Shown piece by piece: positions 1-64,000 of a stretch of DNA of 64,000 nt. The position numbers and the translations under genes were made by a program. Each line of letters opens with the position of its first letter. Position 1 is the first letter of the stretch. This stretch comes from Eubacteriales bacterium (GTDB lineage: Bacteria > Bacillota > Clostridia > Oscillospirales > CAG-272), in contig JAZNZB010000033.1 in NCBI GenBank assembly GCA_045594705.1, forward strand, positions 317 through 64,316, given 5' to 3'. A model generated the notes under the pieces. That model worked only from the letters and a program-made list of their open reading frames with translations. It had not been told where the DNA came from and did no database searches.

Positions 1-1294
1 AGTTTCCGTCTGCGTCAAGCTTGATCGCGGTCTCAAAGAACGCGCGGGATGCGTTGACCACGTGCGCGTTATCCGCGCACGCTGCGGTTTCGTAGGACGA
101 GTGCATCGCCAGCTGCGCCATGCCGATATCCACCGTGTTCATAGGCAGCAGCGTATCCGCAATGCTGCCGAGCGTCGAGCCGCCGGGACTATCCGAGCGA
201 TTGGCAAAGGGCTGCGTGGGAACGCCTGCCTTTTTGCAGATCTCGGAAAAGATGGCGCAGGAGATGCCGTCGGTTGCATAGCTTTGCGATGCGTTGGCCT
301 TGATGACCACGCCGCCGCCCATACGGGGCGCATTCTGCGCGTCCGAAAGCTCGGGGTGATTGGGATGCTTTGCATGCGCGTTATCGGCAGAGAGCATCAT
401 GGATGCGGGCAGTACGCGGCGCAAATCCGTGCCACAGCCCTCGCACACGCGCTCCAAGGTGTCGCGAATCCAGAGCGCACCCGCGCCCTGCTTGGTGCGG
501 CTGCCGGTCTCCTCGTTATCAAAGCAAGCCCAAACCTGCAGTGTGCTTTGTGCCGCTGCCGCCTGCAAAAAGCCTTGCAGCGTGCCGTACGCACACATCA
601 GATTATCAATGCGAGGAGCCGAGAAAAACGCGTCGTCAGCCCCCCAGATCGTGCCGGGCGTGCGGTTATACAGGTACAGATCCGAGCCAACGACGTCCTC
701 AGCCTTGACGCCTGCCGCCTCTGCCACGGTTGCCGACAGGCTTCCCTTGGCATTGGCCATGCCGTACAGCGGCATCATATCGGTCTGTGCGTTGAAGACG
801 AATCCGTCGTTATGCTTTCTGTTCTGATGAATGGCCACGTTGGGGATCAGCACAAGGTCGCGATCCACCTTGACGCTCACCGTCTTGATGCCGTCCTCGC
901 CCTTGACCACCAGTCTGCCCGCCAAGGACAGGGGCTTATCCAGCCAGGTGGACAGGATCATGCCGCCGTAACGCTCGGTATTCAGCTTGACGTAATCGCC
1001 GCATGCGTCCGCCTCACAGACTGCCTTGAGCTTGAAGGTGGGCGAATCACTATGGCTTGCCGCCAGCATGACAGACTCGATCTTACCTGCAGGCATACGG
1101 AGCGCGATGATCGAGGTGCCGTTCTGCACCGTGTAGTAGCCCTTGCCTGCTTCAAGCTCCCATGCGTCCTGCGCACCGAGACGAACAAATCCCTGCTCGT
1201 CAAGCATCTTGGCGGCCGAGTCAACCGCCTGGTATGCGGTGGGGCTGTTTTCAATATAATTCAAAAGCTGTTTCGTATACATATCAATCTCCAT
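1..1294 (-). CDS. M18-family aminopeptidase (C-terminal end lies beyond the left edge)
   Basis: Absent from the ORF track because it has no in-window stop. Manual minus-strand translation from the ATG at 1294-1292 gives MEIDMYTKQLLNYIENSPTAYQAV...LAASHSDSPTFKLK...WACFDNEETGSRTKQGA...SPGGSTLG...LAMHSSYE, typical of M18 aminopeptidases. The plus-strand ORF 62-1378 is its Arg/His-rich antisense shadow. Confidence 0.8.
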   Translation of the reverse strand, partial: MEIDMYTKQLLNYIENSPTAYQAVDSAAKMLDEQGFVRLGAQDAWELEAGKGYYTVQNGTSIIALRMPAGKIESVMLAASHSDSPTFKLKAVCEADACGDYVKLNTERYGGMILSTWLDKPLSLAGRLVVKGEDGIKTVSVKVDRDLVLIPNVAIHQNRKHNDGFVFNAQTDMMPLYGMANAKGSLSATVAEAAGVKAEDVVGSDLYLYNRTPGTIWGADDAFFSAPRIDNLMCAYGTLQGFLQAAAAQSTLQVWACFDNEETGSRTKQGAGALWIRDTLERVCEGCGTDLRRVLPASMMLSADNAHAKHPNHPELSDAQNAPRMGGGVVIKANASQSYATDGISCAIFSEICKKAGVPTQPFANRSDSPGGSTLGSIADTLLPMNTVDIGMAQLAMHSSYETAACADNAHVVNASRAFFETAIKLDADGN

Positions 1295-1438
1295 GCCGCC
1301 TTTGGCGGCGCAAATAGTGATGGAAACTTCACCGCGGAGCTTTGCTCCAAAAATGGGTTGGGACCCATTTTTAGGTGAAGTTTAGGCGTGAATGGTTGCG
1401 TATAAAGGAAGATTACGTGAACTTTCACGCTAATCCTC

Positions 1439-2431
1439 CTATGATACCTGATCCGCGCCCACCGCTTGTGTAAACAGCGCGCGGAAGCCTGCATCGTCGG
1501 TACTGTTGCCCAGCGCCCACATGGTCTTGGCAAACGCCGCCTCGGTGGTCATGTCGTATGCCTCCAGCAAATTAAAGCGTTGCTTGATGGTAAAGCCCAC
1601 GCGGTAAACCTCCATATCGCTGCCCTCGTGCGCTACCTGGGTCTTGATGATCACCTTAACGCCTTTTTCGGTCAGCATAGCGATCTTATCCGAAAACGCC
1701 TCGCTGTCATAAACCGGAATGCCGCCCACGCCAAAGCTTTCAATGATCACAGCACGGTAATTCTCGGCCAGATAATCGAAAATGCCGGGCTGAATACCGG
1801 GCGTCAGCTTGAGCACAAATACACGGGGATCCAGCGTATCGTAAAATACGGGCTCATCCGCCTTTTGCGCACAGATATAGTGCAGCACGCGACCGCCGCG
1901 AATGACTGCCACCTCGGGATAATCCATGCTGGAAAACGCGGCATAGCTCTTGGTGCGGGTCTTGGTTGCGCGCGTGCCCTCGATCACCTTGCCGTCAAAC
2001 ACAATATGCACGCCCTGTGCACCGTCGTCCGCAGCATAAATAAAGGCGTTGAGCAAATTTTCTCTTGCATCGGTATCGCGCTGCGAGATCGAACGCTGCG
2101 CGCCTGTCAGCACGACAGGCTTGGGGCTCTTTTGGATCAGATAAGAAAGCACCGCTGCACCGTACGCCATGGTATCGGTGCCGTGTGTGATCACAAAGCC
2201 GTCAAAATCCTCGTATTTTGCGCGAATGGTGCGCGCGATCTCCAGCCACTGCACGTGGCACATATTCGTGCTGTCCAGATTGAACAGCTGCAGCGTATCA
2301 ATTTCGCAAACGTGCCCAAGCTCGGGTACGGTTTCCAAAAGCTCCCGGGAACAAAGCCCGGGAGCAAGACCCGATTCGGTTGGCATGGAGGCAATGGTGC
2401 CTCCCGTTGCGATCAACAAAATCCTTTTCAT
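1439..2431 (-). CDS. ansA: L-asparaginase, type I (cytoplasmic)
   Basis: 330-aa ORF with the LLIATGGTIAS and ITHGTDTM motifs of type I asparaginases. Its ATG overlaps the upstream stop (ATGA at 2428-2431). Confidence 0.85.
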   Translation of the reverse strand: MKRILLIATGGTIASMPTESGLAPGLCSRELLETVPELGHVCEIDTLQLFNLDSTNMCHVQWLEIARTIRAKYEDFDGFVITHGTDTMAYGAAVLSYLIQKSPKPVVLTGAQRSISQRDTDARENLLNAFIYAADDGAQGVHIVFDGKVIEGTRATKTRTKSYAAFSSMDYPEVAVIRGGRVLHYICAQKADEPVFYDTLDPRVFVLKLTPGIQPGIFDYLAENYRAVIIESFGVGGIPVYDSEAFSDKIAMLTEKGVKVIIKTQVAHEGSDMEVYRVGFTIKQRFNLLEAYDMTTEAAFAKTMWALGNSTDDAGFRALFTQAVGADQVS

Positions 2432-3912
2432 AACTTCACTTTCACCTTTTTGACACCCGCCACCGGCTCACAGGTGACGTTGATGCCAAGTCGCTTATAT
2501 GTTCTCTCGTCCACAGGAGAGAGGATCACCGAAAAATGCGCATCACAGTCCCGCAGCTTGTCCAGCTGCGCCAGTGCCAGGGCTGCGTTTGCATGCGTGC
2601 CCGAGCTGATGGAAAGCGCAATCAGCACCTCATCCGAATGCAGACGGGGATTGCTTTGACGCAAATACTCGGTTTTGAGTCTGCAGATCGGTTCCAGCGC
2701 GTCCGCACTGATAATCTCCTCTTCCTTGGAAATGCCCGCCAACCGCTTGAGTGCGTTAAGCAATAGCGCAGCGGAGGGGCCAAGCAGCGAGGAGGTCTTA
2801 CCCGTCACGACAGAGCCGTCCGGCAACACCATCGCGCCTGCGGGGTTTGCCGTTTGCTCGGCACGTGCAAGAGCGGCCGCCACTGCGGGATTGCAATCGG
2901 TGCTCACGCCCGCCTGCTGCATTAAGATCTTCATCTTGGCAGTCAGCGTGCCGTCACTTCCCTTTTGCTTTTCCGAAACAGCGGTCTGATAATATCTGCG
3001 CAGCACTTCCTTGCGTGCCGCCTCGCAAACCACACCGTCGTTCTCAATGCAAAAGCCGACCATATTGACGCCCATATCGGTGGGCGACTGATAGGGAGAG
3101 GTGCCCTGAATGCTGGTCATCATGGCGCGCAACACCGGGAAAATCTCCACGTCACGGTTGTAATTGACCGTGGTCTGACCGTAAGCCTCCAGATGGAAGG
3201 GGTCGATCATATTCACATCATCCAGATCCACGGTTGCAGCCTCGTAAGCAAGGTTGACGGGATGGCGCAAGGGCAGATTCCAGATGGGGAAGGTTTCAAA
3301 TTTCGCGTATCCTGCGCGCACACCGTTCAGGTGCTCGTGATACAGCTGAGAGAGGCAGGTAGCCATCTTGCCGCTGCCCGGGCCGGGTGCGGTGACCACC
3401 ACGAGCGGCTTTGTGGTTTTGACAAACTCGTTTTTGCCAAAGCCCGTGGGACTGACGATGCGCTCCACATCCGAAGGATATCCCTCGATCTTATAATGCA
3501 GATAACTGTTGACACCGCGCTCAGCCAGCTTGCGACGGAAATCGTCGGCCGCCTGCTGTCCTGCATAGCAGGTGATGACAACGCTGTCCACGGTAAAGGA
3601 AAGGCTACGGAACACCTCGATCAGTCGCAGCGCATCCTGGTCGTAGGTAATGCCCAGATCGGCACGCATCTTGTTCTTGGCAATATCGGCTGCGTTGACT
3701 ACCAGAATGATCTCCGCTTCCTCGCGCAAGCTCAGCAGCATGCGCAGCTTGCTGTCGGGTGCAAAGCCGGGTAACACACGGGATGCATGATAATCGTCGA
3801 ACAGCTTTCCGCCGAATTCCATGTATAATTTGCCACCGAACTGATCGATCCGCTTTCTGATCTGCTCGGATTGCAGCTTTACGTATTTGTCATTATCAAA
3901 ACCGATTCTCAT
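2428..3912 (-). CDS. DUF1846 / UPF0371 family protein (function unknown)
   Basis: ORF 2428-3960. The sequence MRIGFDNDKYVKLQSEQI...APGPGSGKMAT... has the length and character of UPF0371 (about 495 aa). The ATG at 3912, preceded by GAGGGA, is preferred over the far-upstream GTG at 3960. Confidence 0.75.
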   Translation of the reverse strand: MRIGFDNDKYVKLQSEQIRKRIDQFGGKLYMEFGGKLFDDYHASRVLPGFAPDSKLRMLLSLREEAEIILVVNAADIAKNKMRADLGITYDQDALRLIEVFRSLSFTVDSVVITCYAGQQAADDFRRKLAERGVNSYLHYKIEGYPSDVERIVSPTGFGKNEFVKTTKPLVVVTAPGPGSGKMATCLSQLYHEHLNGVRAGYAKFETFPIWNLPLRHPVNLAYEAATVDLDDVNMIDPFHLEAYGQTTVNYNRDVEIFPVLRAMMTSIQGTSPYQSPTDMGVNMVGFCIENDGVVCEAARKEVLRRYYQTAVSEKQKGSDGTLTAKMKILMQQAGVSTDCNPAVAAALARAEQTANPAGAMVLPDGSVVTGKTSSLLGPSAALLLNALKRLAGISKEEEIISADALEPICRLKTEYLRQSNPRLHSDEVLIALSISSGTHANAALALAQLDKLRDCDAHFSVILSPVDERTYKRLGINVTCEPVAGVKKVKVKL

Positions 3913-3995
3913 GTTGCCATCCCTCGTTTCCGTTTCCAAATTCACCTTATATTGTATCACAAATCATCACGCTTGTAAATAGCGCGACACAATTT

Positions 3996-5438
3996 TTATC
4001 CGATCAGAAGATTCGCCGCACGGCAAAGCTGCTCGTATGCATGCGAGAATTCCGCATAGGTGCGCAGCTTTTGCGCGTTCCAGGTGTTCTCACTGAGTGC
4101 CGCCATGCGCTCTGCCACCAGTCTGCGCTCCTCGGCAATGCCCTCGGCCACCGTGGGAAAGCTTGTGGGAATGGTGTCGCCCCATGCCAGCAGCTGTCCG
4201 CCCAGCACGTTGTCGTTGGCGGGAATCTCAATCGTCACGCCGCGGTAAGGAGAATCGGGATGCACGGGAGTCCAACGGTAAATGCTCCAGTCATACACCT
4301 CTTTTTGCGACCAATATGCTGCGGGAGTAACCACGTACATGGGTCTCCAGGAGCTGTTGATGATCTTGAAGCCACCCGCAAGCAGCTGCGGTGTGGTCTG
4401 ATAGTAGTTTTCCCAGCTGTGCAGGATGATATCCTTGGAAACGAACTCGTTGACCGAAGGAGCAAAGCCCTCCCAAGCCATCACCTTTTTGCCCTTCGCA
4501 ACCACTGCGTCGGCCATTTTCTGCACGAAATTTGCAAGCATTCTCTCTGCAAGATATCTCTTGTCCTCACAGTCAAAATCAATGCCGCATTCCTCCGCAT
4601 ACGCGCGGCAGCCTTGGTTTGTCGTCCACTTCTCAATGGCTGCCTCGTCACCGCCCACGTGCACGTACTCGGCATTCGGGAACATATCGCAAAGCTCCGA
4701 AAACAGGGCTTGCATAGCCTGCATGGCCTCCCCTGTCTGCGGAATGATGTTATCCGTACCAAAGATCTCGGGGTATGCAAGGCAAAGCTGCGTGCAATGG
4801 CCGGGCACGTCGATCTCGGGAATGAGCGAGATGCCGCGCTCGGCAGCATACTTATTCAAATACGCGATATCCTCGGAAGTATAAGAGCGGCCCTCGGTTG
4901 CCAGCTTCGGATAGATCATGCTGGGCAACGTATAGCTCTGGTCGTCGGTAAAGTGCAGGTGCAGTCTGCTGACCTTATAAAACCAGCAGAGATCCACATA
5001 GGAGAGCAGATAATCAAAGGGATGCCAGTTGCGCGCCAGATCGATCATGACGCAGCGGTGCTCACAATCGGGCAGGTCTCGCACCTCGCAAACAGGCAGA
5101 CTGACGCGGCCGTCCGCCACGTGCAAAAGCTGACCCAGGGTCGCCAGTGCATACTGCATGCCCTGCTCGTCTGCAGCACAAAGCACCACGCGGGCAGTCT
5201 GCACACGCAGGGAGTATTCGCCACTTTGCATATCGGGATCGGCGCGCAGCACCACCGACGCACCGCGTCCCTCGGTAAAGCGCACGCCCACAAGTCTTTG
5301 CGCATAGCCCGCAAACGCCTTTGCAGGGCGAGCAAACATGGGGTCACAGATCTCCATAATCGGCATGATGGCAAGCGATTCCTGTCTGTAGGTGATATAT
5401 TTGGGATAAGGAATCAATGCAAGCGTAGTGTTTTCCAT
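3996..5438 (-). CDS. GH20 beta-N-acetylhexosaminidase-like glycoside hydrolase (no signal peptide)
   Basis: 480-aa ORF with LHLHFTDDQSY and the GH20 catalytic Asp-Glu pair in EYVHVGGDEA. An RBS (GAAAGGA) lies upstream. Confidence 0.75.
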   Translation of the reverse strand: MENTTLALIPYPKYITYRQESLAIMPIMEICDPMFARPAKAFAGYAQRLVGVRFTEGRGASVVLRADPDMQSGEYSLRVQTARVVLCAADEQGMQYALATLGQLLHVADGRVSLPVCEVRDLPDCEHRCVMIDLARNWHPFDYLLSYVDLCWFYKVSRLHLHFTDDQSYTLPSMIYPKLATEGRSYTSEDIAYLNKYAAERGISLIPEIDVPGHCTQLCLAYPEIFGTDNIIPQTGEAMQAMQALFSELCDMFPNAEYVHVGGDEAAIEKWTTNQGCRAYAEECGIDFDCEDKRYLAERMLANFVQKMADAVVAKGKKVMAWEGFAPSVNEFVSKDIILHSWENYYQTTPQLLAGGFKIINSSWRPMYVVTPAAYWSQKEVYDWSIYRWTPVHPDSPYRGVTIEIPANDNVLGGQLLAWGDTIPTSFPTVAEGIAEERRLVAERMAALSENTWNAQKLRTYAEFSHAYEQLCRAANLLIG

Positions 5439-5531
5439 GATGTATCCTTTCTCTCCGCACGGGAGTGCTCATATATATCCATTGTAGCACAGTTCGTAGT
5501 ATTTTGCAATAAAATCACGAAATTTTTGCGC

Positions 5532-5566
5532 AAAAAACGTAGGGGCGATCAGTGATCGCCCGCTAC
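5532..5566 (-). terminator. intrinsic terminator downstream of pepF
   Basis: The minus strand reads GTAGCGGGCGATC-act-GATCGCCCCTAC followed by GTTTTTT. Confidence 0.6.
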
Positions 5567-5601
5567 AAATTATGATAAGTTTCATATACGCTTATACAAG
5601 A

Positions 5602-7281
5602 TCACAGCGCCTTCGCAATCTCTGCAGCCTTGTCGGCAAGGATCTCAAGCGCACCGTCCTTGAAGGGAGACGCAAGACCTGCATCCTCGATCAGCTGCTC
5701 AAACGCCTTGGTGCCGCCGCACTTTGCAAAGCCGATGTAACGCTCCAGAGCGGAATCGTAGTCCTCACAGGAAGCTACTAAGAAGCCGATCGCAACCGTC
5801 TGCGCAAGGCAGTAGTCAATATAGTAGAAGGGGCTTTCGTAGATGTGCATCTGATACTGCCATCTGGTTCCCTCTTCGATATAAGGAATGCCCTCAAGGC
5901 CCATGTAAGGACGGTACTTTGCTTCAAGTGCAAGGTAGGTCTGCTTACGCTGCTCGGGCGTCATGTCGGGGGTCTCGTACATCAGGTGCTGGAATTCGTC
6001 CACGATCACGCCGTAAGGAATAAAGCTCAGAGCCTCAAGAAGGTGACGCTTCTTATAGCGCGGTGCCATATCGCCAAAGAACTTGTCCATATACTTCCAG
6101 CAAAGGAATTCCATGCTCATGGAGTGGCACTCGGCAGTCTCCATACCGCCCACGTCCAGCTCGAAGTTGTTCTGATCGCAAGCGAATTTGGCAGCCAGTG
6201 CATGGCCAAACTCGTGTGTCATGACGTCCACGTCACCGCAAGAGCCGTTGAAGTTTGCCAGAATAAAGGGCTGCTTGTATCTGGGGAAGCAGGTGCAGTA
6301 GCCACCGCCCCACTTGCCGTCGCGTGCGTCCACGTCAAAGGCCTCAGCCTCTTGCATGGCGCGCATAAAGTCACCGATCACGGGATTCATGGCGTCATAC
6401 ATTTCCTGCGCTGCGGCAAAAATGCCATCCTTATCCAGCATGGGCTTGGGCTGCTCGCCTGCCATGTAAATGGGATCGTCGTAGAACATGATCTGATCAA
6501 GGCCCAGCTCCTCTGCCAGCCCTGCCTTGATGGCAGCTACGCGAGGCACCAGGGAGTCCTTGACGTTGTCACGGAACTTGCGCACCATTTCGGCATCGTA
6601 GTCCATTCTGCCCATACGGTAATAGCCAAGCTCCACAAAGTTCTCATATCCCAGCTTGGTGGCCATGGTGTGGCGCACCTTGACCAGCTTATCGTAAAAC
6701 TCGTCCAGCTGTGCAGCGTTTGCCTGCAGGCCGCGGCCGATCGCCTCGGCGCACTCGCGGCGCGTTTCACGGTCGCCGTCCTCCAAGTTTCCGCGCAGCG
6801 CGGAGAGCGGCATGGTCTCGCCACGGAACTCAAACTGCATTTCCGACATGAACTTGGAATACTCGGTGACGATGCTGTTTTCCAGCTGCATATCCTCCAC
6901 GATGCAGGGATCAAAGCACTTCATGCCGATCTCCAGCTGCTTGAAGATACGGGGATTGAGCATCTGCTCCAGCTCAGCGCGGTAGGGAGAGGTCAAAAGC
7001 AGCTTACCGTACTCTGCCTGCATGCCCGAAATGTGCGGGCCGATCTCGTCGTAATATGATACCTCTGTACTGTAAAATTCATCTCTGGTATCCAGCGTAA
7101 AGCGGCAGTTGGCCAGGGAAGCCTCGGTCGCATAGTCGATCATGCTCTCCATGAGCGCGTCCTTTGCAGCGATCACGTCTGCAGCACACGTAGCGGCAGC
7201 ATTGGCCTTGCAGAACGCCTCAAAGGCGGCCTGCGCCTCTTCCAGCGTATATCTCTTGTAAGGAATTTGTGAAACCTTCAT
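5602..7281 (-). CDS. pepF: M3B oligoendopeptidase (PepF-like)
   Basis: 559-aa ORF with the HEFGH zinc-binding motif (VMTHEFGHALA). An RBS (AAGGGGGA) lies upstream. Confidence 0.85.
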   Translation of the reverse strand: MKVSQIPYKRYTLEEAQAAFEAFCKANAAATCAADVIAAKDALMESMIDYATEASLANCRFTLDTRDEFYSTEVSYYDEIGPHISGMQAEYGKLLLTSPYRAELEQMLNPRIFKQLEIGMKCFDPCIVEDMQLENSIVTEYSKFMSEMQFEFRGETMPLSALRGNLEDGDRETRRECAEAIGRGLQANAAQLDEFYDKLVKVRHTMATKLGYENFVELGYYRMGRMDYDAEMVRKFRDNVKDSLVPRVAAIKAGLAEELGLDQIMFYDDPIYMAGEQPKPMLDKDGIFAAAQEMYDAMNPVIGDFMRAMQEAEAFDVDARDGKWGGGYCTCFPRYKQPFILANFNGSCGDVDVMTHEFGHALAAKFACDQNNFELDVGGMETAECHSMSMEFLCWKYMDKFFGDMAPRYKKRHLLEALSFIPYGVIVDEFQHLMYETPDMTPEQRKQTYLALEAKYRPYMGLEGIPYIEEGTRWQYQMHIYESPFYYIDYCLAQTVAIGFLVASCEDYDSALERYIGFAKCGGTKAFEQLIEDAGLASPFKDGALEILADKAAEIAKAL

Positions 7282-7313
7282 ATCAGTTCCCCCTTTTTGT
7301 TGGTATTACGTTC

Positions 7314-7342
7314 ATTATATCACACGGATTTCATTTTGTCTA
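7314..7342 (-). promoter_or_regulatory. sigma-A-type promoter for pepF (TAGACA-N17-TATAAT with a TGn extension)
   Basis: The minus strand reads TAGACAaaatgaaatccgtgtgaTATAAT, about 35 nt upstream of the pepF ATG. Confidence 0.5.
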
Positions 7343-7353
7343 CCGCTACGTGC

Positions 7354-7384
7354 AAAAAAAGGGCGTTGCGAATGCAACGCCCCT
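7354..7384 (-). terminator. intrinsic terminator of the surface-protein gene
   Basis: The minus strand reads GGGGCGTTGC-attc-GCAACGCCC followed by TTTTTTT. Confidence 0.75.
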
Positions 7385-7398
7385 TAAAGGATATTGGA

Positions 7399-8988
7399 TT
7401 AGTCCTTCTTCTTGAGCACGATTGCGGTGCCAAGTACTGCTACGATAGCAAGCACGCCTGCGCCAACAACGCCGCCACAGCTGCCGGACTTTTCAGCCTC
7501 AGTGGTAGCTTCCTCGGTGCCTGCGGGAGCCTGGGTTGCAGCCTCAGAGCCTGCGGGAGCATCGGTGCTCTCCTCGGGATCCTGGGTAGTCTCGGGCTCG
7601 GTGGGCAGATACTGCTCGAACAGATCGTAAGGATCGTAGTTGTAGCACTTGACCCAAGCGATGTCCAGAGTAGAGCCTGCAACGCCCTCTTCATCATAGA
7701 AGGGAGCAAAGCCCATGGTCTGGATGTAGTCCTGCCATCTTGCTTCACCGTTCAGGTCAAGCAGCAGATAGTTCCAGTTGCCATCGGTTACCATGTAATC
7801 ATAGTAGCACTCGTCGACGTGGAAGTCGGGATCCTGTCTGGTCTTCCAGAGCAGACCGCACTCCTCAGCCTTTTCGGATGCGGTACGGTACTTGATAACC
7901 AGGTATCTGACGTCGGAGAGCAGGTTTCTGGGGTATGCGGTGCTGTAAACGTAGCAGCCGTCAGCCTCAGCAGTGATACGCATGAAGGTGTCCTCACCCT
8001 CGGTGATCTGCTCAACCTTAGCGCCTTCGCCAACCATGGTGTTCATCACGTTTTCCGCGGAGAAGTCGATTGCCTCGCGCAGCTCGTATTCCATATCTTC
8101 CTCAGAAATGGAGGGCAGTACGCCTGCTTCGATCTGAACGTCATCGGGCTTGCCTTCGAAGGTGATGCGAGCAAAGTAATCGTTGACCTTCATGGAGTAC
8201 TGACCGCCGATACCCTGGCAGAACAGAACCTGTGCGTTGGTGGTGGAATCGTTTGCACCTGCAACTTCAAGAACAAACGCGAAGTTGATCTGGTCGCCGT
8301 TCTCGGGGTACTTTTCCCAACCGAAAGCCTTCTGCAGGTCAATTCTCAGCTCATAAGTAACTCTCTTGGTCGCCTCGTCGTATGCACCGACGAAATCGTC
8401 CTCGCCGGATTCATACTGGCCGGGGCCGGGAGTCCAGGAGAAGGTGATGTCTCTGTTATTGATGTTGTCATAGCCAAAGCCCAGCTCGGTATAGGAGGGG
8501 TCCTTGCCTACTGCGTCTACGTCAGCAAAGCCGATCTGCAGGCAGTTGTATGCAAACAGCATAACGTCCTGATCGGGCGTGCAGTAGTAGTCGTCAATGC
8601 AGTCGATGTTGAACGCCATGTACATGTACTTGCCGTCCCAGCACCAATAAGCATCAAAGAAGCCGCCTGCAACCTTTTCATACAGAGCGTCAGCAGCCTC
8701 AGCACCATAGCTGGTGGTGGTTGCCAGAGTGATGTAGTCCTCAAAATTTTCGAAACGAGCGTACTCGTCCTTGTTGATCACACCGTCAAGAACGGGAGTG
8801 ATTGCCTGGTAAGGCACGTTCCACTTCATGGAAGCCTCGCCTGCTTCGCCTGCAAGAATTTCTTCATTCTTTTCAGCAGAATACTCATAGTAGCCTGCAA
8901 CCTCAGTGCGATCTGCAGCTGCTGCGGGAATGACGCAGATAGCGGCGATCATGAGAGCAGCTACGATCAGAGCCAGTGTTCTTTTCAT
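7399..8988 (-). CDS. secreted cell-surface protein with a CBM9/DOMON-like sugar-binding module, a Thr/Glu/Pro linker and a C-terminal TM anchor
   Basis: ORF 7399-9105. The start is moved to the ATG at 8988 (GAAGAGGTG RBS), giving the signal peptide MKRTLALIVAALMIAAICVIPAAAADR. The DGVINKDEY...YWCWDGKYMYMAF... region resembles CBM9-like modules. The C-terminus is ...EKSGSCGGVVGAGVLAIVAVLGTAIVLKKKD. Confidence 0.65.
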   Translation of the reverse strand: MKRTLALIVAALMIAAICVIPAAAADRTEVAGYYEYSAEKNEEILAGEAGEASMKWNVPYQAITPVLDGVINKDEYARFENFEDYITLATTTSYGAEAADALYEKVAGGFFDAYWCWDGKYMYMAFNIDCIDDYYCTPDQDVMLFAYNCLQIGFADVDAVGKDPSYTELGFGYDNINNRDITFSWTPGPGQYESGEDDFVGAYDEATKRVTYELRIDLQKAFGWEKYPENGDQINFAFVLEVAGANDSTTNAQVLFCQGIGGQYSMKVNDYFARITFEGKPDDVQIEAGVLPSISEEDMEYELREAIDFSAENVMNTMVGEGAKVEQITEGEDTFMRITAEADGCYVYSTAYPRNLLSDVRYLVIKYRTASEKAEECGLLWKTRQDPDFHVDECYYDYMVTDGNWNYLLLDLNGEARWQDYIQTMGFAPFYDEEGVAGSTLDIAWVKCYNYDPYDLFEQYLPTEPETTQDPEESTDAPAGSEAATQAPAGTEEATTEAEKSGSCGGVVGAGVLAIVAVLGTAIVLKKKD

Positions 8989-9048
8989 GTTACACCTCTT
9001 CAAAAAATTATTCATAAGCGACGAAACACTCGCCATCCTATTAACCAT

Positions 9049-9077
9049 ATTATACCGAATATCGCACTCCGTGTCAA
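9049..9077 (-). promoter_or_regulatory. exact consensus promoter TTGACA-N17-TATAAT for the surface-protein gene
   Basis: The minus strand reads TTGACAcggagtgcgatattcggTATAAT, about 60 nt upstream of the ATG at 8988. Confidence 0.6.
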
Positions 9078-9116
9078 GAGTATTTGGAATTTTTTCACAC
9101 AACAAACAAATTTGGA

Positions 9117-9145
9117 TTGAAATATTGATCTGCTTGTGCTATAAT
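9117..9145 (+). promoter_or_regulatory. candidate promoter TTGAAA-N17-TATAAT (TGn-extended) for the esterase gene
   Basis: The plus strand reads TTGAAAtattgatctgcttgtgcTATAAT, about 30 nt upstream of the ATG at 9177. Confidence 0.45.
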
Positions 9146-9176
9146 ACAATCAAATCATGGAAAGGACGTGTCCGTT

Positions 9177-9995
9177 ATGAAGCACTTTACTCTTTGCCCC
9201 TTCCCCGAATATCCCGATTGCACGCTGATCGCTTATCTGCACGACAAGAGCCCCGAGCTCAACATCGGTGCGCGCCGCACGGTCATCGTTTGCCCCGGCG
9301 GCGGTTACGCATTCCTCTCTGACCGCGAGGCGGAGCCCATTGCACTGCAGTTTCTGGCGCAGGGCTTTAACGTATTCATTCTGCGCTACTCGATCTGCGA
9401 AAACGCCGCCGCCAATCGCCCCCTGCTCCAGGCCTGCAAGACGGTCAAGCTTTTGCGCGAGCATGCGGAGGAATACGACGTTGACCCGAATTACATCTTT
9501 ATCAACGGCTACAGCGCGGGCGGCCATCTTTCGGCTTCTTGCGGCACCATGTTTGACCTGCCCGAGATCCGTGAAGCGGTTGGATGCACGGATAACGACC
9601 TGCACCGCCCCACGGGCACGGTGCTTGGTTACCCTGTGATCGCAAGCAACCACTACGGTCATGCAGGCTCGTTCAATATGCTGTGCGGCTCTGCAGAGGC
9701 GACCGCCGAGGAGCGCGCTTACTACTCGGTGGAGAAGCACGTAAACGCCAAGACCGCCCCTGCCTTTCTCTGGCACACGGCCGAGGACCAAGGCGTTCCC
9801 GTTCAGAATTCGCTGCTCTACGCACACGCACTGGCTGATCACGGGATCTCGTTTGAGCTGCACGTTTACCCCCACGGCCCTCACGGCCTGGCACTCTGCA
9901 ACAGAGAGACCTCGTACGGACAGCCCCTTCTGGAGCGCCCCGAATGCGAGAGATGGATCCTGGATGCGGGAAGATGGATGATGAATTTCGCATAA
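9177..9995 (+). CDS. alpha/beta hydrolase (esterase/lipase; acetyl- or feruloyl-esterase-like)
   Basis: ORF 9168-9995 with VIVCPGGGYAF and the nucleophile elbow GYSAGGH. The ATG at 9177 (GGAAAGGA 10 nt upstream) is preferred over the GTG at 9168. Confidence 0.75.
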   Translation: MKHFTLCPFPEYPDCTLIAYLHDKSPELNIGARRTVIVCPGGGYAFLSDREAEPIALQFLAQGFNVFILRYSICENAAANRPLLQACKTVKLLREHAEEYDVDPNYIFINGYSAGGHLSASCGTMFDLPEIREAVGCTDNDLHRPTGTVLGYPVIASNHYGHAGSFNMLCGSAEATAEERAYYSVEKHVNAKTAPAFLWHTAEDQGVPVQNSLLYAHALADHGISFELHVYPHGPHGLALCNRETSYGQPLLERPECERWILDAGRWMMNFA

Positions 9996-10013
9996 AGCAA
10001 AAAAATGCAGCCC

Positions 10014-10047
10014 GATGGCGTTGTGTTCCTAAGGACACAACGCCATC
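10014..10047 (+). terminator. strong hairpin after the esterase gene (weak U-tract; possible terminator)
   Basis: GATGGCGTTGTGT-tcctaagg-ACACAACGCCATC. The tail is not T-rich, and A7 lies upstream. Confidence 0.35.
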
Positions 10048-10048
10048 T

Positions 10049-10225
10049 CTATTCGCCTACGGCGAGTTCTATTGCTTCGCAGTGATATTCGGCTTGTGCC
10101 GAGTGGTATTCGCTACGCGAGTTTTGGAGGCGAATAGAATATAACTGCTCTGTTTACAGAGCAATATCACTTTTGCGAAGCAAAAATATCACGCTGTTGC
10201 AAAGCGACAGCATATCACTAAAAAC
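10049..10225. repeat. array of short GC hairpins and nested or crossing inverted repeats (REP/MITE-like intergenic element)
   Basis: There are units TATTCGCCtacGGCGAGT, TATTCGGCttgtGCCGAGT and TATTCGCtacGCGAGT. TCTATTCGCCT (10049-10059) is inverted at 10128-10138. GCTTCGCAGTGATAT (10074-10088) is inverted at 10164-10181. The word ATATCAC occurs three times. Confidence 0.5.
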
Positions 10226-10279
10226 TATCAGGAAGAGCGCACTTACTCACCACCGAAAGTGGTAGTGCTATACAAAAGA

Positions 10280-10313
10280 GCCGATACGGAATCAAATCCA
10301 TATCGGCTTTTTT
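10280..10313. terminator. bidirectional intrinsic terminator (comFC on the minus strand; the esterase 3' region or an sRNA on the plus strand)
   Basis: GCCGATAcggaatcaaatccaTATCGGC is followed by TTTTTT on the plus strand and preceded by an A-rich run (T-rich on the minus strand). Confidence 0.6.
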
Positions 10314-10352
10314 ACTGTCCTTTAGCACCCGTCGGTATGGGGCTGCGTTTTT

Positions 10353-11141
10353 TCATGCTCTCTGACCACTATGATTATTTGATCCTTCCGTTGGCGCATC
10401 CACCGCAATGCAGGCCGCGATGATATGCGCGGGCTTGTAAGGCCTTAATTTGGCTGCACATGCAGACAGCGTCGAGCCCGTGGTGACCACGTCGTCCACC
10501 AAGATCACACACTTCCCTTTCAAGTCGGCACAATGCTCGGGCACGGCCTCAAAGGCGGAAAATGCATTCTGCCGTCTCTGCTCCTCGCCAAGCATCTTTT
10601 GCACACGCCCGCCCATGCGACGGATCATTTTCACGGGCTTTGGCATCCCAAGCTCGTGCGCCAGAGCCATACACAATCCCTTGGATTGGTCAAATCCGCG
10701 TGCACGCTCTGCTTTTTTCGAGCGCGGTGCCCATACAAGCACGGCATTCTCGGGCGTTTGCCCCAGCTCGGTCAACTGCTTGTAGATCGCAGGTGCCAGC
10801 TCTGCCGCCAAAAAGGCCTGCAGCTCGGCACTTTCCTGATCCTTGAGCTTGAAAACGAGGCGATTTCCCACACCCACACGCTTTTGCGGCTCATATTCCA
10901 CCAGCTTGAGCAAGGCACTGATGCCATGCCTGGGCATGGCGTTGACCGGACGCTTGCAATCTGCCACAGGCTCTCCGCAGCAATGGCAAAGTGCCCCCTT
11001 TTGCGCATCCCATTTGACAAGGCAAGGTGCGCAGAGCGCACGCGGTGCGGCAGAAAATGCATCGTCCAAAAGCGCACCGCAGGCGGCACATTTCGGAGGA
11101 AACAGCAATCTGCGCAGCATTCTGAAGCTCTTTTTCATCAT
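10353..11141 (-). CDS. comFC: ComF family protein (ComFC, phosphoribosyltransferase-like)
   Basis: 262-aa ORF with an N-terminal Cys-rich PPKCAACG...CAPC...CHCCG region and a C-terminal PRTase motif VILVDDVVTTGST. It has an ATGA overlap with the recD2 stop. Confidence 0.8.
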   Translation of the reverse strand: MMKKSFRMLRRLLFPPKCAACGALLDDAFSAAPRALCAPCLVKWDAQKGALCHCCGEPVADCKRPVNAMPRHGISALLKLVEYEPQKRVGVGNRLVFKLKDQESAELQAFLAAELAPAIYKQLTELGQTPENAVLVWAPRSKKAERARGFDQSKGLCMALAHELGMPKPVKMIRRMGGRVQKMLGEEQRRQNAFSAFEAVPEHCADLKGKCVILVDDVVTTGSTLSACAAKLRPYKPAHIIAACIAVDAPTEGSNNHSGQRA

Positions 11142-13393
11142 TCCACCTCGGAGCGCAGGCGTTGCGCAAGCCCTGTGTAGCGCATGGACTGGCGGTTATT
11201 ACCCACCATTTGCGCCACGACCTCTTCTCTGCCTACGAAAATGACCATATTCTGCGCACGCGTGACTGCGGTATACAGCAAATTACGCGTCAGCAGCATA
11301 GGCGGTGCTGCATACATAGGCACAATGACGATGGGATATTCACTTCCCTGACTCTTATGTACCGTGATGGCGTACGCATGCTCCAGATCCTCCAGCGAGG
11401 AAAATTCATACTCGACCAAGCGGTCGTCAAATTCGATCTCCATCATGCGATCCGACGGATGAATACGACGGATCACACCCATGTCGCCATTAAAAATGCC
11501 GCTGCCCTGCGTGCCGTCGGTCTTTTCCCATACCACGTCGTAATTATTTCTGACCTGCATGACACGATCCCCCTCACGGAACACAGTGTCACGGAAGGTA
11601 TGCTCGCGCTTGCCCTTTTCAGGCGGGTTCATGCGGCTTTGCAAGAGCAGATTGAGATGGTCGGTGCCGCCCTCACCGCGTCTTGAGGGCGTGATAATCT
11701 GCGTACCGGTGCGCGCCATTTCCCCATACGTGCGCGGCAGGCGGATCTGATACAGGTCTGCCACCGTGGCCGCAATTTCCGCGTCTGTCCTGCGCGGCAG
11801 GAAGAAAAAGTCGTTATCCTTGACCGAAAGGTCGGGCATAAGCCCTTTATTGATGGCGTGCGCGTTGGTGACGATCAGCGATTTCTGCGCCTGGCGGAAG
11901 ATCTCGTCCAGACACACCGTGGAAAAGCGACCGCTTTCGATCAGATCGTGCAGCACGTAGCCCGCACCAACACTGGGCAGCTGATCCGCGTCACCGATCA
12001 AGATAAATCTCGCGCCCGGCTTGACCGCCTTGAGCAAATGGCACATCAGCGCGTTGTCCACCATGGACGCCTCGTCCACGATGATCACGTTCTCGTCCAG
12101 CAGGTCCTGCTGGTTCTTGCGGAACTTGCCGCCGTCCGCGTCATCGCCCGAAAATTCCATTTCCAGCAGTCTGTGAATGGTCTTTGCTTCGGTCTGCGTG
12201 GACTCGGACAACCGCTTTGCGGCTCTGCCCGTGGGTGCGGCAAGCGCAACCTTGTGTCCCATGCCGTCAAAAATATCGATCAGCGCACGCACGACCGTGG
12301 TTTTACCCGTACCCGGGCCACCTGTCAATATCATCACGCCGCTTTCCAGCGCCGCGTAAATGGCCTTTTTCTGCATGTTCGCGTACTGCATGCCGTTTTT
12401 GCGCTCCTCGTTGGCAATAAAGGCATGCACGTCACCCGCATTGATCGCGGGACAAAGCTTATCAAGCAGCACCAGCTTCTCTGCAATATACACCTCCTGG
12501 GCATACACGCGCGAGTCGTACAGGTACTGCGTGCCGTCAAACATGGAATAACACACGCGATTGTCGCCAAGCAGACGGCTGAGTGCCTCGTTGGTTCTCT
12601 CCTCATCCGTACCCAGCAGCCTTGCAGCCCCCGCGACAAGCTTATCGCGCGGCAGGCAAACGTGACCGTTCTGCGCGGCATTGGAGCGCAGCATATACAA
12701 AATGCCGCTCTTGATGCGCTCCTCGTGATCGGATGCGATACCAAGGCTTTGCGCCATGGCGTCCGCACGCTCAAAACCGATGCCCTCGACCTCGTTGCAA
12801 AGTCTGTACGGGTTGGCGCGTGCGATATCCACCGCAGCACTGCCCCATTGCTTATAGATGCGAACGGTCAGCGCCGCTCCGAAATAATCTCTGAAAAACA
12901 TCATGGCACTGCGGATCCCGGATTTTTCATTGAAATCCTTCCCGATCTCGCGCGCCTTTTTGAGCGTGATGCCCGAGATCTCGGCCAGCCACTCGGGGTG
13001 CTTTTCCATGATCTCAAGCGTCTCCTCGCCGTATTTGGCCACGATCTTTTGCGCGGTCTTGGGGCCGACACCCTTGATCGCCCCCGAGGCTAAATACCGC
13101 AGAATGGCAGATGCATCCGCAGGCATTTCACGCTCGTAGGATTCCACGCGGAACTGCGTGCCGTACTTGGGGTTATGCACCCACTTGCCGTACGCATTGA
13201 TGCGGTCACCCTCGGCAATATACGGCATGGTACCCACGATGGTGATCAGCTCGTCGTCATCCGTGCCAAAATCGCAAATGGCATAGCCGTTGTCCTCGTT
13301 TGCATAGATCACGTGCTCCACACTGCCCGACAGCTTGACAAGTCCCCGCTCGTCGGCTTCCTGCCCCTGCATCAGCTCGTCCTTCTCCTGCAT
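11138..13393 (-). CDS. recD2: ATP-dependent RecD-like DNA helicase (RecD2, SF1B)
   Basis: ORF 11138-13441 with Walker A LTGGPGTGKTT and the typical RecD2 N-terminal and SH3-like regions. The ATG at 13393 (GGAAAGGAG RBS) is preferred. Confidence 0.9.
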   Translation of the reverse strand: MQEKDELMQGQEADERGLVKLSGSVEHVIYANEDNGYAICDFGTDDDELITIVGTMPYIAEGDRINAYGKWVHNPKYGTQFRVESYEREMPADASAILRYLASGAIKGVGPKTAQKIVAKYGEETLEIMEKHPEWLAEISGITLKKAREIGKDFNEKSGIRSAMMFFRDYFGAALTVRIYKQWGSAAVDIARANPYRLCNEVEGIGFERADAMAQSLGIASDHEERIKSGILYMLRSNAAQNGHVCLPRDKLVAGAARLLGTDEERTNEALSRLLGDNRVCYSMFDGTQYLYDSRVYAQEVYIAEKLVLLDKLCPAINAGDVHAFIANEERKNGMQYANMQKKAIYAALESGVMILTGGPGTGKTTVVRALIDIFDGMGHKVALAAPTGRAAKRLSESTQTEAKTIHRLLEMEFSGDDADGGKFRKNQQDLLDENVIIVDEASMVDNALMCHLLKAVKPGARFILIGDADQLPSVGAGYVLHDLIESGRFSTVCLDEIFRQAQKSLIVTNAHAINKGLMPDLSVKDNDFFFLPRRTDAEIAATVADLYQIRLPRTYGEMARTGTQIITPSRRGEGGTDHLNLLLQSRMNPPEKGKREHTFRDTVFREGDRVMQVRNNYDVVWEKTDGTQGSGIFNGDMGVIRRIHPSDRMMEIEFDDRLVEYEFSSLEDLEHAYAITVHKSQGSEYPIVIVPMYAAPPMLLTRNLLYTAVTRAQNMVIFVGREEVVAQMVGNNRQSMRYTGLAQRLRSEVE

Positions 13394-13462
13394 TTTGCAT
13401 CTCCTTTCCCGATTTTTTTGCCGAACGGGAATCGAATTCACACAGCTCCCTTCGGCTGAATT

Positions 13463-13792
13463 TTAGCGAATAATCCTGTACTCCGCGCCGTATCTTGCCA
13501 GCAATTCCAGCGTTGCCTCAAAAGGAACACCGTCGCGGCCGACACAGCCGTTCATGAGCGAGACGTCGATCAGCACGATCACGCGTCTTGCCCCTTTACG
13601 AAAAAATGCGGAATGTGCCTCATGCAACAGCACGTCAAGCATTTCCGCATCTTTTTCATTGTTGAGCTCCACGGCCGCCACCACCTTGCCCGACGAGAAA
13701 AAAGCCTCAAGCGGGAATTTGACAGCACACCAAAGCCCGAAAACCGACAACAGCGACACAGTCACCGCAAAAACGGTTTCAATCATATCCAT
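13463..13792 (-). CDS. hypothetical small protein with an N-terminal TM helix
   Basis: 109-aa ORF in the same orientation as its neighbours. It has one hydrophobic helix (VFAVTVSLLSVFGLWCAV). No family was recognised. Confidence 0.45.
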   Translation of the reverse strand: MDMIETVFAVTVSLLSVFGLWCAVKFPLEAFFSSGKVVAAVELNNEKDAEMLDVLLHEAHSAFFRKGARRVIVLIDVSLMNGCVGRDGVPFEATLELLARYGAEYRIIR

Positions 13793-13834
13793 TTTATCAC
13801 CCCCGCACAGTATATGCGCGGGGGGATTTTTTGG

Positions 13835-15019
13835 TTAGCCCAGCAGCTCTGCGGCTAGTACGGGCGCAAGATCCTTTGCCTCCCAAGGAGCGTCCACGTC
13901 TTCTCTGCCCATGTGACCGTAAGCGGCAACAGCAGAATAGATGGGTCTGCGCAGATCAAAGCGCTTGATGATGGCAGCGGGACGCAGGTCTACGTGACGC
14001 AGCACCGCCTCGGAGATCTTTTCCTCGTCAACCTTTGCAGTACCGAAGGTGTCAATCATGACGGACACGGGCTTTGCAACGCCGATCGCGTATGCAACCT
14101 GTACCTCACACTGATCGGCAAGGCCTGCAGCAACCACGTTCTTTGCAATATATCTTGCAGCATAGGATGCGGAACGGTCCACCTTGGTGGGGTCCTTACC
14201 CGAGAATGCACCGCCACCGTGGCGTGCATATCCGCCGTATGTATCAACAATAATCTTTCTGCCGGTAAGTCCCGTGTCGCCTGCAGGGCCACCGATGACG
14301 AATCTGCCGGTGGGGTTGACGTAGATCTTGGTGTTCGCGTCGATCAAGCTTGCGGGCACGATGGGCTTGATGACGTGCTTGATCATGTCCGCACGGATCT
14401 GCTCCACCTCTACCTCGGGGCTGTGCTGGGTGGAAATGACCAGCGCATCCACACGAACGGGCTTGCCGTCGTGATATTCCACAGTCACCTGGGTCTTGCC
14501 GTCGGGGCGCAGATAGGTCAGCATGCCATTCTTGCGCACCTCGGTCAATCTCATTGCCATCTTGTGTGCAAGAGAGATGGGCAGAGGCATCAGCTCCTCG
14601 GTCTCGTTGCACGCATAGCCGAACATCAGACCCTGGTCGCCTGCACCGGTGTCCAGGCCGTCGGTATCCACGCCCGCCTTGGCCTCCAAGGACTTATCGA
14701 CGCCCATTGCGATATCGGGGCTCTGCTCGTGGATCGAGTTGATTACGGCGCAGCTGTCACAGTCAAAGCCATACTTTGCACGGTCGTAGCCGATCTCGCG
14801 TACGGTCTCTCTGACGATGGTCTGAATGTCTACGTATGCGGAGGTGGTGATCTCACCCATGACGCATACAAGACCGGTGGTAACAAAGGTCTCGCAGGCT
14901 ACGCGAGCCATGGGATCGGCTGCCAGCATGCTGTCCAGTACGGCGTCCGAGATCTTGTCACAAATTTTATCGGGATGTCCTTCCGTTACGGATTCGCATG
15001 TAAACAGTACTTTTTTCAT
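13835..15019 (-). CDS. metK: S-adenosylmethionine synthetase
   Basis: 394-aa ORF with [22 protein letters not shown] and GGGAFSGKD motifs. Confidence 0.97.
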
Positions 15020-15055
15020 GTCATTTCCCTCTTTTTATATATCTATTCCTTATTT

Positions 15056-15580
15056 TCAGATCAAAATGCTCAGCCATTCGATGCCGCTGGCAACGCCAAA
15101 GCAGAGCAAGGACACGACAACGCCTGCGATCATAACGCCAAGCAGTGCCGAGAGCATGGCCTTCCAGAAGTTCATGCGGATGGTGGCGGCCACCAAAGAG
15201 CCTGTCCACGCGCCTGTCATGGGCAACGGGATGGCAACAAACAGACACACGCCCCAAAAGCCGTAGCGTTGGATCTTGTCCGTGTTTTTCTCCGCCTTGC
15301 GTCTGATCCACGCTGCTACCGCGCGCACGAATCTGATCGGCATCTTCTCCATCAGGTCAAGCACTTGACGGATCAGCAGCAAAATAAACGGCACGGGGAT
15401 CATGTTGCCCACAACTGCCAAGAGATAAGTCAGCCACCAGGGCGTTTGCGGGTCGGTAAACCAACCCAGCGGGATCGCGCCTCGCAGCTCAATGACCGGC
15501 ACCATGGAGCACAGTACGATGCCAAGCTCCTTGCCGCCGCTCATGAGAAAATCCACGAGCGCTTGTTTGATTTCTTCCAT
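15056..15580 (-). CDS. small multidrug-export-like membrane protein (COG2426 family)
   Basis: ORF 15056-15664 with the VIELRGAIPLG motif and 4-5 TM helices. The ATG at 15580 (GGAG RBS) is preferred. Confidence 0.65.
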   Translation of the reverse strand: MEEIKQALVDFLMSGGKELGIVLCSMVPVIELRGAIPLGWFTDPQTPWWLTYLLAVVGNMIPVPFILLLIRQVLDLMEKMPIRFVRAVAAWIRRKAEKNTDKIQRYGFWGVCLFVAIPLPMTGAWTGSLVAATIRMNFWKAMLSALLGVMIAGVVVSLLCFGVASGIEWLSILI

Positions 15581-15611
15581 ATTTACTCCAATATTGATTC
15601 CAAATACAGGA

Positions 15612-16328
15612 TTATTCCGCCCACAGATTGACAAACCATTCGGCTTCTCCGCCCAGGATGACAAAGAACAGAATCAGCGAGGCGACCACCAAAGCAAGGC
15701 CTGCCACCGTGATCAGCACGTTGGTTTTCTTATCTGCGGCAATTTTGGTTTCCATGCTCACACCAGCGATCTTGACACGCGCATAGCGCAGCGCAATGGA
15801 AACAGGTTTATACAGGATCATAACCAGTGCAGCATTGAGCACCGCCTTGGTCAGATTAAAAGGCAAAATTAAGGAGGGGAGCATTCCCGCAACGACTGCT
15901 ACGGTCACGCCGGGGGTATACAGCGGGACGATCAACAAATTCATGCAAAGCATGATGGCTGTCATACTGAAAACTGCTGCCAAAAGACCTATCACAGCGC
16001 CCCAAAGGTCACGGCGGAAGCGATAGATCAGCGCAGCAACCACGGCAAAGGATGCCGAGGAGACAAAGTCCATCAGGAGTCCGTACACGCCGGTGTCTCC
16101 GATCGTCAAAAATTCCAGCAGAGCTGTCACCGCAGAAATGATCACTGCGGCCAAGGGGCCGAACAAAAGTCCGCCAACCGTGATGATGGCGTCCTTGATA
16201 TCAAAGGTCAAAAAGACCACGTTGATGCGGAAAAGCGGCATGACCGCAAACGCAAGTGCGCAAAACAGCGCGATCATGACCATGCGCAAAATACGTTCCT
16301 TTGCGCCCGTTCTGTTATTATTTTTCAT
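15612..16328 (-). CDS. ribU: ECF transporter S-component, riboflavin-type (RibU-like) with an extra C-terminal TM
   Basis: ORF 15612-16448. It is polytopic with S-component character and lies directly downstream of an FMN riboswitch. The ATG at 16328 is preferred. Confidence 0.7.
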   Translation of the reverse strand: MKNNNRTGAKERILRMVMIALFCALAFAVMPLFRINVVFLTFDIKDAIITVGGLLFGPLAAVIISAVTALLEFLTIGDTGVYGLLMDFVSSASFAVVAALIYRFRRDLWGAVIGLLAAVFSMTAIMLCMNLLIVPLYTPGVTVAVVAGMLPSLILPFNLTKAVLNAALVMILYKPVSIALRYARVKIAGVSMETKIAADKKTNVLITVAGLALVVASLILFFVILGGEAEWFVNLWAE

Positions 16329-16357
16329 AAAAAATCCCCCTTTGATTCGTGGGGGAA
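16329..16357 (-). terminator. FMN riboswitch expression platform (terminator/SD-sequestering hairpin)
   Basis: The minus strand reads CCCCCacgaatcaaaGGGGGATTTTTT immediately before the ATG. The upstream CTTTCCC can alternatively pair with GGGAAAG at the aptamer 3' end. Confidence 0.65.
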
Positions 16358-16384
16358 AGGACAAATTCGCCCGCGTGCGGGCTT

Positions 16385-16548
16385 GCTTATTCTTTCCCAT
16401 CCGGACTTTCTCGCGTAAGCGAAAGCTTGCGCGTATACCGTCGGTCAAGGAATCTCACCTTGTCGGCTCTTGCCTTTGCAAGAGTTTGCAGACTTTGCGC
16501 CATTCGCATCACTGCCGGTATGGAATTTCACCAATTCTCAAAAATAAT
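16385..16548 (-). promoter_or_regulatory. FMN riboswitch (RFN element) aptamer
   Basis: The minus strand reads ...GGTGAAATTCCataCCGGCaGT...AGTCTGC...AGCCGACAaGGTGAGATTCCttgaCCGACGGTATA...gAAAGTCCGGATGGGAaAGAA, which matches the conserved RFN core blocks. Confidence 0.85.
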
Positions 16549-16593
16549 CAAAATAAAAATATGGGGGATGGGATGAAGCTCATCCCATCCCCC
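16549..16593 (-). terminator. intrinsic terminator of tuf
   Basis: A 14-bp stem GGGGGATGGGATGA-gct-TCATCCCATCCCCC is followed by ATATTTTTATTTT on the minus strand. Confidence 0.85.
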
Positions 16594-16623
16594 GAAAATT
16601 TTACGTCAAATTATGAGCGCAAA

Positions 16624-17829
16624 TTACTCGATGATAGCGGAAACGACGCCGGAACCAACGGTTCTGCCACCCTCACGGATAGCGAAACGCAGACCCTCTT
16701 CGCAAGCGATGGGGGTGATCAGCTCAACGGTCATGTCAACGTTATCACCGGGGCGGCACATCTCAACGCCTGCAGGCAGGGAGATAACGCCGGTAACGTC
16801 GGTGGTTCTGAAGTAGAACTGAGGTCTGTAACCAGCCAGGAAGGGCTTCTTACGGCCGCCTTCCTTCTCAGTCAGAACGTATACGTGGCCAACGAACTTG
16901 GTGTGGGGGTTAACGGAACCGGGCTTAGCCAGAACCTGACCTCTCTCAATGCCGTCCTTAGCGACGCCACGGAGCAGAGCACCAATGTTGTCACCAGCCT
17001 CTGCCTGGGGCAGCAGCTTGTGGAACATCTCAACACCGGTAACGGTGGTGGAAGTTCTCTCGTCGGACAGACCAACGATCTCAACAACGTCACCAACCTT
17101 GATGGTACCTCTCTCAACTCTACCGGTAGCAACAGTACCACGGCCGGAGATGGAGAATACGTCCTCAACAGGCATCAGGAAGGGCTTGTCGGACTGACGC
17201 TCGGGAGTGGGGATATACTCGTCAACCTGATCCATCAGCTCGAGAATGCAAGCATACTCGGGAGCGGAGGTATCGGTGTTGGAAGACTCAAGAGCCTCAC
17301 GAGCAGAACCGCGAACGATCGGAATGTCGTCGCCGGGGAACTCGTACTGAGACAGCAGATCACGGATCTCCATCTCTACCAGGTCGAGCAGCTCATCGTC
17401 GTCAACCAGGTCGGTCTTGTTCATGAATACTACGATTGCGGGAACGCCTACCTGACGAGCAAGCAGAACGTGCTCTCTGGTCTGCTGGAGAGGACCGTCA
17501 GTACCTGCAACAACCAGGATAGCGCCGTCCATCTGTGCAGCACCGGTGATCATGTTCTTAACGTAGTCGGCGTGGCCGGGGCAGTCAACGTGAGCGTAGT
17601 GACGGTTAGCAGTCTCGTACTCAACGTGTCTGGTGTTGATTGTGATACCTCTTGCTCTTTCCTCGGGAGCGTTGTCGATCTGGTCGTATGCCATGAACTC
17701 AACGTTGCCCTGGCCCAGAGACAGAGTCTTGGTGATAGCAGCGGTCAGAGTGGTCTTACCGTGGTCAACGTGACCGATAGTACCAATGTTAACGTGGGGC
17801 TTGGTTCTTTCAAATGTTTGCTTTGCCAT
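16624..17829 (-). CDS. tuf: elongation factor Tu
   Basis: 401-aa ORF starting [28 protein letters not shown], with DCPGH and NKTD motifs. Confidence 0.98.
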
Positions 17830-17882
17830 TTTGAAAATCCTCCGTAAATATTCTTTCTTTAAATTTTTTTGTTTTTAATGTC

Positions 17883-19967
17883 TTAGTCGTTCTTCGCGCG
17901 ACTCTTGACAATGGTTTCCTGAATGGACTTGGGTACCTCAGCGAAGTGGCTGGGCTCCATGGAGTAGATGCCACGAGCCTGGGTCTTAGAACGCAGGTCG
18001 GTAGCATAACCGAACATCTCGGACAGCGGCACGTGTGCGATGATTTCCTCAACGCCACCGGTGCGAGCTTCCATAGTGCTGATCTGACCACGACGGGAGT
18101 TAAAGTCACCAATAACTTCACCCATGTAGTCCTCGGGAACGATGGTAACGACCTTCATCATAGGCTCGGTGAGCACGGGGTCTGCCTTACGCATAGCTTC
18201 CTTGAATGCCATAGAACCGGCAATCTTGAATGCCATTTCGGAAGAGTCGACTTCGTGGTAAGAACCGTCGTAAAGGGTTACCTTAACGTCAACTACGCTG
18301 TAGCCTGCGAGCACACCGCTCTGCATAGCGCCCTGGATACCTGCATCAACTGCGGGGATATATTCCTTCGGGATGGAACCGCCAACGGTTGCGTTGACGA
18401 ATTCGTAACCCTTGCCGGGCTCATTGGGCTCAACGATGATCTTGACGTGACCGTACTGACCGGAACCACCGGACTGACGCTTGTACTTGCACTCATGGTC
18501 AACCTTCTTGCGAATGGTCTCCTTGTATGCAACCTGGGGCTTACCAATGTTCGCCTCAACCTTGAACTCACGCAGCAGTCTGTCTACGATGATTTCCAGG
18601 TGAAGCTCGCCCATACCTGCGATAATGGTCTGGCCGGTTTCTTCATCAGTGTAGGTTCTGAAAGTGGGGTCTTCCTCTGCAAGCTTTGCAAGTGCAATAC
18701 CCATCTTCTCCTGGCCTGCTCTGGTCTTAGGCTCGATTGCCTGACGGATAACGGGCTCGGGGAATTCCATGTTTTCAAGGATAATGGGCTTCTTTTCGTC
18801 ACAGAAGGTATCACCCGTGGTGGAATAACGAATACCGATTGCTGCAGCAATATCACCGCTGTAGCATGCGTCGATGTCCTTACGGTCATTTGCATGCATC
18901 TGCAGGATTCTGCCCAGACGCTCGCGCTTACCCTTGGTAGAGTTGTAAACGGTGTCGCCTGCATTGATAATGCCCGAGTATACGCGGAAGTAGCAAAGCT
19001 TTCCTACGAAGGGGTCGGTCATGATCTTGAATGCCAGAGCACTCATGGGCTCGGTATCGGATGCGTGTCTCTCGTCTTCCTCGTCGGTATCGGGGTTTAC
19101 ACCGGTTACGGGAGGAATATCAAGAGGAGAAGGCATATAATCGATGACTGCATCGAGCAGCTTCTGAACGCCCTTGTTACGGTAAGAGGTACCGCAAACG
19201 ACGGGGACAATTCTGTTGTCAATGCAAGCCTGGCGCAGAGCGCCCTTAATTTCCTCTTCGGTGAGCTCTTCATCGCAGAGGTACTTTTCCATCAGCTCGT
19301 CATCCTGCTCTGCAGCTGCCTCTACCATCTTTGCGCGGTATTCCTTAGCAAGCTCCAGCATATCCTCGGGGATAGGCTCGATTCTGATGTCCTTACCAAG
19401 GTCGTCATAGTAAACAACTGCTTCCATCTTGACAAGGTCAATGATGCCGCGGAAGGTCATCTCCTTACCGATAGGCAGCTGGATCGGGATTGCATTGGTA
19501 TGCAGTCTCTCCTCCATCATGCCAAGCACGCGGTAGAAGTCCGCGCCGGTGATGTCCATCTTGTTTACATATGCCATTCTCGGTACACGGTATTTGTCTG
19601 CCTGTCTCCAGACAGTTTCGGACTGAGGTTCAACGCCACCCTTAGCGCAGAATACGGTCACTGCACCGTCGAGAACGCGCAAAGATCTTTCAACCCCTAC
19701 GGTAAAGTCAACGTGGCCGGGGGTGTCGATCAGGTTCAGGCGGTGACCCTTCCATACGCAGGTAGTTGCTGCGGATGTAATGGTAATACCTCTTTCCTGC
19801 TCTTCTTCCATCCAGTCCATCGTTGCGGCGCCCTGGTGTACCTCACCCAGCTTATGAGTCTTACCTGTGTAGAACAGGATTCTCTCAGAGGTGGTTGTTT
19901 TACCGGCATCGATGTGAGCCATGATACCGATATTTCGCGTATTTTCAAGCGAATATTCCCTAGGCAT
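17883..19967 (-). CDS. fusA: elongation factor G
   Basis: 694-aa ORF with [22 protein letters not shown] and NKMD motifs. Confidence 0.98.
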
Positions 19968-19991
19968 ATTCTAACGGTCTCCTTGATAAAA

Positions 19992-20462
19992 TTAATATCT
20001 GTAGTGTGCGAAAGCCTTGTTGGCTTCTGCCATTCTGTGAGTTTCTTCCTTCTTCTTGAATGCGCCACCGGCATTGTTGATAGCGTCCATCATCTCACCT
20101 GCGAGACGCTCTGCCATGGTAGCCTCTCCGCGCTTTCTTGCATAAGCAACCAGCCAGCGGAGTCCAAGGGTCTGCTTACGGTCAGCTCTGACTTCCATCG
20201 GTACCTGGTAAGTGGAACCACCTACACGGCGAGCCTTTACTTCAAGCTCAGGCATGATGTTGTCAAGAGCAGCCTGGAATACCTCAAGGGGATTCTTGCC
20301 CTGCTTTGCTTCGATGATCTCAAATGCATCGTAAACAATCTTCTGAGCAACTCCCTTCTTGCCGTCATACATCACGTTGTTGATCAGCTTGGTTACAAGC
20401 TTGGAATTATACAACGGATCCGGCAATACATCTCTTTTGGATATACGACCTCTTCTCGGCAC
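19992..20462 (-). CDS. rpsG: 30S ribosomal protein S7
   Basis: ORF 19992-20483. S7 homologues begin at PRRGRI..., which corresponds to the GTG at 20462 with AAGGAGGGA 6 nt upstream. Confidence 0.95.
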
Positions 20463-20614
20463 TGTACTTCCCTCCTTCATCAAATTTTTAAAATGAGATC
20501 ATTGGTACTCAAAAGCAATCTTCTGTTAGCACGCGTCGGTCGTTAATATAAACATTAAATTTACAGTAACTTCAGACGGTTCACAAATGCTTAATACCTT
20601 TTTTGTCCCCCGAA

Positions 20615-21031
20615 TTACTTCTTCTTGGGAACCTTTGCGCCGTACTTGGAACGGCTCTGTGCACGGTTTGCAACACCCTGGGCATCCAGAGTACCGCGAA
20701 TAATGTGGTAACGTACACCGGGCAGGTCTCTTACTCTACCGCCTCTGATAAGGACTACGGAGTGCTCCTGCAGGTTGTGACCGATACCGGGGATATACAC
20801 GGTTGCCTCAAGTCCGTTGGTCAGTCTTACTCTTGCGATCTTACGCATTGCAGAGTTAGGCTTCTTAGGGCTTGTAGTGGAAACCTTGGTGCAAACACCT
20901 CTCTTCTGGGGAGATGCCTGGTCTGTGGGAACGTTGTTCAAAGTGTTGAAGCCCTTCTGCAGCACGGGTGCCTTGGACTTGTACACCTTATCGCTACGAC
21001 CCTGTCTGACGAGCTGGTTAAAGGTTGGCAT
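20615..21031 (-). CDS. rpsL: 30S ribosomal protein S12
   Basis: 138-aa ORF starting [12 protein letters not shown], with PKKPNSA.RK.ARVRL motifs. Confidence 0.97.
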
Positions 21032-21157
21032 ACTTCCTTGTCTTCCTCCTTCTTCTGAAATTTAATGTTTATACAGACGCAGCACGCTGCGAAACTGCCA
21101 ATTTCACGGATATGCGCTGTGTTTTGGGCGCAATTCACCCATGCGCACATTCAACTT

Positions 21158-21186
21158 ATTATATCACTACCCTCTTTTTTTGTCAA
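21158..21186 (-). promoter_or_regulatory. exact consensus promoter TTGACA-N17-TATAAT for rpsL-rpsG-fusA-tuf
   Basis: The minus strand reads TTGACAaaaaaagagggtagtgaTATAAT, about 120 nt upstream of the rpsL ATG. Confidence 0.6.
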
Positions 21187-21309
21187 GATGCAAAAAGAGA
21201 GTGCGCTATTTTCTACGTTTTGCACAAATAATTTTTCTCATATTTGTGCCGCTTTTTGCTACTTGCATGGAGGTCGGGGGATTTTTTGCCCTTCCCATTA
21301 CGCTACTTT

Positions 21310-21340
21310 GGGGAAACACGGTCAAAAACCGCGTTTCCCC
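21310..21340 (-). terminator. hairpin after rpoC without a U-tract (partial terminator or attenuator candidate)
   Basis: GGGGAAACGCGG-tttttga-CCGTGTTTCCCC on the minus strand, followed by AAAGTAG. Confidence 0.3.
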
Positions 21341-21367
21341 TTGTATTCCAATATGCCTTTATCAGGC

Positions 21368-24300
21368 TCAGATTGCTTGCTCGGAAGCCTCTGCGCTCTC
21401 AGGCTCAACGTGCTGAACGTCGACGTCATGATAGCAACGCATACCCGTACCTGCGGGAATCAGCTTACCGATGATAACGTTCTCCTTCAAGCCAAGCAGG
21501 TGGTCAACCTTACCGCGGATTGCAGCCTCGGTCAGCACCTTGGTGGTCTCCTGGAAGGATGCAGCAGACAAGAAGGACTCGGTCTGCAGAGATGCCTTGG
21601 TGATACCCAGCAGCACGGGAGAGCCCTCAGCCGGCTTGAGCCAGGTCTCGCCTGCGTTGATTCTCTCGGTCACCTTGTTATTCTCTTCCTCGTAGGTGTT
21701 GCAATCCACCAAAGAACCGGTCAGCATTTCGGTGTCGCCGTTGTCCTCGATGCGGATCTTTCTGGTCATCTGACGTGCAATGATCTCGATATGCTTATCG
21801 TTGACGTTACACGACTGAGAACGGTAAACCTTCTGAACTTCCTTGATGATATATTCGTAAACAGCATCCAGGCCCAGGATTCTCATGATATCCGCAGGAG
21901 CCTTGGAGCCCTCGGTCAGTGCCTGACCGCGCTCAACGTGTGCACCGTCCACGACTGCAAGACGCATACCGTAAGGAATGGTGTACTTGTGGAACTCGTT
22001 GGTTTCATCAGCAGTGATCGAAACGTCGTGCATGCCGGGGATCTCGCCGACAGAAACGTGAACCGTACCGGTCTGCTCTGCCATAATGGCAGCCTTCTTG
22101 GGCTGACGAGCCTCAAACAGCTCCTCAACACGAGGCAGACCCTGGGTAATATCGCTACCTGCGACACCGCCCGAGTGGAAGGTTCTCATGGTCAGCTGCG
22201 TACCGGGCTCACCGATCGACTGAGCTGCGATGATACCGACAGCCTCACCGATCTGTACAGGCTTACCGGATGCCAGGTCAGCACCGTAGCAGTGTGCGCA
22301 CACACCGTACTTGGAGTGACACTGAATGACTGTTCTGATATATACCTGCTGGATGCCCGCAGCAGCAATTGCCTTTGCGTGCTCCTCGGTAATCATGGTA
22401 TCGTCCTCTACGATGACCTCACCGCTGACGGGATTGACCACGGGACCGATAGTGTATCTGCCCACGATTCTGTCAGCCAGAGGCTCGAGAACGTTCTTAT
22501 CCTTTTCATCAATGATCTCGCTGACCCATGCGCCCTTGGTGGTATCACACTTGTCCTCGCGGATGATCATTTCCTGGGATACGTCAACCAGACGGCGGGT
22601 CAGATAACCGGAGTCTGCGGTACGCAGAGCGGTATCCGACAGCGACTTACGGGAGGAACGTGCGCCCATGAAGTACTCCATGATGTTCAGACCTTCACGG
22701 AAGTTGGACTTGATAGGCAGCTCCACGGTCTTACCGTTGGTTGCAAACATCAGACCACGCATACCTGCCAGCTGACGCATCTGGGTCATAGAACCTCTCG
22801 CGCCCGAGTCTGCCATGATCTTGATGGGGTTATAGGTGCTGAAGCTGTTCTGCAGCGCCTTGGTAACGTCGTCGGTAGTCTTGTTCCAGATCTTGATAAC
22901 GCCGTTGTAGCGTTCCTCGTTGGAAAGCTCACCGCGCAGGTAGTGCTTGGTCAGCACGTCCACGTCCTTCTGTGCACTCTCCAGCATGCCCTTCTTCTCT
23001 TCCGGAATGGTCATATCGTAAACCGAGATCGAGAAGGAAGCTCTGGTGGAGTACTTGTAACCCATTGCCTTGATGTTATCCAGCATCTCGGCGCAGATTG
23101 CAGGGGTGTGAACACGGATACAGTTATCGATGATCTGACCCAGCTGCTTCTTCTTGACGACCTGGTCGATCTCAAGCTTGAACTCGTTACCGGGTACGCT
23201 TCGATCGATAAAGCCGAGGTCCTGAGGAATGGGCTGGTTGAAGATCAGACGGCCAAGAGTTGCTTCGATGACGGAGGAACGCATCACACCGTCGATCTCC
23301 TTCTGTACTCTGACCTTGATCTTTGCATGCAGGCCGAGCGCACCGTTGGCATACGCCATCATAGCCTCGTTGATATCGCGGTACGCGCTGCCCTCGCCGG
23401 GCTCGCCGGGCTTTTCCATGGTCAGGTAGTAAGAACCAAGGATCATATCCTGGGTAGGAATGGTCACTGCCTTACCGTCCATGGGCTTAAGCAGGTTGTT
23501 TGCGGAAAGCATCAGGAAGCGTGCCTCTGCCTGTGCCTCAGCCGACAGCGGAACGTGTACAGGCATCTGGTCACCGTCAAAGTCTGCGTTGAACGCGGTA
23601 CATACCAGCGGGTGCAGCTTGATGGCTCTGCCCTCAACCAGCACGGGCTCGAACGCCTGAATGGACAGACGGTGCAGAGTAGGTGCACGGTTGAGCAGTA
23701 CGGGATGCTCCTTGATGACGTTTTCGAGTGCGTCCCAGACCTCGGGGAAGATTCTTTCGATCTTCTTCTGAGCGTCCTTAACGTTGGTAGCCTTGCCCAT
23801 CTCAACCAGTCTCTTGACGACAAAGGGCTTGAACAGCTCCAGAGCCATTTCTCTGGGCAGACCGCACTGATAGATCTTGAGCGTAGGACCTACAACGATA
23901 ACCGAACGACCGGAGTAGTCAACACGCTTACCAAGCAGATTCTGACGGAAACGACCCTGCTTACCGCGCAGCATCTCGGACAGAGACTTCAGCGCTCTGT
24001 TGGAGGGGCCGGTAACGGGCTTGCCGCGTCTGCCGTTGTCGATCAGCGCGTCCACCGCTTCCTGCAGCATTCTCTTTTCGTTACGGATCACGATCTCGGG
24101 GGTACGGATCTCCATGAGCTTCTTCAGACGGTTGTTACGGCTGATAACTCTACGGTAAAGCTCATTGAGGTCGGAGGAGGCAAATCTGCCGCCGTCCAAC
24201 TGTACCATGGGTCGGATATCCGGAGGGATGACCGGCACTGCGTCCAGCACCATCCACTCCAGCTTATTACCGGATTTGCGGAATGCCTCCACAACCTCCA

Positions 24301-24928
24301 GTCTCTTGATAATTCTCGTCTTCTTCTGACCGGAAGCGGTCAGCAGCTCCTGCTTGAGCTGCACGGAAAGTGCTTCAATGTCAACTCCCTGCAAAAGCTC
24401 CTTGACAGCCTCTGCACCCATACCGACGCGGAAGTCGTTGCCGTACATTTCGCGGTTGTCCATGTATGCCTTCTCGGACAACACCATACCCTTTTCCAGG
24501 GGCGTGGTACCGGGATCCAGCACAACGTTCTCCGCAAAATACAGCACCTGCTCCAGCTGCTTGGGCGAAATGTCCAGCACCAGTGCCATACGGGAAGGAA
24601 TTGCCTTGAAATACCAGATGTGGGATACGGGAGCGGCCAGCTCAATGTGACCCATTCTCTCACGTCTTACCTTCTTGGTGGTAACGTCCACACCGCACTT
24701 CTCACAACGGATGATCTCCTTGCTGTGAGAGTTCTTATATTTGCCGCACATACAAGCGCCGTCCTTGGTAGGACCAAAGATACGCTCGCAGAACAGACCG
24801 CCGATTTCCGCTTTGAGAGTTCTGTAGTTGATAGTCTCGGGCTTATTAACCTCACCGTAAGACCATTCTCTGATCATTTCCGGAGATGCCAGACCAATCT
24901 TAATGGCAGAAAATTCACTATGCTCCAC
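21368..24928 (-). CDS. rpoC: DNA-directed RNA polymerase subunit beta'
   Basis: 1186-aa ORF with NADFDGD, the zinc-finger CxxC motifs and the bridge-helix region. Confidence 0.98.
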
Positions 24929-24969
24929 AGTTATTCTCCTAACTTACATTAAATTTATATGAGTGGGAA

Positions 24970-27900
24970 TTACTCTTCCCCGTCGTAGTAATCGTCGCCT
25001 TCGGAATCGAAGCCGTCAAAGAGCAGCTCGTCGTCCTCAATAGCCTCGCCGTCCTCGTCCTCCAGCGTGAAGGCCTCGCGCAAATCGCCCATCTGCAGCT
25101 GGTCGTCGCCAAGAGCCTCGTCAATGGCAGCACGGTCAGCCTTGTTGGTGAATGCGGGTCCGTCATCATCCTGGCACAGAGTGGACAGCTGGATCTCCTC
25201 GCCGTTCTGGTCGAGCACGCGGATATCCAGAGCCAGAGCCTGCAGCTCCTTAACCAGCACCTTGAAGGATTCGGGAACACCCGGAGTGGGAATGTTCTGA
25301 CCCTTGATGATTGCTTCGTAAGCCTTGCGGCGGCCTGCGATATCGTCCGACTTGACAGTCAGGATCTCCTGCAGGGTATATGCAGCACCGTATGCCTCCA
25401 GTGCCCAAACCTCCATCTCACCGAATCTCTGACCGCCGAACTGAGCCTTACCGCCCAAGGGCTGCTGAGTAACCAGCGAGTAAGGACCGTTGGAACGTGC
25501 GTGGATCTTATCGTCAACCAGGTGGTGCAGCTTGAGGTAATACATGATACCTACGGTTACGGGGTTATCAAAGGGCTCACCGGTTCTGCCGTCGTACAGA
25601 ACGGTTTTGCCGTCGAACAGCTTGAGTCTCTTAGCGCGGCGCATCTGTTCAATATATTCGGGATCGCTTCTCTCTTCGGGAGTCAGCAATCTGTAATCCT
25701 TGGTGCCGTCGAGGTTGACGATCTCTTCAAAGAGCTCCTTGCCCTCGGGGTTCTCGCCCGCAAACAGGTCACGGGAAAGTCCTGCCATGCGCAGACATTC
25801 ACTGATGTCGCGCTCGTTTGCACCGTCGAATACGGGGGTCATAATCTTCCAGCCCAGCTTCTTGGACGCAATACCCAAGTGAACCTCAAGCACCTGACCG
25901 ATGTTCATACGGGAAGGCACGCCCAGGGGGTTGAGCACGATATCCAGAGGAGTACCGTCGGGCAGGAAAGGCATATCCTCGGGAGGCAGAATGCGCGAAA
26001 CGACACCCTTGTTACCGTGACGGCCTGCCATCTTGTCGCCCACAGAGATCTTTCTCTTCTGTGCGATATAAACCTTAACGACCTTGTTGACGCCTGCGGG
26101 CAGCTCGTCGCCCTGCTCGTGAGAGAAGACGCGAACGTCCACAACCACACCGCTCTCACCGTGAGGCAGACGCAGAGAGGTATCTCTGACTTCTCTTGCC
26201 TTCTCACCGAAGATGGCACGCAGCAGTCTTTCCTCTGCAGTCAGCTCGGTCTCGCCCTTGGGCGTGATCTTACCGACCAGAATGTCGCCTGCTCTGACCT
26301 CGGTACCCTTCTTGACAATACCCTCTGCGTTCAGATCCTTGAGTGCGTCGTCACCGACGTTGGGGATCTCGCGGGTGATCTCTTCCGGACCGAGCTTGGT
26401 ATCTCTTGCCTCGTGGGAATACTCCTCGATGTGCAAGGAGGTATATACGTCATCACGTACCAGTCTTTCGTTAAGCAGAACTGCGTCCTCGTAGTTATAA
26501 CCCTCCCAGGTCATAAAGCCGATCAGTGCGTTCTTACCCAGCGAGATCTCACCGTTGCAGGTCGCGGGACCGTCGGCGATGACCTGACCTGCCTCGATCA
26601 GCTGACCCTTGTTGACAAGAGGTCTCTGGTTAAAGCAAGTGCCCTGGTTGGTACGCTTGAACTTGGAAAGCGTGTAAACGTCCTTGATGCCCTCTTCGGT
26701 CACAATGACGATCTTATCGGCCTCAACGCGCTCAACGATACCTGCGTTCTTGGCCACGACAACGACACCGGAGTCAACCGCTGCCTTGTACTCCATACCG
26801 GTACCGACGATGGGGCTGTCGGTGACCATCAGCGGCACTGCCTGCTTCTGCATGTTGGAGCCCATGAGTGCACGGGAGTTGTCGTCGTTCTCCAAGAAGG
26901 GGATCATTGCGGTTGCAACGGACACCACCATCTTAGGAGAAACGTCCATATAGTCGATCTTGGAAACGTCAATTTCCAGAATCTCGGTCTTGTCACGTGC
27001 GGTGACCTTCTTATTGATAAAGTGGCTGTTTTCATCCAGCGGCTCGTTTGCCTGCGCGATGATGTAGTTATCCTCAACGTCCGCAGTCATGTATTCCACC
27101 TCGTCGGTGACGATGTGTTCTACCGAGCCATCCTCCTTCTGAAGGTGAACGACCTTGCGGTAAGGAGCCTCGATGAAGCCGTAGTTGCTGATACGTGCAT
27201 AGGTGGTCAGATAGGAAATCAGACCGATGTTGGGACCTTCGGGGGTCTCGATGGGACACATACGACCGTAGTGGGTGTAGTGAACGTCACGGACGTCGAA
27301 GGATGCGCGGTCACGGGAAAGACCGCCGGGACCCAGTGCGGAAAGACGGCGCTTGTGAGTCAGCTCAGCCAGGGGGTTATTCTGGTCCATGAACTGAGAA
27401 AGCTGAGAAGAGCCGAAGAATTCACGAATGACGGTTGCAACGGGACGGATATTGATCAGTGCCTGGGGAGTCAGCTTTTCGTTATCCTGGGTGGTCATTC
27501 TCTCCTTGATGATCTTATCCATACGGGAGAAGCCGATGCGCAGCTGGTTCTGGAGCTGCTCACCTACGGAACGGATACGACGGTTGCCCAGATGGTCGAT
27601 GTCGTCCACGGTGCCGATGTCGTTTGCCAGGGTCAGAATATAGTTAATGGAAGCAAAGATATCGTCCTTGGTGATGTGCTTGGGAGACAGCTCGGCAATT
27701 CTTTCCTTCGCCATTTCCTTGATCGCATCCACGTCACCTGCGCAAGCCTCTGCGATCTCAAGCAGAACAGGCGTGCATACCTTGCCGGTAATGCCGCAAT
27801 CCTCAAGATCAAAGCCGAGTACACATGCGGGAGCAATGGTGTTGTTGGACAGGATCTTGATGACCTTGCCGTTATCCAGCTCCACGAACGCCTCATTGAC

Positions 27901-28899
27901 ACCTGCGTTCTCTGCCTCAATTGCCATATCGCGGGTCAGTACTGCGCCCTTTTCAAACAGAACCTCACCGGTCAGGGGGCTGATCAGGTCAGCTGCCAGC
28001 TTGCGGTTCTTGAGTCTGGAGTGCAGAGCTACCTTCTTATTATACTTGTAACGACCTACGGGAGCAATATCGTATCTCTTGGGGTCAAAGAAATAGTTAT
28101 TGATCAGCTGCTGAGCAGACTCCACCAAAGGAGGCTCGCCGGGACGCAGCTTTTTGTAGATCTCCTTGAGTGCTTCCACGTAAGGCGTGGTATGGTTACG
28201 AACAGCCAGATCCTCGCTCTCGTCCTTTTCAAAGGTTGCAGCAAGTCTTTCGTCCTCGCCCAACAGCGCATAGATCTCCTCTCTGGATTCCACACCCAGA
28301 GCGCGGATGAACATGGTCATGGGGACCTTTCTGTTCTTATCGATTCTGACGTACATGACGCCGTTGGCATCGGTCTCATACTCCAGCCATGCGCCACGGT
28401 AAGGAATCACGGTAGCGGCGTAGGTGCGCTTACCGGTCTTATCAATATCAAAGGAGTAGTACATGCCGGGAGAACGGATGATCTGAGAAACGATAACACG
28501 CTCTGCACCGTTGATGACGAATGTACCGGTCTCGGTCATCAAGGGGAAGTCGCCCATATAAATATCGGTCTGCTTCACCTCGCCGGTCTGCTTGTTGGTC
28601 AGACGAACGTTGACCTTGAGCGGTGCGGCATAGTTTACGTCGCGCTCCTTGCATTCTTCCACGGGATACTTGGGCTTGGAATCCAGTGAGAAGGATACGA
28701 ATTCAATGGAAAGGTTGCCGGAATAGTCGGTGATGGGGGATACGTCACGCAGCACCTCCATCAGACCCTCGTCCAAGAACCACTGGAACGATTTGGTCTG
28801 AATTTCGACCAGATTGGGGAGCTCGAGATTGAAGCGGGTGTTACGCGAGAAGGACTTTCTCACGTTCTGTCCGAGCTTTTGCTCTTTCAAATTGACCAT
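24970..28899 (-). CDS. rpoB: DNA-directed RNA polymerase subunit beta
   Basis: ORF 24970-28920. The ATG at 28899 (GGAGTG RBS) is preferred. [20 protein letters not shown] lies near the N-terminus, and the C-terminal tail is acidic. Confidence 0.97.
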
Positions 28900-29055
28900 G
28901 TAATTTTTCACTCCATTCAAAATAGTTGGTAGCCTTTGGGGGCTATCACGTCTTTTTCGTTATCTTTTTTGCATAAATCGCGCCAAAAATAACTGTGTAT
29001 TTTGTCGCATTGGCAGTAAAACCCCATACTGCAAGCGATTATAATGCAGTTTAAT

Positions 29056-29084
29056 ATTATAGCAAAGGTTTTCTCCTTTGTCAA
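29056..29084 (-). promoter_or_regulatory. exact consensus promoter TTGACA-N17-TATAAT upstream of rpoB
   Basis: The minus strand reads TTGACAaaggagaaaacctttgcTATAAT. A second TATAAT lies 13 nt downstream. Confidence 0.55.
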
Positions 29085-29210
29085 GTGTTTTTCGATATTT
29101 TTTTGGAAAATTTTCATATATATTTATATATCTGTAAGCCTGTGCAGAATTTGCACAAAACAATGCACGAATTCTGTCTAAATTTTAGCAAATTAATTTT
29201 CGAAAACCTC

Positions 29211-29239
29211 TTGCAATCGGAAAAGTTTTGTGATATGAT
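29211..29239 (+). promoter_or_regulatory. candidate promoter TTGCAA-N17-TATGAT for rpsT
   Basis: The plus strand reads TTGCAAtcggaaaagttttgtgaTATGAT, about 95 nt upstream of the rpsT start. Confidence 0.45.
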
Positions 29240-29332
29240 ATTGGAGTATATGGGGTACCTTGCGAGTGCACCCTCTCAGGCACGAGAGCACGGAGCACCA
29301 CATATTTAAAATTTATATGGAGGTATACGAAC

Positions 29333-29593
29333 TTGCCGAACATCAAGTCTGCAAAGAAGAGAGTAAAGGTTATCGAGACCAAGACTCTGAAGAACAAGGC
29401 ATTCCGCTCTGCTCTGAAGACCGACATCAAGAAGTACGAGGCTGCTCTTGCATCCGGTAACGTAGAGCTGGCACAGGCTACCTACAAGGCAGCTGTTAAG
29501 AAGATCGACGTAGCAGCTTCCAAGGGCATCATTCACAAGAATGCAGCCGCTCACAAGAAGAGCCAGTTCACCAAGGCACTCAACAATCTGTAA
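29333..29593 (+). CDS. rpsT: 30S ribosomal protein S20 (TTG start)
   Basis: 86-aa ORF starting (M)PNIKSAKKRVKV..., with GGAGG 10 nt upstream of the TTG. Confidence 0.95.
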   Translation: MPNIKSAKKRVKVIETKTLKNKAFRSALKTDIKKYEAALASGNVELAQATYKAAVKKIDVAASKGIIHKNAAAHKKSQFTKALNNL

Positions 29594-29628
29594 TGCACTT
29601 TCGGCCTAACCCACCGAAAAAGCACACA

Positions 29629-29672
29629 TAAATGACCGCGTACGGAAAAATCCGTGCGCGGTCATTTATTTT
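29629..29672 (+). terminator. intrinsic terminator of rpsT
   Basis: AAATGACCGCG-tacggaaaaatccgt-GCGCGGTCATTT overlapping and followed by TTTATTTT. Confidence 0.75.
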
Positions 29673-29742
29673 GAGTTATTAGATCGCTGTGCGATCGTTA
29701 TGAGCTTACTTCGCAAGCGTTATTTTAGTTTGGCGCAGCCAA

Positions 29743-30831
29743 TCATAACTTGCCCGCAGGGCAATCATAACTGCGTACAACAGTACGCACCACAATCGCC
29801 GCGCACGGTCCAAGCACAAGCCCGATCGCGCCAAACAGGCGAAAGGAGACGTACATCGCGCCGAGTGTGACAAGCGGGTGCAGACCAAGACTGTTCCCTA
29901 TGATCTTGGGCTCGGCGATCTGCCGCACCAGCGTGATCACACCGAACAAAATCAAAAGTCCCGCACCCACGCGCACGTTTCCCGACAAAAACGAGAAGAT
30001 GCTCCAGGGCAAGAGCACCGCCCCCGATCCGAGCACGGGCAAGAGGTCGACCAGGGCGATCAGCATCGCAAGCAAAAACGAATACCTGACACCGATCAGC
30101 AAAAAGCCGACCAACAGCTCTGCAAAGGTCAGGCAAAAGATCAACCCGTACGCGCGCAGATATCCGCGCAAAGCATCCGCAACCGAGCCAAGAATGCGCC
30201 GCACACGCTCCCGATGCCCATCGCCCGCGCATCCAAGCACCCACTTGTACATCCGCTCGCCATCCAAGGCAAGATAAAAGCAGGAAAACCCGAACACCAG
30301 CACAGAGAGAGCCATGGACGGCAGCCCCGTTGCCGCATCGACTGCCGCGCCCGTCAAGGCCTCGCCCAAGCGTGCAAGCAAAGATTCGACCAGCGTTTGC
30401 GCAAGCTGATCAAGTCCGCCAAAGAGATCCGAGAACAGCGGCAGCTCCAAAATCTCCTGCAAAAACGCGGGCAGCACACTCCCCTGCCCTTTGGTGGCAA
30501 ACAAGCCCGAGATCGCCCCTGCCAGTGAATTGGCATTTTGAGTCAGCCATGCGTAGAACGAATCCGCCTCTCGCCACAGGTAATAGCCTCCGAGATATAA
30601 TCCGCACCCCAGCACCAAAAGCAGCGCGACAAGCACTGCCACCGAGCAAATGCCCGGACGAATCGCGGTCAGTCCTGACAGCCGCTTTCCCCATGGGCGC
30701 ACAAACAGCACCACCACGCATGCAAGCAAAAACGGTGCAAGAATGGGTACACCGTACCTGCCTGCAAGATAAACCAGCACAACTGTCGAAAGCACGCCCA
30801 CCGCAACCGTCGCCCATTGTGTTCTCTGCAT
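29743..30831 (-). CDS. AI-2E family transporter (YtvI-like integral membrane protein)
   Basis: 362-aa polytopic ORF with the size and hydrophobicity pattern of the AI-2E/PerM family. The sequence is very GC-rich. Confidence 0.7.
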   Translation of the reverse strand: MQRTQWATVAVGVLSTVVLVYLAGRYGVPILAPFLLACVVVLFVRPWGKRLSGLTAIRPGICSVAVLVALLLVLGCGLYLGGYYLWREADSFYAWLTQNANSLAGAISGLFATKGQGSVLPAFLQEILELPLFSDLFGGLDQLAQTLVESLLARLGEALTGAAVDAATGLPSMALSVLVFGFSCFYLALDGERMYKWVLGCAGDGHRERVRRILGSVADALRGYLRAYGLIFCLTFAELLVGFLLIGVRYSFLLAMLIALVDLLPVLGSGAVLLPWSIFSFLSGNVRVGAGLLILFGVITLVRQIAEPKIIGNSLGLHPLVTLGAMYVSFRLFGAIGLVLGPCAAIVVRTVVRSYDCPAGKL

Positions 30832-30898
30832 TGTTCTCCCCCCTATACCTTTATATTATATTATATGTGTCCAAAATGCAAATTCCTATTCCGCACTC

Positions 30899-30927
30899 TT
30901 GACAGAATCGCAAGTATCTGCTAAAAT
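30899..30927 (+). promoter_or_regulatory. promoter TTGACA-N17-TAAAAT (TGn-extended) for ppiB
   Basis: The plus strand reads TTGACAgaatcgcaagtatctgcTAAAAT, about 35 nt upstream of the ATG. Confidence 0.55.
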
Positions 30928-30963
30928 ACTCCTGTTATATCATAATCAGAAAGGTAGAAAAAC

Positions 30964-31701
30964 ATGAGTAAAAAATACAGTCACGCAAGTCATTCCCAAT
31001 ATCGCGTGCAACCCAAGAAGGATAACACCAACCTGATCATCACGCTGGTAACTGTGGGACTTTGTGTAGCAGTCATAGCAGCCATTGCAATCGCAATCAT
31101 GGTTGCTACGGGTGCCTTTACCCCCAAGGTAGAGGTCGACATGGCCGAGGTCAAGAGCGAGATCAACTCCTTCAAGGCAACCGACTTTGCGGAAACCGCC
31201 GACGTGACCGAATACGTCAAGATCACGGTCAAGGACTACGGTGATATCGTGCTCCGTCTGCGTCCCGATATAGCTCCCAAGAGCGTGGAAAACTTCCAGA
31301 AGCTGGTCAAGGAAGGCCACTACTCGGACAAGATCTTCCACCGCGTCATTCAGAATTTCATGATCCAGGGCGGCGGCTTTGACACTGCAGGCAAGCAGCA
31401 TGAGGTTGCCTCGATCAAGGGTGAATTCTCTGCAAACGGCGTACAAAACAATCTGCTGCACGTGCGCGGTGTCATTTCCATGGCAAGAACCAACGTCATG
31501 GACAGCGCATCCAACCAGTTCTTTATTTGTGATGCAACCAAGCCTCACCTGGATGGCCAGTATGCCGCATTCGGCTACGTGCTTGCAGGCATGGACGTGG
31601 TTGACGCCATCGCAGCGGTCAAGACAAGCGGCGGCAATGAAAACAAGCCCCTGACCGACGTGGTCATCGAAAAGGCCGTTTTCGTAGATCCTTTGAAGTA
31701 A
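30964..31701 (+). CDS. ppiB: cyclophilin-type peptidyl-prolyl isomerase with an N-terminal membrane anchor
   Basis: 245-aa ORF with a TM helix LIITLVTVGLCVAVIAAIAIAIMV followed by the FHRVIQNFMIQGGGF cyclophilin core. Confidence 0.9.
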   Translation: MSKKYSHASHSQYRVQPKKDNTNLIITLVTVGLCVAVIAAIAIAIMVATGAFTPKVEVDMAEVKSEINSFKATDFAETADVTEYVKITVKDYGDIVLRLRPDIAPKSVENFQKLVKEGHYSDKIFHRVIQNFMIQGGGFDTAGKQHEVASIKGEFSANGVQNNLLHVRGVISMARTNVMDSASNQFFICDATKPHLDGQYAAFGYVLAGMDVVDAIAAVKTSGGNENKPLTDVVIEKAVFVDPLK

Positions 31702-31741
31702 AAATGAAAAGCAGCCCGATGGGGCTGCGGAATTAGCGAAG

Positions 31742-31790
31742 AAAACGAAAGCAGAGGTCTTTGATGAAGGCTTCTGCTTTCGTTTTTTAT
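31742..31790 (+). terminator. long-stem intrinsic terminator downstream of ppiB
   Basis: AAAACGAAAGCAGA...TCTGCTTTCGTTTT followed by TTTT. It is preceded by a second hairpin GCAGCCCgatgGGGCTGC at 31711-31728. Confidence 0.6.
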
Positions 31791-31807
31791 GATGCGCAAC
31801 CCCGCCC

Positions 31808-32014
31808 GTGTCATCCTGAGCGGAGCAATTATTTCGCAGCGAGCTGCGAAATGTTGCGAAGTCGAAATATCTACGGGTGCAACGTACCCACCCTCGTAGA
31901 TCCTCAAAACGCTATAAGCGTTTTGACTTTCAAAAATCAGCAAATTGTTGCAGATTTTTGAAAGTTCGACTCACAAACATCCTCACAGGGATGTTTGTTC
32001 GCTCAGGATGACAC
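31808..32014. repeat. about 207-bp nested-palindrome element with terminal inverted repeats GTGTCATCCTGAGCG / CGCTCAGGATGACAC
   Basis: The TIRs lie at 31808-31822 and 32000-32014. Internal perfect hairpins are ATTTCGCAGCgaGCTGCGAAAT, CAAAACGCTataAGCGTTTTG, CTTTCAAAAATC...GATTTTTGAAAG and ACAAACATCCtcacagGGATGTTTGT. Confidence 0.6.
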
Positions 32015-32066
32015 GAGGGGAATTGCGCTTTTTCCGCTAATTCTTCAGCCCCATCGGGCTGCTTTT

Positions 32067-33833
32067 TTACTTATTCCTCATCCTTTTGATCTTTTCCTCA
32101 TCCGGTGTGACGTAAGCCGTCCAGTTGGTGTGGTAGATCACAAGACCCGGCTTGGCAGCAGGCGGCTTTTTGACGTGGCGCACCTGGATATAGTCCACCG
32201 CGATGTTCTCACCCGTTGCCTTGGAGTGAAAGGCCGCGATCTCGGCTGCATCGGTAAAGTCCTCTGCGGGCGGCTCTTCGCCGTCACACATCATAACCAC
32301 GTGCGAGCCGGGCATGCCCTTGACGTGAAACCACCAGTCGTTTCTGTCGGCCACCTTGTGCGTAATATACTCGTTTTGCACGTTGTTCTTTCCGCACAGC
32401 ACGCGATAGCCGTTGGTCGTGGTAAACTGCATGACCACGGGATTTTTATTCTTTTTGGGCGCGGCGTAGCCCTTCATGCGCGAGGCGTAACCAAATCGGT
32501 AAAGCTCCTCGCGGATCTCGTCCAGGTCCGACTGCGTTTCGGCACGCGTCAGCGCGTCAAACACGGTATACAGATACGCAAGCTCGTTCTCGCCAAGCGC
32601 AATCTGGCGCGTCAGCTCCACCTTTGCATTGCGCAGCTTGGTGTATTTTTTGAAGTACTTCTGTCCGTTTGCCACGGGAGTCAGACGCTCGTCCAGCTCC
32701 ACAATGCAAGTGCCGTACCTGCCGCTCTGCTCGTCCCACTCCTCGTAGTCCACAAGCTCGGCGCGCGTCATGCCCTTCTCCAGGCAATACAGATTGCCCA
32801 TGATCAGATCGCCGTACTTCTTGTACTTTTCAGCCTGCTCGCACTCGGCAAGCTCTGCCCTTTGTGCCTCCAATTTTTTGGTAATGCGGCTCTCCCCATG
32901 CGTCAGCAAGGAAAGCACGTCAGACGCTCTTTGCTTGATGCGGTTTTCACGGTCACGCGTGGCAAAGAACACGTCCAACAGCTTGCCCGCGCTCTCAAAC
33001 TCCTCGCGCGGCATATCCGCACCGTAATGCGTCAGCGAAATAAACGCATATTCGACCGGCTTTGTGCCGTCGGTGACCAGCGTGGGACAATAATTCCCCG
33101 TGCGCACAGTCCCCATGATCGCATCAAAAGCGCGCCAAAGCTCGGCAGCCGTGCAGTACTTGATGGGGGTATCGGTAAAATGCGTAGCTCTGTACGCCAT
33201 CTCTCTTGCAACCGCGGCCGAAATGCCCATGTATCGCTCCAAGATCCAGCGGTCGGTACGCTGCTCGGGATCGGCCTCGGCATAAGCCTTTGCAAAGCCC
33301 TCGGCCGTCTCGGCCACGGGATCGCACTTATTCTGTGCGGGCGGCAGCTCGTAGGTCATGCCCGGCAGCACCTGGCGCTTGCTTGACGTGGTGAAATCCA
33401 CCGTCTTGAGCACGGCCAGGATCTTTTTATTTTCATCCGCAAAGATCAGATTGCTGTATTTGCCCATGATCTCGGCGATCAGATAGCGCGTACAGGCAAA
33501 ACCCATTTCATCACGGCCTTCAAATGACAACTCGCACACGCGCTCAAAGCCGATCTGTCTGACGCCTGCCAGCTTTGCACCCGAGAGATGCTTGCGAAGC
33601 AGCATACAGAACATGGGGGGCTGCTGCGGATTTTCCTTTTGCGATTCGGTAAAACCGATACGCGGATTGTTGGAGCCCGCGTTGATCAATAGGCGTTTGC
33701 CGCCCTCGATGGTGCGCATTTGCAGCACAATCTCGTCGCGCTCGGGCTGCAATACACGCTCTATTCTGCCTCCCTGCCCGATCCGAGTAATCTCGTCCAG
33801 CACGCAGGCAAGCATACCAGCATCAAATGCCAT
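32067..33833 (-). CDS. rqcH: NFACT-family ribosome quality control protein (RqcH / FbpA-like)
   Basis: 588-aa ORF with the N-terminal NFACT-N pattern (MAFDAGML...ERDEIVLQMR...INAGSNNPRIGFT) and a C-terminal DUF814-like region (WWFHVKGMPGSHVV). Confidence 0.85.
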   Translation of the reverse strand: MAFDAGMLACVLDEITRIGQGGRIERVLQPERDEIVLQMRTIEGGKRLLINAGSNNPRIGFTESQKENPQQPPMFCMLLRKHLSGAKLAGVRQIGFERVCELSFEGRDEMGFACTRYLIAEIMGKYSNLIFADENKKILAVLKTVDFTTSSKRQVLPGMTYELPPAQNKCDPVAETAEGFAKAYAEADPEQRTDRWILERYMGISAAVAREMAYRATHFTDTPIKYCTAAELWRAFDAIMGTVRTGNYCPTLVTDGTKPVEYAFISLTHYGADMPREEFESAGKLLDVFFATRDRENRIKQRASDVLSLLTHGESRITKKLEAQRAELAECEQAEKYKKYGDLIMGNLYCLEKGMTRAELVDYEEWDEQSGRYGTCIVELDERLTPVANGQKYFKKYTKLRNAKVELTRQIALGENELAYLYTVFDALTRAETQSDLDEIREELYRFGYASRMKGYAAPKKNKNPVVMQFTTTNGYRVLCGKNNVQNEYITHKVADRNDWWFHVKGMPGSHVVMMCDGEEPPAEDFTDAAEIAAFHSKATGENIAVDYIQVRHVKKPPAAKPGLVIYHTNWTAYVTPDEEKIKRMRNK

Positions 33834-33861
33834 ATAAGGTTCCTTTCAATTGATTATATCA

Positions 33862-35775
33862 TTATGTCAAGCTGTTCAAGTCATCCGCATGCGAGGCATC
33901 CGGCATGGGAATGACGTACTTGTAATACTCAATGCCGTATTTCTCGCAAAGCTCGTAAACGGTCTTCAGATTTTTCTTACGGTCGTTGTTTTTGCCGTCC
34001 AGACTGCACAAATAGTAGATCTGGATCGAGGATTTTTCCACGTGTGCTCTCTGCTCGTCAGTCTCGGCCATCTCCAGGGCTTCGTCCCAGTACACCTTCA
34101 TTTTCTTTCCGAAGTTGAGGTCGTGACTGCCTGAACTGTGGGCAAACGGGAACATCTTAAGCCCCTTATCGAAAATGCCGACGTGCGGATTGCGCGCGAT
34201 CGCGTGCGCGGTCATGACAGTCATGTACTCCTTAATCCTGACCCAACCCGGGCCGTAATAGTACTGCATGAACTCGTCCATATACGCATAGTACTGCTCC
34301 TCGGTCATGTCGGGATTCCAAAGCAACTTTGCAAGCAGATAAGAGCGCAGCTCAGCAAATTCGCCCGAGACAGATACCTGCTGGCCTTCCAAGAACACAC
34401 CCTTGACATTGTGATCCTTATAAAACTGCACGTTGGCATGCAGCACGTCAAAGTTGGGGAAGAAGGTAAAGTAGGTCTCTGCGTTATAGGTGTAATCCCA
34501 GATATACAGCTTGTCACAGATCTCGCTCCACGCTTCGATATCCTTGCAGAAGGATTTGTTGCGAGAGCAGTTGGGGTCGGACAGCGCGTGTGTAAAGCAG
34601 CACTCAATCGAGCACAGACGAATGATCACGTTCTCCGCAGGACGTACGGTCTTGGGAGGCGTGCGGGTATATCTGTAAGCCAGAGTATCCACATATACAC
34701 CGGGGTAATCATCCTTGATATCGTTTGCGATGCGGTTGACAAAGGTCAGAAGCGAGCCCATCTCAGAGCCCTCGGCATCGTTGATGGCCTTGCAGTTTTC
34801 ACACCGACAGCCACCAACGCCCGCATCCGAGTCGTTTTGCGAGACCGAGATGATGGTGGCCTCGGGGTTTGCATCCAGCCATGCGCGCACGTTGGAGAGC
34901 ACGGTGTTGTAAACTTCCTCATCGGTCAGGCAGGGCTGCACGTTGCCCGTATGCGTCGTGCCCCCCGTCAAAAGGCTGAAGGTATGTACAAATCTGCCCG
35001 CATAGCCCACGCCACCGCCGATATCGGAAACGGGCGTGGAGTTATCATAGAAGCTGTTGTCCTTGGAGTGATTGGCAAAATCCTGCTTGTAGCGCATATC
35101 GTACCAGTAGGTATCACGAAGCTCAAAGGCGGGATTGTGCGTCTTTGCAAAGCCTGCGGGGATCTCGGCAGAGGCTTGGTTGATCACCACGGTGGTATCT
35201 GCCGCCAAAAAACGCACGCCAAGATACTCCTCCAGAAAATCATATACACCGTACATGGTGCCGCGATCGCAGCTGCCTGTGATATACAGTCTGCCGCCGT
35301 CCTCCAGCATGGTATAACCGTCCAGCTCCACCTTTGCGCGCGCTTCGGTCACGGCAGGCGTGTCGCGGTCGGTTACGCCGATCACGATCTCGTGCTCAGA
35401 GGCCTTTTCCTCAATGCGATAGCCGGTTGCTTGCTCCAGATATTCCACCAGCTCGTCTGCGCTGTTACGCACGCAAGCAGCACCGCCCTCCTGCACGACC
35501 AAGGTAAAGGAAGTAATGTCCAAACCGCCAATGGTGAAGGCGTCGAGCGGAATGCCGTTGTCGGTCTCTGCTTCCGTTTCAGTTTCGGTTTCGGATTCAC
35601 TTTCCGGCTCGGTCTCGGTAGCATTCGGAATTTCCGTGATGCCTTCGGTGACAGCCTCGGTTACGGTATCGGTGCTTTCCTGCTCACCGCTCTCGGGATT
35701 GCAAGCCGCAAACGAGAGCATCATATAAGCCGCCAGCAAGCCAAGCAAGATGCGTGTCCATACATTGTGTTTCAT
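33862..35775 (-). CDS. lipoprotein, DUF4838-like putative glycan-active protein
   Basis: ORF 33862-35793. The second ATG at 35775 (AAGGAG 9 nt upstream) gives MKHNVWTRILLGLLAAYMMLSFAAC, a lipobox-like signal. An acidic Glu/Thr linker follows. YDFLEEYLGVRFL and the overall character recall DUF4838. Confidence 0.6.
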   Translation of the reverse strand: MKHNVWTRILLGLLAAYMMLSFAACNPESGEQESTDTVTEAVTEGITEIPNATETEPESESETETETEAETDNGIPLDAFTIGGLDITSFTLVVQEGGAACVRNSADELVEYLEQATGYRIEEKASEHEIVIGVTDRDTPAVTEARAKVELDGYTMLEDGGRLYITGSCDRGTMYGVYDFLEEYLGVRFLAADTTVVINQASAEIPAGFAKTHNPAFELRDTYWYDMRYKQDFANHSKDNSFYDNSTPVSDIGGGVGYAGRFVHTFSLLTGGTTHTGNVQPCLTDEEVYNTVLSNVRAWLDANPEATIISVSQNDSDAGVGGCRCENCKAINDAEGSEMGSLLTFVNRIANDIKDDYPGVYVDTLAYRYTRTPPKTVRPAENVIIRLCSIECCFTHALSDPNCSRNKSFCKDIEAWSEICDKLYIWDYTYNAETYFTFFPNFDVLHANVQFYKDHNVKGVFLEGQQVSVSGEFAELRSYLLAKLLWNPDMTEEQYYAYMDEFMQYYYGPGWVRIKEYMTVMTAHAIARNPHVGIFDKGLKMFPFAHSSGSHDLNFGKKMKVYWDEALEMAETDEQRAHVEKSSIQIYYLCSLDGKNNDRKKNLKTVYELCEKYGIEYYKYVIPMPDASHADDLNSLT

Positions 35776-35807
35776 AAACGGTTTCTCCTTCATCCATTGA
35801 GATTTGA

Positions 35808-36620
35808 TCAGCCAAACATCAAAGAGTCCACCTCTGCCAAAGAGGCAAAGGTCATATCAGGTCGTTTTTCGGGATCGGCAGCATCCACGTCAACCTGTTG
35901 CGTCTCACCTGTCAGCACCAGCACGGCAGTCACACCGTGCAAGCGGCCAAGTGCAATGTCGGTATAAAGTCTGTCTCCAAAGATGCAGATATCCTGCTTT
36001 TGCATGCCGGTCGCCTCGCAGATCATTTGCACGGTCTCGGCATAGGGCTTACCGAAATACGTGGGCTGCACACCGGTCGAAGCGGTCACAAAGGCTGCGA
36101 TCGCACCGCTGTCCGGGATAAAGCCTGTCTGGGTGGGGCAGTTGTAATCGGGGTGGGTGGAGAGATATTCCGCACCGTAACGCACAAATCGGCAGGCGTT
36201 GTCCAGCTTTTCGTAGGTCAGCGTGGTATCAAAGCTGGTGACCACGATGTCCGCCTCGGCCTCACTGCCTGTGAGCATGGGGATGCCCGAGGCACCGAAA
36301 TGCTCCACCAGCTCGGGCGTGCCCACCAGATACACGCTCTTGCCCGCACGGTGACGGCGCAAGAATTCCACCGTTACATCCCCCGAGGTCATGATCTCAT
36401 CCTCGCGGGGAGAAAAGCCCAGGCGCGTCAGCTTACCCATATAAAACTCGGTGGTATGTGACGCATTATTGGTAAAAAACAGCACGCGATAGCCGTTCGC
36501 GCGCAAATTTTCAATAAAGCGAATGGCAAAATCAAACACCTGATTGCCAAGATAAATGGTGCCGTCCATATCAAACACGAACAGCTTTTTGGATGTTAAA
36601 ACGTTTTTTTCGGTATTCAT
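35808..36620 (-). CDS. HAD-IIA family sugar-phosphate phosphatase (NagD-like)
   Basis: 270-aa ORF with the FVFDMDGTIY motif I, FFTNNAS and a C-terminal GDRLYTDI motif. Confidence 0.8.
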   Translation of the reverse strand: MNTEKNVLTSKKLFVFDMDGTIYLGNQVFDFAIRFIENLRANGYRVLFFTNNASHTTEFYMGKLTRLGFSPREDEIMTSGDVTVEFLRRHRAGKSVYLVGTPELVEHFGASGIPMLTGSEAEADIVVTSFDTTLTYEKLDNACRFVRYGAEYLSTHPDYNCPTQTGFIPDSGAIAAFVTASTGVQPTYFGKPYAETVQMICEATGMQKQDICIFGDRLYTDIALGRLHGVTAVLVLTGETQQVDVDAADPEKRPDMTFASLAEVDSLMFG

Positions 36621-36663
36621 TCCCCGCTCCTTGGGTGTTTTTTCATTTCATTATAACACATAC

Positions 36664-36692
36664 TTGATTTTTTTGCAATATCATGATATACT
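36664..36692 (+). promoter_or_regulatory. candidate promoter TTGATT-N17-TATACT (TGn-extended) for coaW
   Basis: The plus strand reads TTGATTtttttgcaatatcatgaTATACT, about 40 nt upstream of the ATG. Confidence 0.5.
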
Positions 36693-36731
36693 GTAACAGG
36701 AATATTATTTGCATATGAGGGGATTTTCATC

Positions 36732-37604
36732 ATGAACGCAATAAATGATAAAAATAAGGTAGTCGTGGGCATTGACGTGGGCGGCTCGACCACCAAAATC
36801 GTGGGCTTTCGCCGCGATGCGGGCAGCGAGACGCTGATCGCACCGCTTTTCGTGCAGGCAACCGACCCCATTACCTCGATCTACGGCGCTTTTGGCCGCT
36901 TTACCATGGAAAACGGACTCTCGCTTAACGATATTGACAAGGTTATGATGACGGGCGGCGGCTCTTCCTTCCGCTCCCAGCCCATCTATTCCCTGCCCTG
37001 CAACAACGTTTCCGAATTTGAGTGCATCGGCTTGGGCGGACTTTATCTGTCGGGGCTTGACGAGGCCATTGTTGTTAGTATGGGCACAGGTACGGCACTC
37101 ATTCACTCCAAAAAGGTGGACGGTATCACCGAGATCAAGTACCTGGGCGGCACGGGCGTTGGTGGCGGCACGCTGCTGGGGCTGACGCAAAAGCTGACGG
37201 GTGTAGGCACGGTGGAGCATATTGAAAAGCTGTGCGCCGAGGGTGACATTTCCAAGATTGACCTTCGCATCAGCGACATTTCCAAGAACCGCACGTACGA
37301 GAATATGAAGGACAATCTGACCGTTTCCAACTTCGGCAAGGTCAGCGATATCGCAACGCCCGAGGACATTGCGTTGGGCGTGGCCAATATGGTAGCCGAG
37401 ACCATAGCCATGGTGGCAGTGTTTGCGGCAAGAGGCTGCGGTGTCAAGGACGTGGTGCTGACCGGCAATCTTTCCACGATCGCGCCCATCCGCAAGACGT
37501 TTGAGGGGCTTGACCAGTTTGGCGTCAACTTTATTATTCCCGAGAACGCGCAGTTCGGCACGGTCATCGGCGCTGCATTGCACGACAGTCATAAGTGTAT
37601 TTGA
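36732..37604 (+). CDS. coaW: type II pantothenate kinase
   Basis: 290-aa ORF with an ASKHA-fold N-terminus VVGIDVGGSTTKIV, plus MGTGTA and GGTGVGGGT motifs typical of type II PanK. Confidence 0.8.
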   Translation: MNAINDKNKVVVGIDVGGSTTKIVGFRRDAGSETLIAPLFVQATDPITSIYGAFGRFTMENGLSLNDIDKVMMTGGGSSFRSQPIYSLPCNNVSEFECIGLGGLYLSGLDEAIVVSMGTGTALIHSKKVDGITEIKYLGGTGVGGGTLLGLTQKLTGVGTVEHIEKLCAEGDISKIDLRISDISKNRTYENMKDNLTVSNFGKVSDIATPEDIALGVANMVAETIAMVAVFAARGCGVKDVVLTGNLSTIAPIRKTFEGLDQFGVNFIIPENAQFGTVIGAALHDSHKCI

Positions 37605-37620
37605 GAATACGCATAGCAAA

Positions 37621-37645
37621 GCCGCGGCATGCGCCGCGGCTTTTT
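37621..37645 (+). terminator. intrinsic terminator of coaW (also the first module of repeat copy A)
   Basis: GCCGCGGcatgcgCCGCGGC followed by TTTTT. Confidence 0.8.
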
Positions 37646-37684
37646 CACGTCTTGAAAGGCCGCCACCACACGGATACGCACAAC

Positions 37685-37987
37685 AGGATGAAAGTTTTTG
37701 ATCGACCTTTTTTCAAAAAGGTCGCAGGTTCCAAGGGCAGAGCCCTTGGTCGCGCCCGCAGGCGCGAAACACACTCGGCGTTTCTTCTTTGCTAAGCTTT
37801 CTGCTTTGCGCCCGCGGTGTCAAAGAAGAAAGCGGGAAAAGGATTAGGGTGTGTAACATTGAGGAAATTTTCTCCGTTCTTTTTTGTGCAAGTAGGCGCA
37901 AAAAAGAACCAAAAAACGCCGAATTGCGGGGCGTCGCCCCGTACCCCAGTCGCTTTTTGAAAAATGCGACGCAAAAACTTTCATCCT
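37685..37987. mobile_element. MITE-like repeat, copy A (about 303 bp, no coding capacity)
   Basis: It starts with AGGATGAAAGTTTTTGATCGACC and ends with AAAAACTTTCATCCT. It shares about 290 nt of clear similarity with 40762-41050, including the identical hairpins CCAAGGGCagaGCCCTTGG and CGCGCCcgcaGGCGCG. Confidence 0.6.
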
Positions 37988-38015
37988 TGGGTCGTCATAA
38001 ACTTGTGCGCACCCC

Positions 38016-38045
38016 TTGACATTTCTCTTTCCCTCATGCTATAAT
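38016..38045 (+). promoter_or_regulatory. promoter TTGACA-N18-TATAAT (TGn-extended) for alaS
   Basis: The plus strand reads TTGACAtttctctttccctcatgcTATAAT, 45 nt upstream of the alaS ATG and 29 nt after the repeat ends. Confidence 0.6.
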
Positions 38046-38090
38046 AAATAGTTGATAATATGATTTCATCCCGAAAGGAATTTTTACATT

Positions 38091-40727
38091 ATGCAATGGA
38101 CATCTCTTAACGACCTGCGAGAGAAGTACCTGTCCTTCTTTGAATCCAAAGGACACCTCCGTCTTCCCTCGTACCCCCTCGTTCCCATTAACGACAAATC
38201 CCTGCTCCTGATCAACTCGGGCATGGCTCCCATGAAGAAGTTCTTTACCGGTGAGGAGCAGCCTCCCCGTAACCGCGTGACCACCTGCCAGAAGTGCATT
38301 CGTACTCCCGACCTGGAGCGCGTTGGCCATACCGCACGTCACGGCACTTTCTTTGAAATGCTGGGCAACTTCTCGTTTGGCGACTACTTCAAGAACGAGG
38401 CCATTCCGTGGGCTTGGGAATTTCTGACCTCTCCCGAATGGCTGGATATCCCCGAAGAAAAGCTTTGGCCCTCTGTCTACGAGCACGACGATGAGGCTTA
38501 CGAGCTTTGGAATAAGGTTATCGGCGTTCCCGCTGAGCGCATTACCCGCCTTGGCAAGGCTGATAACTTCTGGGAGCACGGCTCCGGTCCTTGCGGCCCC
38601 TGCTCCGAGATCTACTTTGACCGCGGCATTGAGCATGGCTGCGGTGATCCCAACTGCCGCCCCGGCTGCGACTGCGACCGCTTTATGGAGATCTGGAACA
38701 ATGTATTCTCCCAGTTCGACAACGACGGCCACGGCAACTACACTGAGCTCAAGTCCAAGAATATTGATACCGGTATGGGTCTGGAGCGTCTGGCTTGCGT
38801 TATGCAGGGCGCGGACAACATGTTCTTGGTTGACACCAACCGCCGCATTCTGGATACCGTTTGCGCCATCGCGGGCAAGACCTACGGTGCAGACGCCAAC
38901 GACGATATTTCCATCCGTGTTTGCACCGACCACATCAAGAGCGCTATGTTCATGATCTGCGACGGCGTGATCCCCTCCAACGAGGGGCGCGGCTACGTTC
39001 TTCGCCGTATCATTCGTCGCGCATGCCGTCACGGTAAGCTGCTGGGCATCAATCACGCGTTCCTTTCCGACCTTTGCGTTGTTGCAATGGAGGAAAACTG
39101 CGGTGCATACCCTGAGCTGACCACCAAGCACGACTATATTCTGAAAGTTCTCTCGATCGAGGAAAAGCGTTTTGACGCCACCATCGACGCAGGCCTTTCC
39201 ATCCTCTCCGACCTTCTGCACGGCGCGATCGCGCAGAACGCCGACACCATTTCGGGTGAAGAGGTATTCAAGCTGTACGACACCTTCGGCTTCCCGATCG
39301 ACCTGACTCGTGAGATCGTAGCTGAATCCGGCCTCAAGATCGACGAAGAGACCTTCAAGAAGCTGATGAACGATCAGAAGACCCGTGCACGCGCTGCACG
39401 CGGCAACATCAGTGGCTGGAGCGAGGCTTCCAAGTCCGCGCTTGACAACATTGCCAAGACTGAGTTTACCGGCTATACCGAATACAGAACCGAAGCAAAG
39501 GTCATTGCGATCCTTGCCGAGGATTCCCTTGTCGAAAGCATTTCCGAGGGTGACTGCACCGTCATTCTGGACAAGACCCCCTTCTATGGCGAGGGCGGTG
39601 GCCAGGTTGGCGACGCGGGTACCATCTACAAGGATGGTGTCATGATCAGTGTCACCGATACCAAGAAGACCGACGGCATTTACCTGCACCTTTGCACTAT
39701 CAGCGAGGGCGTGCTCAACGTTGGCGATACCGTGACCGCAGACATTGCGGACCTGCGCCGCGACGCCATCAAGCGCAACCACTCCGCATGTCACCTGCTT
39801 CAGGCAGCGCTGCGTTCCGTACTCGGCACGCACGTTGAGCAGGCAGGCTCTTACGTGGACGAATCCCGTTGCCGCTTCGACTTCTCTCACTTTGCAGCTA
39901 TGACCGAGGACGAGATCCGCAAGGTGGAGATGCTGGTCAACCTGCATATCCTGGCTGCCAACGCCATTGAGAGCGTGGAAACCGACATCGAGTCCGCACG
40001 CGCTGCAGGCGCGATGGCTCTGTTTGGAGAAAAGTACGGCAAGGTTGTTCGTATGGTCAAGATGGGCGACTTCTCTACCGAGCTTTGCGGCGGTACGCAC
40101 TGCGACAACACCGGCAAGATCGGTATGTTCAAGATCATTTCCGAATCCTCGGTAGCTGCAGGCGTTCGCAGAATTGAAGCAACCACCGGCTTTGGTGTGC
40201 TTGAGCTTCTGGCACAAAAGGACGCTATGATCAACCAGGTAGCAAAGGAACTCAAGGTTCAGAATCCTGCAGACAGTGCAAAGAGAGTTTCTCAGCTGCA
40301 TGCCGAGCTGGCAGCAGCCAAGAAGGAGATCGAATCGCTCAACGCCAAGATCGCCGGCTCCAAGCTGGACAGCCTGCTGGGCAATGCCAAGGCAGTGGGT
40401 AGCGTCAAGCTGATTGCAGCACACATGAGCGGCATGCAGATCGACGCAGTTCGCGCACTGGCAGACCAGATCAAGGCTGACCACGCCGATACGGTTGCGG
40501 TTCTTGCTGTCAATGCAGGCGGCAAGCTCAACTTTATCGCAGTTGCAGGCAAGGATGCCGTTGCAGCAGGCGCACACGCAGGCAAGCTGGTAGGCGCAGT
40601 TGCAGCAGTGACCGGAGGCAAGGGCGGCGGACGTCCCGACAACGCAATGGCGGGTGGCAACGATGCAAATAAGATTGCCGAAGCTCTTGCAGCAGCAGAA
40701 GGCACACTCGCAAGCCAGTTGAAGTAA
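38091..40727 (+). CDS. alaS: alanine--tRNA ligase
   Basis: 878-aa ORF with an FFESKGH...SGM.PMK N-terminus, the HxxxH/CxxxH editing-domain motifs (HSACHLL, CGGTHC) and a C-terminal DHHA1-like region. Confidence 0.98.
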   Translation: MQWTSLNDLREKYLSFFESKGHLRLPSYPLVPINDKSLLLINSGMAPMKKFFTGEEQPPRNRVTTCQKCIRTPDLERVGHTARHGTFFEMLGNFSFGDYFKNEAIPWAWEFLTSPEWLDIPEEKLWPSVYEHDDEAYELWNKVIGVPAERITRLGKADNFWEHGSGPCGPCSEIYFDRGIEHGCGDPNCRPGCDCDRFMEIWNNVFSQFDNDGHGNYTELKSKNIDTGMGLERLACVMQGADNMFLVDTNRRILDTVCAIAGKTYGADANDDISIRVCTDHIKSAMFMICDGVIPSNEGRGYVLRRIIRRACRHGKLLGINHAFLSDLCVVAMEENCGAYPELTTKHDYILKVLSIEEKRFDATIDAGLSILSDLLHGAIAQNADTISGEEVFKLYDTFGFPIDLTREIVAESGLKIDEETFKKLMNDQKTRARAARGNISGWSEASKSALDNIAKTEFTGYTEYRTEAKVIAILAEDSLVESISEGDCTVILDKTPFYGEGGGQVGDAGTIYKDGVMISVTDTKKTDGIYLHLCTISEGVLNVGDTVTADIADLRRDAIKRNHSACHLLQAALRSVLGTHVEQAGSYVDESRCRFDFSHFAAMTEDEIRKVEMLVNLHILAANAIESVETDIESARAAGAMALFGEKYGKVVRMVKMGDFSTELCGGTHCDNTGKIGMFKIISESSVAAGVRRIEATTGFGVLELLAQKDAMINQVAKELKVQNPADSAKRVSQLHAELAAAKKEIESLNAKIAGSKLDSLLGNAKAVGSVKLIAAHMSGMQIDAVRALADQIKADHADTVAVLAVNAGGKLNFIAVAGKDAVAAGAHAGKLVGAVAAVTGGKGGGRPDNAMAGGNDANKIAEALAAAEGTLASQLK

Positions 40728-40738
40728 AAGTATTATAG

Positions 40739-40767
40739 CCCCGCGGACTTGTCCGCGGGGCTTTTTT
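40739..40767 (+). terminator. intrinsic terminator of alaS (also the first module of repeat copy B)
   Basis: CCCCGCGGacttgtCCGCGGGG followed by CTTTTTT. Confidence 0.85.
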
Positions 40768-40803
40768 CACGTCTTGCACACCCACCACACGGACACGCAC
40801 AAT

Positions 40804-41144
40804 AGGATGAAAGTTTCGCTCGAGCCTTTTCAAAGGCTCGCGGGATCCAAGGGCAGAGCCCTTGGTGGCGCCCGCAGGCGCGAAACATTCTCGGCGTTTC
40901 TTTTTTGTGAACTTTTTTCTTTGCGCCCGCGGTGTCAAAGAAAAAAGTGGGTGAAGGGTTAGTATGTGTTACATTAAGAGGATCCTCTCCGTTCTTTTTG
41001 AGCAAGGAGCTGCAAAGAAAAACATATTTGCTGCGCAAATTAAACAGCGTTTAGGATTATTTCGCGCCTGCAGGCGCGACTTGGGGCGCTGCCCCAAGCC
41101 CCCGCGACCTTTTTGAAAAAAGGTCGATCAAAAACTTTCATCCT
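40804..41144. mobile_element. MITE-like repeat, copy B (about 341 bp) with terminal inverted repeats of about 85 bp
   Basis: The left end is AGGATGAAAGTTT... . The right arm (41050-41144) is the reverse complement of copy A's left arm: GCGACCTTTTTGAAAAAAGGTCGATCAAAAACTTTCATCCT. Confidence 0.6.
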
Positions 41145-41214
41145 GTGGAGGTGATCCGTTGGGGGGCGGTAAGTGAAACTTTTATCTTGTCTTGGCTCTT
41201 CCTCAACAAAACAA

Positions 41215-41248
41215 GGGCTGTCGCTTTCGCGACAGCCCCATTTTTTTG
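41215..41248 (-). terminator. bidirectional intrinsic terminator closing the seven-gene operon
   Basis: GGGCTGTCGCtttcGCGACAGCCC has T-rich runs on both sides (plus-strand CATTTTTTT; minus-strand TTGTTTTGTT). Confidence 0.7.
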
Positions 41249-41267
41249 TTTTTCTCTTCCCTGCAAA

Positions 41268-42377
41268 TTATTCTGCGGTCAGACCCGAACGCTCAATACC
41301 TTCAACACGGTATCTCTGTCCGAACAGATACAGAATGATCAGCGGTGCGATAATGCACAAGCCGCAGGTGTTACGAATTGCCGCGTAATACAGGCTCTGG
41401 CCCGCATAGTCGGTCTTGAGCGACTTGGGAATGTCAATGATGTCAGGCATCAGTACCGTCTTGGTGGTCGTGAAGAACAGCTCCGTATAGAAGTTGTCGG
41501 TCCACTGCCAGCAGAACGAGAACAGGAATACCGTGATCAGCATAGGTACGGACATGGGCAGAACGATCTGAATGAAGGTTCTGAAGTTGCCTGCACCGTC
41601 AATGTACGCAGATTCCTCCAAAGAGTCCGGAATGCCGCGGAAGAACTGTCTGAGCATGAAGATGTACAGACCGTTCTTGAACGCAAGGCCGGTTGCGGAC
41701 AGCACCAGGAGAGGTACGTATGTGTTGCACAGGTTCCAACCACTCGATGTCCAGAATTTCCAGGAGTTGGGGATGATATCGATCACACCCTCCAGGAAGG
41801 TGAAGCCAAAGATATTGAGGCTACCGCCGGACAGGAATCCGAAAATTCCGAGGAAATCGAAATAACGGAACTTCATGAACAGGGAGAGCTCCAGCGTCTG
41901 GTGAGGCACGATCATGGTCAGCATAACCAACAGGAAGATGATGCCATTACCCTTGAACTTATACTTGGCAAAGCCGTAGCCGATGGTGGCACAAATGAAG
42001 GTCTGGATCAGTGCGCAGCTACCGGAGAGCAGAAGCGTATTGCCAAATGCTTCCCAATAGTTGAGCTCGGTCAAAACGCCTTTGTAAATATCCAGCGACC
42101 AGTTCTTGGGGATCAGACGTACGGTTACGTCTACGAAATCCTCGGGAGCCATGAAGGAGCCGGCAATCTTGGTGAAGAACGGGAACAGAACTACGTAGGA
42201 AATACCTACGAGCAGTACCAGTCTGAACACAAACCAGACTACCTTAGTGAGGAAGAAGAAGCTGATGTACTTTTCCTTGAAACGCGTCTTAGCGTCGGTT
42301 CTTTCGAACTCAACCTTGATGCGTCTTTTGCTTTCTTTTAAGACCTTAGGCTTATCTTGCAAATTTTGTGCATTCAT
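41268..42377 (-). CDS. carbohydrate ABC transporter permease (MalG-like, pair 2) with a basic N-terminal extension and an enlarged extracytoplasmic loop
   Basis: 369-aa polytopic ORF with an EAA-loop region LEESAYIDGAGNFRTFIQIVLPM and an AAGGAGG RBS. Confidence 0.85.
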   Translation of the reverse strand: MNAQNLQDKPKVLKESKRRIKVEFERTDAKTRFKEKYISFFFLTKVVWFVFRLVLLVGISYVVLFPFFTKIAGSFMAPEDFVDVTVRLIPKNWSLDIYKGVLTELNYWEAFGNTLLLSGSCALIQTFICATIGYGFAKYKFKGNGIIFLLVMLTMIVPHQTLELSLFMKFRYFDFLGIFGFLSGGSLNIFGFTFLEGVIDIIPNSWKFWTSSGWNLCNTYVPLLVLSATGLAFKNGLYIFMLRQFFRGIPDSLEESAYIDGAGNFRTFIQIVLPMSVPMLITVFLFSFCWQWTDNFYTELFFTTTKTVLMPDIIDIPKSLKTDYAGQSLYYAAIRNTCGLCIIAPLIILYLFGQRYRVEGIERSGLTAE

Positions 42378-42392
42378 TCTTTCCTCACCTCC

Positions 42393-43376
42393 TTAATCTC
42401 TTCTTTGATAGAATACGTAAGACGAGAAGATCAGAGCTACCAGCGATACGATCGCAATAACGATCAGGAAGTACATCCAGGACATCGCACTCGCAACAAC
42501 GTCGCCGTCAGCTGCGGAGCTCTTGACACTCTTGATAAACGACATAACCGAGTTGGACTGCGTTGTGAACGCGTCAACGATGGTGTAAACGCCGTTTACA
42601 AGGATCATCGGGCTGATCATGGGGAACGTGATCTTCCAGAAGGTTTCCCATGCGGTTGCACCGTCTATACGGCACGCTTCATAGATTGCGGGAGAAATGG
42701 ACTGCAGCGCGGACAGGAAGATCAACATCTGTACGCCGGAGCGGTTTACGATATCGTAAATGTTGTTGATCCAGGTCAACGCCGTTTCCATAAGTCCCGT
42801 ACCGACCTTCATATTTGAGAACAGTCGCTCAATATCCACCGCTGTGACAATATTGTTTGCGGCACTTGAGCCGGAACCGTCGTCGATACCGCTTGCACTA
42901 TCCATGTAAGAGCCCAGAATGTTCTGTGCCTCAACGGTCTGCATAATACCGGTTGCAAGAATAACGGGGATAAAGAAGATTGCACGGAATGCTGCTCTAC
43001 CAACCATCTTCTGGTTGAGCAGAACTGCCATGAACAGCGAGAAAATGATAATTGCGGGAATGTCGAACGCCAATTCCTTCATACCCGACACAAGGACCTG
43101 TGCAAATTCGGGGTCTTCCAGAAGTGCATACGCATAGTTTTCAAATCCGACAGGGGTCAGCGAGTAACCGCCGCCCTGCAAGATATTGATCTTGAAAAAG
43201 CTGAGCTTTACAGAGTCGAAGATGACCGGCAGATAAATCAGGACAAAGCCGATCAGGAAAGGTAAAACGAAATACCAACCTACGCGTGACTTACGCTTAT
43301 CCAAGGAGGCGATTTTTCTCTTCTTGGGCGCAGACTTCTTAGACATGGTATTCTGAAGCTTTGCGTCATTTGTCAT
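42393..43376 (-). CDS. sugar ABC transporter permease (MalF-like, pair 2)
   Basis: 327-aa polytopic ORF with an EAA-loop IYEACRIDGATAWETFWKITFPM and a GGGAGG RBS. Confidence 0.85.
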   Translation of the reverse strand: MTNDAKLQNTMSKKSAPKKRKIASLDKRKSRVGWYFVLPFLIGFVLIYLPVIFDSVKLSFFKINILQGGGYSLTPVGFENYAYALLEDPEFAQVLVSGMKELAFDIPAIIIFSLFMAVLLNQKMVGRAAFRAIFFIPVILATGIMQTVEAQNILGSYMDSASGIDDGSGSSAANNIVTAVDIERLFSNMKVGTGLMETALTWINNIYDIVNRSGVQMLIFLSALQSISPAIYEACRIDGATAWETFWKITFPMISPMILVNGVYTIVDAFTTQSNSVMSFIKSVKSSAADGDVVASAMSWMYFLIVIAIVSLVALIFSSYVFYQRRD

Positions 43377-43394
43377 GTTCTACACCTCCCTTTC

Positions 43395-46300
43395 TTACTG
43401 CATCACAACAACGTAGCCGTATGCGGGAAGGGTATAAAGCAGACCCTCGTACTCAATGCTTACGGAGAAGTTGTTGTAGTTGAGAATAATGGACTTATAA
43501 GGATCGGCGTCAACACCGTTCTTGCCACCGTAGGTGACGACAACGATAGAGCCTTCCTCAACCGCATACTTGTCAAATTCCTCTTCCTCTTCCTCATCGG
43601 TTGTGCCGGAGGAGGAGCCGGGAGGAGTGACACGGTTTGCGATGTCCTCTTCGGTAATATAGTCCTTAACCAGCGCCTTAACAGCCTCGAAAGTGCTGTA
43701 TGCGTTGTCGGAGAATGTTGTAAAGGAATCCTGAGTGAAATCAAGATCAACCTTTGCGGGCATCTCGCTCAGAGTTTCCTCATAATCGGATACCTCGCAC
43801 AGCTTGGTAACTGCATAGTACTTAGCAAGGTTAACAAGATCTGTGTTGTACAGCTTGGAATAGTCATACTCGAAGTGGCACAGTGCACTGATCTCTGCCT
43901 TCTGATCGTCGGTCAGCTCGCAAGCCTTCAGAATTTCAGCGTAAGCAGCAGTAACTTCCTTGTTGTAGGTCTCGGTTGCCTTTGCGAAGGTGGACTCGAT
44001 CTTTTCGATCGCTGCCTCGCTCTCAGCGATAGCAATATCCTCTTCATAATCAGCCTTAGCCTTAGCAAACTTCTCTTCAGCTGCTGCAAGGTCCGCATTC
44101 AGAGTTTCAAGATTTGCTTCAATTGCTTCATTCACGATCTTCTGGATCAGAGCTTCAACAGCTGCTACGTCCTCGCTTACGGAGTAAGTAGCCTGGTCCT
44201 TCTTGTATCTGTCCTTGAGAATGGTAAAGTCTGCGCCATTGATAAACAGATCCGTGGTGTTTCTGTACTCTTCAGCCTCAGCAATCAGCTCGGGAAGCAT
44301 GCCCTCGGTCGCGCTGATGATCTCTACTGCCTTCTTGGCATTTTCAAGATGCTCGGAAACCTGGTTGAGCGCGGTCTTTGCCTTTGCGTAGTAGTTGTAA
44401 ATGTTTACGATGTCGTTCAGACGTCTGTTTCTGGTGGTGGTGTATCTGCTTCGTGCACTTCTGTAGTCCAGATACTCCTGATACTTATCGTATTCCTCGG
44501 TTCCCTCTTCTGCATCCGAATACTCTGCATATGCTTCGTAGTCGATGCCGGTTTCCAGATATACGTCGTATGCAGCCTTGTACTCAGCAAGAGCTTCACA
44601 GTCTGCTACGAAGGGTGCGTACATATCATTTGCCTGCTTGAATGCAGCTGCTGCATCGTCCAGAGCGGCCATAGCAGCTTCAGCTGCTTCTCTTGCCTGC
44701 TTTCTCGCAATGCTGACTGCCTGCTTATCCTTGAGTGCAAGTACTTCGCCTGCATTTTCTTCAGAATAGAAGTAATCGTTGAGTACTGCCTCAAGATCGG
44801 CCAGCAATTCATCGCTGTCGGGAACACGGGTACCGGTCCAGAATTCATGATCAATGATCAGCTTATCCTGAACGTCGCCCAGCACGCTGTTGAGCTCATC
44901 ATACATCTCGATCACGTCATCCTTCCAGATGTCGTAACGTACGGAGTAGTAATGGCTGAGCAGCTGGTAATCCTTGAGGTTCTGGGTATTGCGGTAGGAC
45001 AGGATGTAATAAGGAGATGCGCCGTTCTCAATTGCCTTGAGCATTGCATACTGGATATTACCTTCCATGTTCATGGGAGAACCGGTGAAGTTGATGTAAC
45101 CGTGCAGTACAACGCCCACGAAAGGAACTGCATGTGCTGCATCGTTGTTACGGCTGGAGTCAAGAGAAACGTCCAGCAGGTGGTCAAGGAACTTCCATGT
45201 GAATGCGTTGCCGCCTTCGCTCATCAGCTCGATCTCTTCGCCCTGGTTATTCTTCATGCCGGAGAGATACTCAAGCGCAGTGGCTACGAATTCCTTGGAG
45301 TCCTCGCGGTTGTAAGGATCATCCTCGTCAAAGTCGGAGTTCAGGGTGTTACCCAGAGTACCGACCGAGATACCGTTGATGTTATCGTACTTCAGATAGT
45401 TCTTTGCCAGCTTCTCATAGAACTTGTTGAAGCTTGCGGGAGAGATTGCCATCTGATAGTGGCTGACGTGCTTCTGCTCGGTTGCAGAATATTCACGGTA
45501 GCTTGCATAACGGTCGTCGATGGTTCTGACTGCGTGCCAACGCAGGGATACACCGTCAAATGCCTCGGAATAGTTGATGTAGGAGAAGTCGAAGTCCGGG
45601 AAAATACCGAAGTTGTTGCCCTCGGTCTTATTGACTTCGTTTGCGTAGTTGACAAGCTCCTGGAAGCCATCCTTACCGCCAACTGCCTTTTCCCACTTCA
45701 GCTTGGAGGGTACGATGGAATTCATACCGCCGTTTGCATAACCGGTGAGCTTGAAGTTGATGTTGGTAACGCCCTCGGCTGCCAACTCATCATACATGGT
45801 CTTGACATCCTCAAAGGTTGTCAGAGGAGTCATAACGTCCACAGGAATGGACATGATTCTTTCGGTGGTCTCAAGAGCACCGGAGGTCTCGATGTACAGA
45901 GGGATATCGTCCTCGACGTCCTCTGCGGTCAGTCTTGACAGGTAGTTGTTGCGATCCAGATAATCTCTGTATGCAAGTGCCATGCCCAGCCAAGAGGTCT
46001 CATAGTAGTCCTCTACGCCCTTTTCTGCAGCGAGATCACTGTCAGAAAGCATCACGTAACGGATCTTGTAGTTACCTACGTACTTTCTCTCACTGACGAC
46101 CGTCCAGGTAGCGTCCGAACCTACCGAAATGGAGTCCTGCAGGTTGTAGGAGTCGCTGGGTCTGGGGTTGAATACCATCTTGATGGTATTATAGTCACTG
46201 AGCGAACCCGCGTGATAGGTCATGATGTCGGTCAGCGCGTCGCCCTCTTCCATGATAGCAACGTAACCGCGGTCAACTTCTCTCTTGACGACCTCATTTG

Positions 46301-47660
46301 CACTGTTGCCAATGATAGAGCCGAATTGCTGTACCAGTGCAGGAATGGAGTCCTGTGCGCCGGAAGCAGTAGAGTTGAACTTGTTGACCTGATCCACGAT
46401 AGAACCGGAAAGGGTTGTCGTTTCCTTTACCTGCTCGCCGGTCTCAGCATCTTCTACGGTCTTGATGTAATCGTAGTAAACGGAGTTTTCAACAACGCCG
46501 AATACAGGATATCTGATCGCCTGCTGATAAGTACCGGTAATGGTGTGGTATGCATAGTCAGTACCGTAGACCTTACCTCTAACGGTTCTGGTCTTGGTAT
46601 CCTCTACGTCGTCAAACTCATACAGAGAGCCTGCGCCGTCGGGATAGAAGGTATAGCCGTCGTATGCACTGTTGCCCGCGCCCATGTAAGGCAGAACCTG
46701 AATGGACTCAAGCTGATAGAGAGATTCGTTGAAGCGGATACCGTTCGCGGGAAGTCTTACGGTCATGCCGTGCTCATCCAGCGTGTACTCCAGTGCCAGC
46801 TTGAACAACGGAGGGTTCTTATCCTGGCTTTCGTACTCGGTTTCTGCATGGTCAGCATCCAGTTCCTCGTAGGTGTACTCGGGGCAGTAGGTCTTGATGT
46901 AGCCCTCGATCTTATTCTTCTCGGTCTCGGATGCGTTCTGGTCGAATACGTAAACGTCCATCTTTTCTACGATGGGGAACGCATCGATCAGCTCGGCACG
47001 GCCTCTTTCGGACAGACCCTCAAGAGAGAGCTTGAGGTAGTAAGCAGTCAGCTTGCTGTAGTCGAACTCGGAAATGCCGTTTTCAAGTGCCTTAGCACAG
47101 ATCACTTCTTCAAAACGCTCAACACTGATCATACCGGGAACAAGCTTTCTTGCCTGTTCTCTACCCAGCGTGTACTGCACGCGGATACCGTTCTTGATGC
47201 GCTTGACAATGATCTGATCCTTCAGAGCTGCCATTTCGTAGCTCACGAAGACAGGGGACGTATTGTTATCGGTATACTGAATGATGATCTGCGAGAGCAG
47301 CTCATTCTTGGTGTTGGTAGAGCCCAACGTGGAAGTACCGATATCATAGGGGTTGGTGAACAGGATCTCTTCGGTCTTGATGTTTCTGTATGCAACCTCA
47401 CCTGTAAAGGTATCAACGTACAGCTCGTAGTTGCCCTTGGTCAGGTAAAGCTCCATAGTTTTAAGCTTTTCCTGGGGATTTGTGAACACCAGAGTGGTGT
47501 AATCGATGGTCTCTTCCTCTTCTTCCTCTTTCTTGTCAGTGGTACCTGTTCCGGTATCCTCTTCAGCAGCGGATGCTCCGAAAACAGACAGCACTGTCAA
47601 GGAACCCAGCATCAACAGTACAGCTAAGAGTAAAGAGATAAATTTTGTTTGGATTTTCAT
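43395..47660 (-). CDS. 1421-aa secreted protein: DUF5696-like large globular region, an Ala/Glu/Lys/Tyr-rich coiled-coil region of about 370 aa, and a small beta-rich C-terminal domain
   Basis: The signal peptide is MKIQTKFISLLLAVLLMLGSLTVLSVFGASA/AEE, and a GGAGGGAAAGG RBS lies upstream. There are poly-Glu tracts near both ends. The family name comes from recollected sequence character and gene context, not from a search. Confidence 0.65.
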   Translation of the reverse strand: MKIQTKFISLLLAVLLMLGSLTVLSVFGASAAEEDTGTGTTDKKEEEEEETIDYTTLVFTNPQEKLKTMELYLTKGNYELYVDTFTGEVAYRNIKTEEILFTNPYDIGTSTLGSTNTKNELLSQIIIQYTDNNTSPVFVSYEMAALKDQIIVKRIKNGIRVQYTLGREQARKLVPGMISVERFEEVICAKALENGISEFDYSKLTAYYLKLSLEGLSERGRAELIDAFPIVEKMDVYVFDQNASETEKNKIEGYIKTYCPEYTYEELDADHAETEYESQDKNPPLFKLALEYTLDEHGMTVRLPANGIRFNESLYQLESIQVLPYMGAGNSAYDGYTFYPDGAGSLYEFDDVEDTKTRTVRGKVYGTDYAYHTITGTYQQAIRYPVFGVVENSVYYDYIKTVEDAETGEQVKETTTLSGSIVDQVNKFNSTASGAQDSIPALVQQFGSIIGNSANEVVKREVDRGYVAIMEEGDALTDIMTYHAGSLSDYNTIKMVFNPRPSDSYNLQDSISVGSDATWTVVSERKYVGNYKIRYVMLSDSDLAAEKGVEDYYETSWLGMALAYRDYLDRNNYLSRLTAEDVEDDIPLYIETSGALETTERIMSIPVDVMTPLTTFEDVKTMYDELAAEGVTNINFKLTGYANGGMNSIVPSKLKWEKAVGGKDGFQELVNYANEVNKTEGNNFGIFPDFDFSYINYSEAFDGVSLRWHAVRTIDDRYASYREYSATEQKHVSHYQMAISPASFNKFYEKLAKNYLKYDNINGISVGTLGNTLNSDFDEDDPYNREDSKEFVATALEYLSGMKNNQGEEIELMSEGGNAFTWKFLDHLLDVSLDSSRNNDAAHAVPFVGVVLHGYINFTGSPMNMEGNIQYAMLKAIENGASPYYILSYRNTQNLKDYQLLSHYYSVRYDIWKDDVIEMYDELNSVLGDVQDKLIIDHEFWTGTRVPDSDELLADLEAVLNDYFYSEENAGEVLALKDKQAVSIARKQAREAAEAAMAALDDAAAAFKQANDMYAPFVADCEALAEYKAAYDVYLETGIDYEAYAEYSDAEEGTEEYDKYQEYLDYRSARSRYTTTRNRRLNDIVNIYNYYAKAKTALNQVSEHLENAKKAVEIISATEGMLPELIAEAEEYRNTTDLFINGADFTILKDRYKKDQATYSVSEDVAAVEALIQKIVNEAIEANLETLNADLAAAEEKFAKAKADYEEDIAIAESEAAIEKIESTFAKATETYNKEVTAAYAEILKACELTDDQKAEISALCHFEYDYSKLYNTDLVNLAKYYAVTKLCEVSDYEETLSEMPAKVDLDFTQDSFTTFSDNAYSTFEAVKALVKDYITEEDIANRVTPPGSSSGTTDEEEEEEFDKYAVEEGSIVVVTYGGKNGVDADPYKSIILNYNNFSVSIEYEGLLYTLPAYGYVVVMQ

Positions 47661-47690
47661 ATAAATTACCTTTCCCTCCTATCTGTAGCG

Positions 47691-49844
47691 TTACATGCGG
47701 TACTGCAGCTCGGTAACGATGTTGGTACCCAAGGATACCAGCTTACCGACCAGCGTGGAGAACAGGATTGCGATGAACATGATAAATACCATGCCAAGCA
47801 CCGTTCCCAAAATCGTGATGGTATTCTTTACGATGGAGTAGTCGTGTGTGACCTGAGTGCCGAAGAAAATCAGCACGCCCATCCACAAAAAGGCAATGGT
47901 GGTCACCAGAGTAATCAGCTCAACCTCGGTCTGAATTGCGAAGTTGGAGTAAATGGTTGCGGGGATAACCAAAAGCGGGATAGGCATCATACTATAGGAG
48001 CATGCGATGTAGATATCCTTGAAGCTGCCTTCACCTTCAAACAGGGTGGTCAAGCACCAGTTTGCGGTGATGAACAGGAACAGAGGTACCAGCACCGAGA
48101 TTGCCTGGCCCCAGATGGTGGAATACGTGTTGTAGGGATTGAGCAGGTAGCCCTGACCGATCGACTGATAGAAGAAGGTCAGAATGACGATCAGGTTGAT
48201 GGTGAGTGCTCCGCGCAGCGAGCCGCGACGCTCGTGCTTGAGATCCCAGAAGCCATCAAACGGATGCAGCATGATATAGAATGCATACAGCAACTCTTCC
48301 CAATAGGTTCTTCTCTGGTCTGCCTTCTTGATTCTCTTGTTGACCTTGGTGATGTACTTGGATACCAGCACCAGTACAATGATGGCAGCAAGAATGCCGA
48401 TCAGAAGGAACAGGAAATAGTCGGACATGAACTCCTTACGGATATCCTTATAGGAGGTGGACCAGTTCAGTGTATCGTAAGCTGCCTCGAAGTACTCCAG
48501 CGACTCCTCGAATTCACCGTTACGGTACATAGCCTGACCGATACCGATGTAAGCTGCGTCGAAGTTGGAGTTTCTCTTAAGCACGTCGGTCCACAGATTG
48601 ATCGCCTCGGTGTAATCCTGGCGGTTCTCTGCTGCAATTGCGTCCAGCAGTACGTCACCGTACTCGGTACGCTCAAAGACCGTGATGGTATCCTTATCCT
48701 TATCCAGGATCAGCATGGTGTCGCCCTGGTAGCAGATTGCTTCAATACTGGAAACGTTACCCAGCATGTTGCCTTCCTTATCACCAAACGCGAACAGAAG
48801 GTTACCGTCAAAGTCGTAGGTGTAGATCTTACTACGCTTTTCGTCGATGATGGACCAGGTCTGCTCAGGACCGCTTGCTACGTCGATCAGCGTGGAAACG
48901 CCGGTGGGAACGCCCTTGCTGGCGTCGGTGGATCTTGCACCGAAAATGTCAATTTCACCGGAAGGCGGATAGAAGCCGTTACGGCGCATGATCTCGTCAC
49001 CTGCCTGGTTGAGCAGCTTGACGGGTGCGTATTTACCGGTCTTATCCTTGGCTCTAATGGTATTCATAACCGAGCCTTCATCGATGGTAGAGGTGGTTAC
49101 GTAAATGAAGTCACCGTTGAGCGCGATGTTGTTGTACTCTGTAGCCACATAGGTTTCGGAGTTTTCTCTCTGCTCTTCGGTCTGGAAGCGTCTCCAGATG
49201 ATATCCCATGCCGAAATGGTTACAGCCTGAGCACCGATAAAGCCGGTGAACTCACCGCTGCTGGTCATCACGATGATACCCTGATAGGTAGTCGAGGATA
49301 CCACGTACAGCTTTTCGTACTTGTCTACTGCGATTGCAACCGGCTTATATACCGAGTTGTCATCAAACAGCGGGCTTTCGGGCTCTTCGATTACGCGGTC
49401 GAAGTTACCCTTTCTGTCGAACACCACGATACGGTTTGCACCGGTATCGCATACCCAGATGTACTTGTCAGAAACGAACAGACCCTGGGGTGCACTCAGG
49501 CTGTCCATAACGCCCTGTCCGTTACGGAAGGTCGAAATGGTGAACTTGAGCTTGTAGTAACGGTCCAGCACGACGATACGGTTGTTTGCGGTATCCGCAA
49601 TATATACGTTCTGCTGGTCGTCACAGATCAGGTCTCCGGGGTTATCGATCGGAACATCCAATCCCATGTAGGTGGAGTCAACCACTTTTTCAGCGGTATA
49701 TGCATCAGGTGAATACAGTGCATAGCCGTCGATGGAGTATGTGTAGGTCTGATATGCGGAGCTTGCCGAAGCAGGAAGAACCAGGCAGGAAGCAATCATC
49801 ATCACGGAGAATACTACACATATAATAGTTGTAATCTTTTTCAC
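47691..49844 (-). CDS. fusion membrane protein: extracytoplasmic NHL-repeat beta-propeller + TPR-like segment + C-terminal YIP1-family polytopic domain (GTG start)
   Basis: 717 aa. NHL repeats include NVYIADTANNRIVVLD and YIWVCDTGANRIVVFD. A TPR-like segment is AYIGIGQAMYRNGEFEESLEYFEAAYD. Then come a TM helix and HPFDGFWDLKHERRGS plus about 5 TM helices. GGAGG lies 7 nt before the GTG. Confidence 0.7.
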   Translation of the reverse strand: MKKITTIICVVFSVMMIASCLVLPASASSAYQTYTYSIDGYALYSPDAYTAEKVVDSTYMGLDVPIDNPGDLICDDQQNVYIADTANNRIVVLDRYYKLKFTISTFRNGQGVMDSLSAPQGLFVSDKYIWVCDTGANRIVVFDRKGNFDRVIEEPESPLFDDNSVYKPVAIAVDKYEKLYVVSSTTYQGIIVMTSSGEFTGFIGAQAVTISAWDIIWRRFQTEEQRENSETYVATEYNNIALNGDFIYVTTSTIDEGSVMNTIRAKDKTGKYAPVKLLNQAGDEIMRRNGFYPPSGEIDIFGARSTDASKGVPTGVSTLIDVASGPEQTWSIIDEKRSKIYTYDFDGNLLFAFGDKEGNMLGNVSSIEAICYQGDTMLILDKDKDTITVFERTEYGDVLLDAIAAENRQDYTEAINLWTDVLKRNSNFDAAYIGIGQAMYRNGEFEESLEYFEAAYDTLNWSTSYKDIRKEFMSDYFLFLLIGILAAIIVLVLVSKYITKVNKRIKKADQRRTYWEELLYAFYIMLHPFDGFWDLKHERRGSLRGALTINLIVILTFFYQSIGQGYLLNPYNTYSTIWGQAISVLVPLFLFITANWCLTTLFEGEGSFKDIYIACSYSMMPIPLLVIPATIYSNFAIQTEVELITLVTTIAFLWMGVLIFFGTQVTHDYSIVKNTITILGTVLGMVFIMFIAILFSTLVGKLVSLGTNIVTELQYRM

Positions 49845-49861
49845 GATTCTTACCTCCTGTT

Positions 49862-50734
49862 TTAGTCTTTCATACCGGACGAACCCATGGTTTCAATGAT
49901 GTTGGACTGAGATACGACGAATACCGTGATCGGAACCATCATCATAATAACCGTGGATGCCGCAGCCGCACCTGCACGGGCGATACCGCCTGCAGTGATC
50001 TGGCCGATTGCGTAGTTAAAGGATTTGAGCTGCTCGGAGTGAATGTACATCGAAGCACCTGCGTTCCAGAGTCCCTGGAACGAATAGATGATCAGCGTCA
50101 GCCATGCAGGCTTAACCATAGGCATTGCGATGACCCAGTAGGTCTTGAGCTCGCTTGCACCGTCAAGTCTTGCAGACTCAAGCACCGAGTCGTTGACGTT
50201 GGTATCCATGAACTGCTTCATCAGGTACAGACCCAGAGAGGAGCACCATGCGGGCACGATGATTGCCCAATATGTATCCAGGAAGCCCAGAGCGGACATC
50301 AGGATAAACGAAGCGGTTGCGGTAACCGTTGCGTTGAACATCAGCGAGAGCTGTACGGCCTGGAACATCCAGCCTGCACCGGGGAACTTGATCTTTGCAA
50401 GCGCATATGCTGCAAGAGAGGCCAGGAACAGGTGTCCGAACGTACCCGCTACGGAAGTAAACACAGTGTTGAAAATGTAACGGGAGAACGGAACCCAGGA
50501 GGTGTTCATCAGGTTGAACAGATCGATGAAGTTATCAAGTGTGGGGGACATTACGTAAAATCTGGGGGGATACATCCAAAGCTCATCCAAGGGCTTTACC
50601 GACTGCATCAGCACGTAAAGCATGGGAAGGAACATGAATGCACCGAGAATCACGAGTACGAACGTGATACCTGCGTCGCCTCCCGCAGAACGGGCAAGTA
50701 CGACTTTATGTTTTCTTGTTCTAAGTCTTGCCAT
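49862..50734 (-). CDS. carbohydrate ABC transporter permease (MalG-like, pair 1)
   Basis: 290-aa ORF with 6 TM helices and an EAA-loop VLESARLDGASELKTYWVIAMPM. Confidence 0.9.
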   Translation of the reverse strand: MARLRTRKHKVVLARSAGGDAGITFVLVILGAFMFLPMLYVLMQSVKPLDELWMYPPRFYVMSPTLDNFIDLFNLMNTSWVPFSRYIFNTVFTSVAGTFGHLFLASLAAYALAKIKFPGAGWMFQAVQLSLMFNATVTATASFILMSALGFLDTYWAIIVPAWCSSLGLYLMKQFMDTNVNDSVLESARLDGASELKTYWVIAMPMVKPAWLTLIIYSFQGLWNAGASMYIHSEQLKSFNYAIGQITAGGIARAGAAAASTVIMMMVPITVFVVSQSNIIETMGSSGMKD

Positions 50735-50735
50735 A

Positions 50736-51683
50736 TTACGTACCTACCTTCGAAAGCATTCTCTTTACAAGTGAGTTTGCACCAACCATGATGACGAACA
50801 GGATGACTGCGATCGCAGAGGAATAACCCATCTCAAATCTCATACCGCCGTAGTCGTTCAAATGGTGCATGATGGTGTGTGCTGCGTAGTTAACAGAGGG
50901 GAATCCGCACAGTGCGTCAACGACGCCACCGAAGCCGAATGCACCGGTGATTGCCATGACCGCACCGAACATCAGCTGCGGCTTCATGTTCGGCAGCGTG
51001 ATGTAGTACAGCTCCTGCCAACGGTTCTTGATACCGTCAACCGCGCCTGCCTCAAACTGAGCTCTGTCGATACCCTGAAGACCTGCGATAAATGCAAGGA
51101 ACGAGGTACCGAGCGAGATCCAGAGTGCAACAACGATACACAAAGGCATTACCCAGTCTTCATTCTGGAAGAACGCGATTTCCTTGGTGATAATACCCAA
51201 CTTCTTGAGCGTTGCGTTTGCCCAACCGTAGGAGTCGGCCGAGAAAAGCGTACCCCAAATCAGGTAAACGTTACCACCGATGGAGGGTGCATAGAATACC
51301 AGAGTTACAAGTGCTCTGATTCTGGGAGGCAGCTCGTTGATGAACCAAGCTACCAGGAAGGACATCAGGTAGGAAACAGGTCCTACGATGATTGCGAAGA
51401 TCAACGTGTTCTTGCAGGCAATGAGGAAGATATCGTCATCGAAGAACAACGAAATGTAGTTGTCAAGGAATACGAAGTTCGGCCATTCCAGCAAGTTAAA
51501 GTCTGTAAAGCTGACGACGATGGAAAGTACAACAGGCATTACAGTGAACATTGCAAAGAGGATCATATAAGGTGCGACCATGAAGTACGCGACCTTATTA
51601 CGTACCATCTCTTTCAAGATCCACTGAGTCTTTGTAAGGTCTTTGCGAGTGCCAGCTTTTTTGGTTGCTGTTTTCTTAGACAT
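50736..51683 (-). CDS. sugar ABC transporter permease (MalF-like, pair 1)
   Basis: 315-aa ORF with an EAA-loop QFEAGAVDGIKNRWQELYYITLPN and a GGAG RBS. Confidence 0.9.
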   Translation of the reverse strand: MSKKTATKKAGTRKDLTKTQWILKEMVRNKVAYFMVAPYMILFAMFTVMPVVLSIVVSFTDFNLLEWPNFVFLDNYISLFFDDDIFLIACKNTLIFAIIVGPVSYLMSFLVAWFINELPPRIRALVTLVFYAPSIGGNVYLIWGTLFSADSYGWANATLKKLGIITKEIAFFQNEDWVMPLCIVVALWISLGTSFLAFIAGLQGIDRAQFEAGAVDGIKNRWQELYYITLPNMKPQLMFGAVMAITGAFGFGGVVDALCGFPSVNYAAHTIMHHLNDYGGMRFEMGYSSAIAVILFVIMVGANSLVKRMLSKVGT

Positions 51684-51725
51684 TTACTCTAATCTCCTTT
51701 TCTGATCTTTTTTGATGGTACTTAT

Positions 51726-54700
51726 TTATTGATAGGATTCCATAGCGGCGGAAGCGTCGCCAAGGAAATCAGCCAGGCAGTATGCAACGAGCTCGGGAGT
51801 CTCTGCGTACTGGTATACCTGGTAAGAGTAGCAAGGATTGGTGGGATTGGTCTTGATCTCCTCGAACTGCTCAAGAATTGCAGCCTCGGTGCTGATCTCG
51901 TACGCCACCTTCAGGAATGCAGCGGAAGCATTTGCAAGGTCTGCGATGTTTTCACGCTTGATCGCATCTCTTGCGGAAGCGATTTCATCTGCGTACTTGC
52001 CGGTGGTGTCCAGCTGTTCGAACTGTTCAAGCAGCTGCTCGCTCTGCTCCAGACGCTTGGAGGCCAGAGTCTCGTCTACCTCAAGAGTTTCCAGACCGAA
52101 TTCCTTACGCTTTCTGGTGATCTCTTTATTAATGGTAGTAATGTAACTCATCAGAGACTCGGAGGGGTTCGCGTTGTCGTTATAAGCAGACAGGAATGCG
52201 AACTGGGTGTAACGGCCGAGAATGTAAGAGCCGGGATAGTTGGGAACCGATGCAAGGTCCTCAAACTGTGCCTGGATCTGCTTGAGCTCAGCGGTGGTCC
52301 AGGGCAGCTCCTCAAGAGCTTCTCTGTTCGCAGTATTGTACTTTGCTGCGGGACCGATGATCGCTACCATCTCGTTGGAGTATTCCTGCTGGCAATCCGC
52401 GCCGGTGAACCATCTGATAAAGTTCCAAGCACCGATCTCATCGCTGCAGCCCTTGACGATAACGCTGGCAGCAACAGAAGATACGGTCTGTCTGTTGATG
52501 TAGGTGGTACCGTCCTCATTGGTGCGGATCGTACCGGGCATCGGATAGAACTTCCAAAGTCCCTCGATTTCGGTTGCGAATACCTTGAGCTGGTTGTACA
52601 TACCGACGTAATCCGCAATCAGAATGGGCATTTCACCGGTTCTGAAACGGTTAGCTGCGTCGTACTGATAGGGGAAGTTATACTGTGTAAACATGTTACA
52701 CATCTTCTCAAAGGAGGTCAGACCCTTCTTGGAGTCCAGGTTGATTCTCATACCGCCGTCGGCATACAGGTCACCGCCTGCCTGATACAGGTAAACGCTG
52801 TAGTCGGTGGAAAGACCGATCATCATGTTGTTTGCCTGCAGGTCGGGAATTGCCGCCAGGATATCATCCCAGGTCTCGGGAACAGGAATGTTCAGCTCAG
52901 CCAGGATGTCCTCACGAACGAACATCATGGCAAAGCCCTGTGCCTCGGGAAGTGCGTAATAGTGCATATCACCGTCGGGGTTCTCTACGCCAAGCACCAG
53001 CATTGCCGCATCGTTGAAGTGGCTGATGGTGTCTTCCCACTCGGTGTTTGTGCTCAGGTAACCGTCCTTGACCTTCTGCTCACCGACTCTGTCTGCAATC
53101 TCGTCAACGGGAAGCAGCGCAGAACGGATCGCGTAGTTGATGACGTCGCCCTGGCCAAGGCCGAGGTAAACGTCAGGACCTTCACCTGCAAGGATGGAAG
53201 GAAGCAGCGTACCTGCTGCGACCAGCTTAAGGTCTACTGCAGCACCGCCGATGTATTCGCCCTTGGAATTGGTGGTTTCGTTGGGAGAGAAGTCGTTGTT
53301 GATCAGGTTTCTGATAACCTGAGACTGGTCACGGCCGGTAGCCAGCCAAACCTCAACGGCATCCTCGTCCGTCACGACGGACATGGAGCCCATGCTGTTA
53401 TAGTCACGGAAGAAGGACATGACAAAGCTCTTGATCTCGTGCCATGCAGCCTGGAAGATGTTTGCGTTTGCCTTTACCTTATAGTTATAATCGGAAGAAT
53501 CTGCGCCGAACTGCTCGCTGCCGCGGATGACCATGTAGTCAACCTCAAGAGGCTGCGTCTTTGCGCTGGACAGGAACGTACCCAGCGTACCGATGTAAGC
53601 CTTGAGCTGCTCCAGGTTCTTTGCGATCTCATCCTCGTCGGTACCCATATCGTGCAGCAGCTGTGCTACCTTCTGCAGAGTACCTACGTTGGAGGACTTC
53701 TGTCCTGCCATGTTGGTCAGTCTTTCCGCAATGGATACACCGTACTTCTCGGGGTTGTCGTTGTCAAGTCTGCGGGACTGAACGACCATGTCAACCAGAA
53801 CGTCAGGCATGACGCGGGAGAAGCTGTAATCGCTATATTCGTCGGGGGTGGTACCGGTCAGCTTGATGATCTCAAGATAGTCATCGTTGATGATGTCCAG
53901 GATCTCTTCAACCTCACGGACGATATCGCCCATGGTACCGAGCGTAACCTCAAGACGCAACGTATAGGTGGTATTGCCTGCCAGATAGATTGCGTATTCC
54001 TTGATCTCGCCATTCTCATCGAGTCGGTCGGAAGCAAGGCCGGTGGTCTGCCAGTTCGTATCGTAATTGTACTGAAGTCTTTCAGCCTCAGCAAAGGGTG
54101 CACCGTTATAGTAGCCGGCGTCGCCTGCTTCAAGGCCCTGGCTGTACAGCTGCAGCGAACGGCAAACAAACATACCGTCCAGTACGTTCTGTCTGAAGCG
54201 GGTCACGATATCGTACATACCTGCACCGTCCGCAGAGGTGGTGAAGGTGAATTCGATCCACTGACCTGCAGTCTGCCACTTTGCGCCGCCAACGGTGTTG
54301 AGCATCACGCGGGTGGTGTCTGCGGGAGAGGTCACTGCACTGGTTCTGTCCTCGATCGCGTAGATGGTCTTGGAGGACATGTTATTCATGTGCTCAGCCT
54401 CAAGCTTGATTTCATCCGAGCCTGCGCCCAGAGTACCCAGCTGGCTCTTCAGCGCTGCCAGATAATCCTCGTAGGTCACAACCTCGGTTGCGGGGTACAG
54501 CGTGATCGACTTGATGACCATAGGCTCGTTCTGGCCCTGAATGGTCAGCTTGTTCTCGCCTGCCTCGAGGTAGAACTCGTACTCACCGGCATAATAACCG
54601 GAGGAGTCACGCAGGCTGTAGGTGATCCACTCGGGAGACTGGATCGCGGTGGGACGCAGTTCGTTCTCTTCAACGTCTTCCTTGAAGAAGCGAATGCCCT

Positions 54701-55484
54701 TCTCGTCCACGAACGCCGTGTTAGCCTCGGTCCAGATCTCGGGGAACTCAACGGTTGCATAAACGTTCAGCTCGGTATAGATCTTGCCGAAGAGATTCTT
54801 CTTGGTCTCTTCCTTAGCGGTCCAGCCTGCCTTCAGTCCTGCAGCCTCTGCCTCTGCCTTGAATGCATCCAATGCACTGCGGACGTCCGAAGGCAGATCG
54901 CTCTCGGTCAGTTCGCTTGCCTTCTTGGAAGCATCCTTGAGTGTCTCGATCAGATACAGGCCGGGCAGATACTCGCTGGTCCAGGTCTTGGACAGCGTCA
55001 GGTAACGTGCTTCGCCGAAAGGTACCTTGTCATTGATTTTGAACACACGCTCGATGGACGCAGCCTTACCGATCACGGGATAGTACTCGATCTTGATCGC
55101 GTACTTTGCGCTCTCGGGCACGTTCACGGTCCAGGAGACCTCACTTTCGGACGAGGTAAACAGGCCTTCGGCTACGCCGTCCTTTTCCTTGTCCGCAAGT
55201 CTTACGTCCTCTTCGCCGTCAACGGTGATGTAGCCGTTGGTCGCATCAATCGTAATGGTCTGCGTTGCCTTGGGATAGGCAGCGCCCGAATACTTTGCAC
55301 TGTATTCGCCATACGAAATTGCGTTAAGAAGCTCTTTGATTTCAGCCAGAGTATCATTCGTTTCCTCAGATCCGACCGTGTCCTGATTCTCTTCCGCAGC
55401 AAAGGTTGCTACGGTTCCGCCACCAACCAGGAAGGTCAAAGCCAAAATCAAAGCCATAAGCTTAGTAAATTTCGCTTTTCCCAT
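51726..55484 (-). CDS. giant (1252-aa) extracellular solute-binding protein: two CBM6/35-like modules + family-1 SBP domain + helical tail, with no lipobox
   Basis: ORF 51726-55502. The ATG at 55484 (GGAGG RBS) is preferred. The signal peptide ends ...VATFA/AEEN without a Cys. SBP-like blocks are VEVWLATG and LPSILAGEGPDVYLGLG. Confidence 0.75.
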   Translation of the reverse strand: MGKAKFTKLMALILALTFLVGGGTVATFAAEENQDTVGSEETNDTLAEIKELLNAISYGEYSAKYSGAAYPKATQTITIDATNGYITVDGEEDVRLADKEKDGVAEGLFTSSESEVSWTVNVPESAKYAIKIEYYPVIGKAASIERVFKINDKVPFGEARYLTLSKTWTSEYLPGLYLIETLKDASKKASELTESDLPSDVRSALDAFKAEAEAAGLKAGWTAKEETKKNLFGKIYTELNVYATVEFPEIWTEANTAFVDEKGIRFFKEDVEENELRPTAIQSPEWITYSLRDSSGYYAGEYEFYLEAGENKLTIQGQNEPMVIKSITLYPATEVVTYEDYLAALKSQLGTLGAGSDEIKLEAEHMNNMSSKTIYAIEDRTSAVTSPADTTRVMLNTVGGAKWQTAGQWIEFTFTTSADGAGMYDIVTRFRQNVLDGMFVCRSLQLYSQGLEAGDAGYYNGAPFAEAERLQYNYDTNWQTTGLASDRLDENGEIKEYAIYLAGNTTYTLRLEVTLGTMGDIVREVEEILDIINDDYLEIIKLTGTTPDEYSDYSFSRVMPDVLVDMVVQSRRLDNDNPEKYGVSIAERLTNMAGQKSSNVGTLQKVAQLLHDMGTDEDEIAKNLEQLKAYIGTLGTFLSSAKTQPLEVDYMVIRGSEQFGADSSDYNYKVKANANIFQAAWHEIKSFVMSFFRDYNSMGSMSVVTDEDAVEVWLATGRDQSQVIRNLINNDFSPNETTNSKGEYIGGAAVDLKLVAAGTLLPSILAGEGPDVYLGLGQGDVINYAIRSALLPVDEIADRVGEQKVKDGYLSTNTEWEDTISHFNDAAMLVLGVENPDGDMHYYALPEAQGFAMMFVREDILAELNIPVPETWDDILAAIPDLQANNMMIGLSTDYSVYLYQAGGDLYADGGMRINLDSKKGLTSFEKMCNMFTQYNFPYQYDAANRFRTGEMPILIADYVGMYNQLKVFATEIEGLWKFYPMPGTIRTNEDGTTYINRQTVSSVAASVIVKGCSDEIGAWNFIRWFTGADCQQEYSNEMVAIIGPAAKYNTANREALEELPWTTAELKQIQAQFEDLASVPNYPGSYILGRYTQFAFLSAYNDNANPSESLMSYITTINKEITRKRKEFGLETLEVDETLASKRLEQSEQLLEQFEQLDTTGKYADEIASARDAIKRENIADLANASAAFLKVAYEISTEAAILEQFEEIKTNPTNPCYSYQVYQYAETPELVAYCLADFLGDASAAMESYQ

Positions 55485-55933
55485 AAAATTTCCTCCTACC
55501 AAGATTTTCTGTGAGTTGCCGATATGAGAATTCGGCTCACATTAGGGATACGGTGCTTGCCAATAATACCATGCACTGCGGGCAGAATCCGCACTCGCGG
55601 GACTCCGCTTGCGCGGAAATTGCCTTGCTGCTCCAAGCGTCTGCGTGACGTGGCGTATCACGCGCGCGCATGGAAACCGACCAAGCATCCGTTTCGGAGT
55701 GACCAATTTACACTCCCGACTTATCCGCAGGGAGCGATACGCGCAGCTGCGTACCGTGGAACCCTTGCAAACAGCCCGTGGCATCAGCATTATTGCTATG
55801 CAATTGTCTTCGGCGGTCTGACCCGCCGTTTTAGATTTTCACGCCGACAATTCTTTCATCAAATATATCGGCGGTCAAAAATAAGGCCATTGCAAGCAAC
55901 CCGGAACGGTCCGCAAAATGCCCTAATATTGAT
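55485..55933 (-). promoter_or_regulatory. long 5' leader (about 450 nt) of the seven-gene operon with a GC-rich, highly structured core (55510-55852)
   Basis: It lies between the consensus promoter and the SBP RBS. Multiple stable hairpins are visible, for example GTGAGccgaattctcatatcggcaaCTCAC at 55511-55540, GGAGTGtaaattggtCACTCC, and AATTGTC[...CGGCGGgtcagaCCGCCG..]GACAATT at 55802-55852. No known riboswitch motif was recognised. Confidence 0.4.
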
Positions 55934-55939
55934 GGATTT

Positions 55940-55968
55940 ATTATATAACAAAGGCGAATTTCTGTCAA
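55940..55968 (-). promoter_or_regulatory. exact consensus promoter TTGACA-N17-TATAAT for the seven-gene operon
   Basis: The minus strand reads TTGACAgaaattcgcctttgttaTATAAT. Confidence 0.6.
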
Positions 55969-56447
55969 GCATCAAACACCGCACCGACACGCCACGCAAA
56001 CATAATTATTATATAAAAACGCGGTTCACGATTTGTTCACACATTCATATTTTCGCTTTTTTCAAACATTCTGTATTTTCTGCATAACCTTGCATTTCAG
56101 CAATTGTAATTTTTGTTTACTCAATTTTCACCAATATTCGCCTATCCTTGCGTATTTGGCGTCCTTTTTTGTGCAAATTTATATTGAATTTTTGTCGCAT
56201 GATTGCAATGCGTAATTTTTATTTACCCTTTTGCGAAACGTGATTATTCATTTTTTATGCAGTTTTTAATTTTTTATTTTGTAACTCTTGCACAATTTTC
56301 GTGCTTGATTTTTTACGTCTTGACATTTTGCACAAATTTGCCGCCTTCAGCCTCACCGCCACTCCTTTTACCCCCTTTTTCGCCCCTATTTCCCCTTATT
56401 ATTATCATCTGTGCCATTTTTTTCCATTTATTTTTCGTTGCGTGTTT

Positions 56448-56463
56448 TTTTGCAATTGCAAAA
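56448..56463. promoter_or_regulatory. perfect 16-bp palindrome TTTTGCAATTGCAAAA (operator-like)
   Basis: Read directly from the sequence. It lies about 60 nt upstream of the rlmI -35 element, inside the 1.08-kb divergent intergenic region. Confidence 0.35.
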
Positions 56464-56470
56464 GGAGGAA

Positions 56471-56519
56471 GCCGCCAACACTGCTTCTCTCTCAGCCGCC
56501 AACACCGCTTTTCTCTCTA
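56471..56519 (+). repeat. two tandem copies of a 24-25-nt unit
   Basis: GCCGCCAACACTGCTTCTCTCTCA is followed directly by GCCGCCAACACCGCTTTTCTCTCTA. Confidence 0.8.
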
Positions 56520-56524
56520 CCCTC

Positions 56525-56553
56525 TTGCACTTTCGCCGACGTTATGATATACT
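56525..56553 (+). promoter_or_regulatory. candidate promoter TTGCAC-N17-TATACT (TGn-extended) for rlmI
   Basis: The plus strand reads TTGCACtttcgccgacgttatgaTATACT, about 30 nt upstream of the ATG (GGAGG RBS). Confidence 0.5.
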
Positions 56554-56582
56554 GATTAACAGATATATTTCAGGAGGTCCAT

Positions 56583-57812
56583 ATGCTTTCCGAGCTTTCT
56601 AAAATCACGATCACCGAAAAGGGTGAAAAAATGCTGCGCGGCGGCCACGTTTGGGTATTTGCCGACGAGGTCATCTCCATCGATAAGCCTATAACCGACG
56701 GCGATATTGCATACGTATATTCGCAGAAGGGTCGTTATCTGGGTGCAGGCTTCTATAACAGTGCTTCCAAAATCCGCGTGCGTATCCTCTCGCGTAACGC
56801 CAACGACACCTTTGATCAAAAATTCTGGCAACGCCGCCTGGAATATGCCGTTTCCTATCGCAAAAGCGTCATGAAGGGTGACGACTTTAAATGCTGCCGA
56901 CTCATCTTCGGAGAAGCCGACTCCTTCCCCGGCCTGACCGTTGACAGATTTGACAATCTCCTTGTAGTACAAGCTCTTTCGCTTGGCATTGATCGCATCA
57001 AGCAGGTGTTGATCCCTGCTTTGGTGGATATTTTGCGCGGCATGGGCGAGGTCATTGACGGTGTTTACGAGCGCAACGACGTCACCATCCGCCAAAAAGA
57101 GGGGCTGGAAGAATATACCGGTTGGTTCCCCGGATTACAACCCGAAAATGATGACTCGGGACTGACCCAAATCGCGGAAAACGGCATCGTTTACGATGTA
57201 GACGTGATCAACGGTCAGAAAACCGGCTTTTTCTTGGACCAGAAGTATAACAGAGCCTCGATCCACGCCATTGCCAAGGGTAAGAAGGTGCTTGACTGCT
57301 TTACGCACACGGGCTCTTTTGCGCTCAATGCTGCGTCTGCGGGTGCCGCGCACGTTACCGCCGTGGATATTTCGGAAGAGGCTATCAGAATGACGCGCAA
57401 AAACGCGCAGAATAACGGTCTTGATGACAAAATGGACTTTATCTGCCGCGACGTTTTCGAGCTTCTGACCGACATGGCCGACAAGAAGATCCCCTGTGAT
57501 TACGATTTCATCATTCTCGACCCGCCTGCTTTTACCAAAAGCCGTGACACGCTCAAAAACGCCATTCGCGGCTACCGCGAGATCAATTCCAAGGCCATGA
57601 AGCTTTTGCCGCGCGGCGGATATCTGGCCACCTGCTCCTGTTCACACTTCATGACCGATACCTATTTCAAGCAAATGCTGCACAACGCTGCCGAGGATGC
57701 GGGTGTTTCTCTGCGCCAGATCGAGGCGCGCCAGCAATCCCCCGACCACCCCATTTTGTGGAACGTTCCCGAGACAGACTACCTCAAATTCTACATTTTC
57801 CAGATCGTATAG
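56583..57812 (+). CDS. rlmI: class I SAM-dependent 23S rRNA m5C methyltransferase (RlmI family, PUA domain)
   Basis: 409-aa ORF with a PUA-like N-terminus (GGHVWVFADEV), a SAM-binding VLDCFTHTGSF motif and the catalytic ILDPPAFTKS...TCSCS motifs. Confidence 0.8.
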   Translation: MLSELSKITITEKGEKMLRGGHVWVFADEVISIDKPITDGDIAYVYSQKGRYLGAGFYNSASKIRVRILSRNANDTFDQKFWQRRLEYAVSYRKSVMKGDDFKCCRLIFGEADSFPGLTVDRFDNLLVVQALSLGIDRIKQVLIPALVDILRGMGEVIDGVYERNDVTIRQKEGLEEYTGWFPGLQPENDDSGLTQIAENGIVYDVDVINGQKTGFFLDQKYNRASIHAIAKGKKVLDCFTHTGSFALNAASAGAAHVTAVDISEEAIRMTRKNAQNNGLDDKMDFICRDVFELLTDMADKKIPCDYDFIILDPPAFTKSRDTLKNAIRGYREINSKAMKLLPRGGYLATCSCSHFMTDTYFKQMLHNAAEDAGVSLRQIEARQQSPDHPILWNVPETDYLKFYIFQIV

Positions 57813-57885
57813 CGCATTACAGTTTGTTTTTCTACCAACGATTTATTTTTCACCGTCATAGGGGCGATTCACAAATCGCTCGGCA

Positions 57886-57925
57886 CAAAAAAAGGAGTTG
57901 CTCACATAAGCAACTCCTTTTTTAT
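57886..57925. terminator. bidirectional intrinsic terminator (rlmI / glcK)
   Basis: AAAAAAAGGAGTTGCtcacataaGCAACTCCTTTTTT. Confidence 0.85.
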
Positions 57926-57938
57926 TCACTCGATCAAA

Positions 57939-58898
57939 TTACAATCCCAGCACTGCTGCGCCAACGATGCCTGCATCGTTGCCAAGCTGCGCGATACGGA
58001 TATCAGTCAACTTGACAATACCGCCACCGTACTGCTCCGCTCTGACCTTCGGGATCAGCATATCCAAGAGGTACTGTCCTTCGCCGGAAACACCACCGCC
58101 CAGGGAAAGCACCTCGGGCTGGAAGATATTAATGACATTGGCAAGACCGCAAGCAAGGTGATCGGTATAGCAATCCACCACTTCCTTGGCAGCCTCGTCA
58201 CCTGCACGCAACGCGTCAAATGCAGTTCTTCCGGACACCTTGCCCTTCTCAGCCACCATCTGACTCATCAGCGTCTCTCTGCCGCTCTGCTCACATTCCT
58301 CGATCTTCTCGCGAGTCATGCGGATCAGCGCAGTTGCCGAGCTGTAAGCCTCCCAGCAGCCCTTTCTGCCGCAGGAGCAAGGGGCGCCATTCTTGACGAT
58401 CACAATGTGTCCAAGCTCTGCACCTGCATAGTTAAAGCCGGAATAAACCTTATTATCAATGATGATACCGCCGCCAACACCTGTGCCAAGCGTGATCATA
58501 ACAGAATTGGAGCTCCCCTTTGCAGCACCCGCGATTGCCTCACCCCAAGCAGCGGCATTGGCATCGTTCTCAATATGGAATTCCTTTGCGGGGAAATCCT
58601 TTTTGATCAGATCGCAAATGGCAAACTTGTGGAAAGGCAGATTGTTTGCATATTCCACCACGCCCGTATCGTGATTGCAGATACCGGGTGAAGCGATACC
58701 AACCGAATCGATATCATCTACCGTAATGCCGAAATCAGCGCAGACCTTATGGCACAGCTCTGCAATGCTTGCTGCGATCTGCTCCGCGGGACGCTGTGCC
58801 TCAGTGGGCACGCTTGCCTTGCATACGATACGGTACTCGCCGTCAACAATTCCTGCGGCGATATTGGTTCCACCAAGATCAATTCCTATTCTGTACAT
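57939..58898 (-). CDS. glcK: ROK-family glucokinase
   Basis: 319-aa ORF with IGIDLGGTNIAAG, the ROK signature and the zinc motif CSCGRKGCWE. Confidence 0.85.
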   Translation of the reverse strand: MYRIGIDLGGTNIAAGIVDGEYRIVCKASVPTEAQRPAEQIAASIAELCHKVCADFGITVDDIDSVGIASPGICNHDTGVVEYANNLPFHKFAICDLIKKDFPAKEFHIENDANAAAWGEAIAGAAKGSSNSVMITLGTGVGGGIIIDNKVYSGFNYAGAELGHIVIVKNGAPCSCGRKGCWEAYSSATALIRMTREKIEECEQSGRETLMSQMVAEKGKVSGRTAFDALRAGDEAAKEVVDCYTDHLACGLANVINIFQPEVLSLGGGVSGEGQYLLDMLIPKVRAEQYGGGIVKLTDIRIAQLGNDAGIVGAAVLGL

Positions 58899-58955
58899 AA
58901 GCGTTCCTCACTTTTCTTGAGCGTGTCACTTGGGTCACGCATCATTCTTGTCTTT

Positions 58956-58984
58956 ATTATACTAAAATCTTTCATCTTTGTCAA
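58956..58984 (-). promoter_or_regulatory. exact consensus promoter TTGACA-N17-TATAAT for glcK
   Basis: The minus strand reads TTGACAaagatgaaagattttagTATAAT, about 55 nt upstream of the ATG. Confidence 0.6.
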
Positions 58985-58992
58985 TTGGCAGA

Positions 58993-59766
58993 TCAGACTT
59001 TTTGCAGATTTTTGCACACGTCGGCTACAAGCTCCTCAAACACGTGACAAATGCGTGCCGTATCCTCGGGCGTATAGTAAAAATGACTCGAGCCGGGCAA
59101 AAATTCACATTTCGCACTCGGATTCTTCTCAAAGGGCTTGATCGATCTGCGTCCCACCACCTCATCCCGATAGGATTGCAGCGCGATCATGGGCAGATCG
59201 TAGGAGCCGATCCGCTTACGCGTGTATCTTGAAATGGCGAACAGATCCAAAAAGCGCGGTGCGCAGGACAGAAATTCCCCAAGACTGATCTGATACACCT
59301 CAACGCCGCAGCATGCGCGCGCTGCAGCCATGGCGGCGTCCTCGCCGTCCGGGTTGCAATTGATCATACGGATCGCAGTTTTGACAATGGGCGGATCGCA
59401 CTTGGGATACAGTGCAGCTCCCAAAAACAGCATGCCGGCGATCTTTTGCTCCACCCCCAGCTTAACAGAAGCGTTGGCGGTCAACATGCATCCCATGGAA
59501 TGCGCCACGATCACCACACGGTCGAAGAGCTCGCAAGCACGCGCAACCTCCCGCTCTACCTGTGATTCCCATTTTTCCCGGCTCGTATGCGCAAAATCGC
59601 GCAATGCACCGCCGTGTCCGTCCAGTTGTATACTTTGCACCTCCCAATCCGCGGGAATATACGGCAAAAGCATATCAAAATGATGCGGACTCCCCAAAAA
59701 ACCGTGCACCATCAGCACGCAAACGCGTGCTCCCGGCACTTCGAGAGAAAACGGAGCATGCTTCAT
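58993..59766 (-). CDS. alpha/beta hydrolase (carboxylesterase or lysophospholipase-like)
   Basis: 257-aa ORF with VLMVHGFLGSP and the nucleophile elbow AHSMG. Its ATG directly abuts the upstream stop (TAAATG). Confidence 0.7.
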   Translation of the reverse strand: MKHAPFSLEVPGARVCVLMVHGFLGSPHHFDMLLPYIPADWEVQSIQLDGHGGALRDFAHTSREKWESQVEREVARACELFDRVVIVAHSMGCMLTANASVKLGVEQKIAGMLFLGAALYPKCDPPIVKTAIRMINCNPDGEDAAMAAARACCGVEVYQISLGEFLSCAPRFLDLFAISRYTRKRIGSYDLPMIALQSYRDEVVGRRSIKPFEKNPSAKCEFLPGSSHFYYTPEDTARICHVFEELVADVCKNLQKV

Positions 59767-60951
59767 TTACGCCACCATATCAAGCGCAAACTTGGGCACG
59801 TAGTAATATACCGCGAAGCGTGCAGACTGATCACTTCCCGTCACCAGATCACGGCGCACCACGGGCACGTAGGGCGTGGGATTACAATCGTATTTACTGG
59901 AGATCTTACCACCTCCCGTAATATTGCCGAACATCTCTCCCCAACCGCCGTAATAATTCAGGTACTCCTGAAAATCGTTATAGTGATTATAGGTGTAGAA
60001 CACGTAGCGCTCGTTGATATCAATGATCTTGTCTCCGTTGACGTCAAAGCGCGCATATACGATACGGGCAGCACCGCGCGTGATGCTGTGTCCGTCGTTA
60101 TAGACCTCGGGGCGGTATTGAGGATCGCAATCCGTCCCCGTCGTGCCGATATCGATCTCGTAATATTCCAGTCGGCCTCCGCATCCGCTGATGTCAGGCA
60201 GCTCGGGCTCGTAGGGATATTTGGTGGTATTGCCCGAGAATTTGGTATGATTGACGCGCAGATACTCTCCCCAGATACTATCGTCGGGATCGGTTCTTTT
60301 GGACGAGGAATAATTTGCGGGGATGTCGCCAAAGGCAAACACGTAAGCCGCCACCTCTTCCAAGGAGACGTACGCTGCGCCCTTGAATACTTGGCTGACC
60401 ACCTCGCCGTAGCCATCCACGATATAATAGGTATTGCCGTCAGCCGAGAAATATGAGTACGTGTTGCGCACGTATTTGCCATCCTCCATGGGCTGATAAT
60501 CGGCAACCGTGGGCTTTTGATCCTGAGGCTCGATCGAGCCGGACATAAAGCCGTGCTGCGTACGGTAATAGGCGTCCCAATAATCGTCCGCAGGCTCGTA
60601 ATCGCTATAGAATTCCGCCGCCGACATATTGACGTAAGGATCCTCGGGCGGTTCACTCGGCGCCGTGGTCTCCGCTTCGGTCGTGATTTCTTCAGTTGTA
60701 ATCTCTTCGGTCGTAATCTCTTCGGTTGTGATCTCTTCGGTTGTGATCTCTTCGGTCGTTTCCTCGGGTGTCGTCTGCTCAGGAGTCATTTGCTCGGTCG
60801 TTTCCTCTTCGGTTGTAACGACCGTTTCAACAGTTTCCTCACCGATCAGTGCACTTGTGATCTCCTCAGAGCCCTCAGGCAGCACGTCACAGCTGCAAAG
60901 CAGCGCAAACACCAGCAAAAGAGCCCCGAAAATAGTAACTAATCTTTTCAT
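59767..60951 (-). CDS. lipoprotein with an (EEITT)n linker and a C-terminal barnase/RNase Sa-family ribonuclease-like domain
   Basis: The signal peptide and lipobox are MKRLVTIFGALLLVFALLCSC. The C-terminal region aligns by eye with barnase: VAAYVFAFGDIPANY, LEYYEIDIG, TRGAARIVY and YTYNHYNDFQEY. These correspond to the conserved Glu, the Arg-x3-Arg pair and the His. Confidence 0.6.
   Translation of the reverse strand: MKRLVTIFGALLLVFALLCSCDVLPEGSEEITSALIGEETVETVVTTEEETTEQMTPEQTTPEETTEEITTEEITTEEITTEEITTEEITTEAETTAPSEPPEDPYVNMSAAEFYSDYEPADDYWDAYYRTQHGFMSGSIEPQDQKPTVADYQPMEDGKYVRNTYSYFSADGNTYYIVDGYGEVVSQVFKGAAYVSLEEVAAYVFAFGDIPANYSSSKRTDPDDSIWGEYLRVNHTKFSGNTTKYPYEPELPDISGCGGRLEYYEIDIGTTGTDCDPQYRPEVYNDGHSITRGAARIVYARFDVNGDKIIDINERYVFYTYNHYNDFQEYLNYYGGWGEMFGNITGGGKISSKYDCNPTPYVPVVRRDLVTGSDQSARFAVYYYVPKFALDMVA
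60676..60765. repeat. six tandem 15-bp units encoding the (T)TEEI repeat
   Basis: The units are TTCGGTCGTGATTTC, TTCAGTTGTAATCTC, TTCGGTCGTAATCTC, TTCGGTTGTGATCTC (twice) and TTCGGTCGTTTCCTC. Confidence 0.85.
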
Positions 60952-60975
60952 ATGCGTGTTTCTTTCGTATTTTTG

Positions 60976-61683
60976 TTAAATTTCGGTTTTGCCGCAGTAT
61001 TTCATGTCCAGTCCTGCAGCGTACAAATGAGACATATCCGAGTAGCAAAGCAGACGCGGCACGGTATATCCGGTCTTGGAGTTTCTGAATTCAATGATTG
61101 TCACGCCCGAATGGGTGTAGTTGAACCCCGCCCACATCAGATGCAGCGGAATGTGCAGCAGCTGCGAGACAAAGATCCTGCCCATGCCCGCGTGGCAAAA
61201 CAGTGCGACCTTGTCGTCACTTGGCGCAAGGATGCGGTAGATTCCGTTCTCTTCCTTGTATCCGAGGCGTTCGAGAAAATCCCGACCGCCCGCTGTAATG
61301 GTATCCTGCGCCGCCTTCATGCCGGAGGTGGAAAACCCGGGGGCTTCAAACGCCCGCTCGTAGGAAAGATCGATCCCGCCGTCGCGGCGGAAATGCACGC
61401 GATCCACCAAGGAGACCGATTTGAGCTCACCGTCGGGATACGGCGTCAGCCTGTGCTCGTCTCCGATCTCGTGTGCCCATGGCTCGACGGTATATTCCAG
61501 CCCGAGCAGTCTGCAGGTCGGCTCAGCGGTCTGCCGTGCTCTGCCCATGGGCGAGGAAAACACGCGCGTAATGCCCGCGTCCGCCATTCTCTTGCCCACC
61601 GCCTCAGCCTGCAGCACGCCGCGTTCGGTCAGAGAGTCGGTTTCATAGTTCGGATCGCCATGGCGAATGATGTAGAGTAACAT
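60976..61683 (-). CDS. histidine phosphatase family protein (phosphoglycerate-mutase-like)
   Basis: ORF 60976-61734. The ATG at 61683 gives MLLYIIRHGDP (RHG motif). It starts 1 nt after the upstream TGA. Confidence 0.8.
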   Translation of the reverse strand: MLLYIIRHGDPNYETDSLTERGVLQAEAVGKRMADAGITRVFSSPMGRARQTAEPTCRLLGLEYTVEPWAHEIGDEHRLTPYPDGELKSVSLVDRVHFRRDGGIDLSYERAFEAPGFSTSGMKAAQDTITAGGRDFLERLGYKEENGIYRILAPSDDKVALFCHAGMGRIFVSQLLHIPLHLMWAGFNYTHSGVTIIEFRNSKTGYTVPRLLCYSDMSHLYAAGLDMKYCGKTEI

Positions 61684-61684
61684 A

Positions 61685-62338
61685 TCAAACGACCTCGGCG
61701 ATGACCTCGCAAGCACGTGCGACGTCATTGGCATTCATATTCAGAGATGCAGTCTTGGCGGGCAAGCTGCCGATGATCTTTTTATAAATAGTCAAAGCCG
61801 CGACACAGCTGCCTGCATAGGACGGATGCGAGAGGTCGGGGTCGTATAGCTCGATCTCGGGATACGCCTTGCGGATCTCGAAAAAGCTCTTGCCCACGTG
61901 CGCGCACCGGCCGCCAACCTTGCGTGCAGCCGCCTCGTAAGCAGCCGCCAGACCCTCGGTCATGCTTTGATTGGTCCAGCCGAATTCCTCCAAGAGGTCA
62001 CAGCCCTCCTTGCGTCCCCAGGTTGCGTACATCACGGTTCTTGTGGGCTTGACAAGCTCCACACAGCCGCACACCCCGCGCAGAAATTCGCGGTAATGAG
62101 ACATGGGCGTGTGGCTCTGCTCCTGCAGGATCAGCACGTCGTACGCGCACTCCTTGCACTTGGCCACGACCTCTGCGTGCAGCGCATCGCCCTCGTCCAA
62201 ATTCTGTACCAGACGTCTGCCGCCCGCAGTGATCGAATCCACTTTTGCGTCCACGCCGTTTTCATCAAGCAGTGCCTGCAGGATTCTTGGCAGATCGGAA
62301 AAATAGGTATAACTGTTTCCAAGCATCAAAATTTTCAT
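61685..62338 (-). CDS. SGNH/GDSL-like hydrolase (DUF4886-like)
   Basis: ORF 61685-62413. The ATG at 62338 (AAGGAG RBS) gives MKILMLGNSYTY, a block I-like motif. Confidence 0.6.
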   Translation of the reverse strand: MKILMLGNSYTYFSDLPRILQALLDENGVDAKVDSITAGGRRLVQNLDEGDALHAEVVAKCKECAYDVLILQEQSHTPMSHYREFLRGVCGCVELVKPTRTVMYATWGRKEGCDLLEEFGWTNQSMTEGLAAAYEAAARKVGGRCAHVGKSFFEIRKAYPEIELYDPDLSHPSYAGSCVAALTIYKKIIGSLPAKTASLNMNANDVARACEVIAEVV

Positions 62339-62343
62339 GGTTG

Positions 62344-64000
62344 TCATTCTCCTTTCACAGGCAGCCATACGGCGATGGCGGAATGCTCCCTGTTCCAGTA
62401 CTTGCCGCACCAAGCGTAGTCGGTCAGCAGCACTTGTCCCTCATCCGTTTCCATGACAAAGCGCACCGTCTCGCCCACCTCGGGGTCGATTTGATTCAGC
62501 ACCAAGCGTCCGTCGCGCGTCACGGGGGTAAAGGGCGCGTTGATGTCCCCGGGCTCCTTCTGCTCGTCGCGTGCCAGCACGATATTGCCGTACACAAACG
62601 CCTGCTTGCCGTTGAGCGCCAGTCTTTCCACCTTGGGGTGCAGCTCCAGCGTGATCACATCGCCGTCCTGCCAAAGCTTACCCAGCTGATTGTAGCCCTT
62701 GACGCATTCCAGCACTTCACCGTTCAGGCACAATGCGGGCTCGTGACTCCACTCGGGCACGCGCAGCTTGACGGCAAAGGTCTCGGGCGCGTCAAGGCAA
62801 ATCTTGATCTGCACCTTGCCCTCTTCGATATATGCACCCGAAATTTCAAATCTCACTGGATTGCCCGCAGGCGTGGTCGCGCTTACGACGCCGTTCTGAT
62901 AACCGTTGAAGGCAAAGCCATGATCGTACGCCAGCACCTGGATCAGCGGGAACAGTGCCGTGCCCGCAGCACCGATGCAAGCGCAGCAGCCGTAATAGCC
63001 GCCCGAGCTGAATTTCTTGTAGCCGCCGATGCCGATGCCACGCGGCTGATAGGTCAGGGGGCTGTAGCTGTCAAACGGCACGCCTGCCACATACGTCTTG
63101 TCCTCAAAGCTGAACTGGGTCTGATTGAAGGGGTTGAGGCTGCCGTACAGCGCGTTGTATGCCGAGCGCTCGATGTCCTGCACGTAAGATGCGTTGCCGG
63201 TCAGACGCAACAGTCTTTCCAAAAGTCGCATCCATGTCACGGTCACACAGGTCTCCTGCATAATGCCGCGATCGGGCGCGGGCTCGGTCTGCGCCATGGC
63301 AGAGTGGTCAAACAGCTCGTGCGTGCAGCCTGCACAGCCAATGACGGTAATATCACTCTCTCTGACCGCCTGTACGAATTTTTCTACAATACGTAAATAA
63401 CGCTCCTCGTCCGTCACCTCGTACCAAGCCAAAGCGCCCTCAAAATAGGACATCATTTCATATGCCTTGACCTGCGGATACTGGTAAGGATAGATCTCAC
63501 CCGCCTCGGCAAGGTCGAGCAGATTGCCACCGTGGCAGCCGCCCTGATCCAATATGTACTTGGCAAAATCCAAAAATCTTATCTTGCCTGTGAGCTTGTA
63601 CAGCTCGATCACAGGCTCTAAGATGGTGCTGGAGTTGAGTCCGCCCCACGCAGCGGAGGTATCCAGAATGGACATCTTGCCCTCCTCTGCACCGATGTGC
63701 GCGATCAGATAGTCCACGTGCTTTTCCATGCAGTCTAAAATGCGCGCCTTGAACTGCTCGTCACGGCAAATGCCGTAGAAATACAGGCAGCCCACCAGCA
63801 CGTACTTGCGCGACCAGATATCCCAGCCTGCAAACTCGTGCGAAACAGGATAGGACGCAATTCTGCCAAGCTCGTCCTGCGTGTCAAGCAGGTCGGAAAC
63901 GGTCTTGTAAAGGATCTCGTACAGCTGCTGGTCGGGCGCATACGTGTAGGTCAGACACGCGCCGCGCATCATTTTGCCGAAGTATTCCCCGCGCCAGCCA
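62344..64000 (-). CDS. GH127-family glycoside hydrolase (beta-L-arabinofuranosidase-like, DUF1680); N-terminus beyond the right edge
   Basis: The reading frame stays open upstream of the ATG at 63972 (…WRGEYFGKMMRGA…). The Cys-rich YYGCCACIGAAG motif and the overall character match GH127. Confidence 0.8.
   Translation of the reverse strand, partial: GWRGEYFGKMMRGACLTYTYAPDQQLYEILYKTVSDLLDTQDELGRIASYPVSHEFAGWDIWSRKYVLVGCLYFYGICRDEQFKARILDCMEKHVDYLIAHIGAEEGKMSILDTSAAWGGLNSSTILEPVIELYKLTGKIRFLDFAKYILDQGGCHGGNLLDLAEAGEIYPYQYPQVKAYEMMSYFEGALAWYEVTDEERYLRIVEKFVQAVRESDITVIGCAGCTHELFDHSAMAQTEPAPDRGIMQETCVTVTWMRLLERLLRLTGNASYVQDIERSAYNALYGSLNPFNQTQFSFEDKTYVAGVPFDSYSPLTYQPRGIGIGGYKKFSSGGYYGCCACIGAAGTALFPLIQVLAYDHGFAFNGYQNGVVSATTPAGNPVRFEISGAYIEEGKVQIKICLDAPETFAVKLRVPEWSHEPALCLNGEVLECVKGYNQLGKLWQDGDVITLELHPKVERLALNGKQAFVYGNIVLARDEQKEPGDINAPFTPVTRDGRLVLNQIDPEVGETVRFVMETDEGQVLLTDYAWCGKYWNREHSAIAVWLPVKGE

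Follow-up and report, generated by a model that had tools for sequence, protein, structure and literature searches.

The operon described here occupies the minus strand of the window, that is, of the whole 64-kb stretch of DNA analysed. It comprises seven genes encoding a giant solute-binding protein (SBP), a first permease pair (P1 and P2), an NHL-TPR-Yip1 membrane protein (YIP), a DUF5696 protein and a second permease pair (P3 and P4), in this order (Table 1). The open reading frames lie where an earlier note on this DNA had placed them, and the spacers between them (42, 1, 17, 30, 18 and 15 nt, in order) keep to its maximum of 42 nt; its mention of two directly abutting frames has to be corrected, since P1 and P2 alone nearly abut. 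The SBP frame is readable from a TTG at 55502, and the ATG start preferred in the note is backed by a GGAGG sequence about 8 nt upstream of it.

Table 1. Coordinates of the features of the operon and its leader.
Feature	Position	Strand	Basis or description
Seven ORFs, SBP-P1-P2-YIP-DUF-P3-P4	41268-55484	-	between promoter and terminator
Sigma-70-type promoter TTGACA-N17-TATAAT	55940..55968	-	12/12 consensus match
Structured non-coding 5' leader, ~450 nt	55485..55939	-	folding and conservation
Conserved block A (TTAGGGCATTTTGC)	55913..55926	-	just downstream of -10
Long-range helix, 5' strand (CAAUAAUGC)	55787..55795	-	within conserved block B, pairs with 55561-55569
Long-range helix, 3' strand (GUAUUAUUG)	55561..55569	-	within conserved block C, ~85 nt before start codon
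Giant extracellular SBP, 1252 aa	51726..55484	-	SBP_bac_8 4e-14
Permease P1, 315 aa, MalF/UgpA type	50736..51683	-	UgpA-like 6e-16 (NCBIfam), BPD_transp_1
Permease P2, 290 aa, MalG/UgpE type	49862..50734	-	UgpE-like 8e-16, BPD_transp_1 1.5e-9
NHL-TPR-Yip1 membrane protein, 717 aa	47691..49844	-	Yip1 4.7e-13, TPR, NHL/SGL
DUF5696 protein, 1421 aa	43395..47660	-	PF18952 1e-129
Permease P3, 327 aa, MalF/UgpA type, long external loop	42393..43376	-	BPD_transp_1 1.5e-10
Permease P4, 369 aa, MalG/GlcU type, insertions	41268..42377	-	GlcU-like 3e-18, MalG-like 3e-17
Intrinsic terminator (both strands)	41214..41239	-	11-bp stem, GAAA loop, T-run

The exact promoter announced in the note was found, and it is the single full consensus match in 17.5 kb, while promoter-like sites in total (18, versus 15.6 +/- 3.8 in shuffles) are not above chance. 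Of 71 related loci, 31 also have a strong promoter-like match ahead of the SBP gene, consisting of TTGACA and an extended -10 that often reads TGTGGTATGAT; its distance to the start codon is ~220-570 nt in most of them and far shorter in a few. At the other end, the strong terminator expected there closes the unit with a stem in which 8 of the 11 pairs are G-C; its plus strand also reads as a terminator, and alaS (38091-40727, plus strand) converges on it from the opposite side. No internal terminator or promoter above chance strength was detected within the operon, and no regulator gene is linked in cis, as the note had stated. With one strong promoter, one terminator and tight spacing, the seven genes probably form a single transcription unit.

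The leader folds at -176.5 kcal/mol (z = -4.1 versus shuffles). Its identity reaches 84-91% in close relatives, and conserved blocks remain in distant ones. An 82-aa frame inside it (55542-55790) lacks a ribosome-binding site, and indels of 1-2 nt disrupt it in relatives. The two strands of a 9-bp long-range helix lie in blocks B and C. All 153 cells are paired across 17 sequences, with frequent G-U and U-G pairs and with compensatory changes at two pairs (C-G to U-A in four sequences, A-U to C-G in two); none of 500 shuffles reached the observed values. Moreover, for 28 of 39 C-like blocks a 9-mer complementary at every position occurs 100-420 nt upstream (chance rate, by our own rough estimate, ~0.05 per locus). 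As in riboswitches and other long structured leaders, the RNA is much more stably folded than its shuffles, and its covarying closing helix overlaps, through the 5' strand, a conserved local hairpin, so that the two may be alternative structures. It differs from riboswitches in matching no Rfam family, in showing no identified ligand, terminator or anti-SD element, and in its interior, which is poorly conserved between clades. Block A, present in the clade of the window and in loci L001, L025, L029, L051, L056 and L063, yields no convincing consensus hairpin and may function as an operator in the DNA or as an element of the RNA. Block A sits directly after the -10, B repeats the motif of C in inverted orientation, and B also includes a short palindrome, all of which might suggest that the blocks act at the DNA level, as operators bound by an unlinked repressor, and not as RNA structure. 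We regard this as doubtful, since complete pairing with frequent wobble pairs is not a constraint expected on an inverted repeat in DNA, the promoter is 150-380 nt upstream of the blocks, and the leader as a whole folds far below shuffles.

Profile searches of the seven proteins returned the domain content described in the note. The SBP is composed of a signal peptide, CBM35-like beta-sandwiches, a helical linker, a CUT1-type SBP domain and a C-terminal helical bundle. Its only Foldseek matches are oligosaccharide SBPs (~450 columns); the AF2 model (pLDDT 65.6) is confident in the N- and C-terminal parts and poor in the SBP domain. The description of this protein as CBM-bearing stands by way of its homologues, of which 17 of 40 match CBM_35 and 29 of 40 Golvesin_C, and of the beta-sandwiches visible in the model; the sequence of the window itself gives no CBM match at E<=0.05. 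For the signal peptides and the lack of a lipobox Cys, the check was visual. The YIP protein consists of a signal peptide, an extracellular NHL beta-propeller, TPR repeats, one TM helix and a multi-TM Yip1 domain, with hydropathy peaks at residues 7-25, 477-495 and four to five more within 576-694. Its sequence matches in the PDB are PknD-derived propellers and TPR proteins.

The linkage of these genes is conserved. In 86 of 86 related loci the order is consistent with SBP-P1-P2-YIP-DUF-P3-P4 (71 are complete and the remaining 15 are cut by contig ends), and it holds down to ~43-50% DUF5696 identity, which bears out the view of the note that this is one coherent unit. A one-genome-per-species collection contains 418 loci; those listed all belong to uncultured Clostridia, whose sources are the gut of animals or humans and digesters. 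The flanking genes vary: alaS and rlmI in the window, and scpAB/PBP5, nifU/iscS/carAB or spoVT elsewhere. Such a cassette, found with unchanged order in every relative examined and among housekeeping genes that differ per locus, with a near-consensus promoter, no linked regulator and very strongly conserved P1 and P2 (77 and 82% median identity across the 86 loci), could have a housekeeping function, turning over a glycopolymer of the cell's own envelope: the enzyme would trim or recycle a glycan of the wall, capsule or S-layer, and the transporters would recover the fragments. This is unlikely: CBM35-like modules, like an SBP of the oligosaccharide type, are characteristic of foraging, the long structured leader suggests conditional expression, and neither wall-binding motifs (SLH, LysM) nor sortase motifs were noted in the Pfam scans.

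The DUF5696 protein is predicted to be composed of a signal peptide, an N-terminal beta domain, a GH129/GH101-like (beta/alpha)8 barrel, a helical insertion of ~380 aa and a conserved C-terminal beta domain. Its best Foldseek matches are GH129 (E 2e-13; 5opq, 5wzn) and GH101 (5e-9; 6sh9, 5a59) over ~930 aligned columns, followed by GH13, GH31 and GH66; the model is moderate (pLDDT 68, TM 0.33/0.43) and its catalytic residues are not mappable by alignment. An independent profile search gave a weak match to the GH129 enzyme NagBb (E 0.01, 67 residues only), and Pfam contains no glycoside hydrolase family matching the sequence, even at E<=10. Among the 397 proteins compared, D776 is conserved in 97%, R785, N818 and H853 in 100% and E878 in 99.7%, all at predicted barrel strand ends. 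The insertion (residues ~950-1330; 41-51% A/E/K/L/Q, 0-4% Pro plus Gly) is missing from homologues of ~1000 aa. Because of the predicted fold, the weak NagBb match and the conserved barrel residues, the operon probably encodes a glycosidase, contrary to the note, which had recognised none. It is also unlikely that this protein, though resembling a glycosidase, lacks catalytic activity and has a binding or structural role, so that the system would be a receptor or adhesion complex at the surface that feeds an importer, or a sensor, with no cleavage. In favor of this reading, E815, at the expected acid/base position, is acidic in 82% of homologues and S or N in 17%, glycoside hydrolase membership is lacking at the sequence level, and the long helical stalk and the PknD-like sensor propeller of YIP resemble surface-display or sensing architectures. 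Nonetheless, strongly conserved polar residues at strand ends are a typical active-site pattern, which inactive homologues usually lose. The literature search returned no paper mentioning DUF5696 or PF18952, in agreement with the earlier proposal of an undescribed system.

All four permeases have EAA loops (by eye) and the BPD_transp_1 domain, which in P1 scores 25.6 bits, slightly below the Pfam cut-off. The pairs share little identity (P3 versus P1, 24%; P4 versus P2, 23%), therefore both must be old and both have been retained. P3 and P4 (67 and 63% median identity) evolve faster than P1 and P2. The presence of a single SBP for two such divergent pairs, evolving at different rates, would fit two adjacent independent transporters (SBP-P1-P2, and YIP-DUF5696-P3-P4 with another, unlinked SBP), a very improbable arrangement given that the halves are never apart or reordered in the 71 complete loci and are joined by the short spacers and uninterrupted unit described above. 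No ATPase is encoded in cis, as the note had said, the LSGGQ signature being absent throughout the 64-kb window; CUT1 systems of Firmicutes are known to share an MsmX/MsmK-type ATPase.

Altogether, we favor, with a probability of roughly 0.55, the view that the operon equips Gram-positive-type gut Clostridia with a self-contained system that captures a glycan outside the cell, probably one with alpha linkages, cuts it and imports it. The SBP would hold the polymer via its CBM35-like modules, and the secreted DUF5696 protein, as a distant GH129/GH101-type glycosidase with D776 as likely nucleophile and E815 or E878 as acid/base, would release oligosaccharides. The CUT1-type domain of the SBP would hand these products to P1P2 and P3P4, two translocators of anciently diverged MalF/MalG type that an unlinked MsmX/MsmK-type ATPase would energise. 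YIP, by analogy with YknW, may act as a scaffold or assembly factor keeping the SBP, which has no lipid anchor, and the enzyme at the membrane, and the leader RNA would control expression in cis in place of a linked regulator. We infer the protein-protein contacts, the surface retention and the ATPase partner.

The closest known systems each share some of these traits. CUT1 importers with an unlinked ATPase, such as MalEFG/MsmX of B. subtilis and RafEFG/MsmK of S. pneumoniae, resemble the present system in the SBP fold (cluster D, oligosaccharide type), in the EAA loops of their MalF/MalG-type permeases and in having no ATPase in the operon. In contrast to them, the SBP described here is about three times as large as usual and carries CBM35-like modules, a linker and a tail that are both helical, and no lipobox; it stands alone for two permease pairs, and two large non-transporter proteins are embedded between these. 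The alpha-glycosidases of GH129/GH101 (NagBb, ZgGH129, EngBF, SpGH101) share with the predicted fold of DUF5696 the N-terminal beta-sandwich, the barrel and the C-terminal beta domain, whereas the long helical insertion between the last two sets DUF5696 apart. The Gram-positive polysaccharide utilisation loci (gpPULs) of gut Firmicutes, reportedly defined in Roseburia and Eubacterium by Sheridan et al. in 2016, likewise co-encode a degradative enzyme and an ABC transporter. They are usually variable, whereas the present cassette is invariant across hundreds of species, has a structured leader RNA instead of a transcriptional regulator gene, and encodes a candidate enzyme outside CAZy. In the bifidobacterial pathway of EngBF and the GNB/LNB transporter GltA, an extracellular enzyme is also functionally coupled to an ABC importer (PMC8106489); here the candidate enzyme is encoded inside the transporter operon. 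Finally, a passage of PMC4887032 citing Yamada 2012 indicates that the Yip1-family protein YknW of B. subtilis modulates the assembly of the ABC transporter YknXYZ, so the statement that bacterial YIP1 proteins have no experimentally defined role is not supported. Both operons encode a Yip1-domain membrane protein with an ABC transporter, but YknXYZ, which includes a membrane-fusion protein, is an exporter of the MacB type while the partner here is a type I importer, and YIP adds a ~450-aa extracellular NHL propeller and TPR.

The seven minus-strand genes form a cassette that we read, with a rough probability of 0.55, as a system for the capture, cleavage and import of an extracellular, probably alpha-linked glycan. 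In such a system, the DUF5696 protein would be the glycan-cleaving enzyme, the giant solute-binding protein (SBP) would hold the polymer as its receptor, and the two permease pairs (P1/P2 and P3/P4) would form two translocators served by a shared ATPase supplied in trans. For the Yip1-domain membrane protein (YIP), the precedent of the Yip1-family protein YknW (PMC4887032) suggests a possible role in scaffolding or assembly, and the leader RNA would regulate the operon. The same cassette might instead recycle a glycan of the cell's own envelope, a reading that we consider unlikely.

All seven ORFs listed in the earlier note were recovered at their positions (see the table below). The SBP gene starts most plausibly at ATG 55484, with GGAGG upstream, and the intergenic spacers measure, in gene order, 42, 1, 17, 30, 18 and 15 nt; two pairs had been described as directly abutting, whereas near-abutting is seen for P1/P2 only. 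The exact promoter proposed for the unit was confirmed (TTGACA-N17-TATAAT, 12/12, the sole such match in 17.5 kb), as was the closing terminator, which in prediction functions on the plus strand too. Within the operon, no internal promoter or terminator rises above chance. Since alaS and the operon have separate terminators, the 41-kb junction carries two. The long plus-strand antisense ORFs are treated as non-coding mirrors of the operon genes, on the sole ground that domains and homologues support the minus-strand proteins.

Features of the operon and of other genes and signals in the window
Feature	Coordinates	Strand	Remark
FMN riboswitch (RF00050)	16385-16549	-	full length, 81.6 bits
ORF, 1295 aa	21065-24952	+	crude ORF call; convergent with the next
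ORF, 1316 aa	24970-28920	-	crude ORF call
alaS			converges on the operon from one side
Small ORFs	40733-41038		unannotated; between alaS and operon terminators
alaS terminator	40737-40762	+	strong; 11-bp stem, 9 G-C pairs; ~450 nt before operon terminator
Operon terminator	41239-41214	-	11-bp G+C-rich stem and T-run
P4 permease	41268-42377	-	
P3 permease	42393-43376	-	
DUF5696 protein	43395-47660	-	1421 aa
Antisense ORF	43875-45938	+	very long, stop-free; mirrors operon gene
Antisense ORF	46212-47627	+	very long, stop-free; mirrors operon gene
Antisense ORF	47649-49712	+	very long, stop-free; mirrors operon gene
YIP	47691-49844	-	717 aa
P2 permease	49862-50734	-	
P1 permease	50736-51683	-	
SBP	51726-55484	-	1252 aa
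Antisense ORF	51729-55514	+	very long, stop-free; 1261 aa, opposite SBP gene
Leader	55485-55939	-	
Leader ORF	55542-55790		82 aa; rejected
Leader block C	55561-55569	-	
Leader block B	55787-55795	-	
Leader hairpin	55811-55828	+	G+C-rich, then TTTT; terminator-like on this strand
Leader block A	55913-55926	-	
Promoter	55968-55940	-	
RlmI-like methyltransferase gene			diverges from the operon on the other side
ROK-family gene	57939-58898	-	319 aa; in run upstream of methyltransferase gene
Further genes of this run	58993-59766, 60976-61734, 62344-63972	-	
ORFs in this run	59767-60951, 61685-62413		no Pfam match

The conserved unit is the cassette and not its neighbourhood. Close homologues of the DUF5696 protein number >1700, almost all of them without a name and encoded by uncultured Clostridia. 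A locus scan with one genome per GTDB species gave 418 loci, 80 of which were fetched; these are metagenome-assembled genomes (MAGs) of sheep, goat, yak, deer, horse and human gut and of digesters, Clostridium sp. CAG:448 included. In tblastn searches with the seven window proteins, the order SBP-P1-P2-YIP-DUF-P3-P4 was kept on one strand in 86/86 loci, which bears out the linkage that the earlier note had put up for checking; 71 cassettes are complete and the remainder are cut by contig ends, while the flanking genes vary. Relative to the window proteins, the median identity is 50% for SBP, 53% for DUF5696, 63% for P4, 64% for YIP, 67% for P3, 77% for P1 and 82% for P2. Because the cassette is fixed across so broad a group of uncultured Clostridia, with members in ruminant, human and digester communities, the substrate probably has a central place in the lifestyle of these abundant, unstudied bacteria. 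At one related locus (L053, a single MAG), P4 was matched as two separate pieces at 15161-16399, for which a frameshift, a misassembly or a pseudogene might account.

The enzymatic reading depends on the DUF5696 protein. Its domain (PF18952, E 1e-129, 433.9 bits against a cut-off of 25.6) is its only Pfam match, and a single-sequence search of the PDB gave none. Among 27 members, no Pfam GH family matched at E<=10, so that the protein cannot be assigned by sequence to GH129 or GH101. A profile of diverse members reached the GH129 alpha-N-acetylgalactosaminidase NagBb (E 0.01-0.06) over 67 residues in the beta2-alpha2 region of the barrel, and a barrel-only profile returned the same stretch from the PDB and nothing further. 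Modelled with AlphaFold2 at moderate confidence (pLDDT 68, pTM 0.55; TM 0.33/0.43), residues 30-960 adopt the three-domain architecture of GH129 and GH101, including their (beta/alpha)8 catalytic barrel. In Foldseek, the model comes closest to ZgGH129 and NagBb (E 2e-13 to 1e-10), followed by the GH101 enzymes EngBF and SpGH101 (3e-10 to 7e-8) and then by GH13, GH31 and GH66; the probability is 1.0 for the GH129 and GH101 chains. All these families are (beta/alpha)8 alpha-glycosidases flanked by beta-sandwich domains. The GH101 and GH129 barrels resemble one another and that of GH13 (PMC8106489). The earlier statement that the operon holds no recognisable glycosidase is thus correct as far as routine annotation goes, whereas the fold speaks against it, and DUF5696 appears as a candidate new CAZy family tied to the GH129/GH101 fold.

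Among 397 members, E591 (97%), N633 (98%), D776 (97%), R785 (100%), N818 (100%), H853 (100%) and E878 (99.7%) are highly conserved, and the position of E815 holds D/E in 82% of them and S/N in 17%. D776 follows the predicted beta4, and E815 lies 39 residues further on, after beta5. In GH129 and GH101, an Asp nucleophile and a Glu acid/base stand ~31-43 residues apart on the barrel (NagBb, SpGH101, ZgGH129), a spacing to which we take that of D776 and E815 to correspond. These two residues may therefore be the nucleophile and the acid/base, although searches gave no residue-level alignment to a solved enzyme. Alternatively, DUF5696 could be a non-catalytic part of the receptor complex, which seems to us quite improbable. 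Residues ~950-1330 are rich in Ala, Glu and Lys and almost without Pro and Gly; they form an insertion that separates the barrel from a conserved C-terminal beta domain and ranges in homologues from absent to ~900 aa, and the gene order is the same in relatives with a ~1000-aa protein lacking it. No publication mentioning DUF5696/PF18952 was found, nor anything on this system; the fold link offers a testable enzymatic hypothesis for a family of very considerable size (4106 clusters at 50% identity, E<=1e-3).

The domain calls made earlier for SBP, the permeases, YIP and DUF5696 were borne out by Pfam and NCBIfam. The SBP carries SBP_bac_8 (PF13416, 4e-14) in its C-terminal half and so has the receptor fold of a CUT1 importer (SBP_bac_1/8, cluster D). 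A single-sequence PDB search gave no match; by Foldseek, oligosaccharide SBPs were the only matches (E 1e-7, ~450 columns), among them a sophoro-oligosaccharide SBP, UgpB, GacH, RafE, GltA and MalE. The model of residues 55-1252 (AlphaFold2, pLDDT 65.6) places beta-sandwiches, a helical domain, the poorly modelled SBP domain and a C-terminal helical bundle in this order, the confident parts being the beta-sandwich modules in the first ~460 residues and the C-terminal bundle. The description of this protein as CBM-bearing is supported at the level of the family, as homologues match Golvesin_C (29/40) and CBM_35 (17/40; best E near 1e-6), but the window copy itself has no CBM match.

P1 to P4 all carry BPD_transp_1, P1 and P3 being UgpA/MalF-like and P2 and P4 UgpE/MalG/GlcU-like, and the EAA...G...P loop was read by eye in each; these are CUT1-type membrane subunits, present as two pairs instead of one. 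With 24% identity between P1 and P3 and 23% between P2 and P4, the pairs are old paralogues and not a recent duplication. That two transporters merely lie side by side is very unlikely. As the earlier note had claimed, the unit holds neither an ATPase nor a regulator: the cognate ABC ATPase of a CUT1 importer (MalK/MsmX type) is missing, with no LSGGQ in any frame of the whole 64-kb window, nor in the flanks of those related loci whose genes were listed.

YIP combines NHL/SGL, TPR and Yip1 domains (Yip1, PF04893, 4.7e-13, residues 523-692). Its N-terminal signal sequence precedes ~450 extracellular residues that hold the TPR and an NHL propeller of PknD type; next come a single TM helix and the multi-TM Yip1 domain, which, as with YknW, is encoded within an ABC-transporter operon. 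Across related loci the gene always lies between those of P2 and DUF5696.

In its working, the cassette would unite a CUT1 importer and a Gram-positive polysaccharide utilization locus (gpPUL). A gpPUL comprises a degradative enzyme, a transporter and a transcriptional regulator in one locus; the cassette has the enzyme (by fold) and the transporter but no regulator gene in or next to the unit, and therefore falls outside this definition. It is set apart from known systems by its invariant seven-gene build, double permease set, propeller-TPR-Yip1 protein and leader RNA. Mechanistic questions on ABC importers in bacteria without an outer membrane arise from its giant SBP, which has no lipid anchor, from its two ancient permease pairs and from a Yip1 protein with a sensor-type propeller. 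A bolder and rather doubtful proposal sees in the cassette a multi-component surface apparatus of a new class. Here the propeller-TPR-Yip1 scaffold would physically link two distinct ABC translocators with the CBM-bearing giant SBP and with a secreted enzyme (DUF5696, founder of a new glycoside-hydrolase family distantly related to GH129/GH101), and a novel riboswitch-like leader RNA sensing the substrate or a derived metabolite would switch the operon.

The ~450-nt leader (folding z = -4.1) is a candidate for a new cis-regulatory RNA; it precedes an operon for carbohydrate uptake, and we know of no riboswitch class in such a position. A strong promoter-like match precedes the SBP gene in 31/71 related loci, often with an extended -10 (TGTGGTATGAT), in most of the 31 at ~220-570 nt from the start codon and in a few much closer. 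Three sequence blocks (A, B and C) recur among loci whose proteins are only ~50% identical. Blocks B and C form a long-range 9-bp helix: in 17 distinct sequences, standard base pairing holds in 153/153 cells, with compensatory double changes at two pairs and variation by way of G-U at four. None of 500 shuffles matched the observed pairing or covariation, slid controls lowered the paired fraction to 26-66%, and a looser search found a fully complementary partner for 28/39 C-like blocks. The blocks, especially A, might instead be DNA operators, a reading disfavoured because G-U pairs are tolerated in the helix.

The 5' strand of the B-C helix also belongs to a conserved local hairpin, so that alternative pairing is possible. 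In six loci of one clade (L037, L040, L041, L042, L047 and L080), a second conserved 9-mer, UGGUAAUAC, occurs after CCGCACCGU, ~180 nt upstream of the SBP start, and is fully complementary to block C too; two possible partners for one 3' strand are the pattern expected of a switch. For the B-C domain, RNAalifold recovers the local hairpin only, because the interior aligns poorly; for the 5' block its output was not convincing, and we therefore abandoned a stabilising 5' hairpin that visual inspection had suggested. Neither an intrinsic terminator nor an anti-SD element could be recognised in the leader, and the hairpin at 55811-55828 is plain in the minus-strand transcript, with no U-run. The leader ORF was discarded, as it has no RBS and relatives carry frame-breaking indels. 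Metagenome scans with the block B pattern gave mostly chance matches in environmental contigs, only L148 and L176 looking genuine. Rfam 15 has no match to the leader and nothing credible at E<=1 in 55400-56600.

The ROK gene was put aside as a candidate regulator of the operon: its product has no Pfam DNA-binding domain, and the divergent methyltransferase gene lies in between. Besides this ROK-family protein, the run encodes a GH127-like beta-L-arabinofuranosidase, a histidine phosphatase and an alpha/beta hydrolase. The sole Rfam gathering-level match in the window is the unrelated FMN riboswitch.
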